This document shows, piece after piece, positions 1-64,000 of a stretch of 64,000 bases of DNA. Positions within the stretch are counted from its first letter, which is position 1. Each line of letters begins with the position of its first letter. The notes below the pieces were generated by a model. It was not told the origin of the DNA. It saw only the letters and a list, made by a program, of their open reading frames with translations, and ran no database searches. The position numbers were made by a program, and so were the translations under genes. Origin of the DNA: Eledone cirrhosa (taxonomy: Eukaryota); contig OZ024743.1 of assembly GCA_964016885.1 (NCBI GenBank), forward strand, positions 375,410,001-375,474,000, read 5' to 3'.

Positions 1-3000
1 ACTCTATAAAATGTCCACACCACCACCAAGTCACATTAACTCTATAAAATGTCTACACCACCACCAAGACACATTAACTCTATAAAATGTCTACACCACC
101 ACCAAGACACATTTACTCTATAAATTGTCTACACCACCACCAAGACACATTCACACTATAAAATGTCTACACCACCACCAAGACACATTAACTCTATAAA
201 ATGTCCACACCACCACCAAGACACATTAACTCTATAAAATGTTTACACCACAACCAAGACACATTAACTCTATAAAATGTCCACACCACCGCCAAGACAC
301 ATTAACTCTATAAAATGTCTACACCACCACCAAGACACATTAACTCTATAAAATGTCCACACCACCACCAAGACACATTCACTCTATAAAATATCTACAC
401 CACAACCAAGACACATTAACTCTATAAAATGTCTACACCACCACCAAGACACATTCACTCTATAAAATGTCTACACCACCACCAAGACACATTCACTCTA
501 TAAAATATCTACACCACAACCAAGACACATTAACTCTATAAAATGTCTACACCACCACCAAGACACATTAACTCTATAAAATGTCTACACCACCACCAAG
601 ACACATTCACTCTATAAAATGTTTACACCACCACCAAGACACATTAACTCTATAAATTGTCTACACCACCACCAAGACACATTCACACTATAAAATGTCT
701 ACACCACCACCAAGACACATTCACACTATAAAACGTCTACACCACCACCAAGACACATTAACTCTATAAAATGTTTACACCACCAAGTCACATTAACTCT
801 ATAAAATGTCTACACCACCACCAAGACACATTAACTCTATAAAATGTCTACACCACCACCAAGACACATTTCCTCTATAAATTGTCTACACCACCACCAA
901 GACACATTCACACTATAAAATGTCTACACCACCACCAAGACACGTTCACTCTATAAAATGTCTACACCACCACCAAGACACATTCACTTTACAAAATGTC
1001 CATACCACCACCAAGACACATTAACTCTATAAAATGTCCACAGCACCACCAAGACACATTAACTCTATAAAATGTTTACACCACCACCAAGTCACATTAA
1101 CTCTATAAACTGTCTAGACCACCACCAAGACACATTAACTCTATAAAATGTCTACACCACCACCAAGACACATTCACATTATAAAATGTCTACACCACCA
1201 CCAAGACACGTTCACTCTATAAAATGTCTACACCACCACCAAGACACACTCACTTTACAAAATGTCCATACCACCACCAAGACACATTAACTCTATAAAA
1301 TGTCTACACCACCACCAAGACACATTAACTCTATAAAATGTTTACACCACCACCAAGACACATTAACTCTCTAAAATGTTTACACCACCACCAAGACACA
1401 TTAACTCTATAAAATGTTTACACCACCACCAAGTCACATTAACTCTATAAACTGGGTAGACCACCACCAAGACACATTAACTCTATAAAATGTCTACACC
1501 ACCACCAAGACACATTCACACTATAAAATGTCTACACCACCACCAAGACACATTCACACTATAAAATGTCTAGACCACCACCAAGACACATTAACTCTAT
1601 AAAATGTCCACACCACAACCAAGACACATTCACTCTATAAAATATCTACACCACCACCAAGACACATTCACACTATAAAATGTCTAGACCACCACCAAGA
1701 CACATTTACTCCATAAAATGTCCACACCACAACCAAGACACATTCACTCTATAAAATGTCTACACCACCACCAAGACACATTCACTCTATAAAATGTCCA
1801 CACCACAACCAGTACACATTCACTCTATAAAATGTCTAGACCACCACCAAGACACATTATCTCTATAAAATGTCCACACCACAACCAAGACACATTCACT
1901 CTATAAAATGTCTACACCACCACCAAGAAACATTCACACTATAAAATGTCTACACCACAACCAAGACACATTCACTCTATAAAATGTCTACACCACCACC
2001 AAGACACATTCACTCTACAAAATATCCACACCACCACCAAGACACATTAACTCTATAAAATGTCCACACCACCACCAAGACACATTAACTCTATAAAATG
2101 TTTACAGGACCACCAAGACACATTAACTCTATAAAATGTTTACACCACCACCAAGACACATTAACTCTATAAAATGTTTACACCACCACCAAGTCACATT
2201 AACTCTATAAAATGTTTACACCACCACCAAGACACATTAACTCTATAAAATGTCCACACCACAACCAAGACACATTCACTCTATAAAATATCTACACCAC
2301 CACCAAGACACATTCACACTATAAAATGTCTAGACCACCACCAAGACACATGTACTCCATAAAATGTCCACACCACAACCAAGACACATTCACTCTATAA
2401 AATGTCTACACCACCACCAAGACACATTCACTCTATAAAATGTCCACACCACAACCAGTACACATTCACTCTATAAAATGTCTAGACCACCACCAAGACA
2501 CATTATCTCTATAAAATGTCCACACCACAACCAAGACACATTCACTCTATAAAATGTCTACACCACCACCAAGACACATTAACTCTATAAATTGTCTACA
2601 CCACCACCAAGACACATTCACACTATAAAATGTCTACACCACCACCAAGACACATTAACTCTATAAATTGTCTACACCACCACCAAGACACATTCACACT
2701 ATAAAACGTCTACACCACCACCAAGACACATTAACTCTATAAAATGTTTACACCACCACCAAGTCACATTAACTCTATAAAATGTCTACACCACCACCAA
2801 GACACATTAACTCTATAAAATGTCTACACCACCACCAAGACACATTTCCTCTATAAATTGTCTACACCACCACCAAGACACATTCACACTATAAAATGTC
2901 TACACCACCACCAAGACACATTAACTCTATAAATTGTCTACACCACCACCAAGACACATTCACACTATAAAACGTCTACACCACCACCAAGACACATTAA

Positions 3001-6000
3001 CTCTATAAAATGTTTACACCACCACCAAGTCACATTAACTCTATAAAATGTCTACACCACCACCAAGACACATTAACTCTATAAAATGTCCACACCACCA
3101 CCAAGACACATTAACTATATAAAATGTCTACACCACCACCAAGACACATTAAGTCTATAAAATGTTTACACCACCACCAAGTCACATTAACTCTATAAAA
3201 TGTCTACACCACAACCAAGACACATTAACTCTATAAAATGTCTACACCACCACCAAGACACATTCACTCTATAAAATGTCCACACCACAACCAAGACACA
3301 TTAACTCTATAAAATGTCCACACCACCACCAAGACACATTAACTCTATAAAATGTCTACACCACCACCAAGACACATTAACTCTATAAAATGTTTACACC
3401 ACCACCAAGTCACATTAACTCTATAAAATGTCTACACCACAACCAAGACACATTAACTCTATAAAATGTCTACACCACCACCAAGACACATTAACTCTAT
3501 AAAATGTCCACACCACCACCAAGACACATTAACTTTATAAAATGTCTACACCACCACCAAGACACATTAACTCTATAAAATGTCTACACCACCATCAAGA
3601 CACATTAACTCTATAAAATGTTTACACCACCACCAAGTCACATTAACTCTATAAAATGTCTACACCACCACCAAGACACTTTAACTCTATAAAATGTTTA
3701 CACCACCACCAAGTCACATTAACTCTATAAAATGTCTACACCACCACCCAGACACATTAACTCTATAAAATGTCTACACCACCACCAAGACACATTAACT
3801 CTATAAAATGTCCACACCACCACCAAGACACATTAACTCTATAAAATGTCTACACCACCACCAAGACACATTAACTCTATAAAATGTCTACACCACCACC
3901 AACACACATTAACTCCATAAAATGTCTACACCACCACCAAGACACATTAACTCTATAAAATGTCCACACCACAACCAAGACACATTAACTCTATAAAATG
4001 TTTACACCACCACCAAGTCACATTAACTCTATAAAATGTCTACACCACCACCAAGTCACATTAACTCTATAAAATGTCTACACCACCACCAAGACACATT
4101 CACACTATAAAATGTCTAGACCACCACCAAGACACATTATCTCTATAAAATGTCCACACCACAACCAAGACACATTCACTCTATAAAATGTCTACACCAC
4201 CACCAAGAAACATTCACACTATAAAATGTCTACACCACAACCAAGACACATTCACTCTATAAAATGTCTACACCACCACCAAGACACATTCACTCTACAA
4301 AATATCCACACCACCACCAATACACATTAACTCTATAAAATGTCCACACCACCACCAAGACACATTAACTCTATAAAATGTTTACAGGACCACCAAGACA
4401 CATTAACTCTATAAAATGTTTACACCACCACCAAGACACATTAACTCTATAAAATGTTTACACCACCACCAAGTCACATTAACTCTATAAAATGTTTACA
4501 CCACCACCAAGACACATTAACTCTATAAAATGTCCACACCACAACCAAGACACATTCACTCTATAAAATATCTACACCACCACCAAGACACATTCACACT
4601 ATAAAATGTCTAGACCACCACCAAGACACATGTACTCCATAAAATGTCCACACCACAACCAAGACACATTCACTCTATAAAATGTCTACACCACCACCAA
4701 GACACATTCACTCTATAAAATGTCCACACCACAACCAGTACACATTCACTCTATAAAATGTCTAGACCACCACCAAGACACATTATCTCTATAAAATGTC
4801 CACACCACAACCAAGACACATTCACTCTATAAAATGTCTACACCACCACCAAGACACATTAACTCTATAAATTGTCTACACCACCACCAAGACACATTCA
4901 CACTATAAAATGTCTACACCACCACCAAGACACATTAACTCTATAAATTGTCTACACCACCACCAAGACACATTCACACTATAAAACGTCTACACCACCA
5001 CCAAGACACATTAACTCTATAAAATGTTTACACCACCACCAAGTCACATTAACTCTATAAAATGTCTACACCACCACCAAGACACATTAACTCTATAAAA
5101 TGTCTACACCACCACCAAGACACATTTCCTCTATAAATTGTCTACACCACCACCAAGACACATTCACACTATAAAATGTCTACACCACCACCAAGACACA
5201 TTAACTCTATAAATTGTCTACACCACCACCAAGACACATTCACACTATAAAACGTCTACACCACCACCAAGACACATTAACTCTATAAAATGTTTACACC
5301 ACCACCAAGTCACATTAACTCTATAAAATGTCTACACCACCACCAAGACACATTAACTCTATAAAATGTCCACACCACCACCAAGACACATTAACTATAT
5401 AAAATGTCTACACCACCACCAAGACACATTAAGTCTATAAAATGTTTACACCACCACCAAGTCACATTAACTCTATAAAATGTCTACACCACAACCAAGA
5501 CACATTAACTCTATAAAATGTCTACACCACCACCAAGACACATTCACTCTATAAAATGTCCACACCACAACCAAGACACATTAACTCTATAAAATGTCCA
5601 CACCACCACCAAGACACATTAACTCTATAAAATGTCTACACCACCACCAAGACACATTAACTCTATAAAATGTTTACACCACCACCAAGTCACATTAACT
5701 CTATAAAATGTCTACACCACAACCAAGACACATTAACTCTATAAAATGTCTACACCACCACCAAGACACATTAACTCTATAAAATGTCCACACCACCACC
5801 AAGACACATTAACTTTATAAAATGTCTACACCACCACCAAGACACATTAACTCTATAAAATGTCTACACCACCATCAAGACACATTAACTCTATAAAATG
5901 TTTACACCACCACCAAGTCACATTAACTCTATAAAATGTCTACACCACCACCAAGACACTTTAACTCTATAAAATGTTTACACCACCACCAAGTCACATT

Positions 6001-9000
6001 AACTCTATAAAATGTCTACACCACCACCCAGACACATTAACTCTATAAAATGTCTACACCACCACCAAGACACATTAACTCTATAAAATGTCCACACCAC
6101 CACCAAGACACATTAACTCTATAAAATGTCTACACCACCACCAAGACACATTAACTCTATAAAATGTCTACACCACCACCAACACACATTAACTCCATAA
6201 AATGTCTACACCACCACCAAGACACATTAACTCTATAAAATGTCCACACCACAACCAAGACACATTAACTCTATAAAATGTTTACACCACCACCAAGTCA
6301 CATTAACTCTATAAAATGTCTACACCACCACCAAGTCACATTAACTCTATAAAATGTCTACACCACCACCAAGACACATTCACACTATAAAATGTCTACA
6401 CCACCACCAAGACACATTAACTCTATAAAATGTTTACACCACCACCAAGACACATTAACTCTATAAAATGTCCACACCACCACCAAGACACATTAACTCT
6501 ATAAAATGTTTACACCACCACCAAGACACATTACCTCTATAAAATGTCCACACCACCACCAAGACACATTAACTCTATAAAATGTTTACACCACCACCAA
6601 GACACATTAACTCTATAAAATGTCCACACCACCACCAAGACACATTAACTCTATAAAATGTCCACACCACCACCAAATCACATTAACTCTATAAAATGTC
6701 TACACCACCACCAAGACACATTCACTATATAAAATGTCCACACCACCACCAAGACACATTAACTCTATAAAATGTCTACACCACAACCAAGACACATTAA
6801 CTCTATAAAATGTCCACACCACCACCAAGTCACATTAACTCTATAAAATGTCTACACCACCACCAAGACACATTAACTCTATAAAATGTCTACACCACCA
6901 CCAAGACACATTTACTCTATAAATTGTCTACACCACCACCAAGACACATTCACACTATAAAATGTCTACACCACCACCAAGACACATTAACTCTATAAAA
7001 TGTCCACACCACCACCAAGACACATTAACTCTATAAAATGTTTACACCACAACCAAGACACATTAACTCTATAAAATGTCCACACCACCACCAAGACACA
7101 TTAACTCTATAAAATGTCTACACCACCACCAAGACACATTAACTCTATAAAATGTCCACACCACCACCAAGACACATTAACTCTATAAAATGTCTACACC
7201 ACCACCAAGACACATTAACTCTATAAAATGTCCACACCACCACCAAGACACATTAACTCTATAAAATGTCCACACCACCACCAAGACACATTCACTCTAT
7301 AAAATATCTACACCACAACCAAGACACATTAACTCTATAAAATGTCTACACCACCACCAAGACACATTCACTCTATAAAATGTCTACACCACCACCAAGA
7401 CACATTCACTCTATAAAATATCTACACCACAACCAAGACACATTAACTCTATAAAATGTCTACACCACCACCAAGACACATTAACTCTATAAAATGTCTA
7501 CACCACCACCAAGACACATTCACTCTATAAAATGTTTACACCACCACCAAGACACATTAACTCTATAAATTGTCTACACCACCACCAAGACACATTCACA
7601 CTATAAAATGTCTACACCACCACCAAGACACATTAACTCTATAAATTGTCTACACCACCACCAAGACACATTCACACTATAAAACGTCTACACCACCACC
7701 AAGACACATTAACTCTATAAAATGTTTACACCACCACCAAGTCACATTAACTCTATAAAATGTCTACACCACCACCAAGACACATTAACTCTATAAAATG
7801 TCTACACCACCACCAAGACACATTTCCTCTATAAATTGTCTACACCACCACCAAGACACATTCACACTATAAAATGTCTACACCACCACCAAGACACGTT
7901 CACTCTATAAAATGTCTACACCGCCACCAAGACACATTCACTTTACAAAATGTCCATACCACCACCAAGACACATTAACTCTATAAAATGTCCACACCAC
8001 CACCAAGACACATTAACTCTATAAAATGTTTACACCACCACCAAGTCACATTAACTCTATAAACTGTCTAGACCACCACCAAGACACATTAACTCTATAA
8101 AATGTCTACACCACCACCAAGACACATTCACATTATAAAATGTCTACACCACCAAGACACGTTCACTCTATAAAATGTCTACACCACCACCAAGACACAT
8201 TCACTTTACAAAATGTCCATACCACCACCAAGACACATTAACTCTATAAAATGTCTACACCACCACCAAGACACATTAACTCTATAAAATGTTTACACCA
8301 CCACCAAGACACATTAACTCTCTAAAATGTTTACACCACCACCAAGACACATTAACTCTATAAAATGTTTACACCACCACCAAGTCACATTAACTCTATA
8401 AACTGTGTAGACCACCACCAAGACACATTAACTCTATAAAATGTCTACACCACCACCAAGACACATTCACACTATAAAATGTCTACACCACCACCAAGAC
8501 ACATTCACACTATAAAATGTCTAGACCACCACCAAGACACATTAACTCTATAAAATGTCCACACCACAACCAAGACACATTCACTCTATAAAATATCTAC
8601 ACCACCACCAAGACACATTCACACTATAAAATGTCTAGACCACCACCAAGACACATTTACTCCATAAAATGTCCACACCACAACCAAGACACATTCACTC
8701 TATAAAATGTCTACACCACCACCAAGACACATTCACTCTATAAAATGTCCACACCACAACCAGTACACATTCACTCTATAAAATGTCTACACCACCACCA
8801 AGACACATTCACTCTACAAAATATCCACACCACCACCAAGACACATTAACTCTATAAAATGTCCACACCACCACCAAGACACATTAACTCTATAAAATGT
8901 TTACACGACCACCAAGACACATTAACTCTATAAAATGTTTACACCACCACCAAGACACATTAACTCTATAAAATGTTTACACCACCACCAAGTCACATTA

Positions 9001-12000
9001 ACTCTATAAAATGTTTACACCACCACCAAGACACATTAACTCTATAAAATGTCCACACCACAACCAAGACACATTCACTCTATAAAATATCTACACCACC
9101 ACCAAGACACATTCACACTATAAAATGTCTAGACCACCACCAAGACACATGTACTCCATAAAATGTCCACACCACAACCAAGACACATTCACTCTATAAA
9201 ATGTCCACACCACAACCAGTACACATTCACTCTATAAAATGTCTAGACCACCACCAAGACACATTATCTCTATAAAATGTCCACACCACAACCAAGACAC
9301 ATTCACTCTATAAAATGTCTACACCACCACCAAGACACATTAACTCTATAAATTGTCTACACCACCACCAAGACACATTCACACTATAAAATGTCTACAC
9401 CACCACCAAGACACATTAACTCTATAAATTGTCTACACCACCACCAAGACACATTCACACTATAAAACGTCTACACCACCACCAAGACACATTAACTCTA
9501 TAAAATGTTTACACCACCACCAAGTCACATTAACTCTATAAAATGTCTACACCACCACCAAGACACATTAACTCTATAAAATGTCTACACCACCACCAAG
9601 ACAGATTTCCTCTATAAATTGTCTACACCACCACCAAGACACATTCACACTATAAAATGTCTACACCACCACCAAGACACGTTCACTCTATAAAATGTCT
9701 ACACCACCACCAAGACACATTCACTTTACAAAATGTCCATACCACCACCAAGACACATTAACTCTATAAAATGTCCACAGCACCACCAAGACACATTAAC
9801 TCTATAAAATGTTTACACCACCACCAAGTCACATTAACTCTATAAACTGTCTAGACCACCACCAAGACACATTAACTCTATAAAATGTCTACATCACCAC
9901 CAAGACACATTCACACTATAAAATGTCTACACCACCACCAAGACACGTTCACTCTATAAAATGTCTACACCACCACCAAGACACATTCACTTTACAAAAT
10001 GTCCATACCACCACCAAGACACATTAACTCTCTAAAATGTCTACACCACCACCAAGACACATTAACTCTATAAAATGTTTACACCACCACCAAGACACAT
10101 TAACTCTCTAAAATGTTTACACCACCACCAAGACACATTAACTCTCTAAAATGTTTACACCACCACCAAGACACATTAACTCTATAAAATGTCCACACCA
10201 CCACCAAGACACATTAACTCTATAAAATGTCCACACCACCACCAAGACACATTAACTCTATAAAATGTCTACACCACAACCAAGACACCTTAACTCTATA
10301 AAATGTCCACACCACCACCAAGTCACATTAACTCTATAAAATGTCTACACCACCACCAAGACACATTAACTCTATAAAATGTTTACACCACCACCAAGTC
10401 ACATTAACTCTATAAACTGTGTAGACCACCACCAAGACACATTAACTCTATAAAATGTCTACACCACCACCAAGACACATTCACACTATAAAATGTCTAC
10501 ACCACCACCAAGACACATTCACACTATAAAATGTCTAGACCACCACCAAGACACATTAACTCTATAAAATGTCCACACCACAACCAAGACACATTCACTC
10601 TATAAAATATCTACACCACCACCAAGACACATTCACACTATAAAATGTCTAGACCACCACCAAGACACATTTACTCCATAAAATGTCCACACCACAACCA
10701 AGACACATTCACTCTATAAAATGTCTACACCACCACCAAGACACATTCACTCTATAAAATGTCCACACCACAACCAGTACACATTCACTCTATAAAATGT
10801 CTAGACCACCACCAAGACACATTATCTCTATAAAATGTCCACACCACAACCAAGACACATTCACTCTATAAAATGTCTACACCACCACCAAGAAACATTC
10901 ACACTATAAAATGTCTACACCACAACCAAGACACATTCACTCTATAAAATGTCTACACCACCACCAAGACACATTCACTCTACAAAATATCCACACCACC
11001 ACCAAGACACATTAACTCTATAAAATGTCCACACCACCACCAAGACACATTAACTCTATAAAATGTTTACACGACCACCAAGACACATTAACTCTATAAA
11101 ATGTTTACACCACCACCAAGACACATTAACTCTATAAAATGTTTACACCACCACCAAGACACATTAACTCTATAAAATGTTTACACCACCACCAAGACAC
11201 ATTAACTCTATAAAATGTTTACATCACCACCAAGTCACATTAACTCTATAAAATGTCTACACCACAACCAAGACACATTAACTCTATAAAATGTCTACAC
11301 CACAACCAAGACACCTTAACTCTATAAAATGTCCACACCACCACCAAGTCACATTAACTCTATAAAATGTCTACACCACAACCAAGACACATTAACTCTA
11401 TAAAATGTCCACACCACCACCAAGACACATTAACTCTATAAAATGTCTACACCACAACCAAGACACCTTAACTCTATAAAATGTCCACACCACCACCAAG
11501 TCACATTAACTCTATAAAATGTCTACACCACAACCAAGACACATTAACTCTATAAAATGTCCACACCACCACCAAGACACATTAACTCTATAAAATGTCT
11601 ACACCACCACCAAGACACATTAACTCTATAAAATGTCTACACCACCACCAAGACACATTAACTCTATAAAATGTCCACACCACCACCAAGACACATTAAC
11701 TCTATAACATCTTTACACCACCACCAAGACACATTAACTCTATAAAATGTCCACACCACCACCAAGACACATTAACTCTATAAAATGTCTACACCACCAC
11801 CAAGACACATTAACTCTATAAAATGTCCACACCACCACCAAGACACATTAACTCTATAAAATGTTTACACCACCCCCAAGACACATTAACTCTATAAAAT
11901 GTCCACACCACCACCAAGACACATTAACTCTATAAAATGTTTACACCACCACCAAGACACATTAACTCTATAAAATGTCCACACCACCACCAAGACACAT

Positions 12001-13135
12001 TAACTCTATAAAATGTCTACACCACCACCAAGACACATTAACTCTATAAAATTTCTACACCACCACCAAGACACATTAACTCTATAAAATGTCCACACCA
12101 CCACCAAGACACATTAACTCTATAAAATGTCTACACCACCACCAAGACACATTAACTCTATAAAATGTCCACACCACCACCAAGACACATTAACTCTATA
12201 AAATGTCCATACCACCACCAAGACACATTAACTCTATAAAATGTCCACACCACCACCAAGACACATTAACTCTATAAAATGTTTACACCACCTCCAAGAC
12301 ACATTAACTCTATAAAATGTCTACACCACTACCAAGACACATTAACTCTATAAAATGTCTACACCACCACCAAGACACATTCACTCTATAAAATGTCTAC
12401 ACCACCACCAAGACACATTAACTCTATAAAATGTCTACACCACCACCAAGACACATTAACTCTATAAAATGTCTACACCACAACCAAGACACATTCACTC
12501 TATAAAATGTCTACACCACAACCAAGACACATTAACTCTTTAAAATGTCTACACCACCACCAAGACACATTAACTCTATAAAATGTCTACACCACAACCA
12601 AGACTCATTAACTCTATAAAATGTCTCCACCACCACCAAGACACATTCACTCTATAAAATGTCTACACCACAACCAAGACACATTAACTCTATAAAATGT
12701 CTACACCACAACCAAGACACATTCACTCTATAAAATGTCTACACCACCACCAAGACACATTAACTCTATAAAATGTCTACCCCACCACCAAGACACATTA
12801 ACTCTATAACATGTCTACACCACAACCAAGACACATTAACTCTATAAAATGTCTACACCACCACCAAGACACATTAACTCTATAAAATGTCTACACCACC
12901 ACCAAGACACATTCACTCTATAAAATGTCTACACCACCACCAAGACACATTAACTCTATAAAATGTCTACACCACCACCAAGACACATTAACTCTATAAA
13001 ATGTCTACACCACCACCAAGACATATTCACTCTATAAAATGTCTACACCACAACCAAGACACATTAACTCTATAAAATGTCTACACCACCACCAAGACAC
13101 ATTCACACTATAAAATGTTTACACCACCACTACCA
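1..13135. repeat. 38-bp tandem satellite array (~345 monomers, open at the left edge), consensus ACTCTATAAAATGTCTACACCACCACCAAGACACATTA
   Basis: Continuous head-to-tail 38-nt units with few variant positions. Two 35-bp monomers lacking one CAC (~770-790, ~8140-8155). Degenerate monomers at ~13115-13240. Confidence 0.98.
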
Positions 13136-13802
13136 AAATACATCCACTTTACAAAACGTCCACATCGCCACTGGGGCATGTTCACTCTACAGAATGCCTA
13201 TATTACTTCCAAGACACATACGTTCCTCAAAATGTCCAAATCAACGAGAAATAACAAAAAAAAAACCTGCAGTGATGTTGAAAAAGAATTTAACTTCTAA
13301 ATCTGAAAGAATCCAGGACGATTCAGAGATCCATCGAAGATCTGAAAAGGCAAATAAAATGTTTCTACTCGAGTCAAATATAAGGTACTACAACACTAGC
13401 CTACTTTTGACAACGTGTTCTTGACAAGGGAGCCTCTACACACCTATGCAGCTTGCTAGAAATATCAGCCAATCCTCCTTCAAACATTTGAAAATGATAC
13501 TTTTGGAACTCGGGTAGCAGAGAGTCGGAAAAAATACTGCTAGGAATTCAAATCTGAAGATTATCTACAATATATATAATTGGCAATGAAATATAGGGTC
13601 GTTTCGTTTTACCCACAAATTGATGGATCCTATACACCTGGTGGAGTTGTAGGGGTGTCGTCGTGGTATACAGTGTTTGTTGGGTATTAAAACCCAGTGG
13701 AGCTGATTTCTTCCAGAGAAAGGAGAAGGAAAATGAAAGAGAGGTGAACAAAAGGTGTTTTTGAGGACTCTGCCCCTACGACCGTCTTGGTAATAAATGG
13801 GC

Positions 13803-13842
13803 GAAGAAGAAGAAGAAGAAGAAGAAGAAGAAGAAGAAGAAG

Positions 13843-13891
<49 letters not shown>

Positions 13892-13948
13892 GCAACAACA
13901 ACGACGACGACGACGACGACGACAACACAACAACAACAACAACAACAA
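13803..13948. repeat. Compound trinucleotide microsatellite (GAA)n(CAA)n(CGA)n
   Basis: Directly visible; explains the poly-R/T/C/S/V ORFs in the track. Confidence 0.95.
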
Positions 13949-14466
13949 AAGTACTTGACTGGTACTTTATTTGTCAACCTCGAAAGGAGGAAAGGCAAAG
14001 TTCACCTCAGCCTACCAATAGCAGGAACAAATATCGTAAAGCATTAAAATCTGTAGATTTTCCCCGAGAAATGGTTTTGGCAATAATATGTAGGGTCATT
14101 TCTTTTTACCTAGCAATCAATGTCTATTGAGATAATATCTGTTACCGAAGATAAAAAGAACTGTACGTATTATTCATTCTGGTTTTAATGAAAATGTATC
14201 TTTTGTGGCGACTACTCAGTGATACGGTGAAAATAAACTATATTTTAATCTTGTGTAAGGCTATTTATAAATTCGATTTATATGCTGCCAGACCGGAATA
14301 GAAAGAAAGTACAGATAACACGTGAAGAGAAGGAGAATGACGAAAATGAAAGCAACAAATACAAAAAAGAAAGTTGTGAAGGGGGGATGGAAGAGATAGA
14401 GAGAATAATTGTGTTATATTAGTATATCCTCAGTATAATATAGGAATGAACGACCACAGCGTCAGA

Positions 14467-14517
<51 letters not shown>

Positions 14518-14529
<12 letters not shown>

Positions 14530-15260
14530 AAGAATCAAAGAACTGTTCAAAATATTTTTGTGCTTACAGCTGTTTCCTCCAAACCGAGGTTTGGATTCTT
14601 CGGAGCAATTTATTAATGAATGGACAGTTATATGACCTCCTTTTCACCCAAGAGACATACAGATACATATGCAAATATTGTGGGTCAACATTCATTACAG
14701 CATTTAGAGTGGCAGTACACACTTAGAGATTACATTCATATTAAAAGGTACAATCAAAAATCAAAAATACAGGTTAAAATACATGAAAATAAGCGGTTAT
14801 ATAGTGCAAATGTTATATGTGTGGCAAGCACGTGCGTCTTGTTTATATAGTGTGGCAGAGAGTTACGTGTAGTAGAAGCACTTAGGTAGGTAAACAAGAG
14901 TGTTAGGTTGGTTGATCTGGTGGCAAATTCTCTATATGATTGTTATAGTCTGTGTGTGGAGAAATGATATAAGCATTAAAAATAGTGCAAAATATGAATG
15001 TAATCTCTAAGTGTGTACTGCCACTCTAAATGCTGTAATGAATGTTGACCCACAATATTTGCATATGTATCTGTATGTCTCTTGGGTGAAAAGGAGGTCA
15101 TATAACTGTCCATTCATTAATAAATTGCTCCGAAGAATGCAAACCTCGGTTTGGAGGAAACAGTTGTAAGCTCAAAAATGTTTTGAACAGTTCTTTGATT
15201 CTTATATTTCATATAACTGCTCTGTAAATCATCTGATGTTTTTACATTGAGCTACTTAAC
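14518..15260. mobile_element. PLE pseudo-LTR remnant as an inverted repeat (arms 14518-14742 and 14991-15214), between (TA)n tracts
   Basis: ~225-bp near-identical reverse-complement arms, each with a hammerhead-like motif. A diverged homolog lies at ~56435-56870. Confidence 0.7.
14561..14607 (-). ncRNA. Minimal type-I hammerhead-like motif (CCGAAGA core variant)
   Basis: Minus strand: UGCU-CCGAAGA-a-UCCAAACC-uc-GGUUUGGA-g-GAAA-CAGCUG-UA-AGCA. Stems I and II and a palindromic stem III are present. Mirror copy at 15126-15171 (+). Confidence 0.6.
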
Positions 15261-15379
15261 TTACTGGTAATAAGGTAGTAATATATTACTGCCTACCACT
15301 ATTTAGGGTTTGTATATAAAAAAATATATATAACTGCAAAAGGTTTTTGTATTTACATAACCATAAATAGTATAATTTA

Positions 15380-15432
<53 letters not shown>

Positions 15433-15435
<3 letters not shown>

Positions 15436-15660
15436 AAGGCTGGTAAAATTCCCGAGATCCATGGACGAGTTCTCTTCAGCGGTCTCTGTCCCTCATTATC
15501 GCTGCCATGTCCTGCATCTCCAACAGACCAGTGTCTGTCCTGAGGGCATCAACATACGTTAACCTTGGTCTTCATCTTCTAGTGTGTCCATGTAGGGGCT
15601 CCCAAAGGAGTACTGAGTGCAATGTGAACTCTGGATGTCGGTGAGCATGTCCAGCTAACC
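15433..15660 (-). mobile_element. RTE-clade LINE 3' fragment (ORF C-terminus, decayed)
   Basis: Translation [11 protein letters not shown]...[27 protein letters not shown]...MRDRD matches the typical RTE C-terminal pattern; internal stops; bounded by (TA)n. Confidence 0.7.
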
Positions 15661-15721
15661 TAATATAAATATATATATATATATATATATTTATATTAGA
15701 AAATAGAAAATAGAATATTTG

Positions 15722-15826
<105 letters not shown>

Positions 15827-15831
15827 ATATG

Positions 15832-15886
<55 letters not shown>

Positions 15887-15894
15887 GTTATTCC

Positions 15895-16070
15895 GGGTTG
15901 AATCGGAGGTAACCACAGTAAGTAAGGTATTCAATACATAGCAGAGTATAAAAGTTTAATATAGATGAGATTCGACAGGACTAGAACTCTTTCATTGTTT
16001 AGAAATCATCAGGAATCATGATGATTTCTAAAGAATGAAACAGTTCTAGTCCTGTAGAATCTCATCTATA
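15895..16070 (-). mobile_element. PLE pseudo-LTR fragment ending in a ~110-bp fold-back hairpin (15960-16070) with HHR cores on both arms
   Basis: Imperfect inverted arms. Minus arm has CUGAUGA-uuucuaaacaau-GAAA-gaguuc-UA. Related copy at 23380-23485 (+). Confidence 0.55.
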
Positions 16071-16085
16071 TATATATATATATAT

Positions 16086-16290
16086 ATAGGAACGATTAGG
16101 ACCCCGACGGCTGAGCTCAAACCGTTTCGACGGCTAATTCTGGACTAAATTTAGTCCAGAATTAGCCGTCGAAACGGCTTGAGCTCACCCGTCGGGGTCC
16201 TAATCGTTCCTATTACCCACTCTACTACCCTAAGTATTGAGTACTTTGGTGCGTTATGGTCCACCTGGTTCCTTACCACATTTCCTTCGT

Positions 16291-16292
<2 letters not shown>
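16086..16292 (+). mobile_element. 128-bp palindrome plus ~80-bp tail; PLE pseudo-LTR-type fragment inserted in (TA)n
   Basis: 16086-16213 is palindromic with 2 mismatches. A second copy with the same tail lies at 32341-32543. Confidence 0.7.
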
Positions 16293-16351
<59 letters not shown>

Positions 16352-16355
<4 letters not shown>

Positions 16356-17467
16356 ACATCCACCAACTCCTCTCCTTCGTTGTGGATAATGCATTATTCA
16401 ATTTCCTCGGCCACACGTACAAACAGATCTCTGGACTACCTATGGGCTCTAGTCTGTCCGGCATACTTGCGATCTCGGACATGGACCACCTGGAACGCAA
16501 GGCACTCAACACCTGCCAACCCAACGCCGTCGCCTTCTACTCCAGATACGTTGATGACATACTGATTCTCACTTCTTCCCGGGAGATGGCGAATGAAATT
16601 CACCAAATCTTTAACGACACTGACCATCACGTCGATTTCACCATCGAACACCCTGAAGAAGACGGGTCACTCGCCCTCCTCGACTTCCGTATCAACATCT
16701 CGGAAGAAGGAGACATAAACACCACCTTCTACCGCAAGGCAGCGTGCAAGGACTTATTTGTGCATTACAACTCAGCCCTCCCCAACAACGCTAAGAGAGG
16801 CTATGTCCTAAATGAACTTACACGGATCACTAATAGATGCAGCGACCCGATGGGTGGTCTCACCCATACCACGCAATTCCGTAATCTACTCAAGTCTAAT
16901 GGATATCCCAAGCGACTGATTAACGGAATTAGAGACCCCAGACCCAATAGACAGACACCCACTAGAAACTTAGATAAAAACAAGTGCCTCTTTAAAATCC
17001 CTCACCTGAGTGAATATACCACGAACGCCATCCGCAGGGCCATACGGAGGGAGGGACTTGATATACATTTGGCCCACACAGGACCTTCGCTCCGAAGATG
17101 CCTCTCCACCAAACCCGACGAGTCAGATGGGATGTGCTCCCTCAGCAACTGCCCGATACGGGGGGCAGATTGCCTATGCACCTATGTCGTATATAAGATT
17201 CAATGCGATAAATGTAACAAGTTTTACATAGGTAGCACCATCCGACCCCTACATGTTCGTATCAAGGAACATGTCAACACCAACGCATCTTCCTTCCGTA
17301 AACACATCCTTAAATGCGGAAACCCACAGGGCAGACCCTTGGTCACAGTCCTAGCGACTGAACGCAGCATCGGATCCTTAAGGATAAAGGAAGCACTTGT
17401 TATTAAGAACCTCAGACCCCCACTTAACAACCGGGCTGAGAGAAATGAGCTGACATGGCTAATCTAA
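16352..17467 (+). pseudogene. 5'-truncated Penelope-like element ORF (RT C-terminal half + GIY-YIG endonuclease)
   Basis: QISGLPMGSSLS, RYVDD, LALLDFRI, YRK motifs; VVYKIQCDKCNKFYIGST...RIKEH...KEALVI..P.LN. Starts abruptly at a (TA)n tract, so the track's first 32 aa are spurious. Confidence 0.92.
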
Positions 17468-18218
<751 letters not shown>

Positions 18219-18440
18219 TATATATATATATATATATATTGTGTAGTGTTGCATTGATTATTTTTTGCATCTCTGACTTGCAACAAAAGAAAAGTGCAAA
18301 TAGAGAGAACGTGTATTGTCCATACATGTGTGTGCTTGTATGTTTGTGTGTATACACAGAGAGAGAGAAAGAGTGAGAGAGAGAGAGAAATACATACATA
18401 AATTCATACATTTATACATATATATATATACATATATACA

Positions 18441-19050
18441 TGGTGGCTGCCAACTCGTTTTGGAGTACGGCCACTGCTTTATATCCATGTAGGAGAACCC
18501 CTACCGATGCGCTGAACGAGTGTGACTTTTTAGTCCAGCCAGCGACTTGAAAACTCTGGTACAAACACTACACTTGTGACAATTATTGACACATAGTGCT
18601 GGGCCCATGGTACCATGTGATGACAAATGCAGAGAGATGTCCAGATGTAAAGCAATGTCTGTGCCGTGAAGCTTTTATAGTGAGCAAAGGCACTGCACAA
18701 AGCCAGTCCCACTCTCTTAATCAAGATGATATTTACCAAAAAGAAGAACAAGTCAACATCAGTGGATACCATCAGGGTTGCAGGTGTTATATCAGAGTTT
18801 TCCTTCTCCTAGAATTCTGCCTTGACAAAGGCTAAGGGGTCATCTCTCCCAGTGATTTTGGATGGCCATTGACTCTTAAGAGCTCCTTTGCCCTTTGACA
18901 GGTTTTGTTTTTAGTCCTGCAGGAGGCCCAAAGTCACCCTCCTCACCAAGAAACCTTGGTGGGGTTGCCAGTTTAGTCGCCAACGACCTGACCATGGGAC
19001 AGGTTGTACTGGGATACATGTTACCAGTAGCACCAACTGGTGACGTGACA
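18441..19050 (+). mobile_element. ~600-bp non-coding interspersed repeat 'A' (likely non-autonomous retroposon) with a (TACA)n tail
   Basis: Highly similar copies at 32937-33505 (+) and 52497-52860 (-). The family assignment is not established. Confidence 0.75.
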
Positions 19051-19196
19051 TACATACATATATACATACATATATGCATATATACATACATATATGCATA
19101 TATACATATATGCATATATACATACATATATACATAGATATATGCATATATACATATATATATACATATATATATGCATATATATATATACATACA

Positions 19197-19236
<40 letters not shown>

Positions 19237-19466
19237 CATACATATATACATATACATATACATACATATACATATATATATATATACATACACATATACA
19301 TATATACATACATATATATATATATATATACATACATATATACATACATATATATATATACATACATACACACATACATATATAAATACATATATATATA
19401 TACATATGTCTTATGGTAGCTAAGATGCGTTCATATACATACATATATATATATATATACATATGA

Positions 19467-19980
19467 TGGCTGCCCCCTCGTTATTGAGTATGCCATTGCA
19501 CGATATACCATTATTAATAATTATTAATTAATTCTATCGTGCAATGCATGTGCGTGAAGATATTTTTTAAAGTGAGGAAAGACTGTGCACTGAGCCAATC
19601 CCACTCTCCCAGCGACAGTAGCTATAACCCGAAAAGAAGAAGAGATCAACATCATCCGTAACTCCTGAGCCGCAGGTTTTATATCAGAGTTATCCCAGTT
19701 TCCTGAGTTACCTTCTCCTAGAAGAATGCTCTGACAAAGGCTAGGGGTCCTTCACTCCCAGTGCTATAACCGCGCGGTACATGTGTATATACATATTTAC
19801 ACACTTTCGGATGGTCGTTGACCTTTATGAGTTCTTCCGCCCTGTGTCAGGTTTTGTGTTTTGTCCTGCAGGGTGTCCAAAATCACCCTCGTCACCAAGT
19901 AAACTTGGTGGGGTGGTGGGATTGCCGGTTTAGTCGCCGACGATCCGACCATGCGACAGGTTGTACTGGGTTACATGTTA
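19467..19980 (+). mobile_element. Interspersed repeat 'B', a diverged homolog of repeat A
   Basis: Shares blocks with A (cccactctc, aaaagaagaa..tcaacatca, ccttctcctaga, gacaaaggcta, ttagtcgcc.acga). Copies at 33619-33845 (+) and ~36235-36757 (-). Confidence 0.7.
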
Positions 19981-20046
19981 CATATATATATACATACATA
20001 TATACATACATGACGATATATTATCCCTACATTATTGATAACCTGA

Positions 20047-20082
<36 letters not shown>

Positions 20083-20087
<5 letters not shown>

Positions 20088-20692
20088 TATGTATACGTAC
20101 ATACATATATGTATACAGACGTACAGTAGTATGTATATATATACATACATGTACACAAATATATATGTACGTATGGATTCACCGAACATTTATTATAATG
20201 TTCGGTTTGTTTGTAAACAAACATCCCGAATTAAGCCGTACAGTGTTTACCAACCATCGTTGCCCTTTTGTTCAACACTAACAAAGGAACGATGTACTAG
20301 TTTCAAGCTTATTAGCTATCGTCAGCACCGTATACCTTCCTGCCAGATGATTGAACGTCTGAAAGTATATACTTACCTTATGCATATTAACGGCTGAGTA
20401 GCCTAATTTGCATATCGAGTGAGTTAATCGGCCGGGCGCACCGAAAACGATAAATGGAAAAAATGAAACGAAATTTCATTTCTCACTCTTAGTACGGCTG
20501 TTACTTAAATATAAGTATGTACACGTACATACATATATGTACACAGACGTACAGTAGTATGTATATATATATACATACATGCACACATATATATATGTAC
20601 GTATGGATTCACCGTACATTTATTATAATGCATTTATTATAATGCTTAATTCGGGATGTTTGTTTACAAACAAACCGAGCATTATAATAAAT
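20083..20692 (-). mobile_element. Retrozyme-like non-coding tandem unit (428-bp period, ~1.3 copies, plus a terminal inverted segment)
   Basis: 20083-20200 recurs at 20511-20630; 20644-20692 is the reverse complement of ~20186-20236. Contains an HHR and is homologous to the 466-bp unit at 56.9 kb. Confidence 0.7.
20289..20331 (-). ncRNA. Minimal type-I hammerhead ribozyme motif
   Basis: ACGGUG-CUGACGA-u-AGCU-aaua-AGCU-u-GAAA-CUAG-UA-CAUCGU: intact core, 6-bp stem I (one G-U), palindromic stem III, GUA cleavage triplet. Confidence 0.8.
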
Positions 20693-20697
20693 GTATA

Positions 20698-21485
20698 TCT
20701 GTATATATATAAAATTAAGTATGTGTGTGTGTGTGTGTGTGTATTACCTATAGGGGCTACATCTTACGACCGATTTTCATGAAACTTTACAGACTCATAG
20801 ATTAGTCATCGGGGATTTTTCTACATAGCATATCGTTTTTTTTATTCCGGGGTCATTCTGCAGATAAAAATAGATAGAGGGCGGGGGTCACCTTTTTTTA
20901 GGTATCGAAAAATAAGATTGTTGGCTCTAGCCGCCACATTTTGCCACCGATTTCGTTCAAATTTTAAAGCAAAATAGAATTTATCATTGCACATCTTGTT
21001 GTTCAGGGACGGCGTGGCAGCCGCTTAAATATTCAAAAATACCACTTTTAGACTCACATTTCTTTTTCGGCTCTAGCTCCCACATTAATCAACCTACTTT
21101 GTTTAAATTTTACACTACGCTAGATCTGATTATTTCACATCTTAAAGTGGCTTTACATTTTGGATTTTTTGTTCAGGAATGGCGTGGCAGCCCCTCTAAA
21201 TAACCGAAAATAGCACCTTTTCGCTCAAATTTCCGCCTTTTCGGCTCTAGCTCCAGCTCCCACATTTTTCAACCGATTTCGTTCAAATTCGAAAGTCCCT
21301 CCCCCAGCATGCCCCTTCGTCAGTCACCCGCGTTTCTCAGTGATAGAGGTCATCACCACCCTCCCCCGCATGACCTGTGCGTGGCCATAGATGAGTCATC
21401 GAGAAGCAGTCGTTAAGATCAACACCTTTTCATCAAAGCAGATATTATTTTACCTACCCAGGCAACGCTGGGTACTGCTGGTAGT
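20698..21485 (+). mobile_element. Non-autonomous Helitron-like element
   Basis: 5' TC(TG)TATATATATAAAA followed by (TG)n; three internal subrepeats (ggctctagc..ccacatt..ttcaaattt); 3' hairpin CCCAGGCAACGCTGGG followed by a CTAG-like end (ctggtagt). Confidence 0.6.
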
Positions 21486-21498
21486 ATATATATATGTA

Positions 21499-21560
<62 letters not shown>

Positions 21561-21870
21561 GTATACACTCCAGCCCGCCCATCCCTTCAATCTATCTCAT
21601 TTCTCATTCTTTCTCTGATGAAGGATTTTGCTTCATTGATATATTGTGGTGTGATATTAAAAAAGAGCAGAGTCAGTTGAAGTGACATGATTTAAAGTAA
21701 TGTTATATGATGCGAGCGCAATTTTTGTAGAGAAGGGCTGGCACAGGGGACTAAGCTTTGGGTTAATCTTAAAGTTGATGTATTATATGTAAGAATATAG
21801 TTTAAACTTTTCAAACCAATCTTTGTAATCAAGGACTGGTATTCCCTCTACTTCTTTTGTAATAGACTAC

Positions 21871-21919
<49 letters not shown>

Positions 21920-22128
21920 TTTTTCTCAACCTGATTAGTTCTATCGTTGCTCTGGTATATATATTGTGTGTTAGTTTAGCCTACCACAATGTTCGATTTG
22001 TCAAGCTATTTAAACGTATGTTATTACTCTAAGGACCTACCTTATCGAGTGCTTTGCTAACTCATCATTTCATATAAGTAGGCTGAATTCACTTGCTAAC
22101 CGCCAGAGATTCGATTTTACTGATTTCC

Positions 22129-22211
<83 letters not shown>

Positions 22212-22413
22212 AGAAGAGGAGGGAAGCTGCACTAGATATGTATATATATATATATATATATTACCATAGAGGTCCGACGAACTTTTGATTCCAGAGTCGG
22301 GCCATATCGATACAGATTGAACCTTGAGCTGATCAATAGCGAAACGTGCGACACCAATACCAATCAATAAACGTAATGAAGACGTAACAAATCGTCCTTG
22401 TATTATTATTATT

Positions 22414-22500
<87 letters not shown>

Positions 22501-22984
22501 GGGGAGAGTGTGTGTGACAGACAGGTAGAGAGGGATGTATGTAACACTCCAACAGACATTATATCTGCAAACCTGAATAAACTTAATTATCTCGTAAAAT
22601 AGATAGTTGTTCGCCTTCACTGCTTGCTTGCTTTTTAAATAGTATCTAAATCAGAGATTCCCGAACTTATTTGACTCCTGTCAATTATATCAATGCCGTC
22701 ACCTGTGAAATTATTCAAAATAATACATTGAAAATTAAAATTTTATGTTTTTTAAATTGATTTTAAGTATTTATTGAATAACTGTAGGTTACCATTTTTT
22801 TGTGTGGAAATATTAATTTAAAATTTTAACCTTTCCGTCCTTCGCCACTTCTTACCTGCTTAATGACATCCAGACTCCCAGCCGCCTATCCTCTTTTGTG
22901 GTATTGTGCCCTTACTGGGTCTATCAGTGTTTCCAAGGTGGGCTAGAGCTCACTTGAGGAATCACTGATGTATGTCATAAACGA

Positions 22985-23300
22985 ATCATGGTCGAACCGG
23001 TCGCTGACGAGACCTCAGGCGTACTTGAACCCCGTACTGTCGAGCTCCTCCGCAAGTTCGGAACGTCAGCAGCCCGTCTGAGGAAGGAGCCCCATGAGGT
23101 CGGAGTGGCTGTTGCAGCGGGTGTCACTGGCCATTGTCCGCGGAAATGCCTTTGCAGTCTTGTCCGCGTGGTGCAACCCCAACATCGCCGCACCCTAGGC
23201 CTAGGGCCCATCACCCTCCCTCTTCCCCTCCCAATCTTCTATGACCCTAGAACTTGCCTTTCCTTTCATTTTCCGCTTTTAAATATATGTAGTGTTGTTA
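22985..23300 (+). mobile_element. CRE-like (restriction-like endonuclease) non-LTR element 3' fragment
   Basis: VEPVADETSGVLEPRT, then after a frameshift EWLLQRVSLAIVRGNAFAV. Similar to 29770-30090; UTR-like pieces at ~25135-25260 and ~43370-43620. Confidence 0.65.
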
Positions 23301-23323
23301 TTTGAAACAGATTTGTTTATGAT

Positions 23324-23367
<44 letters not shown>

Positions 23368-23483
23368 ATGATGATGATAATGATGATTTCCTTCAAATGA
23401 AACAGTTCTAGTCCCATAGAAGCCATTTCTATAGTAAATGTGTTGTTTACTTACACTCTACTAATGTATTGAGTACCTTACTG

Positions 23484-23536
<53 letters not shown>

Positions 23537-24169
23537 ATATACTTCATTTAAGTTATTTTGATCAGCTAATTGTAGAACTGGTATTTCTGGTAGGCAAATC
23601 ATAATGCAACGAATATATATTCTATATAGAAGAGAACAGGTCAGAAGAGAAAATAAAAAAAGTGAAGTGAAATCTATGAACCAGATACTCAATCCGAATT
23701 CAGCATATAATTAATGTTAACGAATCATTTCCAGAAGAAACAAGAAAAAGGCATTTTTAATTGAAAATGAATTGCAAAAATTAATTATATGATAATTTTA
23801 TTTTTAATTTTTTTTTTTACTCATTTCTTCCTCTTCTTTGTAAAATATAATTATATTTAAATGTATGGAGTATTATTTATTAGAATTCTTTTGTTTCTAA
23901 TGGAAATCATAATTGGTTTGTTCTTACTTTTTTCCCTCTATTGATTATATTCTTCTTTTTTTTTCTATTTCTATTTGTTATTTATTCATTGTTATTTTTC
24001 TTTCAGGATTATGTTATTCTTCTTATTCTTCTTCTTCTTATTATTATTATTATCATTTGCGGGGAAGAGGGGAAAGGCTAATTGCATATGATATTATTAA
24101 ATGAAATTATTGATTTCCATAATATTTTTATTTATTTATTCGTTTTAGTTAAATTTATGTAATTATTAT

Positions 24170-24202
<33 letters not shown>

Positions 24203-24340
24203 TTTATTACTGTTTTTTTTTACCATTTTCAATAACTTCAAAGAAAGGAATATCTTCATTTTTCTCTGGATAGTCTTTTTGTCACATTCTCATCAAAAGT
24301 TATATTACACACGCTAACACCGAAACACACCCGTAGTGTG

Positions 24341-24430
<90 letters not shown>

Positions 24431-24936
24431 TGTGTATGTGTATGTGTGTGTATGCGTGTGTGTGTGTATGTGTGTGTATGTGTATGTGTGTGTCTGTCTG
24501 TGTCTGTGTCTGTGTCTGTGTCTGTGTGTGTCTGTGTCTGTGTCTGTGTCTGTGTGTGTATGTGTGTATGTGTGTATGTGTGTGTGTGTGTTTGTGTCTG
24601 TGTCAGAAATAGAGAAATATAAAGAGAATGAGAGGCAACTTTCTTTATATATTTAAATAAGCTCACGTGTATAAAATATATTTTCATGCAGTTTTATAAA
24701 TACCGCATTTATTGAATAGCCATGTTGAGAAAAATGTTTAGAATAAGCATGAAGCGAGTAAGGGTGTTTGTATTGGAGATCTAAATGTCATAGATTAGTA
24801 GTTTAACATTCAGGGTCAAGTTTTATAGTTGAAGTAATGGTCTTACAAATATAATAATAAACATATGTGGTGACTTAGTTTAAGAGAGAAGCTATGGTCT
24901 TACTAATACCACGCTGGCCTAGGTGTGTCAGCTCTC

Positions 24937-25133
24937 CAGACCTGCCAACCTCTAAAAATCCCAAACGAGGAGTACCATGAAAAAAAGTGCCCCAAAACGG
25001 GGAGAAATGAAGCAAAAAGGGGAGATTTTACATAATGAAAGCTATACCAATTTTCACAAGAGAAGACAGCTCTGACCCTCCCCCAACGTGGATGGGGATT
25101 CTCCTCGTCGGACGGGGAGAGTTGACAAGTCGG
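24937..25133 (+). mobile_element. ~195-bp MITE (hAT-like TIR CAGACCTGCCAAC)
   Basis: Imperfect terminal inverted repeats; a second copy in opposite orientation at 30674-30868. No clear TSD. Confidence 0.65.
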
Positions 25134-25747
25134 TCCCACCCTCCCCATCCTTTTTCCGTTGCCTAATAGTTGCTTTGCTCTTTCCCTCCTTTTTTTCTCA
25201 TACAGCCAGATCTGCCCTTCTTTAACCCTTTCCCCTTTTCTTTCGTTACTTAATTTTTTTTTATATATTTCCATCAATGTAAAACTTTTGTTTGTAAAAT
25301 ATAGTTGACATAAAAAAAAAGAAAAACATTTTAATATATATGTTTCTTTTATTTGCCACTAGGGCATCAGTGCCTTAGTTTTACAGTGAAACAGTGGTTT
25401 TACGAGTATAATTTTAACATGATATTTTCGTTTAACATTGAAGCATGGGTTTACAATTTATAAACTGGATATTTGTAATATCTTAGTTAAACAGATAGTT
25501 TAAAATGTATAAGAGAAAAGAGTATAATTTTAACATTTGTAATATTTTAGTTTAATAGTGAGGTTACGGTTTATCAGTAAAGCAATGATTGACTTGGATA
25601 GTTTCCACATTTCTGATTTCAGAATTTAACGGTGGGGTTAGTTTTTAATGGGAACCAATAGTCTTACTAGTATAACAGTATCATTTGACATCTGTAATGT
25701 CATAATTTCACAGTTTATGAAAACAGTCGTCTTTTTAGTATAATTAA

Positions 25748-25918
25748 TTGTTTCTACTTTTGGCACAAGGCCAGCAAATACCCAGTGCATTACTGGTACT
25801 TTATTTTATCGACCCCCGTAAGGATGAAAGGCAAAGTTAACCTCGGCGGGATTTGAACTCAGACCATAAAGGGACGTAACTCTTTGCTGCAAAGCATGGG
25901 GTCCGACCCTCTACCGAT
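25748..25918 (-). mobile_element. tRNA-derived SINE (5'-truncated) with TSD TTTAGTATAATTAAT
   Basis: B-box GAGTTCAAATCC and family body gcctttcatccttacggggtcgataaaataaagtacc; direct repeat on both sides. Confidence 0.85.
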
Positions 25919-25971
25919 TTTTTAGTATAATTAATGGTTCCATGAGTGCTCTACTTACAATGGTTTATTAC

Positions 25972-26007
<36 letters not shown>

Positions 26008-26127
26008 GAGGGGGCAGGCGGATAGACAGAGACAGAGAGACTGTGGTGCTGACACCGGGGAGACCACTAATCATGGGAGTACTCAATGCATGGGGAGATG
26101 TAGAGTGGGTATAGAAATATATGAAAT

Positions 26128-26183
26128 CCCGACCGCGGCGCCAAGCGGTTCCTGTTTTTGTGTTCAACAAGCATTGTCAAGGG
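26128..26183 (-). ncRNA. Degenerate type-I HHR in a PLE pseudo-LTR fragment
   Basis: CCC-UUGACAA-...-GGAA-CCGC-uuggcgcc-GCGG-UC-GGG, followed by the same tacccactctac...ttgagtact tail as 16214-16245. Confidence 0.45.
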
Positions 26184-26285
26184 TGTAGTAGCCTACATAG
26201 ATTTTACATATCATAGTTAATATATTCGTCACCATGGTGGTTTTATGACCCTTATTATTTGAACACGTGTGTTTTCTCTCTTTAC

Positions 26286-26418
<133 letters not shown>

Positions 26419-26523
26419 GCGCTACAGATAGATGTACTATCTATAGTGTCTATCTCTTGTTTGTGCTGCGCTTTCTAATTCTCGTTATCAGTAACCACGC
26501 AGCCTCGTCCCTCTCAATCTATA

Positions 26524-26557
<34 letters not shown>

Positions 26558-27034
26558 CACTAGACATTTCAGTGACACTATTTTCGTGGGCGGTGTCCAT
26601 CTCCTCTGCAAGTATCCAATCCCTTATTAGGCCTAGACTGCCAGCAGAAGCAGTTACCGGGTATAAGTGTATATTATATTATTCATCAAATTAATTATAA
26701 AGAGAGAAAGAAGGAAAGAAAAGAGAAGATAGAGAGAAAGAAAGAAAGGGGTAGCGTGACAGACAGAAAAAATATGAAAATAAAATGAGATAGGCAGATA
26801 TGTGATGGATTAGATTTCAGAATTATTATCTAGAAATCAATAGAGCATAGATCTATGAATATATCATAGCCTTCCATTAAATTACGTGGACAAATTGAGC
26901 GTCACATGACGGACGTTTCATTGGTCTCAACAAGATATAACTGTTTTGACACCTTCCTAGTCGTCTGTCACGTTTCAGCAAATAAAACACAAAAACGCGA
27001 GATGTATTGTTTATTTGATACATTTATGCAGTCG

Positions 27035-27650
27035 GTAGGCAGCAAATTGACAGAGTCGTTAGAACGTCAGATAGAATACTTTGCAGTATTCGTTCTGGTT
27101 CTTTGCTCTCTGAACTCAAATCCCGCCGAGGTCAACTTTGCCTTTCATCCATTCATGGTCGATAAAAAAGTACCAGTCAGGTATTAGAGTCTACTCTTCC
27201 TCTATATCTCTTTCTCATTTCCTTTCTCTCACTCTCTCTATCCTTCTCTTCAAGAAATCTACTGTGTTCAGGCCTGGAGAGGAGATGGGCTCTGCCGGGT
27301 TTTAAAAATGTCCTAGAAACGCCGTTTCTCAATAAGGCCTCCCTACGACTCAGCGGAAGTCACGGGTCAAGACCATACCATACCATGCAGTCGGTATATT
27401 AATCTGTATTCTGTATTATTATTATATATTGTTTTTAAGGGTGGTGGAGTGACAGAATTGGTAGAGTGTTGGTTAGAAATTCAATTTTGGTATTTGTTCT
27501 GGCTCTTTACATTAATCCAAATACCTCCATGGTTAGCTTTACGTTCCATCCTTACGGAATCGATACAATAAAGCACCAGTAATGAACTGGGTCGATTTAA
27601 TCGACTCCCCCTTCAAATTACTGGCCTTGTGACAAAAGTAGATACAATTA
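27035..27650 (+). mobile_element. Two diverged copies of the tRNA-derived SINE (~27035-27190 and ~27440-27650)
   Basis: Family body motifs tcaaatcccgccgaggtcaactttgcctttcatcc and gcctt gtg.caaaagtaga. Confidence 0.7.
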
Positions 27651-27889
27651 TATATAAAATTATGTTATGTATTATATTATTCTGTGATGTGCTAGACAAA
27701 TATTGAAAAATGGTAAATGAGAATGAAGTGGAAACGTAACACATCAATAACTTGGTCCCACTTAAGTGGATTGCCAGAGTCGCTAGAGCGTCAGACAAAA
27801 TTCAGATATTGTTCCAAAGCATAGACACAGAGGGACGGCATTACTTATTAAGCAAGATTTACATCGTAATGAATGAAAGTCTAATATAT

Positions 27890-28270
27890 GTGCTGAGTTG
27901 CGGGTTGATATTACGTATAAGCAGTGCTTCCTTTATTCCCAAGCTGCCCACATTTCTCTCTCTGGTTTCAATACTGACTGTGATGGTTTTTTTGTATTTT
28001 TGCATTTTCAATGTGTTTTTTCAAATAAGGATGCATGTGTGGAGTGGTCTAGTCGTACTACCAATGTAGAACTCCTTGCAACTGGCATTTAATGTGGTAA
28101 ACCGCATGTGTCCGTTAGCACATACCTGTGTCGGGGATAGGACAGTTAGTCAGCGTTCATTGGCTGTTGTCGTTGTCACTGGATCGCTTTTTAGATTGAC
28201 GTTTTGTCAATGAAGGGCCGGAGTGAGCTGATTGTATGCCCAGTCCTCCCTTGCAGATGGCACTGCAAAT
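27890..28270 (-). pseudogene. Decayed PLE GIY-YIG endonuclease fragment
   Basis: Minus-strand translations AHSGPSL, NCPIP, CKEFYIGSTTRPLH and RIKEALLIRNINPQL align by eye to the C-terminus of the 16352 ORF. Confidence 0.75.
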
Positions 28271-28495
28271 TTATATGGTTATAGTATAAGGTAAAAAGAA
28301 GACACAGACGGAGAACAATTGCACAAAGTCTTATCAGTTTCACGCTTGAGAGAAAAGGAAACAGGAAAAGATATAATGTCTTGATGTATCGGATATTAGT
28401 CTTTCATCAGAAAAGATAAAGTTGGGAGAGTTAGAGGAAGCAAAAAATTGCCATTACGAAGGTGTGTTGTTTTACTCATTTGTGTGTACGTGTGC

Positions 28496-28561
<66 letters not shown>

Positions 28562-29188
28562 CAGTAGTGAAGTTTCCCATTCAGGAAACAGTGTCGATAT
28601 ATTCCTCGATATGTTCGTATAAGTTCCTCGAAGGAAGTGTCCCAGCATGCTCGTTGTCGAGCAACTGAAATAAGAAGAATAAATATGGCTCCAATTTGTG
28701 AGCTGTAAATAGTTTCAAGGAGGAAACGAAATTGACTGCAAAACAACAGCGAAAACAACAACAACAACAATAACGGCAACAACAACAGCAGCAGTAGCAA
28801 CAGTCGAAATAGAACAATAAGAGCAAGAACAACAATAACATCAAGAGTCCACGTAGTTGAATACTAATGTTTAACTTGTATTTGCCTCAATGCCCGTCAC
28901 ACTTGAGAGCATGTGTCTGTGGGATTTTGGTATATATCCAAACATGAAACTTCCCCACGCAAAAGTAAAATATATCAGCTTATCAGCTTGCACTAGTATA
29001 AACATGACTTGGAACTCGTCCAACACATACACACTAGCTCCGTGTGTGTGTATATATATATATATATAAACATATGTATATGTGTGTGTGTGTGTGTGTG
29101 TGTACATTCATCGATAAATATACATATATATGCATATTTATATCTATATGTATGTATATACACTAATGTACCCGGACCATCAATAATG

Positions 29189-29411
29189 GTTTCTAGTATA
29201 GGCACAAGGCCAGTAATTTTTTTTTGGGGGGGGGGGGGGGGGTCGAGTAAATCGACCTCAGTGCATTACTGGTACTTTATTTTATCGACCTCGTAAGGAT
29301 GAAAGACAAAGTTAACCTTGGCGGGATTTGAACTCAGACCGTAAAGGACCGTAACTCTATGCTGCAAAGCATGGTGTCCGACTCTACCGATACTGCCAAT
29401 CCACCGCCATT
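29189..29411 (-). mobile_element. Full-length tRNA-derived SINE with a 17-bp TSD
   Basis: A-box TGGCAGTATCGG and B-box GAGTTCAAATCC; CCGGACCATCAATAATG at 29172-29188 and 29412-29428. Confidence 0.9.
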
Positions 29412-29769
29412 CCGGACCATCAATAATGACTGCAAATATATTTATCGCACTCAGGTTTTAAATTAAATGGACCACAAAATCAAATATGGCGGTGTTAGTT
29501 CGTATCATTCACAGTTTACAAATGTTGTTTACATTCTTGTTGTAAATGATTCACTGGACATTGTGTTCTCATAGAATCAAAGAGTATCCAAGAGTTGATA
29601 AAATATTTCGTGGCCAAACTTCTGTAGTCTTTACAGATAAACTAAATTCTGTTCATTCGTTTATTCAGCTCACCTAATGTGTGTCAGCATTTACAGAGAG
29701 AAGTGATGTTCTTGATGTTCTCTCTCTTTCACTCACTGCCTCCATCTCTCCTGCTCTTCCCATCTCCGT

Positions 29770-30090
29770 CAATTATAAGCAAATGGGAGTCCGCACGCTG
29801 GCTGCCTGCGGTCCTGGCGGACATAATAAAGAAGGCTTTTCCCCGGATGATGGTGAGGGAGACGTGTTGGAAGAGCCATTCCAGCTCGTGAGGCTCACAC
29901 CTGCGGGTAGCCAACTCCGTGCTGATGGTGGTGAGTAGCGAGGTGGTCCTAGGGCCAAGGATACCAGAAGTCTCCACTGCTACGGGCTCGACCGCAAACC
30001 TGTCGGAAAGCGACCGATATTTGGAGAGTTTCCCCTCCTCAGCTCGAATACATTCTGTTCGCACGCCATGGGATACCGCATTTATGTCTC
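29770..30090 (-). pseudogene. CRE-like non-LTR element, C-terminal endonuclease fragment
   Basis: AEEGKLSKYRSL...VEPVAVETSGILGP...EPHELEWLFQHVSLTIIRGKA: typical RLE C-terminal motif. Confidence 0.7.
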
Positions 30091-30419
30091 GAATATGTGG
30101 AGGAAGAAAAATAGATGAAAAATAGAAAGCTACGTAAAAAGCAAAATTTATTATATAACAATCAAGGAAAACTTCGTGCAAATTATAATCTCATTTTTAT
30201 TTGCACTACAAAAGGTTAACATAACATTACTACAGAGAAGGAATTATATAGGCAATAAATCCAACGTTAATTACAATAAACATAATCTAATGTAGTGCGT
30301 GTATTTGTTTTGGTACAATTATTTATAAATACTAGGCTAAATTGCAAATACTTTGTGAATACATAAGTCTCTTGCATCTAAAGACTACTTAATAATCATT
30401 CGTGCATTCTTCTTTTTCT

Positions 30420-30632
30420 TCGCCCACTTAATCATGTGAGGGTCGTGGGGACAGAGTCCTTAAACACTCCTTCCAGTGGGTCCTGTCAGAAGTAACCATC
30501 TCCAACTGATACGGCTAAATCACCAAGAGACACCAGCCAAGCTTATGGATGTTGTCCAGCTATCTTGCCGTAACATCTGTCCAGCGATTCTTTCCTGAGA
30601 CATTCTAACCACATGCCCATATTACCGGAGCT
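30420..30632 (-). mobile_element. RTE-like LINE 3' fragment
   Basis: LR*YGHVVRMSQERI...DRTHW motif; decayed. Confidence 0.5.
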
Positions 30633-30673
30633 ATGATCTCTCATTTCGGAGAAGTGGTGGTTCTACCTGAAGT

Positions 30674-30868
30674 CAGACCTGTCAACACTCTCCGTCCGAC
30701 GGGGAGATCGCCCACACACTTTGGAGTGGTTGAGAGATGTCTTCTCTTGTGAAAATGGGTATAACTTTCATTATGTAAAATCTCCCCATTTTGCCTCATT
30801 TCTCCCCGTTTTGGGGTACTTTTTTTCATGGTACTCTCCGTTTGGGATTTTTGAGGTTGGCAGGTCTG
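30674..30868 (-). mobile_element. MITE, second copy
   Basis: TIRs CAGACCTGTCAAC / GTTGGCAGGTCTG; reverse complement of 24937-25133. Confidence 0.7.
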
Positions 30869-31209
30869 TGGCGTGACTCTGATCTCTGAGCTACACTTCT
30901 ACTAAGTAACATTACTCCAAACACCCTTCGGAGGAACCCCTATTCGTGTCTTGAACAGACATCATAGTCCAAGAAACAGAAAGCAGGAAAGACTGACAAG
31001 AATACAAAGCAGGCTGACATATGGCGGAGAATAGTTTAGAAAAGTTTTCAATATCTTTAAAACTTCATTGGGGTTTCGATAACCAGTTGTCACGTGACCG
31101 AAACTTATTAAAATATTCTAAAAGAGCCCTTTTCGGTTATAACCATCCATGGATTTTATATACACACGCACTGAAACACTCACAAAGATATATGTATGTA
31201 TATATATAG

Positions 31210-31294
<85 letters not shown>

Positions 31295-32090
31295 GATGAA
31301 GGACTAGCGTCCGAAACGTTAAGACCCTCTTCCTGCTATATCAAGCGTTAACCTAATATATACCTTCCATATACTGAACGGATCGTGTTGTTATTTCTGT
31401 TTACCTTTTACATACATATACATATATATATATGACTTCTAACCAAAATCTCCAAACATCCGTGGAACTTACCAACTTTTCAACCATCCTCTTACACCAT
31501 CACCTATACAACTCACCCACACACACACCCAACAAAAAAATTTTCTAATCCACACGCCACCCACACCCACAACACGCTTAAACCACACACACGTGCTTCC
31601 CACCACATATTTACACCCTCCGCCTCCTGATTCCTCTCCCCCCACCCCCCTATCCACACACGCACAGACACTCCGACCCACAAAAACACCCCCCACACAC
31701 ACCTTCCTGAACATGCAACCCCGTTCTTCCCCCAACCCTCACTTTCACATACACACACACACACACACACGCACACCTAACCACACACACCACCTTCAGC
31801 CCTCCCCGCTCGGACACCCCGTCTCCCTCTCCCCACTCCACCCGCCACCACCCCTACTCACCCCACACCCTTCCACCACCTGTTTATCCCCCTTTTAATT
31901 TCAGTTTATTTTGATCATGCCTTTATTTTTTAATTTTCTCATTCCTTGTATTTTGATCATGCTTTATTTTTATTTATTATATTTTTTGTCTTTATTTGTT
32001 AATTTTTCATTCGCACCGTTTCCTTTCGCTATATGTCTCTCCACCACTCCCCTACACACCTTTTGAACTCTGTTCCCACACACTTCTCAC

Positions 32091-32120
32091 CTGAAGAAGG
32101 GCTTATGCCCGAAACGTCGT
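32091..32120 (+). ncRNA. Hammerhead core in a CA-rich PLE pseudo-LTR remnant (~31430-32210)
   Basis: CUGAAGA-a-GGGC-uuau-GCCC-GAAA-CG-UC; stem I is only 2 bp. Confidence 0.5.
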
Positions 32121-32285
32121 CCCCCACCTACCCCCCACTCTCCTGAGCGTGAATTTAATAAACATTTATCGTACTGCCTCTCTGTTCTGTCCCTGTTCAA
32201 TTTTTCATTATATATATATATACATACATATATATGCATATACTTACATACATACATACATATATACATACATACATACATATAC

Positions 32286-32340
<55 letters not shown>

Positions 32341-32343
<3 letters not shown>

Positions 32344-32541
32344 GGAACCAGTAAGACCCCGACAGCTGAGCTCAAGCCGTTTCGACGGCTAATTCTGGAC
32401 TCAGAGTCCAGAATTAGCCGTCGAAACGGCTTGAGCTCAGCTGTCGGGGTCTTACTGGTTCCTATTACCCACTCTACTACCTCAAGTATTGAGTACTTTG
32501 GTGCGTTATGGTCCACCTGGTTCCTTACCACATTTCCTTCG

Positions 32542-32543
<2 letters not shown>
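32341..32543 (+). mobile_element. Perfect 125-bp palindrome (62+1+62) plus tail, within (TA)n
   Basis: Arms are exact reverse complements; same family as 16086-16292. Confidence 0.75.
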
Positions 32544-32593
<50 letters not shown>

Positions 32594-32936
32594 GTGAGGT
32601 TCTTTTACAAAATGAAAAATAACCGAGGTGTCCTACACGAGTGAAAGTATAAAGAAAAAAAGATGAAATCGAAATTGCAACTGGAGTCTTATTTTTTTTT
32701 AAATATATATATTTATTTGGTTCCTTTACCAGTTTCGCACTTCTGCTGCTTTTCCAAAGTAGAGTTGAGATGGAGGGTCTGTGGATTTTCTCACATCTGG
32801 TTTGTCTCTGATTGTTACTTGTTTTATATGGAAAAAGTGGCTCGAAATGCCAGGTTTTTCGAGAAGTAATTTGATTGGTTGGTCAATAATTATAATAAAT
32901 TTCGCGCCAGTTCGCGTTACAATATATATATATATA

Positions 32937-33845
32937 TGGTGGCTTCACACTCGTTTTCGAGTACGGCCACTACTTTATATCCATGTAGGAGAACTCCTAC
33001 CGATGCGCTGAACGAGTGTGACTTTTTAGTCCAGCCAGCGACTTGAAAACTCTGGTACAAACACAACACTTGTGACAATTATTGACACATAGTGCTGGGC
33101 CCATGGTACCCTGTGACGACAAGTGCAGAGAGATCTCCAGATATAAAGCAATGCCTGTGCTGTGAAGCTTTTATAGTGAGCAAGGGCACTGCACAAAGCC
33201 AGTCCCACTCTCTTAACCAAGATGATATTTACCAAAAAGAAGAACAAGTCAACATCATTGGATACCATCAGGGTTGCAGGTGTTATATCAGAGTTTTCCT
33301 TCTCCTAGAATTCTGCCTTGACAAAGGCTAAGGGGTCATCTCTGCCGGTGATTTTGGATGGCCATTGACTCTTAAGAGCTCCTTTGCCCTTTGACAGGTT
33401 TTATTTTTAGTCCTGCAGGATGTCCAAAGTCACCCTCCTCACCAAGAAACCTTGGTGGGGTTGCCAGTTTAGTCGCCAACGACCCGACCATGAGACAGGT
33501 TGTATGTAAATATACATACATATATACTTACATATATATACATACATATATACATACATATATATATACATACATATATACATACATACATATATATATA
33601 CATACATATACATACATGATGGCTGCCCCCTCATTATCGAGTATGGCCATTGCACGATATAACATTATTAATAATTCTCAATTAATGCCTGTGCGTGAAG
33701 ATTTTTTTAAAGTGAGGAAAGACTGTGCACTGAACCAATCCCACTCTCTGAGCGACAGTAGCTATAACCCGAAAAGAAGAAAAGATCAACATCATCGGTA
33801 ACTACTGAGCCGCAGGTTTTATATTGGAGTTATCCCAGTTTCCTG
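32937..33845 (+). mobile_element. Repeat A - (TACA)n - repeat B (truncated), second occurrence
   Basis: High similarity to 18441-19700. Confidence 0.75.
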
Positions 33846-34363
33846 TGTGTGTGTGTGTGTGTGTGTGCATTCATAAAAACGCAAAATTGACAACAATGGG
33901 ATTTGAACTCAGAAAGAAAAGGGACATAACTGAATACCATACGCTGTCCGTTCTGCCAATCCACCATACTTCGTATTCTAAAGATTAGTATCAATTTTGT
34001 TTCCTCTAAAACTACTTACGTCTGGTTAATCTAGTTTCCATTCTCTAAACGTTTATGTTTGTTTGTCAACAACTTTTTACATATGATTTATGTCCCTGCT
34101 CTGTATGACAATGTTTTACTAATGTAGGAATATATGTAATGTTATGGATGTTGATTTGCCAAGATATGTCGTAAACATTGAAACATGGACATGTATTAAA
34201 TTTACAAAATTTTATTTACATATATATATATATATATATATATTAGAGCAAAAATCACGAGCACTCTATCTCAAAATTATTTTTGAAAAGCATAAGAAAT
34301 GCGCAACCGGTAAAAACTCAAAACTAAAACTGAATACTAACTAATACTTATTACTAATTTATA

Positions 34364-34546
34364 GGTGGATTGGCAGTATCGGTAGAGGGTCGGACGCCAT
34401 GCTTTGACGCATAGAGTTACGGTCCTTGCCATTCTGAGTTCAAATCCCGCCGAGGTTTACTTTGCCTTTCATCCTTACGGGGTCGATAAAATAAAGTACC
34501 AGTAATTCACTGAGTAATTGGTGGCCTTGTGCCAAAAGTAGAAACA
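34364..34546 (+). mobile_element. tRNA-derived SINE with a 14-bp TSD
   Basis: A/B boxes; ATTACTAATTTATA at 34350-34363 and 34547-34560. Confidence 0.9.
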
Positions 34547-34626
34547 ATTACTAATTTATACTTATTCCTAATTAAACTATTTTTCACTGGGAAAAGTTTG
34601 TCAGCATTTTCTTTTCCTTTTTACTA

Positions 34627-34662
<36 letters not shown>

Positions 34663-34701
34663 ATGAATATGTATATGTATATATATATATATGTGTGCGT
34701 G

Positions 34702-34733
<32 letters not shown>

Positions 34734-34809
34734 CAAACGATATACAAAAAATTCTCTTTCATATATCTAATTGAGAAACAACTAGTATCATATACATATA
34801 TATGACAAT

Positions 34810-34993
34810 AATTGTTTCTACTTTTTGGCACAAGGCCAGCAATTACCCAGTGCATTACTGGTACTTTATTTTATCGACCCCGTAAAGATGAAAGGCAAAG
34901 TTAATCTCGGCGGGAATCGAACTCAGAATGGCAAAGGCCGTAACTATGCTGGAAAGCATGGCGTCCGACCCTCTACCTATACTGCCAATCCAC
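34810..34993 (-). mobile_element. tRNA-derived SINE, inverted relative to the 34364 copy
   Basis: Reverse complement of the same family consensus. Confidence 0.85.
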
Positions 34994-35426
34994 GACAATA
35001 ATAAATGCACGCAGTTGTAGAAAGAATCAAATCAAGGTTGTCTAAAGTTCACTTATACGGCCGTTTTATGAGCTACAAAATACACTGTTTATAATCGATC
35101 TACTGTTTGGGTTCAATCCCCAAACATCGATCTTATTAATAAACCTTGATAAGACCATGGACCCTCAATCATCAGTAAATGTTAAAGTCTTACTATATAT
35201 ATATATATATATATCTCACTGTACTATAGCTAATCCACGCCCCAAGGAAGATGATCGAATAAACCAATATATTCCAGAAGGAAGATACCACATGGTTGGT
35301 TAGATTAAATCTATACATATAAAACGTATATTGATTAAATCACTCAAGAATTTAAATCCAGAGCATAGAATGTATTTAAGCTCAATGAAAGATTATCTAG
35401 ATGAGAAATAAGTACATACATATAAT

Positions 35427-35643
35427 GATTTCTTATATAGGCAGAAGGCCAGTAATTTGGGGGTAGGGGAAGTCGATTAAATCGACCTCAGTACGTTACT
35501 GGTACTTTATTTTATCGACCCCGTAAGGATGAAAGGCAAAGTTGACCTCGACGGGATTTGAACTCAGACCGTAAAATGGTGTAACTCTATGCTGCAAAGC
35601 ATGGTGTCCGACCCTCTACCGATACAGCCATTCCACCGCCCAC
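35427..35643 (-). mobile_element. tRNA-derived SINE with a 17-bp TSD
   Basis: AAGTACATACATATAAT at 35410-35426 and 35644-35660. Confidence 0.88.
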
Positions 35644-36234
35644 AAGTACATACATATAATAATAAGAAATAATAAATTTACTCAAATGAAGAATGAATAG
35701 AGCCAAACATTTACCAAACTTCTCGATCGTCTCACTTAGGTAGATAACTGATTAATTGTACAGTGTGAGATATATATAGTGAACCTAACACTTATAGGAA
35801 ATGTTTGGTAAATGCTTGGATCGGTTCATTCTTCATGTGAGCAATTTGTCTTCATATTTTAGTTGTGAGCGCATTTATATATCAGTGTCATATCACGTTA
35901 GAATATATAAAAACATTATGACCAAATGTATATGGTATAATCATGAGTTTTACTGTATAAATTTGAAATATATGTTTTCATATAAAAGCATGAATGCAGA
36001 AACCATGCAGATACTTCAAAAAATATTTTGAATACACATTCTTATTCATTGTTATCGCAATACTCATAGAATTAAAGGGGGTTAATATCATTACCCGATG
36101 AATAATAACAATATATTTATGTGTGTGTGTGTGTGTGTGTGTTAAGTGTGTAATAAAGTTTGTACATATGCTGCAATGCTGACTTCGACTCATATATATA
36201 TATATATATGATGTATGTATGTATATGTAGATAT

Positions 36235-36757
36235 GTCAGGTCCCTCTCGAGTGCTACTGGTAACGTGTAACCCAGTACAACCTGTCCCATTGTCGGGTCG
36301 TCGGCGACTAAAGCTAGCTTGGTGAGGAGGGTGATATATGGACACCCTGCGGGATGAAATACAAAACCCGGCAACGGGCGGAGGAACTCAGCAGAGTCAA
36401 CGGCCATCGAAATAGTTTGTATTTTTTTTGTTTTGTTTTTTTTCATCTGGGAGTGAAAGGCCCCCAGTTATTGTCACAACACCTTTCTAGGAGAGGGAAA
36501 CTCTGAAAAAAAAAACCTGCGGCTTCGGAAGCATTCGATGATGTTGACCAGTTCTCCTTTTCGGGGAGTGTTTTGGCTGCTCAGAGAGTAGAATTGGTCG
36601 AGTGCAAGGCCTTTCCCCACTTAAAAAAACCTTCAAAGCACAGGCATTGCTTGTTCAGGATCTGTTACAGGTTCATGTTGCTGGCCGTAGCCTAAAAGTT
36701 CACCATCTTCTGTAATTTGACAAGCTATTGTAATACTCTTAGCAGAGTTTGCCACCA
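36235..36757 (-). mobile_element. Diverged copy of the repeat A/B family
   Basis: Reverse complement of ttagtcgccgacgacc.gac.atgggacaggttgtactggg.tacac.ttaccagtagcac and of other family blocks. Confidence 0.7.
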
Positions 36758-36839
<82 letters not shown>

Positions 36840-36999
36840 CAAACTATTTGAGTAACAATACACGTTTTCTTTCTGAGAAAAACATTCTTCCCGTTTTCTT
36901 TCTTCTCTTACTCTCCTTTATCTTTCTATTTCTTCTTCTATCTCTCATTTCCGGTGACAGACTAACTTCCGAAACGTTAAGATTCTTTGGTTAAATCAA

Positions 37000-37590
37000 T
37001 CTCAGTACCTGACTGGTATTTTATTTTATCGAACCCGTAAGGAAGAAAGGCAAAGCTGAGCTCGGTGGGATTTGAACTCAGGGTGTAAAAAGCCAAAACA
37101 CTGGCATTTTGCCCGACGCTCTACCAATTCTACCAATTCTGTCTATTCACCAGTGCAGATGTTTCTAGAAGTATTGGTTTCTAATTTAGGCACAAAGCAA
37201 GCAAATTTAAAGGAAGGGCAAAGTTGATTAAATAAACCCCAGGCGCGTGGCTTTGTGGTTAGAGTTGGATTCTCAATCGTGAGGATGCGAGTTCAGTTCT
37301 CAGACCGGGTGATGCGTTTTGTCCTTGAGCAAGGCACTTTATTTCACGTTGCTCTCTCTGCCAGGATTTGCGACCGGTAGATAGTATTAGCATTGGAAGG
37401 ATCAGTGGAAACAGTGTTTCCTTGGTCCGATTTGTAGAGGTCCACCGTACTCAGCGAATGAGGTCTGGGATCTTGTCGATCGATCAGAGAGAAGAGAAAG
37501 ACTTGACTTGTACTTTATTTTATCGATCCTGGAATAATAATAGACAAAGTTGACCTCGGCGCGAATTGACCTCAGAATGTAAAGTGTCAC
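37000..37590. mobile_element. SINE cluster: family-1 fragments (-) and a second tRNA-SINE family head at ~37243-37355 (+)
   Basis: TGGCTTTGTGGTTAG...GAGTTCAGTTC...gtccttgagcaaggcacttt; a reverse copy of family 2 lies at ~61845-61968. Confidence 0.7.
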
Positions 37591-38048
37591 AGCAATTACC
37601 GTAATAGCTAAATGCCTCACCATCTCTTCTAAAATTATTGAGCTTCATTAAAAGTCGTTAAGATATGTTTTATATTAATAATCATACTTTTCTCTCGGCA
37701 ATACTAGACAAATACGATTAGGAATATAAACTTTAGGTAAATAAACGCATATATGTGTGAGACTGAGTGTGTGTATGTAGGCGTGTGAGTATGTAGATGT
37801 GTGCGTATGTGTGTAGCTGTATGTGTATGTTTGTCCATGTATGAGGGTAGAGGAAAGAATGAAGGTAGATAGCTAGCTAGATGGATAGATATACAGATAG
37901 ATAGACAGATATATAGATAATGAGAGTGTGAAGTAGAGGTGGGAAAGAAAAATTAGAAGAATGGGATATTGTTCAATCATATGCATTTAGAGGTACGTTT
38001 GCTTGCATAAATAACCCTCTCTGTCTCTTTCTTTTTCTCTCTTTGTCA

Positions 38049-38164
<116 letters not shown>

Positions 38165-38420
38165 GACGAGAGATATGCAGTCCATTTAGATAATGGATTT
38201 GCAGGTTGTTTTCTGTTTAGCACCACGGGTAACAGTTAAGTGAATTACCTATTTACAGAAATAACTATTAATCAGAAGACACACACACACATACAGAGAG
38301 AGAGAGGGGGGAGAAAAAGAGAGGGGGCGAGGGAGAGAGTGTAATCATTTCGGGACGAAGCTTTTCAATAACTATAATCGACTGATAATACTTGATAATA
38401 CTTCATAACATTATTATTAT

Positions 38421-39178
38421 TGGATTGGCAGTATCGGTAGAGGGTCGGACGCCATGCTTTGACGCATAGAATTACGGCCCTTGCCATTCTGAGTTCAAAT
38501 CCAGCCGAGGTTAACTTTGCCTTTCATCCTTACGGGGTCGATAAAATAAAGTACCAGTCACGAACTGGGTCGATTTAATCGACTTTCCCCCCCCAAAAAA
38601 AAAAATTGCTTGCCTTGTGCCTATATAAAAAACCATTATTAGTTCCGGCTCTTTACATTCAAATCCCGCCGAGTTCAATTTTTCTTTTCATTCTTTCAAG
38701 GTGGCTAAAATAAAGTACTAGTCAAGTACTGGGGGTCGATTTAATAGACTTCTCCCTTCCACTACTAGCCTTATGCCTAAAGTAGAAATCATTAACTGTC
38801 ATTATAATTAATTCAATCTTATAATAATACCCTAAATTGTTTGTTTTAAGATTTCAATGAAGGAAAAAAGATTTTTTTTTTTTGTTCGTGAGCCCGCAAT
38901 CGACTTTTTCAGGCGCAGGAAATAAGTGTAAATATAGGGAGATGCTATAAAATAGATTAAATACGCTTAGAGTCGGAAAAAAGATAGTCAGACACCATGC
39001 TTTGCAGCTTAGAGTTACGGCCCTTTATGGTCTGAGTTCAAATCCCGCCGAGGTTAACTTTGCCTTTCATCCTTACGGGGTCGATAAAATAAAGTACCAG
39101 TAATGCACTGGGGTCGATTTAATTGACTTTCTCCTCCCCCCAAATTACTGGCCTTGTGCCTATTGTAGAAATCATTAT
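38421..39178 (+). mobile_element. Three nearby tRNA-SINE copies (38421-38640, 38641-38792, ~38965-39178)
   Basis: Family consensus repeated; a further partial copy at ~40197-40338. Confidence 0.85.
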
Positions 39179-39529
39179 CATTATTTATTAATGATAATAC
39201 TTAATAATATTTAATGATGGTTTTTTTTTTAACAAAAATGACAGCAACAACAACAACAATAACAACATGAACAACAACAGCATTAACAATAGCTACAACA
39301 TGAACAACAACAGCATTAACAATAGCTACAACATGAACAACAAAACTTTTCAGGAATGGCTGCTAAAGCCACCGAAATGTTCAATTTGGATATTTTGAAG
39401 AAAGACACCTGTTTGGCACAACCAGCCAAATTTGTGAAATTGTATAAAACTAGGACCAAGACAGCCGCCCCGCCCCAGGTGTAGACACCAGCTGCCAAAA
39501 AGACGCTTACCTATAAATGTGTTTCGAGT

Positions 39530-40155
39530 TAAACTCTATTGGCGTGAGTGCGGTTAGAAGGACTTGTTCGAGATGCGCGCAAAGAGACGAAACCGTTCTG
39601 CACGCACTCGTCCAGTGTCCGTGCATTACTGACTTGTGGAGTTTTGACGAACATTTATTATCACTTGTGTGGTGGATCCGGCTATCGACCGAGTCCATAG
39701 TGAAGATCACCCCACCGCCTTCTTTTAGCCTGGAAAGGCAGGCAGCTTTCCTCTGCCTGGTGGCTGTAGCGAAAGAGGTTTTCTGGTGAACGAGGCTGAA
39801 AGGACTGAAGATATGTTCCCTTTGTATAAGTGTGTGTATGTAACATGCGTTGGGGTAAATAAATATATACATATACACCAGATCCGAACATAAAGGAACC
39901 AAACTCCCACTGTCACTGCCTCTGTCTTTCCTGCTCCCACCATTAGAGTGAATGGGGGCTTACGCGCTGGCCGCCTCAGGCCCCGGTGGACAGACTAGTG
40001 AAGGCATTTCCCCTGAGGAAGGTGGGGGAAACGCGCTGGAAATTCCACTTGGAAAGGAAAGTGAGGGCGAAGAGGGAAGTGTTACCACTCCCACACCCTA
40101 CCCGCAGTACAATTGTTAAAAGGTGGGTGAATGTAGCGAGGATGGTCCGTGTAAA
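39530..40155 (+). pseudogene. L1/Tx1-type LINE ORF2 C-terminal fragment (zinc knuckle), interrupted
   Basis: CSRCAQRDETVLHALVQCP..W motif (CxxC..E...HxxxxC), AKEVFW*TR; apparent continuation FHLERKVR...KRW at ~40040-40150. Confidence 0.65.
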
Positions 40156-40399
40156 TGGGGATTTCCCATTGGGGAATTTTCATTATTATTTGATATATCC
40201 CGCCGAGGTTAGCTTTGCCTTTCATCCTTACGGGGTCGATAAAATAAAGTAACAGAAACGCACTGGGGTAGATTTAATCGACTACCCACCCCACCCCCGA
40301 GAAAAATGCTGGCTTTGTGCCTAAAGTAGAAACAATTATGCCAGCCCTTGTGGCCAATAAAGAAATGATTGTTGTTTTTAATTATCATTACAATTTTTT

Positions 40400-40467
<68 letters not shown>

Positions 40468-40657
40468 CGTAGTAGTAGTCATAGTAGTAGTAGTAGGGAA
40501 GATTAATTTTAATTCCGTGTTTCCAGTGTACATTCTGAGTGCATTTCTGTGTGCCCAGGGGACGAGCAATGTTTTGTTTTGGTATTGAATGTGATCTGCG
40601 TAATATATGTGTACTGTCTAACAGTGCTATTTTCTGTATCGTCTGTCTGTGGTGTCA

Positions 40658-40741
<84 letters not shown>

Positions 40742-41214
40742 GTGGGTGCGAGGATGTGTGTGTGTGTGTTATCAGGACTAATGAGTTCTTGCGGATAATT
40801 TATAAGTAGATTTCCATCATGTATATTTAATATTATCAGAAACTATTCAACTGCCAACAGATCTCTATAAAATCAATCAATTGCACAGAAGTTACCATTT
40901 CCCATTCTCCATTCTCCATTCCAATCTTCCAATCTACCAATCAATACACTGGCCACGACTTCTCTTCCTCTTAGCATTATCTTACTGCAGAAGCTTTCGA
41001 AATGTTGGTATAGTACTTGTTGCTTCGCAAGTAACATAGTTTTTCAGTCGTGTGTTGGAACTGAAGCGATTAGATTGTGGAAGTGGAAGTTGTAGTTTTT
41101 GTTTAAGTGGAACTGTGTCAATGGCCAGTTTATAAAGAACGCATTGAAATCTTTTCGACACCATGTAACAAATAGTAAATGTAAAGTGAATTTAACAGTT
41201 TGTATGTATGTGTG

Positions 41215-41249
<35 letters not shown>

Positions 41250-41805
41250 AAGTGTGTGTGTATGTGTGTGTGTGTGTATGTGTAAGTGTGTGTGCGTATG
41301 TGTGTACCTGTTTGTGTGTTTATCGAATAGCTAAAAGAGCTCTTCTACATTTTAATTGCTATTTCAAGGCAACTTTTTTCGATTTGGGAAATCGTTTTGT
41401 TTAGTGGTGATAGTTTTAAAACCTTTAATAAGTGTGTTGGGGTGTTGTTGTTGTGTGTGTATTTGTGTTTGTCTGTGTGTGTTTGTTTATTTCTCTGTGT
41501 GCCTGTGTGTGTGTGTGTGTGTGTTTGTTTCTGTGTGTGTGTCTATGAGTTTATATATTGTAACAAATCACAAACTTGACGCTGGTAGAATTGGTCTTTT
41601 ATTACTGTTAGGCGAGATGGGAAGGCCTGCGCTTGTGACCCTTATCGGGGTCTCCGAGACTGTACGAAAAGAAGGGGAAATATCCTCAAACTGGAGACCT
41701 GTCCAAAAAGCTTGCAACAAAGTGGACTCCGCGGGCCAGGTAGTGGTTGTGCTAAAATCAGGTGATCATCTATTGAGTAAAACCACCAAACTGGATACTT
41801 TAAGA

Positions 41806-42146
41806 CAGGAGCGTGCAACAGCCGGCCCGTGAGCCACAATCCAGCCCCCCAGACCAGTCAGAGTGGCCCGCAATGACCGTTTTTTTTTTTTTACCTGATA
41901 ATTTTAGGCTTATTTAGAATAATTTATTTCGTAACCGTAATACAATTTTCTATTAGTTGACCTATACCAAGTACCAAGTCTCACACTAATAAAGCTAAAT
42001 TATATTTTATTTGTCTTTATTGTTTAAAAATGTATTTATGACTGAATTCACTGGTTTTCATTAGATTACATATTTTTGACAGTGACTGGCCCTAATAGTT
42101 GTTTTAACGTTCAGTGGCCCGCCAATGGAATATGTTGCACACCCTG
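41806..42146. mobile_element. hAT (Charlie-like) MITE
   Basis: TIRs CAGGAGCGTGCAAC / GTTGCACACCCTG, internal GGCCCG motifs, degenerate 8-bp TSD CTTTAAGA / CTTTAATG. Confidence 0.7.
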
Positions 42147-42489
42147 CTTTAATGCATCTGTCTGGTACAGAAAACTCAGTGTTTGAGTATAAATCCCAAG
42201 GGTCTGAAGTGGCTACGATGTTACTCTCTTACTCCTTTGTCGTTAAATAAAATAATTAACCAAGAATACACTAGAACACATCCAATTAATACATCCTATC
42301 CCTACAATATTTCGTCTTCTGCCTTCTAACCAGTCTAAAGAAACTAATAATGTTATTAAAACTCTCTACCAATATTTGGAATAATTATATTACTTTCTCT
42401 TGTTTATTTATTTCTGTCGGTTTCATTGATCTTAGTCATTAAACTCATTATCACACTAAAGATATACATTTTAATCTAACATACACGTG

Positions 42490-42536
<47 letters not shown>

Positions 42537-42545
42537 CACTCTCTC

Positions 42546-42576
<31 letters not shown>

Positions 42577-42800
42577 TTCGCTCTCGCACTCTCTCACTCT
42601 CTCACTCTCTCTCACTCTCTCTCACTATCTCTTGCTCTCTCGCATTCTCTCTCTCTCTCTCACTCTCACTCTCGCTCTTTCTCTCTATCGCTCTCTCTCT
42701 CTCGCTCTCTCTCTCGCTCTCTCTCTCGCTCTCTCTTCTCTCTCTCTCTCGCATTCTCTCTCTCTCTCTCGCTCTCTCTCGCTCTCTTATCTCTCCTCCT
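42490..42800. repeat. Degenerate (CT)n microsatellite
   Basis: Directly visible. Confidence 0.9.
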
Positions 42801-44282
42801 TTTTGTTGCTTTTCCTTGAAAACTCCTTTCCTTTTACGTTGCTATCCTTTCAGATGAATGACTAACGTCCGAAAAGTTTAGATATTTTTATTCTTTTATT
42901 TGCAGCGTTATACTAGTATACTGTTTTTGTAATGTGTTGGTCTTTGGTGCTTTTCATTGATTTTTATTGATTTATATATGTGTGTACGTGAGGAGAAAGA
43001 TAAGAGGGGTAAATATAATAATGTACTCCATATATTTTGCAGATAACACCCAAGAGGTATAAACTAAGGAGAAGAAGCACAACAAACCACATCAAAAAGA
43101 GTAACAAAAAGTTGAAATAAACAACAACAAAAAACACGCGTAGATCAAAAATAAAGATTTTTAAAACGACAAAGAAACTCTCCCATATAAAATACTCCTC
43201 AACATTGGATAACTACCCAGGCTTTAATGCGGAGCTTAAATGCAAAAATGGAATCACGCAAAGCGCAAGCGGAGGGAGCTGTTTACATTTAGAGGTGTTC
43301 ATTCGGCATTCTGGTGAGTAGATATATATATTTTCAATATTTGCTCAATATTGAGTTTGTGTTTGGTCGCGGTGCGCAGCCTCAACACCGTCACGCCCTA
43401 GGCCCAAACCCCATGATCCTTCCCCCCCCCCCTCTTTTCTCTGTGGCTCTAGAGTCCATACTTTTCCCCTTCTTTTCCTCTCATTTATAGATTTCATAGT
43501 CTTTTCCTCTACTTTTCCACACAGCCAGATCTGCCCCTCCCTTAGCCCTTCCCAATTTTCTCATTACTTAATTTTGCCTTTATCCTTCTTTCTCATATTT
43601 ATTTCTTTTCAAAATAAACCTCCTTTTTCTCAAAAGAAAAATACATTTAATTATTGCGAAAATATGTTGAAAATGCATTTTCTATTCTTTAAAAAATGCT
43701 TCAATAGATTGGTGGATGAATGGACGAATCTATTTATATTATGTGTACCATCTCTGTCCGTCTGTCCCACACGAACCCTGGCGATTTAATGAAAGAGTTT
43801 TTGTTGCTGTTGCTGCTGTATTCATTTATACCAGAAATCAGTGCTTTGCCTGGCAACTGTTTTTTCAGTCTATCTGCTTTTGCCTGTCCATCTCATTGCA
43901 TATATATATATATATATATTTATATCATTCTTCCTTCTGGTGAAGGACGAGCGTCTGTTTACCTTTTGCAGATATATATATATGCAGTACTTATAACGCT
44001 ATTAGGACTCAACTCAATGTATTGTATATATGAATATTGCATCGAAGCTAAGCGAAATGATTTGTTTCAGTGGAAAAGTGGTATCTTATTACATGCCAGT
44101 CAGAGTCAGAAATATGAGCTTGAAACATGACAAAAAAAAAAGACGAGGTCTAATCGCTTAATTAATCCATTGTTTTGCGGTCGTTTCCATGGGAAAAATT
44201 AACCGAAAATATTATTGATATATTGACTAATGGAATTGATTAAATAAACACTCAAACTCGTCTTATTTGATTTTATTGTTCA

Positions 44283-44495
<213 letters not shown>

Positions 44496-44516
44496 CTTAT
44501 TTGATTTTATTGTTGA

Positions 44517-44562
<46 letters not shown>

Positions 44563-44657
44563 AGGATTTTTCATTCTGAGGATTGAAAGAAAAACCTTTT
44601 GCTTTTAAGAAACCACTGGTAAATGGAATAATTGCCTTATGTTGTTTATTACATAAT

Positions 44658-44722
<65 letters not shown>

Positions 44723-44989
44723 CACACGCACAAATATACAATACATAAACAGAGAAAGCCTTAATCGATACTCCGACCAACTCCATCTCACTCAACAAAC
44801 ATTAGGATATACCTAAGTATTATCCCAATTTAGTGTTTGGGGTGCTAACTAATCAGTATTTCGTGGATAGCTGGTTGTATTATTCTATATGAGACATTAT
44901 TAAATAAATATCTCTTTCCTTCCAGACGGCCGTTTCGTTATAAGATTTCTACAATTTGAGATAAATAATTTCCAGGTTATGTAGAAACT

Positions 44990-45486
44990 TGTAGCGACGT
45001 GGTTAGTCCGTCTAGTCACTACTTCTGATCAGATCCGAGAATAGCCCTTAGAAGGACTGTTATCGCATACGGTCTGATCAGATCTGAAGATAGCCCTTAA
45101 AAGGACTGTTGTCGCATATAGCCCTTAAAAGAACTGTTGAGGATGGACAGACGAAAGCACAAGTTGAAAGGACGAAGCAAGGCGAGAAGTAAATTCGATC
45201 AGCTATTTATTTTCACATGAAGCGACGATACGAGGTACAAGGCGTGTGAGTGACAAAGCGTGGCAGAGGCGAGGAACAACGATGCGTTAGCTGACTCTGC
45301 CAAAAGTCGACTAGCGAAGTGTTGGGAACCACTCTATTTATACAGAAACAATCGTTTGATGTTTAGCCGATTTGTAAGCGTTTATTCTGGTAGGTTTTAA
45401 GGGTTCTTTTGTTTCACGTTGAAGTAGCTAGCTAACAGGTAGATGGCGCTGTATATTTCACAGATGTTATTTCCGGTGGCTGTACA
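44990..45486 (-). repeat. 3' LTR (497 bp)
   Basis: Matches the 5' LTR except for a 49-bp extra internal repeat unit and 2 substitutions seen by eye. Confidence 0.95.
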
Positions 45487-46420
45487 TTAGCACCCTGCCA
45501 GTTCTTTTGTACAACAAAAGAGCGAAATATCGTATAGTAATGGGCCAGTGGTGCATTTGTCATGACAATAGCCCCAGGAGTGTCCAGCACGTTGTGAAAT
45601 TTTGTGATCATCGAGTACAGGACAGAGTCGATGTAGAGATGATATGGCAAGATGTGTGTGTCAGGAAGAGAAAAAAAGAAATAAACTATAAAATGACTTT
45701 GACCAGATTTATGCAGGCGTGATGAATGAGCCTGTTGCAATTTCGGTTGAGCTGCCTGTGAATTGCGTGACAAAAAGTCTAAGTGGGCAGTGAAGATAAC
45801 CGTAATGTGTGAACTGAATGGCCGTAAGCATGCTGCCTAAAAGTAACAGCTTGCTCCACAGCATATGACTTGGGCGAATGCATGTGGTAAAAAAAATAGC
45901 GAGGCATTCTCGAGCTATTGAGTGAATGTGTACGTGAAAAAAGAAGGCCAGTGTTTTGAGGATGCGATTTGTGAAATGCGTGATCAAAGAGAAAACATTT
46001 TGTAGTGTAAGAGTTAGAGGGACACAAATATCTATTGCTCAGTGTATGAACTAAAAGGTGAAACAAACGTGGTTTTGTAGTGTGCATGAAAAACAGGATA
46101 TGTACACGCCTTGTATGTATATAAAAGTTATGGCAATTACACAATCAATGTTACAGAACAAGAAAAATAAAAAAAATTGCAAAACAAGAGAGAGAAGAAA
46201 AAAAAATGTTATACACAATGATATACACAATGTTTGTTCTTAAATAGTGTTTGTAATAAATAACGTTCATTATAAATAATGTTCTTCGTGACATGAGCAC
46301 ATGGTCACTAAAAGTTGCAATGTTCAAGCAGAAAGTTCATTGTATTTGAAACTGGAAATAGTAAACACAAGAAAAATGGAAATGTTTTGCACGAAGAATG
46401 ATTAAGAAACTCACTTGAGG

Positions 46421-49400
46421 TTAACGGTAATTCACATATTGTGCCAAATTTGCGGACCAATGGACGCGTCGTCCGCTTCTCGTGACTGGAGATGAAACAG
46501 GTGGCTCGCTGGGACAGCAATCTGTTGGAGTTTCTGGTGTAGAGACTGTAACTGTATCCATGGTGGCTTTTTTTAATCTGTCCACGCTGACAGAATTCTG
46601 TTTACCATATAGATCGAGAATAAAATATTTCGGATATTTTTTTAGAACACGATAAGGGCCAGAATATGGAGGTCGAAGATGAGCTGAGATGGTGTCGTTT
46701 CGAACGAAAACGTGTGTCCAAACATCAATGTCTGAAGGTACATGTGTGGCCGTGTTCTGTTGACGGGTGTTTGCAGGAGCAAGGTGAGACATATATTGTC
46801 GAAGACGGTGTACGTATGATCCTGGGTCTGGAACATCCTGAGGAGAGATGGGAGCAACCATCTGACCAGGTAGAACCAGGGTGGTGCCGTACACTAATTC
46901 TGCAGGTGTGTGTCCGAATTCCTCCTTAACGGTGGATCGAACCAGTGGGTCTTGTCTGGATATGCTTTTATTGCAGCTTTCAATTGACGAAGGAATCTTT
47001 CCACGAGACCATTAGCTTGCGGGTGATAAGCTGTCGTGCGGATGTGTTTACATCCTAACAGGCGAGTCAGTTCCCTGAGAGGTGGGAGTCAAACTGGCGT
47101 CCTCTGTCCGTTGTTATCTTCGCTGGGGCGCCATAACGTGATATCCAGTGTAAAACCAAAGTTTTAGCGACTGTTTCCGCTGAGGTATCATTTATGGGAA
47201 AAGCCTCAGGCCAACGAGAAAATCGATCAATGCAGGTGAGCAAGTGTGTGTAGTTCTGTGATGGTGGTAGAGGTCCGACGATGTCGATATGCACATGATG
47301 AAAACGTGCATCAGGTTGCGCGAATGTGCCGAGTGGAGTTTTGATGTGTCTGTGGACTTTGGCTTTCTGGCAGGCAATGCAGCTCCTGGACCAGTCGCGC
47401 ACGTCCTTGTTAATGTTTGTCCACACAAAACGAGCAGAGATGAGTTTCTGTGTAGCCCGGATTCCCGGGTGAGACAAGCAGTGTAAAGCAGAAAAAACTT
47501 GTCGACGATGCATCTGTAGTACGTACGGTCGTTCATGACCGGTAGAAATGTCGCACCAAATTTGTCCCGGAGAAGAAGGAATGGGAACTTGCTGAAACTT
47601 GAGGGATGGCGAATCTCGGAGTTTGATAAACTCTTCGTCAGTCTCTTGGTCAGCTGCGATCTGTTGAAGGTCGATGCCTGAATGCACATGTATTGCGTTC
47701 AGCTGGATTCGGGACAGGGCGTCGGCTGCTACGTTGTCTGATCCCTTGATATGCCGAATATCAGTTGAATATTGGGAGACAAAATCCAGGTGTCGGAGTT
47801 CTTTCGGTGAATGTCGATCAGGTTTGGTACGGAACGCATAAATTAATGGTTTATGGTCCGTGTAGATCACCAAATCTGATCCTTCGAGCATGTGCCGAAA
47901 ATGCTTAACCGAAAGATAGGTTGCCAAGAGTTCGCGGCCAAAGGTACTGTATTTCGTTTCTGCCGGTTGCAACCGCTTAGAAAAGAAGGATAAGGGTTGC
48001 CACACGCCGTCGACATGTTGTTGTAGAACGCCTCCAACCCCCGTGTCTGATGCGTCCACTAGCACTGAAAGAGGAGCGCCAGACCTGGGGAAAACGAGCA
48101 TGGAAGCGTTTGCCAACATTTCCTTCAGGCGGTTAAAAGATTATTCTTCCTCGTTTAGAGTGATCTCTTCGTTTTTGCGAGTCCGGTTACGAAGAAGGTC
48201 CGTGAGGAGTCTGGCTGCGTCGGAAAAATGCGGGATGAACCGCCTATAAAAATTCACCAGACCGAGGAATTCACGCAGTTTCCGAAGTGATGTAGGTGCA
48301 GGAAAACTGCGGATAGCTTCTACTTTCTCGGGAAGTGGGCGAATGCCGTCTTTATCGATGATGTGCCCGAGAAAGGACAGTGAAAGGACGCTGAGAAGGC
48401 ACTTGCTGGGTTGATGATGATACCGTACTCAGTCAAACGTCGGAAAAGGAGATCTAAGTGCTTCTCGTGTTCATTCTCGGAAGCACTTGCTACCCGTACG
48501 TCGTCAATATACGCGTATATGAAGGGTAGATCGCGTAACACGGTGTCGATAAACCGCTGAAAAGTTTGTGCAGCGTTGCGCAGACCGAACGGCATTCGCA
48601 GGAATTCGAATAAACCGAACGGTGTTGTGATTGCCGTTTTCGGAATATCTGCAGGCTCCATAGGTATCTGGTTATATGCACGCACCAAATCTACCTTGGA
48701 AAAGATACGTGCGCCTTGCAGAGAGGCAGAAAAATCGTGCAGGTGAGATACAGGGTAATTATCGGGCACTGTAGAATTGTTAAGTGCACGATAATCCCCA
48801 CATGGTCGCCAATCATTCTCGGCTTTTTGGGAACAAGGTGTAGGGGTGCAGACCAGTTGCTGGAGGAAGGGCGAATGATTCCGAGGTCCAGCATGTGTTG
48901 GAACTCATGCTTGGCGATTCTCAATCGGTCTGGAGGCAGTCTCCTTGGTCGGGCAGCTGTGGGTGGTCCCTTTGTCTCGATGTGGTGCGTGACACTATGC
49001 TTAATAGGACCATCCTTAAATACCGGGCGAGTGATGTCTGGATATTTCTGGAGAATGCCGTTGTACCGTGAAGGCTCTGACGGGTAAATTACAGGGCTCA
49101 CTGTGGATTGCGTGGTAAATATACCTCTCACAGTGAGGTTTGTGGTGGTGTCGATAAGCCTCCGGTTCTTCATATCCACCAGAAGGTTGAAGTGGTGGAG
49201 AAAATCGGCTCCTAGGATCGGTGTTGGCAGGTCTGCCACGACGAACACCCATTGAAAACGCCGCCTCAGGCCTAAATTGAGGATCAGAGACTTCTCCCCG
49301 AAAGTCGGAATTGACGATTGGTTCACTGCCTGCAGAAAGGACGGGGTTGGGTGTCTTTTGCCCGAGATTAGTGAAACAGGAATAACACTAACCTGGGCTC

Positions 49401-49779
49401 CTGTATCCACGAGGTAACGGATGCCTGTCGCCTGGTCGTTAATAAAAAAAAATAGACGACTTTTCTTTTCAGTACCAGGGGTGAACGTCGTCGCTAGGCC
49501 CTGGGTGGCATTCCGGAAAGAGCACGGGGCTTTGCACTTAGATGCCTGTGCGCCGAAATTTGTGTGATACCAGCAGAGGTTGCCAGGCACACGATTTTGA
49601 CTGGGACTACTGGATCTTCGACTGTGAAAAGGCCTGGATCGACTGTTGCTGCGTCGCCGGTGTGTTTGAAAGGTCAAGTTCTCTACTTGATTCGAAAGGG
49701 CTTTAATTTGACCAGCCCGCTCTCTGATCATAGCCCGCAGCTCTGAAATCTCGGCCTCTGTCGTTTGTGACATGTCCAT
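46421..49779 (-). pseudogene. Gypsy gag(C-terminal)-pol remnant split by frameshifts
   Basis: CWYHTNFG..ASKC..PC knuckle; protease LVDTGA; [10 protein letters not shown] and YIDD; RNase [20 protein letters not shown]; integrase H...HPG...CxxC, DIVGPLP, TDRGRQF, PYSGPY. Confidence 0.95.
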
Positions 49780-49804
49780 GTTAATATTTTCTTAGGTGCT
49801 GTCT

Positions 49805-49818
49805 CGTTGTGGTCGCCA
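49805..49818 (-). promoter_or_regulatory. Primer-binding site TGGCGACCACAACG
   Basis: Begins with TGG 2 nt inside the 5' LTR boundary. Resembles a tRNA-Arg 3'-end complement, but the tRNA identity is inferred. Confidence 0.75.
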
Positions 49819-49820
49819 AT

Positions 49821-50268
49821 TGTAGCGACGTGGTTAGTCCGTCTAGTCACTACTTCTGATCAGATCCGAGAATAGCCCTTAGAAGGACTGTTGTCGCATA
49901 TAGCCCTTAAAAGAACTGTTGAGGATGGACAGACGAAAGCACAAGTTGAAAGGACGAAGCAAGGCGAGAAGTAAATTCGATCAGCTATTTATTTTCACAT
50001 GAAGCGACGATACGAGGTACAAGGCGTGTGAGTGACAAAGCGTGGCAGAGGAGAGGAACAACGATGCGTTAGCTGACTCTGCCAAAAGTCGACTAGCGAA
50101 GTGTTGGGAACCACTCTATTTATACAGAAACAATCGTTTGATGTTTAGCCGATTTGTAGGCGTTTATTCTGGTAGGTTTTAAGGGTTCTTTTGTTTCACG
50201 TTGAAGTAGCTAGCTAACAGGTAGATGGCGCTGTATATTTCACAGATGTTATTTCCGGTGGCTGTACA
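49821..50268 (-). repeat. 5' LTR (448 bp)
   Basis: TG...CA termini, adjacent PBS. Confidence 0.95.
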
Positions 50269-50650
50269 AACTTGTATATAATCCATGGTTTTATACACAA
50301 GCGGGCTCTTATAAACTCATCAGTGGATGCCCAAGTAATATCGATATAAGAATTATATCAACATTAATAGATTGGTGATGGTCTCCCTCAGCGCTAAGAA
50401 GAGACTGGTAGTTTAGAAAATCCAGCAGTCCTCCCAAAGATAAAATACACGCTGGTCATTTAAACCTGTTAGGTATTAACCACGTGTTTAAGAACTCATA
50501 TTAAAAGAATAACCATATGTATACACAACCAATGCACACACAGGGATATTAAAACATAATAAATACATGTATGGATCACCCATATACACACATAGCCATT
50601 CTCTAAGGCTAAATCAGACATGGGATACAAGGAAGATATATATATAATAT

Positions 50651-50686
<36 letters not shown>

Positions 50687-50731
50687 GTGACGAAACATAA
50701 GTCAAGTGCATGAACTCATAATCCTTTATTT

Positions 50732-50787
50732 ACTGCTATATATATTTCGATGATAGCCATCGAATGGCTATGACCCCATCAGGTAGT
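50732..50787 (-). ncRNA. Type-I HHR-like motif (A9G variant)
   Basis: ACUAC-CUGAUGG-GGUcAUAGCCAU-ucg-AUGGCUAUcAUC-GAAA-UAUAUA-UA-GCAGU. Confidence 0.55.
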
Positions 50788-51322
50788 TAGTCAGTTCTTA
50801 GATATGCCAGCTCTGTGTTTATAGTGTTGATGGTATCAGAGCCTTGGGACATATATATATATATACCACGAAACAAAACACATGATGGAGTAGATGTTTA
50901 AGACGAGATGTAATCCTAGATGTGTATGTACGTGTGTGTGTATACATTTCTTTATGTACGCGTGTTCGTTTACATCCCTATTAGAAAAAACTGCGTTTTG
51001 AAAGTAACTTTTTAAGTGTCTATTTAATCCACTAATAGATTATTTCTCCCCACATAAACTGCATGTTATGCTGCCTATGGTCATGAACTTAATGTATCTT
51101 TATCTGGCCATATACATTCGTGACTAATCAGGCCAGCCTTCAAAATATACAGCCACAAAAATCGGAGGTCAAGTTGAGCCCATCAACTTCACAATAGGGC
51201 GTTTACCTACAGATCGTTTAAATGTTTAAATACTGCGTAATAGATTCGTATGTCTACATTTTCCAAATTAGTGAAGATTAACATCATTATCTGAATAATG
51301 ATGTTCATAATGACTATGCATG

Positions 51323-51377
<55 letters not shown>

Positions 51378-51407
51378 GTATATATATATATGTATATATA
51401 TATATAC

Positions 51408-51450
<43 letters not shown>

Positions 51451-51505
51451 TAAGTGAATTGCCAGAGTCGTTAGAACTCTGATAAGAGCGTTCAAGAAAC
51501 TTTAC

Positions 51506-51614
<109 letters not shown>

Positions 51615-52065
51615 TGTGTGCTTGTGTGTATTTGGTTCGCAGGTTTGGTTAAGTTTCAAGTTTTCAATATGTTGAGTTAATATTGTAACATATGCAAGGA
51701 TTATATAAGAAAACAAGACACAGACCTCTATTTTATGTCTATTACGTTTTATATATACATAATTTACTTAGGTACCATCTAGTTCAAGCTTTGTTTTATT
51801 GATATATATCGGGATGTTAAAACCCTATGAGAGTTTCTAAACGATATCTCAGCCAAAATCATACGCTTCGGCAATAACGTTCAGACACGTTGAATCACCG
51901 GTAAAAACTATAAAATAAATGTCCATTCATCACTTAACGTTTCAAACATTTTTATCTGCTATAAATATTTAATTATTGAAGAATTTTATGGCCCCTCTTT
52001 GAGAGACGGATAATGCCCGCCCATCGCTACAGCGAGTAAATTGTCTGTTTAATTTGTCTAGTATT

Positions 52066-52138
<73 letters not shown>

Positions 52139-52354
52139 GTTGTAGTTTGCTAGAAGCATTGTGTGTGGTATATATATATATTTAAAGTCTGAAAGCCACG
52201 AAAATGTGAAATGGACGAACAAGAAAATAAGACGAAGCAAGATGTTATGTGTTACCTTGTTTATTTATCTGTCCTGATAGTTCGAGATAAAATCTCTTCT
52301 TCGGAGGGAAATAGCAAGGAATTAGTCTGGGTTCGGTGAACGCGTTATACCATG

Positions 52355-52427
<73 letters not shown>

Positions 52428-52496
52428 GTGTGTGTATGTATGTATGTATGTATGTATGTATGTATGTATGTATGTATGTATGTATGTATGTATGAA

Positions 52497-52860
52497 GGAA
52501 AACTCTGATATAACACCTGCAACTCTGATGGTATCCAATGATGTTGACTTGTTCTTCTTTTTGGTAAATATCATCTTGGTTAAGAGAGTGGGACTGGCTT
52601 TGTGCAGTGCCTTTGCTCACTATAAAAGCTTCACGGCACAGGCATTGCTTTATATCTGGAGATCTCTCTGCACTTGTCGTCACATGGTACCATGGGCCCA
52701 ACACTATGTGTCAATAATTGTCACAAGTGTAGTGTTTGTGCCAGAGTTTTCAAGTCGCTGGCTGGACTAAAAAGTCACACTCGTTCAGCGCATCGGTAGG
52801 GGTTCTCCTACATGGGTATAAAGTAGTGGCCGTACTCGAAAAGGAGTTGACAGCCACCAT
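52497..52860 (-). mobile_element. Repeat A, 5' portion
   Basis: Reverse complement of 18441-18805; flanked by (TATG)n and (TA)n. Confidence 0.8.
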
Positions 52861-52902
52861 GTATGTATATATATCTACATATATATATATATACATATTA
52901 TA

Positions 52903-52977
<75 letters not shown>

Positions 52978-52981
52978 TATA

Positions 52982-53089
<108 letters not shown>

Positions 53090-53570
53090 AATATATATAT
53101 ATACATATATATATTTGGGTAAGGTCATATTTGTGTAATAATATTGCCAGAATTAATAACAGAACACACTCACTGTTTGGTTGGTTTTCGCTTCTGTGTC
53201 TTTTATATCGGTTAATTTAATTTATTCGGTCCTCAATGTTACCATTGACTGACCAACGGTCAAACATACAGATATAATATAGACACAAACACATATATAT
53301 AGTCTAACAAAGTTCTTTTGTTGCACGTCTGCAACATCGTCAGTGGTGCTATTATGTTTCCTCCTGTTGTATTGTATGCCTACGCCATCTTTATTTAGTC
53401 TATTTTTTTTTTTGTCTTCTCTCCGCATGCGTTTGCGTGTGTGTATAGTGTTTGATGTGTGTTCGTGTTTGGGTGACTGTGTATTGGTTATTGTATTATA
53501 TCTTAGTTTACTAGTGTGTGTTTATATGTGTTTGTTGTTATTGTGCTTGTGTATGTATTTATTTATTTAT

Positions 53571-54785
53571 TTATACTGCTCTTAGGTCAGTATTGTTTGT
53601 TTGGGTGTTGTTATTCCATTCATTTTTTCTGTTTAGCCTTGGCCTTCTAAGTTCTATTTCGCTGGCCTCTCTGATTTGCCTATCTGCTGGGTCATTTCTA
53701 TGTTTAGATATAATTTCTATGTTGTCTATGTTAACGTCGTGTTGTTGTCTGGCATGTTCGTATAGTACTGAACCGTTTTTTCGTCCTTTTAGTTCCCCCC
53801 AGTGTTGGTCTATCCTTTCACCTATGCTACGAGCTGTCTCACCTATGTATGTTGTTGTCATGTTTCTGCAAGTACCCTCTATGTTTCTAGTTTTACAGTT
53901 TATCCGGGGGTTTACTTTACATATAATACATTTCCTATTAGTACAATGGGTTTTGTTAAAAGGGTAGGTTTTTCTGATCAGGGATTTTATGGTGGTTCCT
54001 GGCATTTCTACCACCTTAATCTTTAAGCGGATCTTTCTCGTTGCCTTTCTACACTGGTTCGCTAATTTCCCTCCAGGTGTAGCGTCCACAAACATGACAC
54101 TCTGGTATCTCTGGTTGTCGTATCATGAGATGGCTTTCCCTATCTTATGTCTAGTCCTATCTAAGCTATTCCATAATTTGCTCCTGTATAATAGGCAAAT
54201 TCCTTTCATGTCCAGTTCTATGAGGGTCTTTTACTTCTTCGTGGCTCCTTCGTATACTCTGATTCTGTCTCTTTCATTGTAGCCAGAGAACTGCATGCGG
54301 ATGATGAAGTGTTGGATGTGTCTTTCCATTTCTGTTGGGTCGCACATGCGGGACACGTTCTTCATCACTCGTACCAAGTCTGCGATCAGAATATTAAACT
54401 TAGCACTACTGGACATTGCTGAGTTTTTTAGTATCAGGTATTTGGAGGCCATGGGTTTAGCGTAGTGTGAGTGGAGAATTTGGGCTCTCTCGTCTATAGT
54501 GTTAATCCAGAGTTCCGTGTCTAATACAGGTAGTCTATTGTTAGGGTGTTTGGAAGGGTAGTCGATAGTTACAGTTATACTCTGGTGTATGGAATTAGCT
54601 ATCTGCTGGATGCTTTCCATTGTGCTACGTTCTAAATCAAACTTGTTAGTACTCACTTGTGGGGATGTCCTTATTAGTATATTGATGTCGTCTACGTAAC
54701 GAGAGTACATGATGAGGTCTATGGAGCTCTCATCAAGGAGATCTTTGAGTCTCCTTTCCCACCTTTCAATAACAAAAACACCCAA
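53571..54785 (-). pseudogene. PLE RT C-terminal part + GIY-YIG (frameshifted)
   Basis: YSRYVDD, LPVLDTEL, HYAKP; TYIGETARSIGERIDQH, RQIREASEI..P.LN. Confidence 0.9.
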
Positions 54786-55244
54786 ACAAACAATACTGAC
54801 CTAAGAGAAGTATAAATAAATAAATAAATACATACAGAAGCACAATAACAACAAACACATATAAACACACACTAGTAAACTAAGATAGAATACAATAACC
54901 AATACACAGTCACCCAAACACTATACACACGCAAACGCATGCGCAGAGAAGACAAAATAAATAAATAAATAAACAGACTAAATAAAGATGGTGTAGGCAT
55001 ACAATACAACAGGAGGAAACATAATAGTACCACTGACAATGTTGCAGATGTGCAACGAAAGAACTTTGTTAGACTATATATATGTGTTTGTGTCTATATT
55101 ATATCTGTATGTTTGACTGTTGGTCAGTCAATGGTAACATTGAGGACCGACTAAATTAAATTAACCGATATAAAAGACACAGAAGCGAAAACCAACCAAA
55201 CAGTGAGTGTGTTCTGTTATTAATTCTAGCAATATTACACAAAT

Positions 55245-55658
55245 ATGACCCTCCCCAAGTATAACAATATTTGTTTCGACACACGATTTCATATCAAAAA
55301 CCTCGCAAAACTAATTCATCGCCGTTATGGCATTAGCTTGTGCCAAGCTGAAAGGTTATTGAAAGACCCTGTTTTCTGTTATATAAAAACTACAATAACA
55401 ACAGAACAAATCCGCTTCTTAAAACACTGTGTTTCCTTCAAAATATACACAACAAACATATCAAAACAAGTAAATAATTTATTATTAAACAAAACACAAG
55501 CTGAACGATTAAAATACACAATAACAGTTAATATGAAAAGAACATACACAAATGTTAACGAACTTTACAGACAGAAACTCATTAACGGTAAGGAAGTTCG
55601 AAATCTCACCACACCAAACGAGAGGGATGAACTCATGAGCAATATTACACAAATATGA
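55245..55658 (+). pseudogene. Probable N-terminal 137 aa of the same PLE ORF
   Basis: Follows the inverted pseudo-LTR directly. The MTLPKY start is also present at the end of the left pseudo-LTR (53110-53128, -). IRFLKHC resembles the PLE N-terminal FLxxC motif. The start is re-duplicated at ~55638-55725. Confidence 0.6.
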
Positions 55659-55727
55659 CCCTCCCCAAGTATAACAATATTTGTTTCGACACACGATTTC
55701 ATATCAAAAACCTCGCAAAACTAATAC

Positions 55728-55758
<31 letters not shown>

Positions 55759-55876
55759 CACATATATATACATATATATACATATATATATACATGTACA
55801 TATATATATATATAAATATAGAAATATTAAAACAATGAAATTAAACACAAAACTGTTAATTCATAGTAAAACTCAT

Positions 55877-56056
55877 TGGCAGTATCGGTAGAGGGTCGGA
55901 CGCAATGCTTTCCAGCACAGCTATGTCCCTTTACGGACTGAGTTCAAATCCCGCCGAGGTTCACTTTGCCTTTCATCCTTACGGGGTCGATAAAATAAAG
56001 TACCAGTGATACACTTGGATAATTGCTGGCCTTGTGCCAAAAAGTAGAAACAATTA
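55877..56056 (+). mobile_element. tRNA-derived SINE lying between ~54-bp inverted arms
   Basis: A/B boxes; arms at ~55818-55871 and ~56071-56124. Confidence 0.85.
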
Positions 56057-56273
56057 TTTACTATGAATTATTTTACTATGAATTAACAGTTTTGTGTTTA
56101 ATTTCATTGTTTTAATATTTCTATTTTGACTCTGTATCCAATTGAATTATATCGTTGATAAAATGTTTGTATTTTAAACTTTGCTTCACGACATCTTCTA
56201 CATACGGATTACATTGAGTTCTTCATACGGTTTAGACCCTACCATTGAGTGGTAGATTTATCTGTATATATAT

Positions 56274-56320
<47 letters not shown>

Positions 56321-56321
56321 T

Positions 56322-56415
<94 letters not shown>

Positions 56416-56478
56416 GTACATATATATATATTCATATAGAATTCACCAGAATCAAAGCTATGTTCAAAACATTTATTC

Positions 56479-56524
56479 ACTTACAATTGTTTCTTCCAAA
56501 CCTACGCTTGGAATCTTCGGAGCA
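56479..56524 (-). ncRNA. HHR-like motif, homolog of 14561-14607
   Basis: UGCU-CCGAAGA-UUCCAAGC-gua-gGUUUGGAA-GAAA-CAAUUG-UA-AGUG. Confidence 0.6.
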
Positions 56525-57227
56525 ATTTTTTATGTTTGTACATACAGTTGATCTCCTACTCAACGCAAGAGACATATAGATACATATATATAAATTGATG
56601 TACAGTGTGGAGCGACATATATTATACTATACTATATTTGTAGAGTAACTCAAATTAAGACAAAATAAAAATACATGCGACAGATAACACAGATAATGCA
56701 GGAGAATAGTTCAATGATCAGATCTAGTAGATACTGTATGCGTTAGTCATACATGGAGCATGCAAATGTGTCTCATTTATATAAGAATATTGTGTGGCAA
56801 TGTATTACATGTAATACAAGCACATTAAGCGGGTAAGCAAGAGTATTATGGTGGTTGCAGTGGGGGGGGAGCATATATATTCTTATATATATATGTACAT
56901 ATATATATACATATATATATGTACATATATATATGAAAACAAATAGCGAAACGAAATTAAATTTCGTTTCGTTTGTAACTCACTTTTGTATGACTGACGC
57001 TTAAACAATTAAGTTAGAAATGTACATCCACATATGTATACTGAAATACTAGTATGCATATGAATACACACACGTGTACATATGTAGATGTACCGAGTTT
57101 TTCACTGGACACTTTACTGTGAGTGTCCAGCTATTCTGTATGTAAACACACAGACAAACCGGTTTTTAGAGTCATACTGGTTTTCGAGGAAACACCTTTC
57201 CTCTATTCTCCAGAAAGCCAGACAAGG

Positions 57228-57272
57228 AATATTGGACTAGTTTCGATGTTGTTACATCTCATCAGCAATATT
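57228..57272 (-). ncRNA. Minimal type-I hammerhead ribozyme (canonical core)
   Basis: AAUAUUG-CUGAUGA-GAUGU-aaca-ACAUC-GAAA-CUAG-UC-CAAUAUU. Confidence 0.9.
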
Positions 57273-57693
57273 TACCTATCTTCCGGCCTTTCTAGAGAAT
57301 CGTAAAAGCACATATCGTTATATGCTTTTTCTATGAAAATTAGTAGTGGGCAGACTAATTTGCATAGAGCGTGAGTACGTACCGGTTCAGCGGAGACGAT
57401 AAAAACAGATAACGAAACGAAATTAAATTTTGTTTCGTTTGTAACTCACTTTTGTATGACTGACGCTTAAACAATTAAGTTAAAAATGTACATCCACATA
57501 TGTATACTGAAATACTAGTATGCATATGAATACACACACGTGTACATATGTAGATGTACCGAGTTTTTCACTGCACACTTTACTGTGAGTGTCCAGCTAT
57601 TCTGTATGTAAACACACAGACAAACCGGTTTTTAGAGTCATACTGGTTTTCGAGGAAACACCTTTCCTCTATTCTCCAGAAAGCCAGACAAGG

Positions 57694-57738
57694 AATATTG
57701 GACTAGTTTCGATGTTGTTACATCTCATCAGCAATATT
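57694..57738 (-). ncRNA. Minimal type-I hammerhead ribozyme, second tandem copy
   Basis: Identical to 57228-57272, 466 bp away. Confidence 0.9.
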
Positions 57739-58013
57739 TACCTATCTTCCGGCCTTTCTAGAGAATCGTAAAAGCACATATCGTTATATGCTTTTTCTAT
57801 GAAAATTAGTAGTGGGCAGACTAATTTGCATAGAGCGTGAGTACGTACCGGTTCAGCGGAGACGATAAAAACAAATAACGAAACGAAATTAAATTTCGTT
57901 TCGTTTGTAACTCACTTTTGTATGACTGACGCTTAAACAATTAAGTTAGAAATGTAAAAAGCATATAACGATATGTGCTTTTACGATTCTCTAGAAAGGC
58001 CGGAAGATAGGTA

Positions 58014-58058
58014 AATATTGCTGATGAGATGTAACAACATCGAAACTAGTCCAATATT
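58014..58058 (+). ncRNA. Minimal type-I hammerhead ribozyme, inverted copy
   Basis: aatattg ctgatga gatgt aaca acatc gaaa ctag tc caatatt, read directly on the + strand. Confidence 0.9.
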
Positions 58059-58292
58059 CCTTGTCTGGCTTTCTGGAGAATAGAGGAAAGGTGTTTCCTC
58101 GAAAACCAGTATGACTCTAAAAACCGGTTTGTCTGTGTGTTTACATACAGAATAGCTGGACACTCACAGTAAAGTGTCCAGTGAAAAACTCGGTACATCT
58201 ACATATGTACACGTGTGTGTATTCATATGCATACTAGTATTTCAGTATACATATGTGGATGTACATTTCTAACTTAATTGTTTATATATATA

Positions 58293-58340
<48 letters not shown>

Positions 58341-58434
58341 AGCAAAGAGTTATTTAATTTGTTGGTTATTCAACAAATTTATTTATAACAGATTCGAAGC
58401 ACTCTACAAGTTTCTTATGGAGTATAATATCAAT

Positions 58435-59156
58435 AATATTAATAAATGGAAACTATCTTTATAAAACCATATTTATTTTATTTTATATATTTCAAGGGTA
58501 CCAACACTTTTGGTACGCTCTCATTAGATAAAATATACAAGTTGTTTTATAGTAATTATTGGGTCTATTCTAATTAGAATAGACCCAATAATTAGTACTA
58601 TCTCTCACTTTTTAAAATTGATATTCTACCACTTCAACACATTTATAATTCTCATATTATATTATAGATACTACCAAAATATATAATTATATAATTAAAT
58701 AAATAAATATAATTATTTCACTCGCTTTACACCATCACTAATACGATCCATACAATTATATATTAATAATAATAGTCTATTTCTAACTATAATATACTTT
58801 TTCTTATATTCTTTCCTTAAATTTTATTACACCCTAATATTTATATTAACGTCTCTCTCTTCTTCCCTTAAAAAATTAAAAAATAATACTAATAATTATT
58901 TAACTTTACCTAGCGTCTAAATATAACGATCTTTTTCAACTTTACGTTATCCTCATTAACATATTCATCCTCAGATTTGAATTTCGTTCACTGTTCAAAC
59001 AGAACTTAAAACGATAAGTTCTTGTTTTGGGATATGTCACTATCTATAAAACAACTTTTGTATTTTATCTGATGAGTGCGTACCAAAAATATACCTTGAA
59101 ATATATATAATAAAATAAATATGGTTTTATAAAGATAGTTTCCATTTATTAATATT
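58435..59156. mobile_element. AT-rich PLE pseudo-LTR remnant with ~115-bp inverted arms (58435-58552, 59044-59156) and an HHR at 59061-59117 (+)
   Basis: UAUUUUAU-CUGAUGA-...-GAAA-UAUAUA-UA-AUAAAAUA; stem II is better preserved in the left arm. Confidence 0.65.
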
Positions 59157-59169
59157 ATATATATATATA

Positions 59170-59882
59170 TTGCACATGGGTTACATATGATAAAAAGAGT
59201 CCTTCGTCAGTGATTTTCCAGCCATCATTGGTATTTCATCGCATTAAAAATCAGATACCTCAGGTTGGTGCGAGCAATAACTAAAAAAAGTTATTGGGAC
59301 CCGAATTCGCGTAAGGCAAAGGGGGACAAGTAAACAACATAGAAGGATAAAAGCAAACCGAAGATAGGAAAATAAACAAGCAACATGGTTGTCCGGTCAG
59401 CATAATCTGGGTGGATTTCATGAGCGAGAGATGTACAGACCGTGTTGATGTGTGTGAGATGTGAGCAAGAAGAGACCCACACAAGCCAAACGGGAGGAAG
59501 TGAGAAGGGAAGAAACAGAGAGTGGGTGAGTGGAAGTGTGAGGAAGAGGTCAGTCGAGAGAAAGTGTAACTGACAGAGGGGGCGAAAGAAGGTGAGAGAA
59601 ACAGAGAGAGCGGGGAAGCAGTAAGAGAGAAACAGACAAACGCAGCCGAGGTAAATATATATAAAAAACATGAGAAGAAAGAAGATAACTGCGTGGTTTG
59701 CACATGGGTTACATATGATAAAAAGAGTCCTTCGTCAGTGATTTTCCATACATCATTGGTATTTCATCGCATTAAAAATCAGATACCTCAGGTTGGTGCG
59801 AGCAATAACTAAAAAAAGTTATTGGGACCCGAATTCGCGTAAGGCGAGGGGGACAAGTAAATAACATAGAAGGATAAAAGCG
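59170..59882. repeat. Direct repeat of ~185 bp with a 528-bp period (59170-59354, 59698-59882)
   Basis: Near-identical direct copies; abuts the truncated PLE ORF. Confidence 0.85.
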
Positions 59883-61150
59883 CCATTTATATTAGATGCA
59901 ATCAGACTTATTCTGGAAAACAACACTTTCTTCTTCAATGGAAAGAATTACATCCAAATTAGAGGCACAGCGATGGGAACGAAGTTTGCTCCCGTTTACG
60001 CGAACTCTGTAATGGGATACTTAGAACAACAACTCTACCAAGAAATAGAGGAAAAATATAGTACTGACTTTAGAAAGTACATTGAAAAGTATTGGAAGAG
60101 ATACCTTGACGACTGTTTCATCTCATCTGGACAGAATCTCTAGATACTCTGGATAAGTTCAATATTCTCCTGAATAACCTACACCCATCTCTCCAATTTA
60201 CAAAAGAGATGAGTAGTACCAAATTACCATTCCTAGATATAATGGTAATAAAAAACGACACCATCATTACCACGGATATATACTATAAACACACAGACAC
60301 CCATCAATATCTGAATTTTAAGTCGTGCCATCCACCTCATACAAAACGCAACATCCCATACTGCCTAGCCAGAAGAATTTGTACCATTATAGAAAATACG
60401 AATACCAGGAACAAACGCCTAACAGAACTGAGAGAATTTTTGCTCAAACAAAAATACCCATCTCTACTTATAGAAAATGGCATACAGCGAGCTATAAAAC
60501 TACCTATACAACAACTTAGGACAACCCAAGGAAGAAGAAACCAAGAACTGGTCATACCATTTATAATGACACACAACCCATGTCACCAGAATATCTTCAA
60601 CACTTCCAAAGCAAACCTTCCGATCATTGCTCAAAGTAATGAATTAAAAGGTTTAATCACAGATCGATCTTTGACTCTTAGTAAAAGACAGCCGAAAAAT
60701 TTGAAGCAATTACTAACAAAGGCAAAATTTGACCTTAACAACAAAGACCAATCATTCACTGTATCTAAATGCAATGATAGTCGATGTGACACAGGTCAGT
60801 TCATACATATTGGTCAATATATGAACACAAAAACTGGAAAAATATTCCCAAATACAAATATGAACTGCAAAAGCAGAAATCTAATTTACTGCATTAAATG
60901 CCCGAATTGTGAAGAACTATATGTCGGTCAAACTGGAAATGCACTATCGGAACGTGCACGGGTGCACCGACAGAAAATCAGAGACCCAAATGTCCGTCAG
61001 ATACCCCTGAGTAACCATCTAGCAACATGTGGTCAAAAAATATTTATAATATTTCCATTCTACAAACTACACAGCCCAAGTGAAATCAAGAGAAAAATTA
61101 AAGAAAAGAATTTTATTGATAAATTTCAACCCAAGCTAAATGAACAATAA
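59883..61150 (+). pseudogene. 5'-truncated Penelope-like element ORF (RT + GIY-YIG), frameshift near 60120
   Basis: ILENNTFFFNGKNYIQIRGTAMGTKFAPVYAN, KRYLDD, LPFLD, YYKHTDTHQYL; NLIYCIKCPNCEELYVGQT...R...H...E..FI..FQPKLN. Confidence 0.93.
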
Positions 61151-61557
61151 TAATGCTTAGGGTATTACTCCTACTATGACTACGCCTACGACCATGTCGA
61201 CTACCACCACTAACAACAACAACAACAACAATAATAATAATAAAAGTGTTGTTGATGGTGATGATTACTGAAGATTTTTTATAAAAACCCTAGAAAATGC
61301 TATTTTCATCATTTCTAAAAATAGTAAAACAATTGATGGTTTGGATAGGGTCAAATAGAAGTCGTTAGACATGCTCAACCAACCGTTACGCCTAAACCAA
61401 TCAGCTTTAGTAATCTAGTGAAACTACACACCAATTTGTCGAAATAGAGTTTGCAAAACTTAGCATCCTGTAGCCCCTTTTTACTGTATATAAGGCACAG
61501 ATTTTACCCATCTCATTACAGTTGAAAATTGTAAACTTGACTGTTACCACTGAATAG

Positions 61558-61594
61558 GAACCTGAAGATTGTGAAAGCATGAAAGTACTTGTTC
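61558..61594 (+). ncRNA. Minimal type-I HHR in the PLE 3' pseudo-LTR
   Basis: GAAC-CUGAAGA-uUGU-gaaa-GCAu-GAAA-GUAC-UU-GUUC. Confidence 0.7.
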
Positions 61595-61702
61595 AATTAA
61601 CATTAAACACTTAATATTCTACCATACTATTTCATTATAATATCATTATAATTTTAAAGGATTGTAAATAAAACGAGTAAATCAAAGTTGGAATTCCTTT
61701 TA

Positions 61703-61738
<36 letters not shown>

Positions 61739-61844
61739 TACATATATATATATGCATACATATATATATGTATATATCTATATCTATATATATATATATA
61801 TATTAGCATGGCTCTTTAAATTACAAGTATAACACATTTTCACT

Positions 61845-61968
61845 ACCTGATTGGACTGTAGAAACATGAAATAAAGTCTCTTGCTCAAGGACAAAACTTG
61901 CCACTGAGAATCAAACTCACGACCTTACGATTGTTAGCCAGAGACTCTAACCAGAAATCCATGTGCCT
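61845..61968 (-). mobile_element. tRNA-SINE family 2 fragment
   Basis: cttgctcaaggaca...gaatcaaactcacgacctt...ctctaacca; reverse of the 37243 type. Confidence 0.65.
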
Positions 61969-62220
61969 TCATGGTACAGTCAGACTTTTTTCTCTATCTT
62001 ATTTAACTTGTTTATTACAAAAGATCACGAAATGAAGAGCCTAAGACTAAACAATGGATGTTGCTCTTCATTGTGATTTCCTTCTTCTCAAGAGAAACAT
62101 ATTCTGCTGTCGGCTGCGGTTCTAAATTTAACATTTCCATGGAGATGTTAGATTCAATTGAATACATTTCATTTACACTATTTTAGCAACACGATCTTTT
62201 CCTTTGATAATATATATTTT

Positions 62221-62300
<80 letters not shown>

Positions 62301-62361
62301 AATATAATGAAACGAAATTTCATTTCTCATATATATGTATATATATATATATATACATATG

Positions 62362-62413
<52 letters not shown>

Positions 62414-62488
62414 TGCATATATATATATACATATATACATATATATAATAATAATTTTTCTTCCTCATAATCGTCTCTTTCTCCCTGT

Positions 62489-62527
<39 letters not shown>

Positions 62528-62596
62528 ACTCTCTGTCTCTTTAGCTCTCTCTGCCCTCCTTTCTCTCTCTCCCTCTCTCTCTCTTTCTCTCACTCA

Positions 62597-62644
<48 letters not shown>

Positions 62645-63703
62645 TTCTTCTCTCCTTTCTCTCTCTCCCCCTCTCATTCTATGTGCGTGTATATATGTGT
62701 GTGCGAATGTATATACATATATTTATATATATATACATATATATATACATAATTATACATATATATGTGGTGGTGTGGACAGAAAGTTTATTAATGTGTC
62801 CGTAGCATGCAAGGGTAACTCCAGAGTAACAGGCTACTGGATCAACCTTAATAAACTGTTCATCACTACATTGTTCTTGGGTACTCATTATCATAATCGC
62901 CAATATTTAATGGATATATACATATATATATATACCATCATCATCATCGTCGTTGTCGTCATTTAACGTCTGTTCTTCCGTGCTGGCAACGAAACATATA
63001 AAGAGAAAGACAACACTATTATATAGACTTTAAGTTTCTCTGTAAATATTTAATTATCCGTGAGTATAAAACGCACACAAAACGTCTGTGATCTTTTGGA
63101 TGTTTTACTTTGATGGTCTTGTAACTGCATGTTGCTGATAATGTCAAACCTTATCGCCTGCTATTATGGTCGGTTTTTATTAATAGAGATAGGTCAAAGG
63201 TCTGGCGATCATACCCTAGGTCGAGTTAGTAAATTGTGAGATTACTCTGCCAATATATATTAGTCATCGCTTCCCTTGGAATGTTCAACCGACTGAAAGT
63301 TTTCTAGAAGGAATTTCCACCAGTGAGGACAGTTAGACAATAGTTCATATATTTTGTTAAGGTAGCAGAATGAAATTTGGTATTTCGTGGTTTAGAAGTA
63401 AACATGTTAACCACTCAGGCATACATCTTTATTCATTAAGAATAGATAACCTTATATACAGTGTAAGCCATAATTAACTTACTGGCTACAAAGAAACATA
63501 ATAATTGTTTCTACTTTTGGCACAAGGCCAGCAACAAGGAAACATATAATGGCTTTCTTACAAACGAGCAGCATTCTGAACATCTAATGTAACTATATAA
63601 ACCTAATTGCCTATGTATGACTTTTGTGTCACTTTAATGACACTATAGTTTCTTTCTAATTCACATTTCTTAACAGTAAGCTGGTAAGCTAATTATAGTC
63701 AAT

Positions 63704-63786
<83 letters not shown>

Positions 63787-64000
63787 AAAATTATCTCGGA
63801 TAACGAGTTTGAAGCGCGAGTGCATTAGAATTCGTAGTATAATGGGAAAAACTCAACGCAAGGAAGATGTTAAAACAGCCAAATGCTGTCAATGTCGACG
63901 CCGGGTAAAATTTACCTCAAAGAACAGAAATCAGCGGCTAGAAGTTCGTTGGGCAGCAGAAGTATATATATAATTGTTGTGATATAAAAATGAGTTTTCA

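Follow-up and report, generated by a model that had tools for sequence, protein, structure and literature searches.

The window, the whole 64,000-nucleotide stretch of the Eledone cirrhosa genome analyzed here, contains two short palindromes, at positions 16086–16213 (copy 1) and 32341–32465 (copy 2). When each is compared with its own reverse complement, 124 of 128 positions match in copy 1 and 124 of 125 in copy 2; the two are 92% alike, their differences being mostly mirrored in both arms, and each is flanked by (TA)n at both ends and bears a 77-nt tail at one of them. They are short head-to-head stub insertions of a Hydra-type Penelope-like element (PLE) in (TA)n. The element is numbered here from +1, the A of TT/TC-AGTCC in loop II of its hammerhead ribozyme, which is also the predicted start of its RNA.

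The tail-less arm of copy 1 (16086–16149, minus strand) spans element positions of about −3 to +61, with the complement of +1 at 16146. Its tailed arm (16150–16213, plus strand) contains the predicted RNA start, A 16153, followed by GAAA at 16171–16174, stem III, and a predicted cleavage site after C16193; the tail itself (16214–16290, plus strand) lies between the two fixed 3' ends of the family and leads into (TA)n. In copy 2 the tail-less arm (32341–32401, minus strand) ends exactly at +1 (32401), and the tailed arm (32405–32465, plus strand; predicted cleavage after C32445) starts at +1 (32405) and is followed by the tail (32466–32542, plus strand) and (TA)n. Between the arms is an untemplated CAG (32402–32404), which gives each arm one extra, cap-like G before +1 and leaves one base between; the parent of this subfamily has T at −1. 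A preliminary description had read the right arm as GCCGTC-GAAA-CGGCT-TGAGCTC-AGCYG-TC-GGGG, the 3' half of a type I hammerhead of a PLE, with CTGAnGA missing from both palindromes. We read the arms in the same way, and the assignment to a PLE hammerhead is supported; Rfam did not call a hammerhead at either palindrome, where the 3' half alone is present. The two insertions are, as had been noted, self-complementary and different from each other, but the common apex ascribed to them holds only loosely, being shifted by a few bases (about −3 in copy 1; +1 plus CAG in copy 2).

Copies 1 and 2 belong to what we call family 1. Family 2, which served as a control, is represented by a stub of like design at 15886–16071 on the minus strand, with a palindrome at 15959–16071, a tail at 15886–15958, and its apex at the 5' edge of stem I; it retains a whole canonical hammerhead, which sits right at the predicted RNA start. 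Since stubs of the two families also adjoin at a second locus (L006), the families pile up in shared (TA)n tracts. A minus-strand sequence at 26128–26183 had been put forward as a relative of the palindromes with a degenerate whole hammerhead and the same tail. The degenerate hammerhead is there (TTGACAA core, GGAA for GAAA), but only short tail motifs are shared, and with no blastn match to copies 1 and 2 at E ≤ 0.01 the sequence represents a different, third and distantly related family and is not the parent. The motif ATTGAGTAC is common to the otherwise unlike tails of families 1 and 2 and of the window at 26040–26110 (minus strand), and is a candidate signal near the start sites of reverse transcription.

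Several other features were recorded in the window. Near copy 2, on its left side, a canonical minimal hammerhead (32090–32125, plus strand; CTGAAGA, a GGGC/GCCC stem, GAAA, and GTC) ends another PLE-like 3' region. Two 466-bp tandem units and one inverted arm at 57002–58284 each contain a whole hammerhead (Rfam HH9, below threshold), with the octamer ATGCAAAT upstream of the ribozyme, and are retrozyme-like. A non-LTR retrozyme was rejected as an identity for family 1, which has a coding parent and stubs with half a hammerhead, as against non-coding tandem units each with a whole one. The region 14518–15215 is a head-to-head insertion whose hammerhead-like motif has CCGAAGA as its core and 8 bp in stem II, the junction lying far upstream of the ribozyme. 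A 38-bp unit is repeated about 340 times across positions 1–13000, in an array whose strand skew is strong, and broken gypsy-type pol pieces (protease, reverse transcriptase [RT], RNase H, and integrase, recognized by eye) occupy 46421–49791 on the minus strand.

Family 1 was surveyed by pattern searches of the 3.0-Gb genome, and the copies fetched came mostly from the first 35 Mb of contig C1. A 19-mer from the arm has 37,277 matches (control, 0) and the tail end 22,312, and the 10,736 close head-to-head junctions genome-wide, against 5 for a reversed control pattern, exclude chance. The outer ends of the arms are near-constant, with two fixed 3' ends at about +61 and +138, one per arm. The first 50 of the 10,736 junctions fall into 30 types, the commonest occurring 8 times (hand count), and the inversions thus arise anew at each insertion. 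High copy number and near-constant outer ends would also be seen in a MITE-like family descended from one palindromic master, or might be produced by fold-back artefacts of assembly, but a MITE is expected to have one fixed internal junction. In addition, the arms co-vary by subfamily, a non-palindromic parent with an intact frame exists, and the parent flank is also present in contigs of a public run, as are variable joints spanning the apex. Junction diversity across subfamilies refutes a MITE-like master, and we attach next to no weight to this pair of explanations. Descent from such a master and randomly placed apices were two of the outcomes that the preliminary description had itself set against its reading; neither of these two is the case, as the apices are clustered.

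Non-palindromic parental copies, which the preliminary description had proposed to seek, were found. Their 17 distinct arms (23 rows, 6 duplicates) have TTGAnAA in 12 cases, CTGAGAA in 4, and GTGAGAA in 1, so that the CTGAnGA predicted for the parent occurs in none of them; TTGAnAA is the U3-A8 hammerhead core reported in PMC4209133. One parental locus (L042) has a 3,118-bp tandem unit and a 786-codon open frame with YRDD and IY..YIG motifs (identified by eye). Its architecture, a single ORF encoding RT and then a GIY-YIG endonuclease between pLTRs, is that of an EN+ PLE, and both the inverted 5'-truncated copy and the one-sided tail, which are traits of such elements, are present here. The protein of this frame had no match in Pfam or PDB sequence searches. 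It contains the Hydra-clade motifs SDKTG, CNCPDRSIC, one Cys between IY and YIG, CNLC, and CKH; as to the other features of that clade, (TA)n flanks are present, RWR stands for RWK, and the unit is 3.1 kb as against <3 kb. On comparison of motifs with section 11 of PMC8557442, the parent is a Hydra-type PLE, and a Neptune-like identity was dropped after that comparison. The window has a 5'-truncated PLE at 16353–17467 (plus strand), consisting of the RT end and GIY-YIG with two cysteines between the motifs (Pfam RVT_1 and GIY-YIG); it was rejected as the parent, since the parent frame matches only the two tails in the window by tblastn, and it is unrelated to the palindromes.

The parents of subfamilies A and B have a predicted three-stem type I hammerhead fold with TTGAnAA, GAAA, GUC, and a 36-nt loop II; subfamily C, with a C3-A8 mismatch, folded otherwise. 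Exact matches in the genome fall from 37,277 at +7 to 17,544 at +1 and 4,342 at −7, the last a lower bound, as longer patterns lose variants. Among 102 sampled arms, essentially those first listed among the matches to the arm 19-mer, 46 reach +1, 18 reach −6, 17 reach −10, and 16 reach −60. Thus 84 of the 102 end between about +7/+8 and −5, within 13 nt of the initiator-like A, and upstream of this wall only 2 of the 18 further-reaching arms end before −60. In the parental arms of family 1, TATTTAAA starts at −29 and TT/TC-AGT lies at the wall; in subfamily C the TATA is poorer (TATTCATA), but the wall is unchanged. A core promoter of RNA polymerase II (Pol II) has its TATA box about 30 nt before the initiator. 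We take TATTTAAA and the TATAAATA of family 2 to be TATA-like, and the A at +1 to be initiator-like, from their resemblance to these consensus motifs.

In the folded parent the wall sits on the 3' strand of the apical hairpin of extended stem II. Clustering of apices at this position would follow if RT halted in stem II and the cDNA then folded back, the ribozyme fold setting the apex. We consider such a stall very unlikely: few ends fall in the lower helix (+11 to +16), the stronger one, there are almost no ends in the 50 nt upstream, an extra G stands at +1, many arms are non-nested (see below), and the wall of family 2 lies 5' of stem I. Family 2 (17,196 genome matches) has TATAAATA starting at −30, and its +1, the A in CC-AGATT, falls outside stem II, bordering stem I on its 5' side. 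Of 85 arms, 79 reach +10, 39 reach +1, 26 reach −10, and 24 reach −60, so that 53 of the 79 stop between +10 and −9 and then 2 of 26 over the next 50 nt. With this wall at TATA+30 and outside stem II, the common factor of the two families is promoter-like spacing and not a helix. The earlier proposal that stem II sets the apex is thus borne out in that apices are non-random and lie near loop II, but not in the cause that it assigned; and a role of the ribozyme fold in placing apices, denied at stem II, seemingly applies to a minority at the cleavage site.

Evidence on the nature of +1 comes from the base that precedes it. The parents have T or C at −1. Among the first 100 of 521 matches (hand tally), the base that precedes +1 in the arms, after C, is G in 57, C in 31, and A in 12. 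At 20 loci fetched from the G rows, 16 of 22 arms have an untemplated G, and in the other 6 the G is ambiguous and possibly templated. The untemplated set includes two perfect GACTC-GAGTC junctions, and zero-loop junctions with the extra G on both arms occur at L206, L212, and copy 2. A control for G at +2 gave 16 G and 84 C, and is confounded by templated CCGTC. An untemplated G marks the capped 5' ends of L1 and SVA, according to the portion of PMC4859970 used here, and we infer from the genomic sequence that the A at +1 is a capped Pol II start. The spread of arm ends from +8 to −5, with about half reaching +1, means that trimming or several starts must be assumed. The tail-less arms of L002:1431 and L016 start nearly alike about 61 nt upstream of +1, possibly at an upstream RNA start or stop.

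The relative reach of the two arms bears on whether one or two cDNAs are involved. Two-arm junctions could be parsed for 81 of 135 tail ends; the other 54 were left out because the insert was long, parsing failed, or no inverted arm lay within reach. In 37 of the junctions the tail-less arm extends further 5', in 25 the tailed arm does so, and 19 are equal or ambiguous; for differences of at least 5 nt the counts are 24 and 7, with about two parse artefacts on each side as judged by eye. There is no overlap whatever between the arms at six loci (L016, L035, L047, L124, L127, and L140), and overlaps of 1–6 nt are found in 37 of the 81 junctions. The preliminary description had explained the inversions by snap-back self-priming. 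In the form of this model weighed here, one cDNA reaches the RNA 5' end, folds, and copies itself to the inner fixed site; on this account non-nested copies would be later asymmetric deletions of unstable palindromes. Self-priming has been proposed for PLE palindromes in the part of PMC3846280 drawn on here, and would accord with the short overlaps and with arms that are usually of one haplotype, subfamily sites being identical in both arms in 70 of 80 insertions. Later deletion could mimic some of the longer tail-less arms, and 44 of the 81 junctions, taken alone, are compatible with snap-back too. However, snap-back can begin only on the tailed arm and cannot supply sequence missing from it, so that the 37 junctions with a longer tail-less arm could not be made in this way. 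The loci without overlap and the zero-loop junctions with an extra G on both arms also count against it, as do two insertions (L050 and L148) whose arms carry linked alleles of two subfamilies. Further, long single arms (L010, L024, and L040) end at the inner site beside (TA)n, and the inner site thus behaves as a priming site. We hold snap-back to be improbable as the source of these inversions. The asymmetry, the arms without overlap, and the chimeras are all consistent with twin priming, with one RNA, or RNAs of a single source, as the usual template; the matching arms of the 70 insertions fit one RNA, but snap-back as well.

Substitutions confined to one arm cluster at +44, +36, and +26, with G44 in 8 of 80 insertions and G36 changed to C in 3, including copy 1. 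These clusters may be RT errors or mutation hot spots. The G/C difference at +36 was considered as a sign of two templates and discarded, the C allele never being present in both arms.

A minor class of apices lies at the predicted cleavage site. At L158 both arms end at +42, just after GUC, and 261 junctions in the genome lie near this site, roughly 2% as many as in the start-site class. Both arms end at +42 with an untemplated, mostly A/T insert in 20 of the first 50 among the 261 (hand tally); 15 are blunt and ambiguous because of a CG overlap, 2 are half, and 13 extend further. A pattern covering +43 to +45 found 180 junctions; among the first 50 of these (hand tally), arms end at +42 beside an untemplated base, both of them in 16 junctions and one of them in 9, while 19 are ambiguous, 6 extend further upstream, and none has both arms ending at +43 to +45. 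All 20 of the cleavage-site junctions fetched have the usual two outer ends, and several subfamilies are represented. Such apices seem to reflect RNA cut by the whole hammerhead after C41. They might instead mark an RT stop at the foot of stem III, which in the parent is 6 bp long and begins two bases 5' of the cleavage site; this alternative concerns the +42 class alone. Apices of family 2, in which stem III is weak, do not peak at the cleavage site (of 30 junctions, 1 is exact on both arms and 1 on one arm), as a stop would predict; the 19 of 50 junctions made ambiguous by the CG overlap, and the lack of RNA reads at the cleavage site in the lizard PLE study, as far as the excerpted parts of PMC11167929 go, can also be cited in its favor. 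A stall should, however, copy the unpaired C41, and yet among junctions with untemplated inserts the stop is at G42 (25 of 50), one at C41 being rare; moreover, a short RNA is predicted to fold a different hairpin. An RT stop strikes us as unlikely, though by no means far-fetched, and cleavage is the reading that we carry forward for this class.

The explanation that we prefer for the palindromes, with a probability of roughly two in three, is that both ends of a break in (TA)n prime cDNA, that each cDNA runs to the RNA 5' end, and that the two are then joined. The element RNA would be started by Pol II at the A at +1 and capped. Both ends of the cut (TA)n DNA would prime reverse transcription, and the fixed ends at about +61 and +138 would be its start sites, the short cDNAs presumably coming from the 5' pLTR copy and the long ones from the 3' pLTR copy. 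Both cDNAs would run off the RNA 5' end, lose a few terminal bases, and then be joined through microhomology or small fills. The remaining approximately 2% of stubs would derive from RNA cut by the whole hammerhead. With the predicted start and its promoter inside loop II, the whole ribozyme could form only in transcripts that read through a pLTR. PLE inversion apices would then amount to a genomic record of RNA 5' ends, in which capped starts leave an extra G and hammerhead cuts leave A/T additions, a generalization for which we see an even chance.

The palindromes are an ordinary product of a known class of element and an unusually clear read-out of the probable mechanism. The origin of tandem and inverted PLE insertions and the cutting of hammerheads in vivo are treated as open in the parts of PMC8557442, PMC4209133, and PMC11167929 used here, and thousands of independent junctions now yield base-level predictions: a start at +1, a cut after +41, and extension of both target ends. 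If these are true, twin priming on a double-strand break is the source of head-to-head inversions in PLEs, the U3-A8 hammerhead of the PLE cleaves in the germ line, and the position of the promoter in loop II restricts ribozyme folding to the read-through (3') copy, so that the RT-start region of the transcript stays uncut. Start sites and ribozyme activity in other PLE families could be charted in this way with no more than genome sequence.

Inverted truncated copies, tails, palindromic junctions, pLTR promoters (described in the consulted portions of PMC2377424 and PMC3846280), pLTR hammerheads, and the self-priming proposal are already known. With the Hydra clade, as presented in the section drawn on from Craig et al. 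2021 (PMC8557442), the element shares a single ORF, DKT, the CxCx5C linker, the lack of CCHH, and CxxC and CxH near the C-terminus, together with a hammerhead, (TA)n targeting, an inverted 5'-truncated copy, and a one-sided tail. It differs in its 3.1-kb unit, in RWR for RWK, in a tail of about 77 nt as against 30–40, in its U3-A8 hammerhead, and in having the predicted promoter within a 36-nt loop II; the same section treats the origin of the inverted structures and the role of the hammerhead as unresolved. The elements of Arkhipova et al. 2013 (PMC3846280) likewise have head-to-head inversions with palindromic junctions and TATA and Inr-like motifs in the pLTR. The part of that study used here proposes self-priming, probably on an antisense template, whereas the apices of the present family map to predicted 5' ends of sense-strand RNA, with an extra G and many non-nested arms.

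For the Anolis Poseidon element PAc, the portion of Frangieh et al. 2024 (PMC11167929) available for comparison reports that the purified protein cleaves and extends both target strands in vitro, and that two internal RT start sites on the RNA bound the tail. Two internal RT starts, extension of both strands (here predicted), and AT-rich targets are thus common to the two systems; PAc has no RNA reads at the hammerhead cut in the data given there, whereas a small genomic class ends exactly at this position here. That portion of the paper does not take up the end points of the cDNAs or the formation of inversions. The hammerheads of PMC4209133, for which that paper is without in vivo evidence of cleavage, share the U3-A8 core variant, a long bulged stem II, G10.1-C11.1, and a palindromic loop III. 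Unlike in those hammerheads, stem III is 6 bp here, so that a monomer could fold. In a literature search of partial coverage, we found nothing that ties PLE apices to start sites or RNA 5' ends or that applies twin priming to PLEs.

In twin priming by L1, two primers from one break give rise to an inversion, the second primer acting at variable internal sites and the arms being non-duplicating. The two-primer inversion and an extra G marking a capped 5' end would be shared with the present family. The difference is that here both start sites are fixed and both cDNAs would reach the same 5' end, and the product is a palindrome.

Follow-up and report, generated by a model that had tools for sequence, protein, structure and literature searches.

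A family of non-coding hammerhead retrozymes with Penelope-type insertion footprints in the Eledone cirrhosa genome

What kind of mobile element is a short, tandemly repeated unit that carries a hammerhead ribozyme, is the ribozyme kept by selection, and how does the unit spread? These questions are raised by a locus at positions 20083–20697 of a 64,000-nt stretch of the Eledone cirrhosa genome (GenBank assembly GCA_964016885.1, contig OZ024743.1, forward-strand positions 375,410,001–375,474,000; hereafter, the window). A preliminary description had regarded this locus as a diverged sister of a 466-bp unit found in the same window, and had proposed that compensatory changes in a common hammerhead reflect selection for ribozyme function. 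Our analysis indicates that the element at 20083 (A), its sister (B) and a third lineage (C) are almost certainly elements of the retrozyme type, and that the family belongs to the known retrozyme class rather than forming a new class of element. As an overall reading, we favour A, B and C being non-coding, non-LTR retrozymes likely spread via a Penelope-like reverse transcriptase (RT)/endonuclease from an RNA that is probably circular.

The layout of element A corresponds in most respects to that described previously. A (TA)n microsatellite, the insertion target, was found on the left (20052–20085), adjoining the short (S) 3′ end of the element. The 428-bp period is that of a full unit of subfamily A1 (20083–20510), the RNA sense of which is the minus strand and the left end of which is the short 3′ end. 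This unit is followed by a 5′-truncated second unit in partial tandem (20511–20630, minus strand; 93.6% identity over 125 nt) and by the terminal inverted segment, which we located at 20644–20697 (plus strand; 98% identity over 51 nt). The inverted arm stands head-to-head with the main arm, corresponds to unit positions ∼59–109 and has no 3′ end of its own; the inversion junction is marked by a 14-bp duplication (20617–20645). The description of more than one tandem unit is correct in that a partial second unit is present, but the copy comprises only 1.28 units with a single hammerhead and an inverted arm lacking its own 3′ end, and thus represents a truncated copy. An optional tail of ∼60 nt lies between the short and long 3′ ends (20450–20510, minus strand) and contains a hairpin (20465–20482, minus strand); the long 3′ end itself (20450) is internal in this copy. 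A 24-bp remnant of an A-type tail hairpin is also present inside (TA)n at 62306–62329 (minus strand). The element consists purely of tandem or inverted units. The longest ATG frame of A1 (102 aa) is not kept in the sister units, five of which have longest frames of 30–66 aa, and no reading frame for RT plus GIY-YIG, as would be expected of an autonomous element, was found in the retrozyme units.

The hammerhead lies on the minus strand exactly where it had been read (20289–20331). It is of type I, and one is present in each repeat unit of the family. In the RNA sense, the 5′ strand of stem I (20326–20331) is followed by the first core segment (20319–20325), by stem II with a U·U at its base (20305–20318), by GAAA, a palindromic stem III and the cleavage triplet (20295–20304) and by the 3′ strand of stem I (20289–20294), the cut being predicted between 20295 and 20294. 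The canonical type I core (C3 U4 G5 A6 N7 G8 A9, G12 A13 A14, A15.1–U16.1 and H17) is present, and its variation is restricted to positions at which the hammerhead rule permits it, namely N7 and H17 (A, C or U). On both sides of the hammerhead, stem I is extended (20278–20346, minus strand) by a 3 × 1 bulge, a 3-bp helix and a distal 5-bp helix, which covary between A and B. The sole pair that is broken and not compensated is 10.1·11.1, which is G–C in B only, U·U family-wide in A (A1 and A2, while subfamilies A3 and A5 have C·A or C·C) and also U·U in most C. U10.1·U11.1 is a natural and the best tolerated mispair (PMC3088659), and an axolotl retrozyme with the same U·U mismatch cleaves, axolotl HHR_Amex2 having U·U at the base of helix II (PMC7229834).

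The best Rfam match of the motif is RF02275 (Hammerhead_HH9), which shares its type I arrangement, including the bulge in stem I. The scores, 19.8 bits for A and 38.9 bits for B, are both below the gathering score of 52; the motif differs from RF02275 in its 2-bp stem III and, in A, in being without G10.1–C11.1. No match at the gathering level was obtained by Rfam in the window, and the A motif was unmatched in an Rfam scan of 671 nt. Matches to microRNAs and other families in the AT-rich part were below the cut-off and were rejected as composition artefacts. When folded alone, the hammerhead region of A is no better than its shuffles (z ∼ −1), and its lowest-energy fold mispairs the core.

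The sister element, B1, occupies 56936–58284 with 2.2 copies of its 466-bp unit on the minus strand and a 329-bp inverted arm; its hammerhead cores are at 57265 (minus), 57731 (minus) and 58021 (plus), and its long and short ends are on the left and right, respectively. The proposed collinearity of A and B was borne out by a whole-unit alignment with 63% identity over ∼430 columns, and their homology extends outside the ribozyme: both non-ribozyme halves outscore 1,000 of 1,000 dinucleotide shuffles (local scores of 79 versus 20.5 ± 3.0 and 99 versus 23.8 ± 3.9; 0/1,000 shuffles each). All of the 11 core positions are identical in A and B, as had been claimed, whereas 12 of the 28 paired sites differ. 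Two details of the earlier reading require correction. The stem II difference does involve compensatory pairs, but the U10.1·U11.1 mismatch at the base of stem II in A had been overlooked. Stem I likewise differs with compensation; in register, however, it consists of 6 bp, the 3 × 1 bulge and the distal helix in both elements, and not of 6 bp in one and 7 bp in the other.

A search of the 3.0-Gb genome for exact matches to the core pattern with a 14-nt stem II identified 40,322 A/B hammerhead motifs (2 in the control), among which 9,498 are of B type, ∼30,800 are, by subtraction, mostly of A type and 1,590 have A or C as the first base of stem II. With stem III specified as G/C, the search yielded a further 19,053 matches (124 in the control), and most of the first 100 listed belong to the 310-bp lineage C. 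Other stem II spacings gave 120 (8–13 nt) and 213 (15–22 nt) matches, mostly indel-damaged copies or unrelated motifs. Unit lengths are 422–502 bp in A, 466–469 bp in B and 310–311 bp in C, and the divergence of subfamilies from their consensus ranges from 0.4% in the near-identical B1 to ∼4% in the decayed A3. Lineage C forms young arrays in both orientations, has a stem III palindrome of G and C with U·U or A–U at the base of stem II, and shows two 3′ ends ∼26 nt apart (loci L325–L344 and L058:2853–3321). Its non-ribozyme part is weakly similar to that of A1 (score 43 versus 26 ± 4; 0/200 shuffles), and comparison of the same part with B1 gave no significant similarity (32/200 shuffles).

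The three lineages allowed the covariation of the stems to be evaluated against the conserved core. In 13 real copies chosen as subfamily representatives of the three lineages, 95.5% of the cells pair (74.1 ± 2.0 when shuffled), 11 of the 17 pairs change on both sides, and partners slid out of register pair in ≤54%. Among the 11 A/B representatives, pairing is found in 96.5% of 230 cells, and 8 of the 21 pairs change on both sides, two of them in the distal helix that is absent from the preliminary description. RNAalifold recovers the same stems unaided. Covariation held up and became more extensive as more copies were included. In a placement simulation at the lineage level, so few broken pairs are expected with P = 6 × 10⁻⁴ (B to A), 2 × 10⁻⁴ (B to C) and 2 × 10⁻⁵ (A to C). 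The number of pairs changed on both sides, taken alone, is within the range of the shuffles (94/500), and the rows are related rather than independent, most changes being traceable to two or three lineage splits. Because C was found by a pattern without stem constraint, its stems provide an independent test of covariation; the core of C and of the motif-found loci is invariant by construction, being part of the search pattern. In each lineage, the hexamer of stem III is complementary to itself, with the inner pair changed from U–A to G–C, and this exchange of one palindrome for another fits the dimer cleavage described in PMC4209133 and PMC3088659. These findings support the conclusion that the hammerhead fold of A, B and C is maintained by compensatory changes, and with it the earlier reading in terms of selection for the ribozyme.

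Structural conservation is not confined to the hammerhead. The circular monomer folds with z values of −6.8 (A1), −8.8 (A2), −12.1 (B1) and −5.1 (C), and values of −5.6 and −8.2 are still obtained without the AT-rich hairpin; in these predicted folds, the order of helices is identical in A, B and C. Of the 39 pairs beyond the ribozyme, 5 show changes in both partners; 3 of these belong to P2, an 8-bp long-range helix formed between 20234–20241 and 20492–20499 (minus strand), the latter in the tail. As the structure was derived from the same alignment, this covariation leans towards itself. If the RNA is circular or tandem, the two strands of P2 would lie on either side of the short 3′ end. A conserved octamer-like block (20403–20413, minus strand, and 57356–57366) would form the 5′ side of a hairpin predicted in both A and B. 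Between these two lineages it has changed less than the strand with which it is predicted to pair, which hints at a role that depends on its sequence; it was not seen in lineage C. The idea that it is an internal promoter is unsupported, the block being one strand of a predicted hairpin and unseen in C.

The inserted copies themselves decay throughout. In 40 A copies found by DNA search, changes were counted at 12 of 520 core positions (2.3%) and at 323 of 10,605 positions in the rest (3.0%). The core therefore decays about as fast as elsewhere, which indicates that selection acts on the replicating source lineages and not on the inserted copies.

How the family spreads can be approached through its insertion ends. 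We mapped 410 arms (352 distinct 5′ ends and 342 distinct 3′ ends) in 247 loci, many of them overlapping, which are a non-random sample, taken as the top BLAST hits or as the motif matches listed first. Of the 3′ ends, 225 of 289 in A and 51 of 53 in B fall at one of two fixed sites, located ∼217 and 273 nt downstream of the cut in A1 and 228–233 and 302 nt downstream in B1; most of them are followed by (TA)n. In 185 of the 225 canonical A ends, at least four TA follow within 30 nt. For the long end at 20450, loose ends in TA were seen in 52 and 49 contigs of two runs (X1 and X2), all from one sample and of unrecorded kind. Because the insertion ends lie within (TA)n, any target duplication is hidden. 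In the predicted folds of A, B and C, the 3′ strand of P2 closely follows the short end, and the long end falls within a U-rich strand that precedes a GC hairpin.

The 5′ ends are distributed all round the unit, 270 of the 352 adjoining an inverted retrozyme arm. Both ends are canonical in 60 of the 97 head-to-head insertions, and each of these (60/60) combines one long and one short end; the other 37 were left out because at least one end is non-canonical (eroded or interrupted). Both lineage C insertions with two visible ends show the same combination. The two arms share a six-site haplotype in 28 of 33 loci (5.7 when shuffled), a concordance that might also arise if subfamilies had been active in different periods. 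The insertions combine partial tandems with a 5′-truncated inverted arm, a tail that is optional and confined to one end, and a microsatellite target; this is the Penelope-type signature, and a Penelope-like mobiliser is very probable.

Among arms identified without a motif requirement, there are 78 passes through the cut site and 1 stop, versus 1.33 stops expected. An apparent pile-up of 5′ ends at the cut site, considered as a sign of in vivo cleavage, was a BLAST query-edge artefact; after realignment, none is at position 1. Since 5′ ends are not piled up at the cut site, the templates should be circular or uncut, and their absence there fits an uncut multimer as well as a circle.

The copies occur both as short insertions dispersed over many chromosomes and as arrays of up to 30 units, the arms of which run from unit to unit with no coding frame. 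Young arrays are near-homogeneous, with array-private variants common to both arms (L032, L230 and L307). The 30-unit B array (L238 + L239, G000:C1 5.738–5.752 Mb) ends in an inverted arm, and the same variants recur in its non-adjacent units. A single pass round a monomeric circle would not yield this pattern, and a simple rolling-circle origin is unsupported; the shared variants suggest block duplication, template switching or a multimeric template.

A Penelope-like element, PLE-X, resides in the window at 53111–55725, with its short end at ∼53111 and an inverted, tailed arm reaching the long end near 55725. It has an RT and, at the C-terminus, an endonuclease motif with a CX4CxxC linker; these were identified by visual inspection, Pfam giving only a weak match to RT. 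A hammerhead-like motif is present near 53300–53345. A first look across the genome gave 3,664 candidates for this family, and 9 of 10 of its inversions combine a long and a short end. PLE-X is a candidate for the mobiliser family and is not part of the retrozyme. GIY-YIG matches in the genome fall into several families (at least 150 of 10,595 candidates scored; about ten families read). The 3′ regions of 11 sampled Penelope-like copies show no homology to A or B (best z of 3.6 in 44 tests), and no partner can thus be named by sequence. Of the non-inverted 5′ flanks (77 in all), none was observed to continue collinearly into a Penelope frame common to them; where flanks cross-matched, the matches were to the retrozyme itself, to a LINE-like piece and to a short interspersed repeat.

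Direct 5′-to-5′ junctions between retrozymes and Penelope-like elements are few and ambiguous. At L091, a PLE-X tandem adjoins A, and the remainder of the retrozyme was not found within 10 kb; at L092 (2255–2280), A is joined to a 13-nt PLE-X long end before (TA)41; L244 (2500–3900), a complex palindromic locus, has two junctions to a PLE-X relative; and at L072, B is joined to another family. L010 was rejected as a co-insertion of retrozyme and PLE-X, because it is a nested insertion, the retrozyme continuing past the 3′ end of PLE-X. PLE-X sits there in the AT-rich hairpin of an older A retrozyme (L010/L320), and the unit itself is thus a target.

Several other repeats were observed in the window. 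A 5′-truncated Penelope-like element with GIY-YIG (60110–61750) carries at 61562 a minimal hammerhead, in which stem II likewise starts with U·U and stem III is a palindrome, and another with RT, GIY-YIG and a (TA)n end (16241–18105) has only a degenerate hammerhead-like stretch. A hammerhead-like motif with an 8-bp AT-rich stem I is located at 59060–59110 and was also seen in L183. Further repeats are the pol region of an LTR retrotransposon in several frames (46400–49800, minus strand; protease, RNase H and integrase), a strongly strand-skewed 38-bp satellite with ∼346 copies (1–13130) and a 49-bp unit in 1.9 tandem copies (45024–45118). Elsewhere in the genome, 5′ ends of A and B retrozymes meet the same position of a LINE-like element (L235:2466–2930 and L283:2518–2860), and at L292:1–459 the LINE-like element breaks off at that same position.

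From these data, the following course can be proposed. Tandem copies would be transcribed, two hammerheads would pair via the palindromic stem III and excise monomers, and a host ligase would close the circle; the monomer would then adopt the conserved multi-helix fold suggested by prediction and covariation. (TA)n DNA would be opened and both strands extended from the two fixed internal start sites, ∼56–74 nt apart and one per strand, as the insertion footprints indicate, presumably by the Penelope-like enzyme. Copying would cross the ribozyme junction unstopped and fall off at random, and the two cDNA 5′ ends would be joined head-to-head, again in agreement with the footprints. The inserted copies afterwards decay, catalytic core included. 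We lean towards cleavage and the circle really being used. A tentative extension is that the family is a shape-only parasite, in which the folded circular RNA presents the two start sites with no sequence in common with the resident Penelope ends, and one enzyme dimer on one RNA would prime one target strand per site. This extension, although less likely than the course outlined above, would explain the long and short ends in every complete inversion.

The strongest competitor, to which we assign a low probability, is that a Penelope enzyme copies an uncut read-through multimer, that the fold is kept as a bound shape or cleaves too weakly, and that long arrays grow further by DNA-level duplication. 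It agrees with the absence of 5′ ends at the cut site, the freedom of the 10.1·11.1 pair in A and C, the recurrence of haplotypes in the 30-unit array and covariation that is not limited to the ribozyme. Cleavage also appears dispensable in vitro, since ribozyme mutants left insertion by the Penelope element tested unaffected (PMC11167929), and one of nine frog retrozyme dimers cleaved, the other eight being inactive (10.64898/2026.07.22.740005). An uncut template, however, does not readily account for 11 core positions being unchanged between A and B in the face of 12 differing paired sites out of 28, for the confinement of variation to the free positions N7 and H17, for the exchange of the stem III palindrome for another palindrome, or for near-homogeneous young arrays with private variants across both arms.

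It is considerably less probable that the unit is the pLTR of an unsampled autonomous Penelope-like element and that the copies are its 5′-truncated end fragments. The ends and inversions are of Penelope type, and 150 of 10,595 endonuclease candidates were scored, with about ten families read, which leaves room for such an element; yet up to 30 units run arm-to-arm with no coding frame, no common collinear Penelope frame was seen in the 77 non-inverted 5′ flanks, no homology was found to the 11 sampled 3′ regions, and the hammerhead has a canonical 6-bp stem I with a bulge and not the minimal form (PMC4209133). Least probable of all is another route, by a LINE enzyme or by DNA circles and satellite-type amplification, for which the common LINE-like position at L235 and L283 and the internal duplication history of long arrays might speak, but which conflicts with 3′ ends that are internal, fixed and free of a poly(A) tail, with the strict rule of one long and one short end that PLE-X also shows, and with short insertions dispersed on many chromosomes.

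The retrozyme reading is in keeping with described metazoan systems. Among the closest are the non-LTR retrozymes of coral, mussel and axolotl (PMC7229834), above all axolotl HHR_Amex2. Their units, too, are short, tandemly arranged and non-coding, each with one type I hammerhead whose helix III is weak and palindromic; a self-paired circle is predicted for them, and copies number in the tens of thousands. B (466 bp) and some A2 units are slightly longer than the range given there (150–450 bp), and cleavage and circles have been demonstrated for those retrozymes, whereas they are predicted for A, B and C. Penelope mobilisers are only proposed in the same study, in the available part of which neither end mapping nor a rule for inversions nor structural covariation between lineages is reported. 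The same model, with Penelope machinery used and both types of element co-occurring in one genome, has been put forward for vertebrate retrozymes (10.64898/2026.07.22.740005). Its basis is co-occurrence and pLTR homology (24 of 57 frog families matched known elements, and 21 of 22 of those matched elements are Penelope-like), whereas insertion footprints provide the link of A, B and C to Penelope; that text nowhere uses the word ‘tail’, and ‘inverted’ occurs in a reference only.

Among Penelope-like elements, the endonuclease-positive members with a C-terminal GIY-YIG and a Neptune/Nematis-type linker (PMC8557442) and Poseidon PAc (PMC11167929) provide the closest parallels. They share with A, B and C the partial tandems, the (TA)n targets, the inverted 5′-truncated arm, the optional tail at one end and two internal start sites downstream of the hammerhead with both strands extended. 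In contrast to these elements, A, B and C are without a coding frame, and the tail is ∼56–74 nt in A and B and ∼26 nt in C, compared with 30–40 nt. PAc in vitro shows no strand difference in start site (PMC11167929), whereas the two arms of A, B and C always use different sites. A tail at one end only has already been noted for Penelope elements. In a literature search that covered main texts and a minority of subscription journals, no description of the family turned up among octopus, cephalopod and mollusc hammerheads or retrozymes, and no long-plus-short rule was found for retrozymes.

Arguments about the enzyme that moves animal retrozymes, and about whether ribozyme and circle are in fact used, still draw on sequence similarity and co-occurrence, and the making of tandem, inverted and tailed Penelope insertions is described as open in PMC8557442 and only partly answered in PMC11167929. 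The family described here offers countable footprints that bear on these questions: two start sites matched in three folds, the pairing of a long with a short end in 60 of 60 inversions and read-through of the cut site. It also provides short natural templates, together with their compensatory variants, for a direct test. If the shape-only reading is true, A, B and C would represent a natural template of 310–470 nt for the choice of start sites by Penelope elements.
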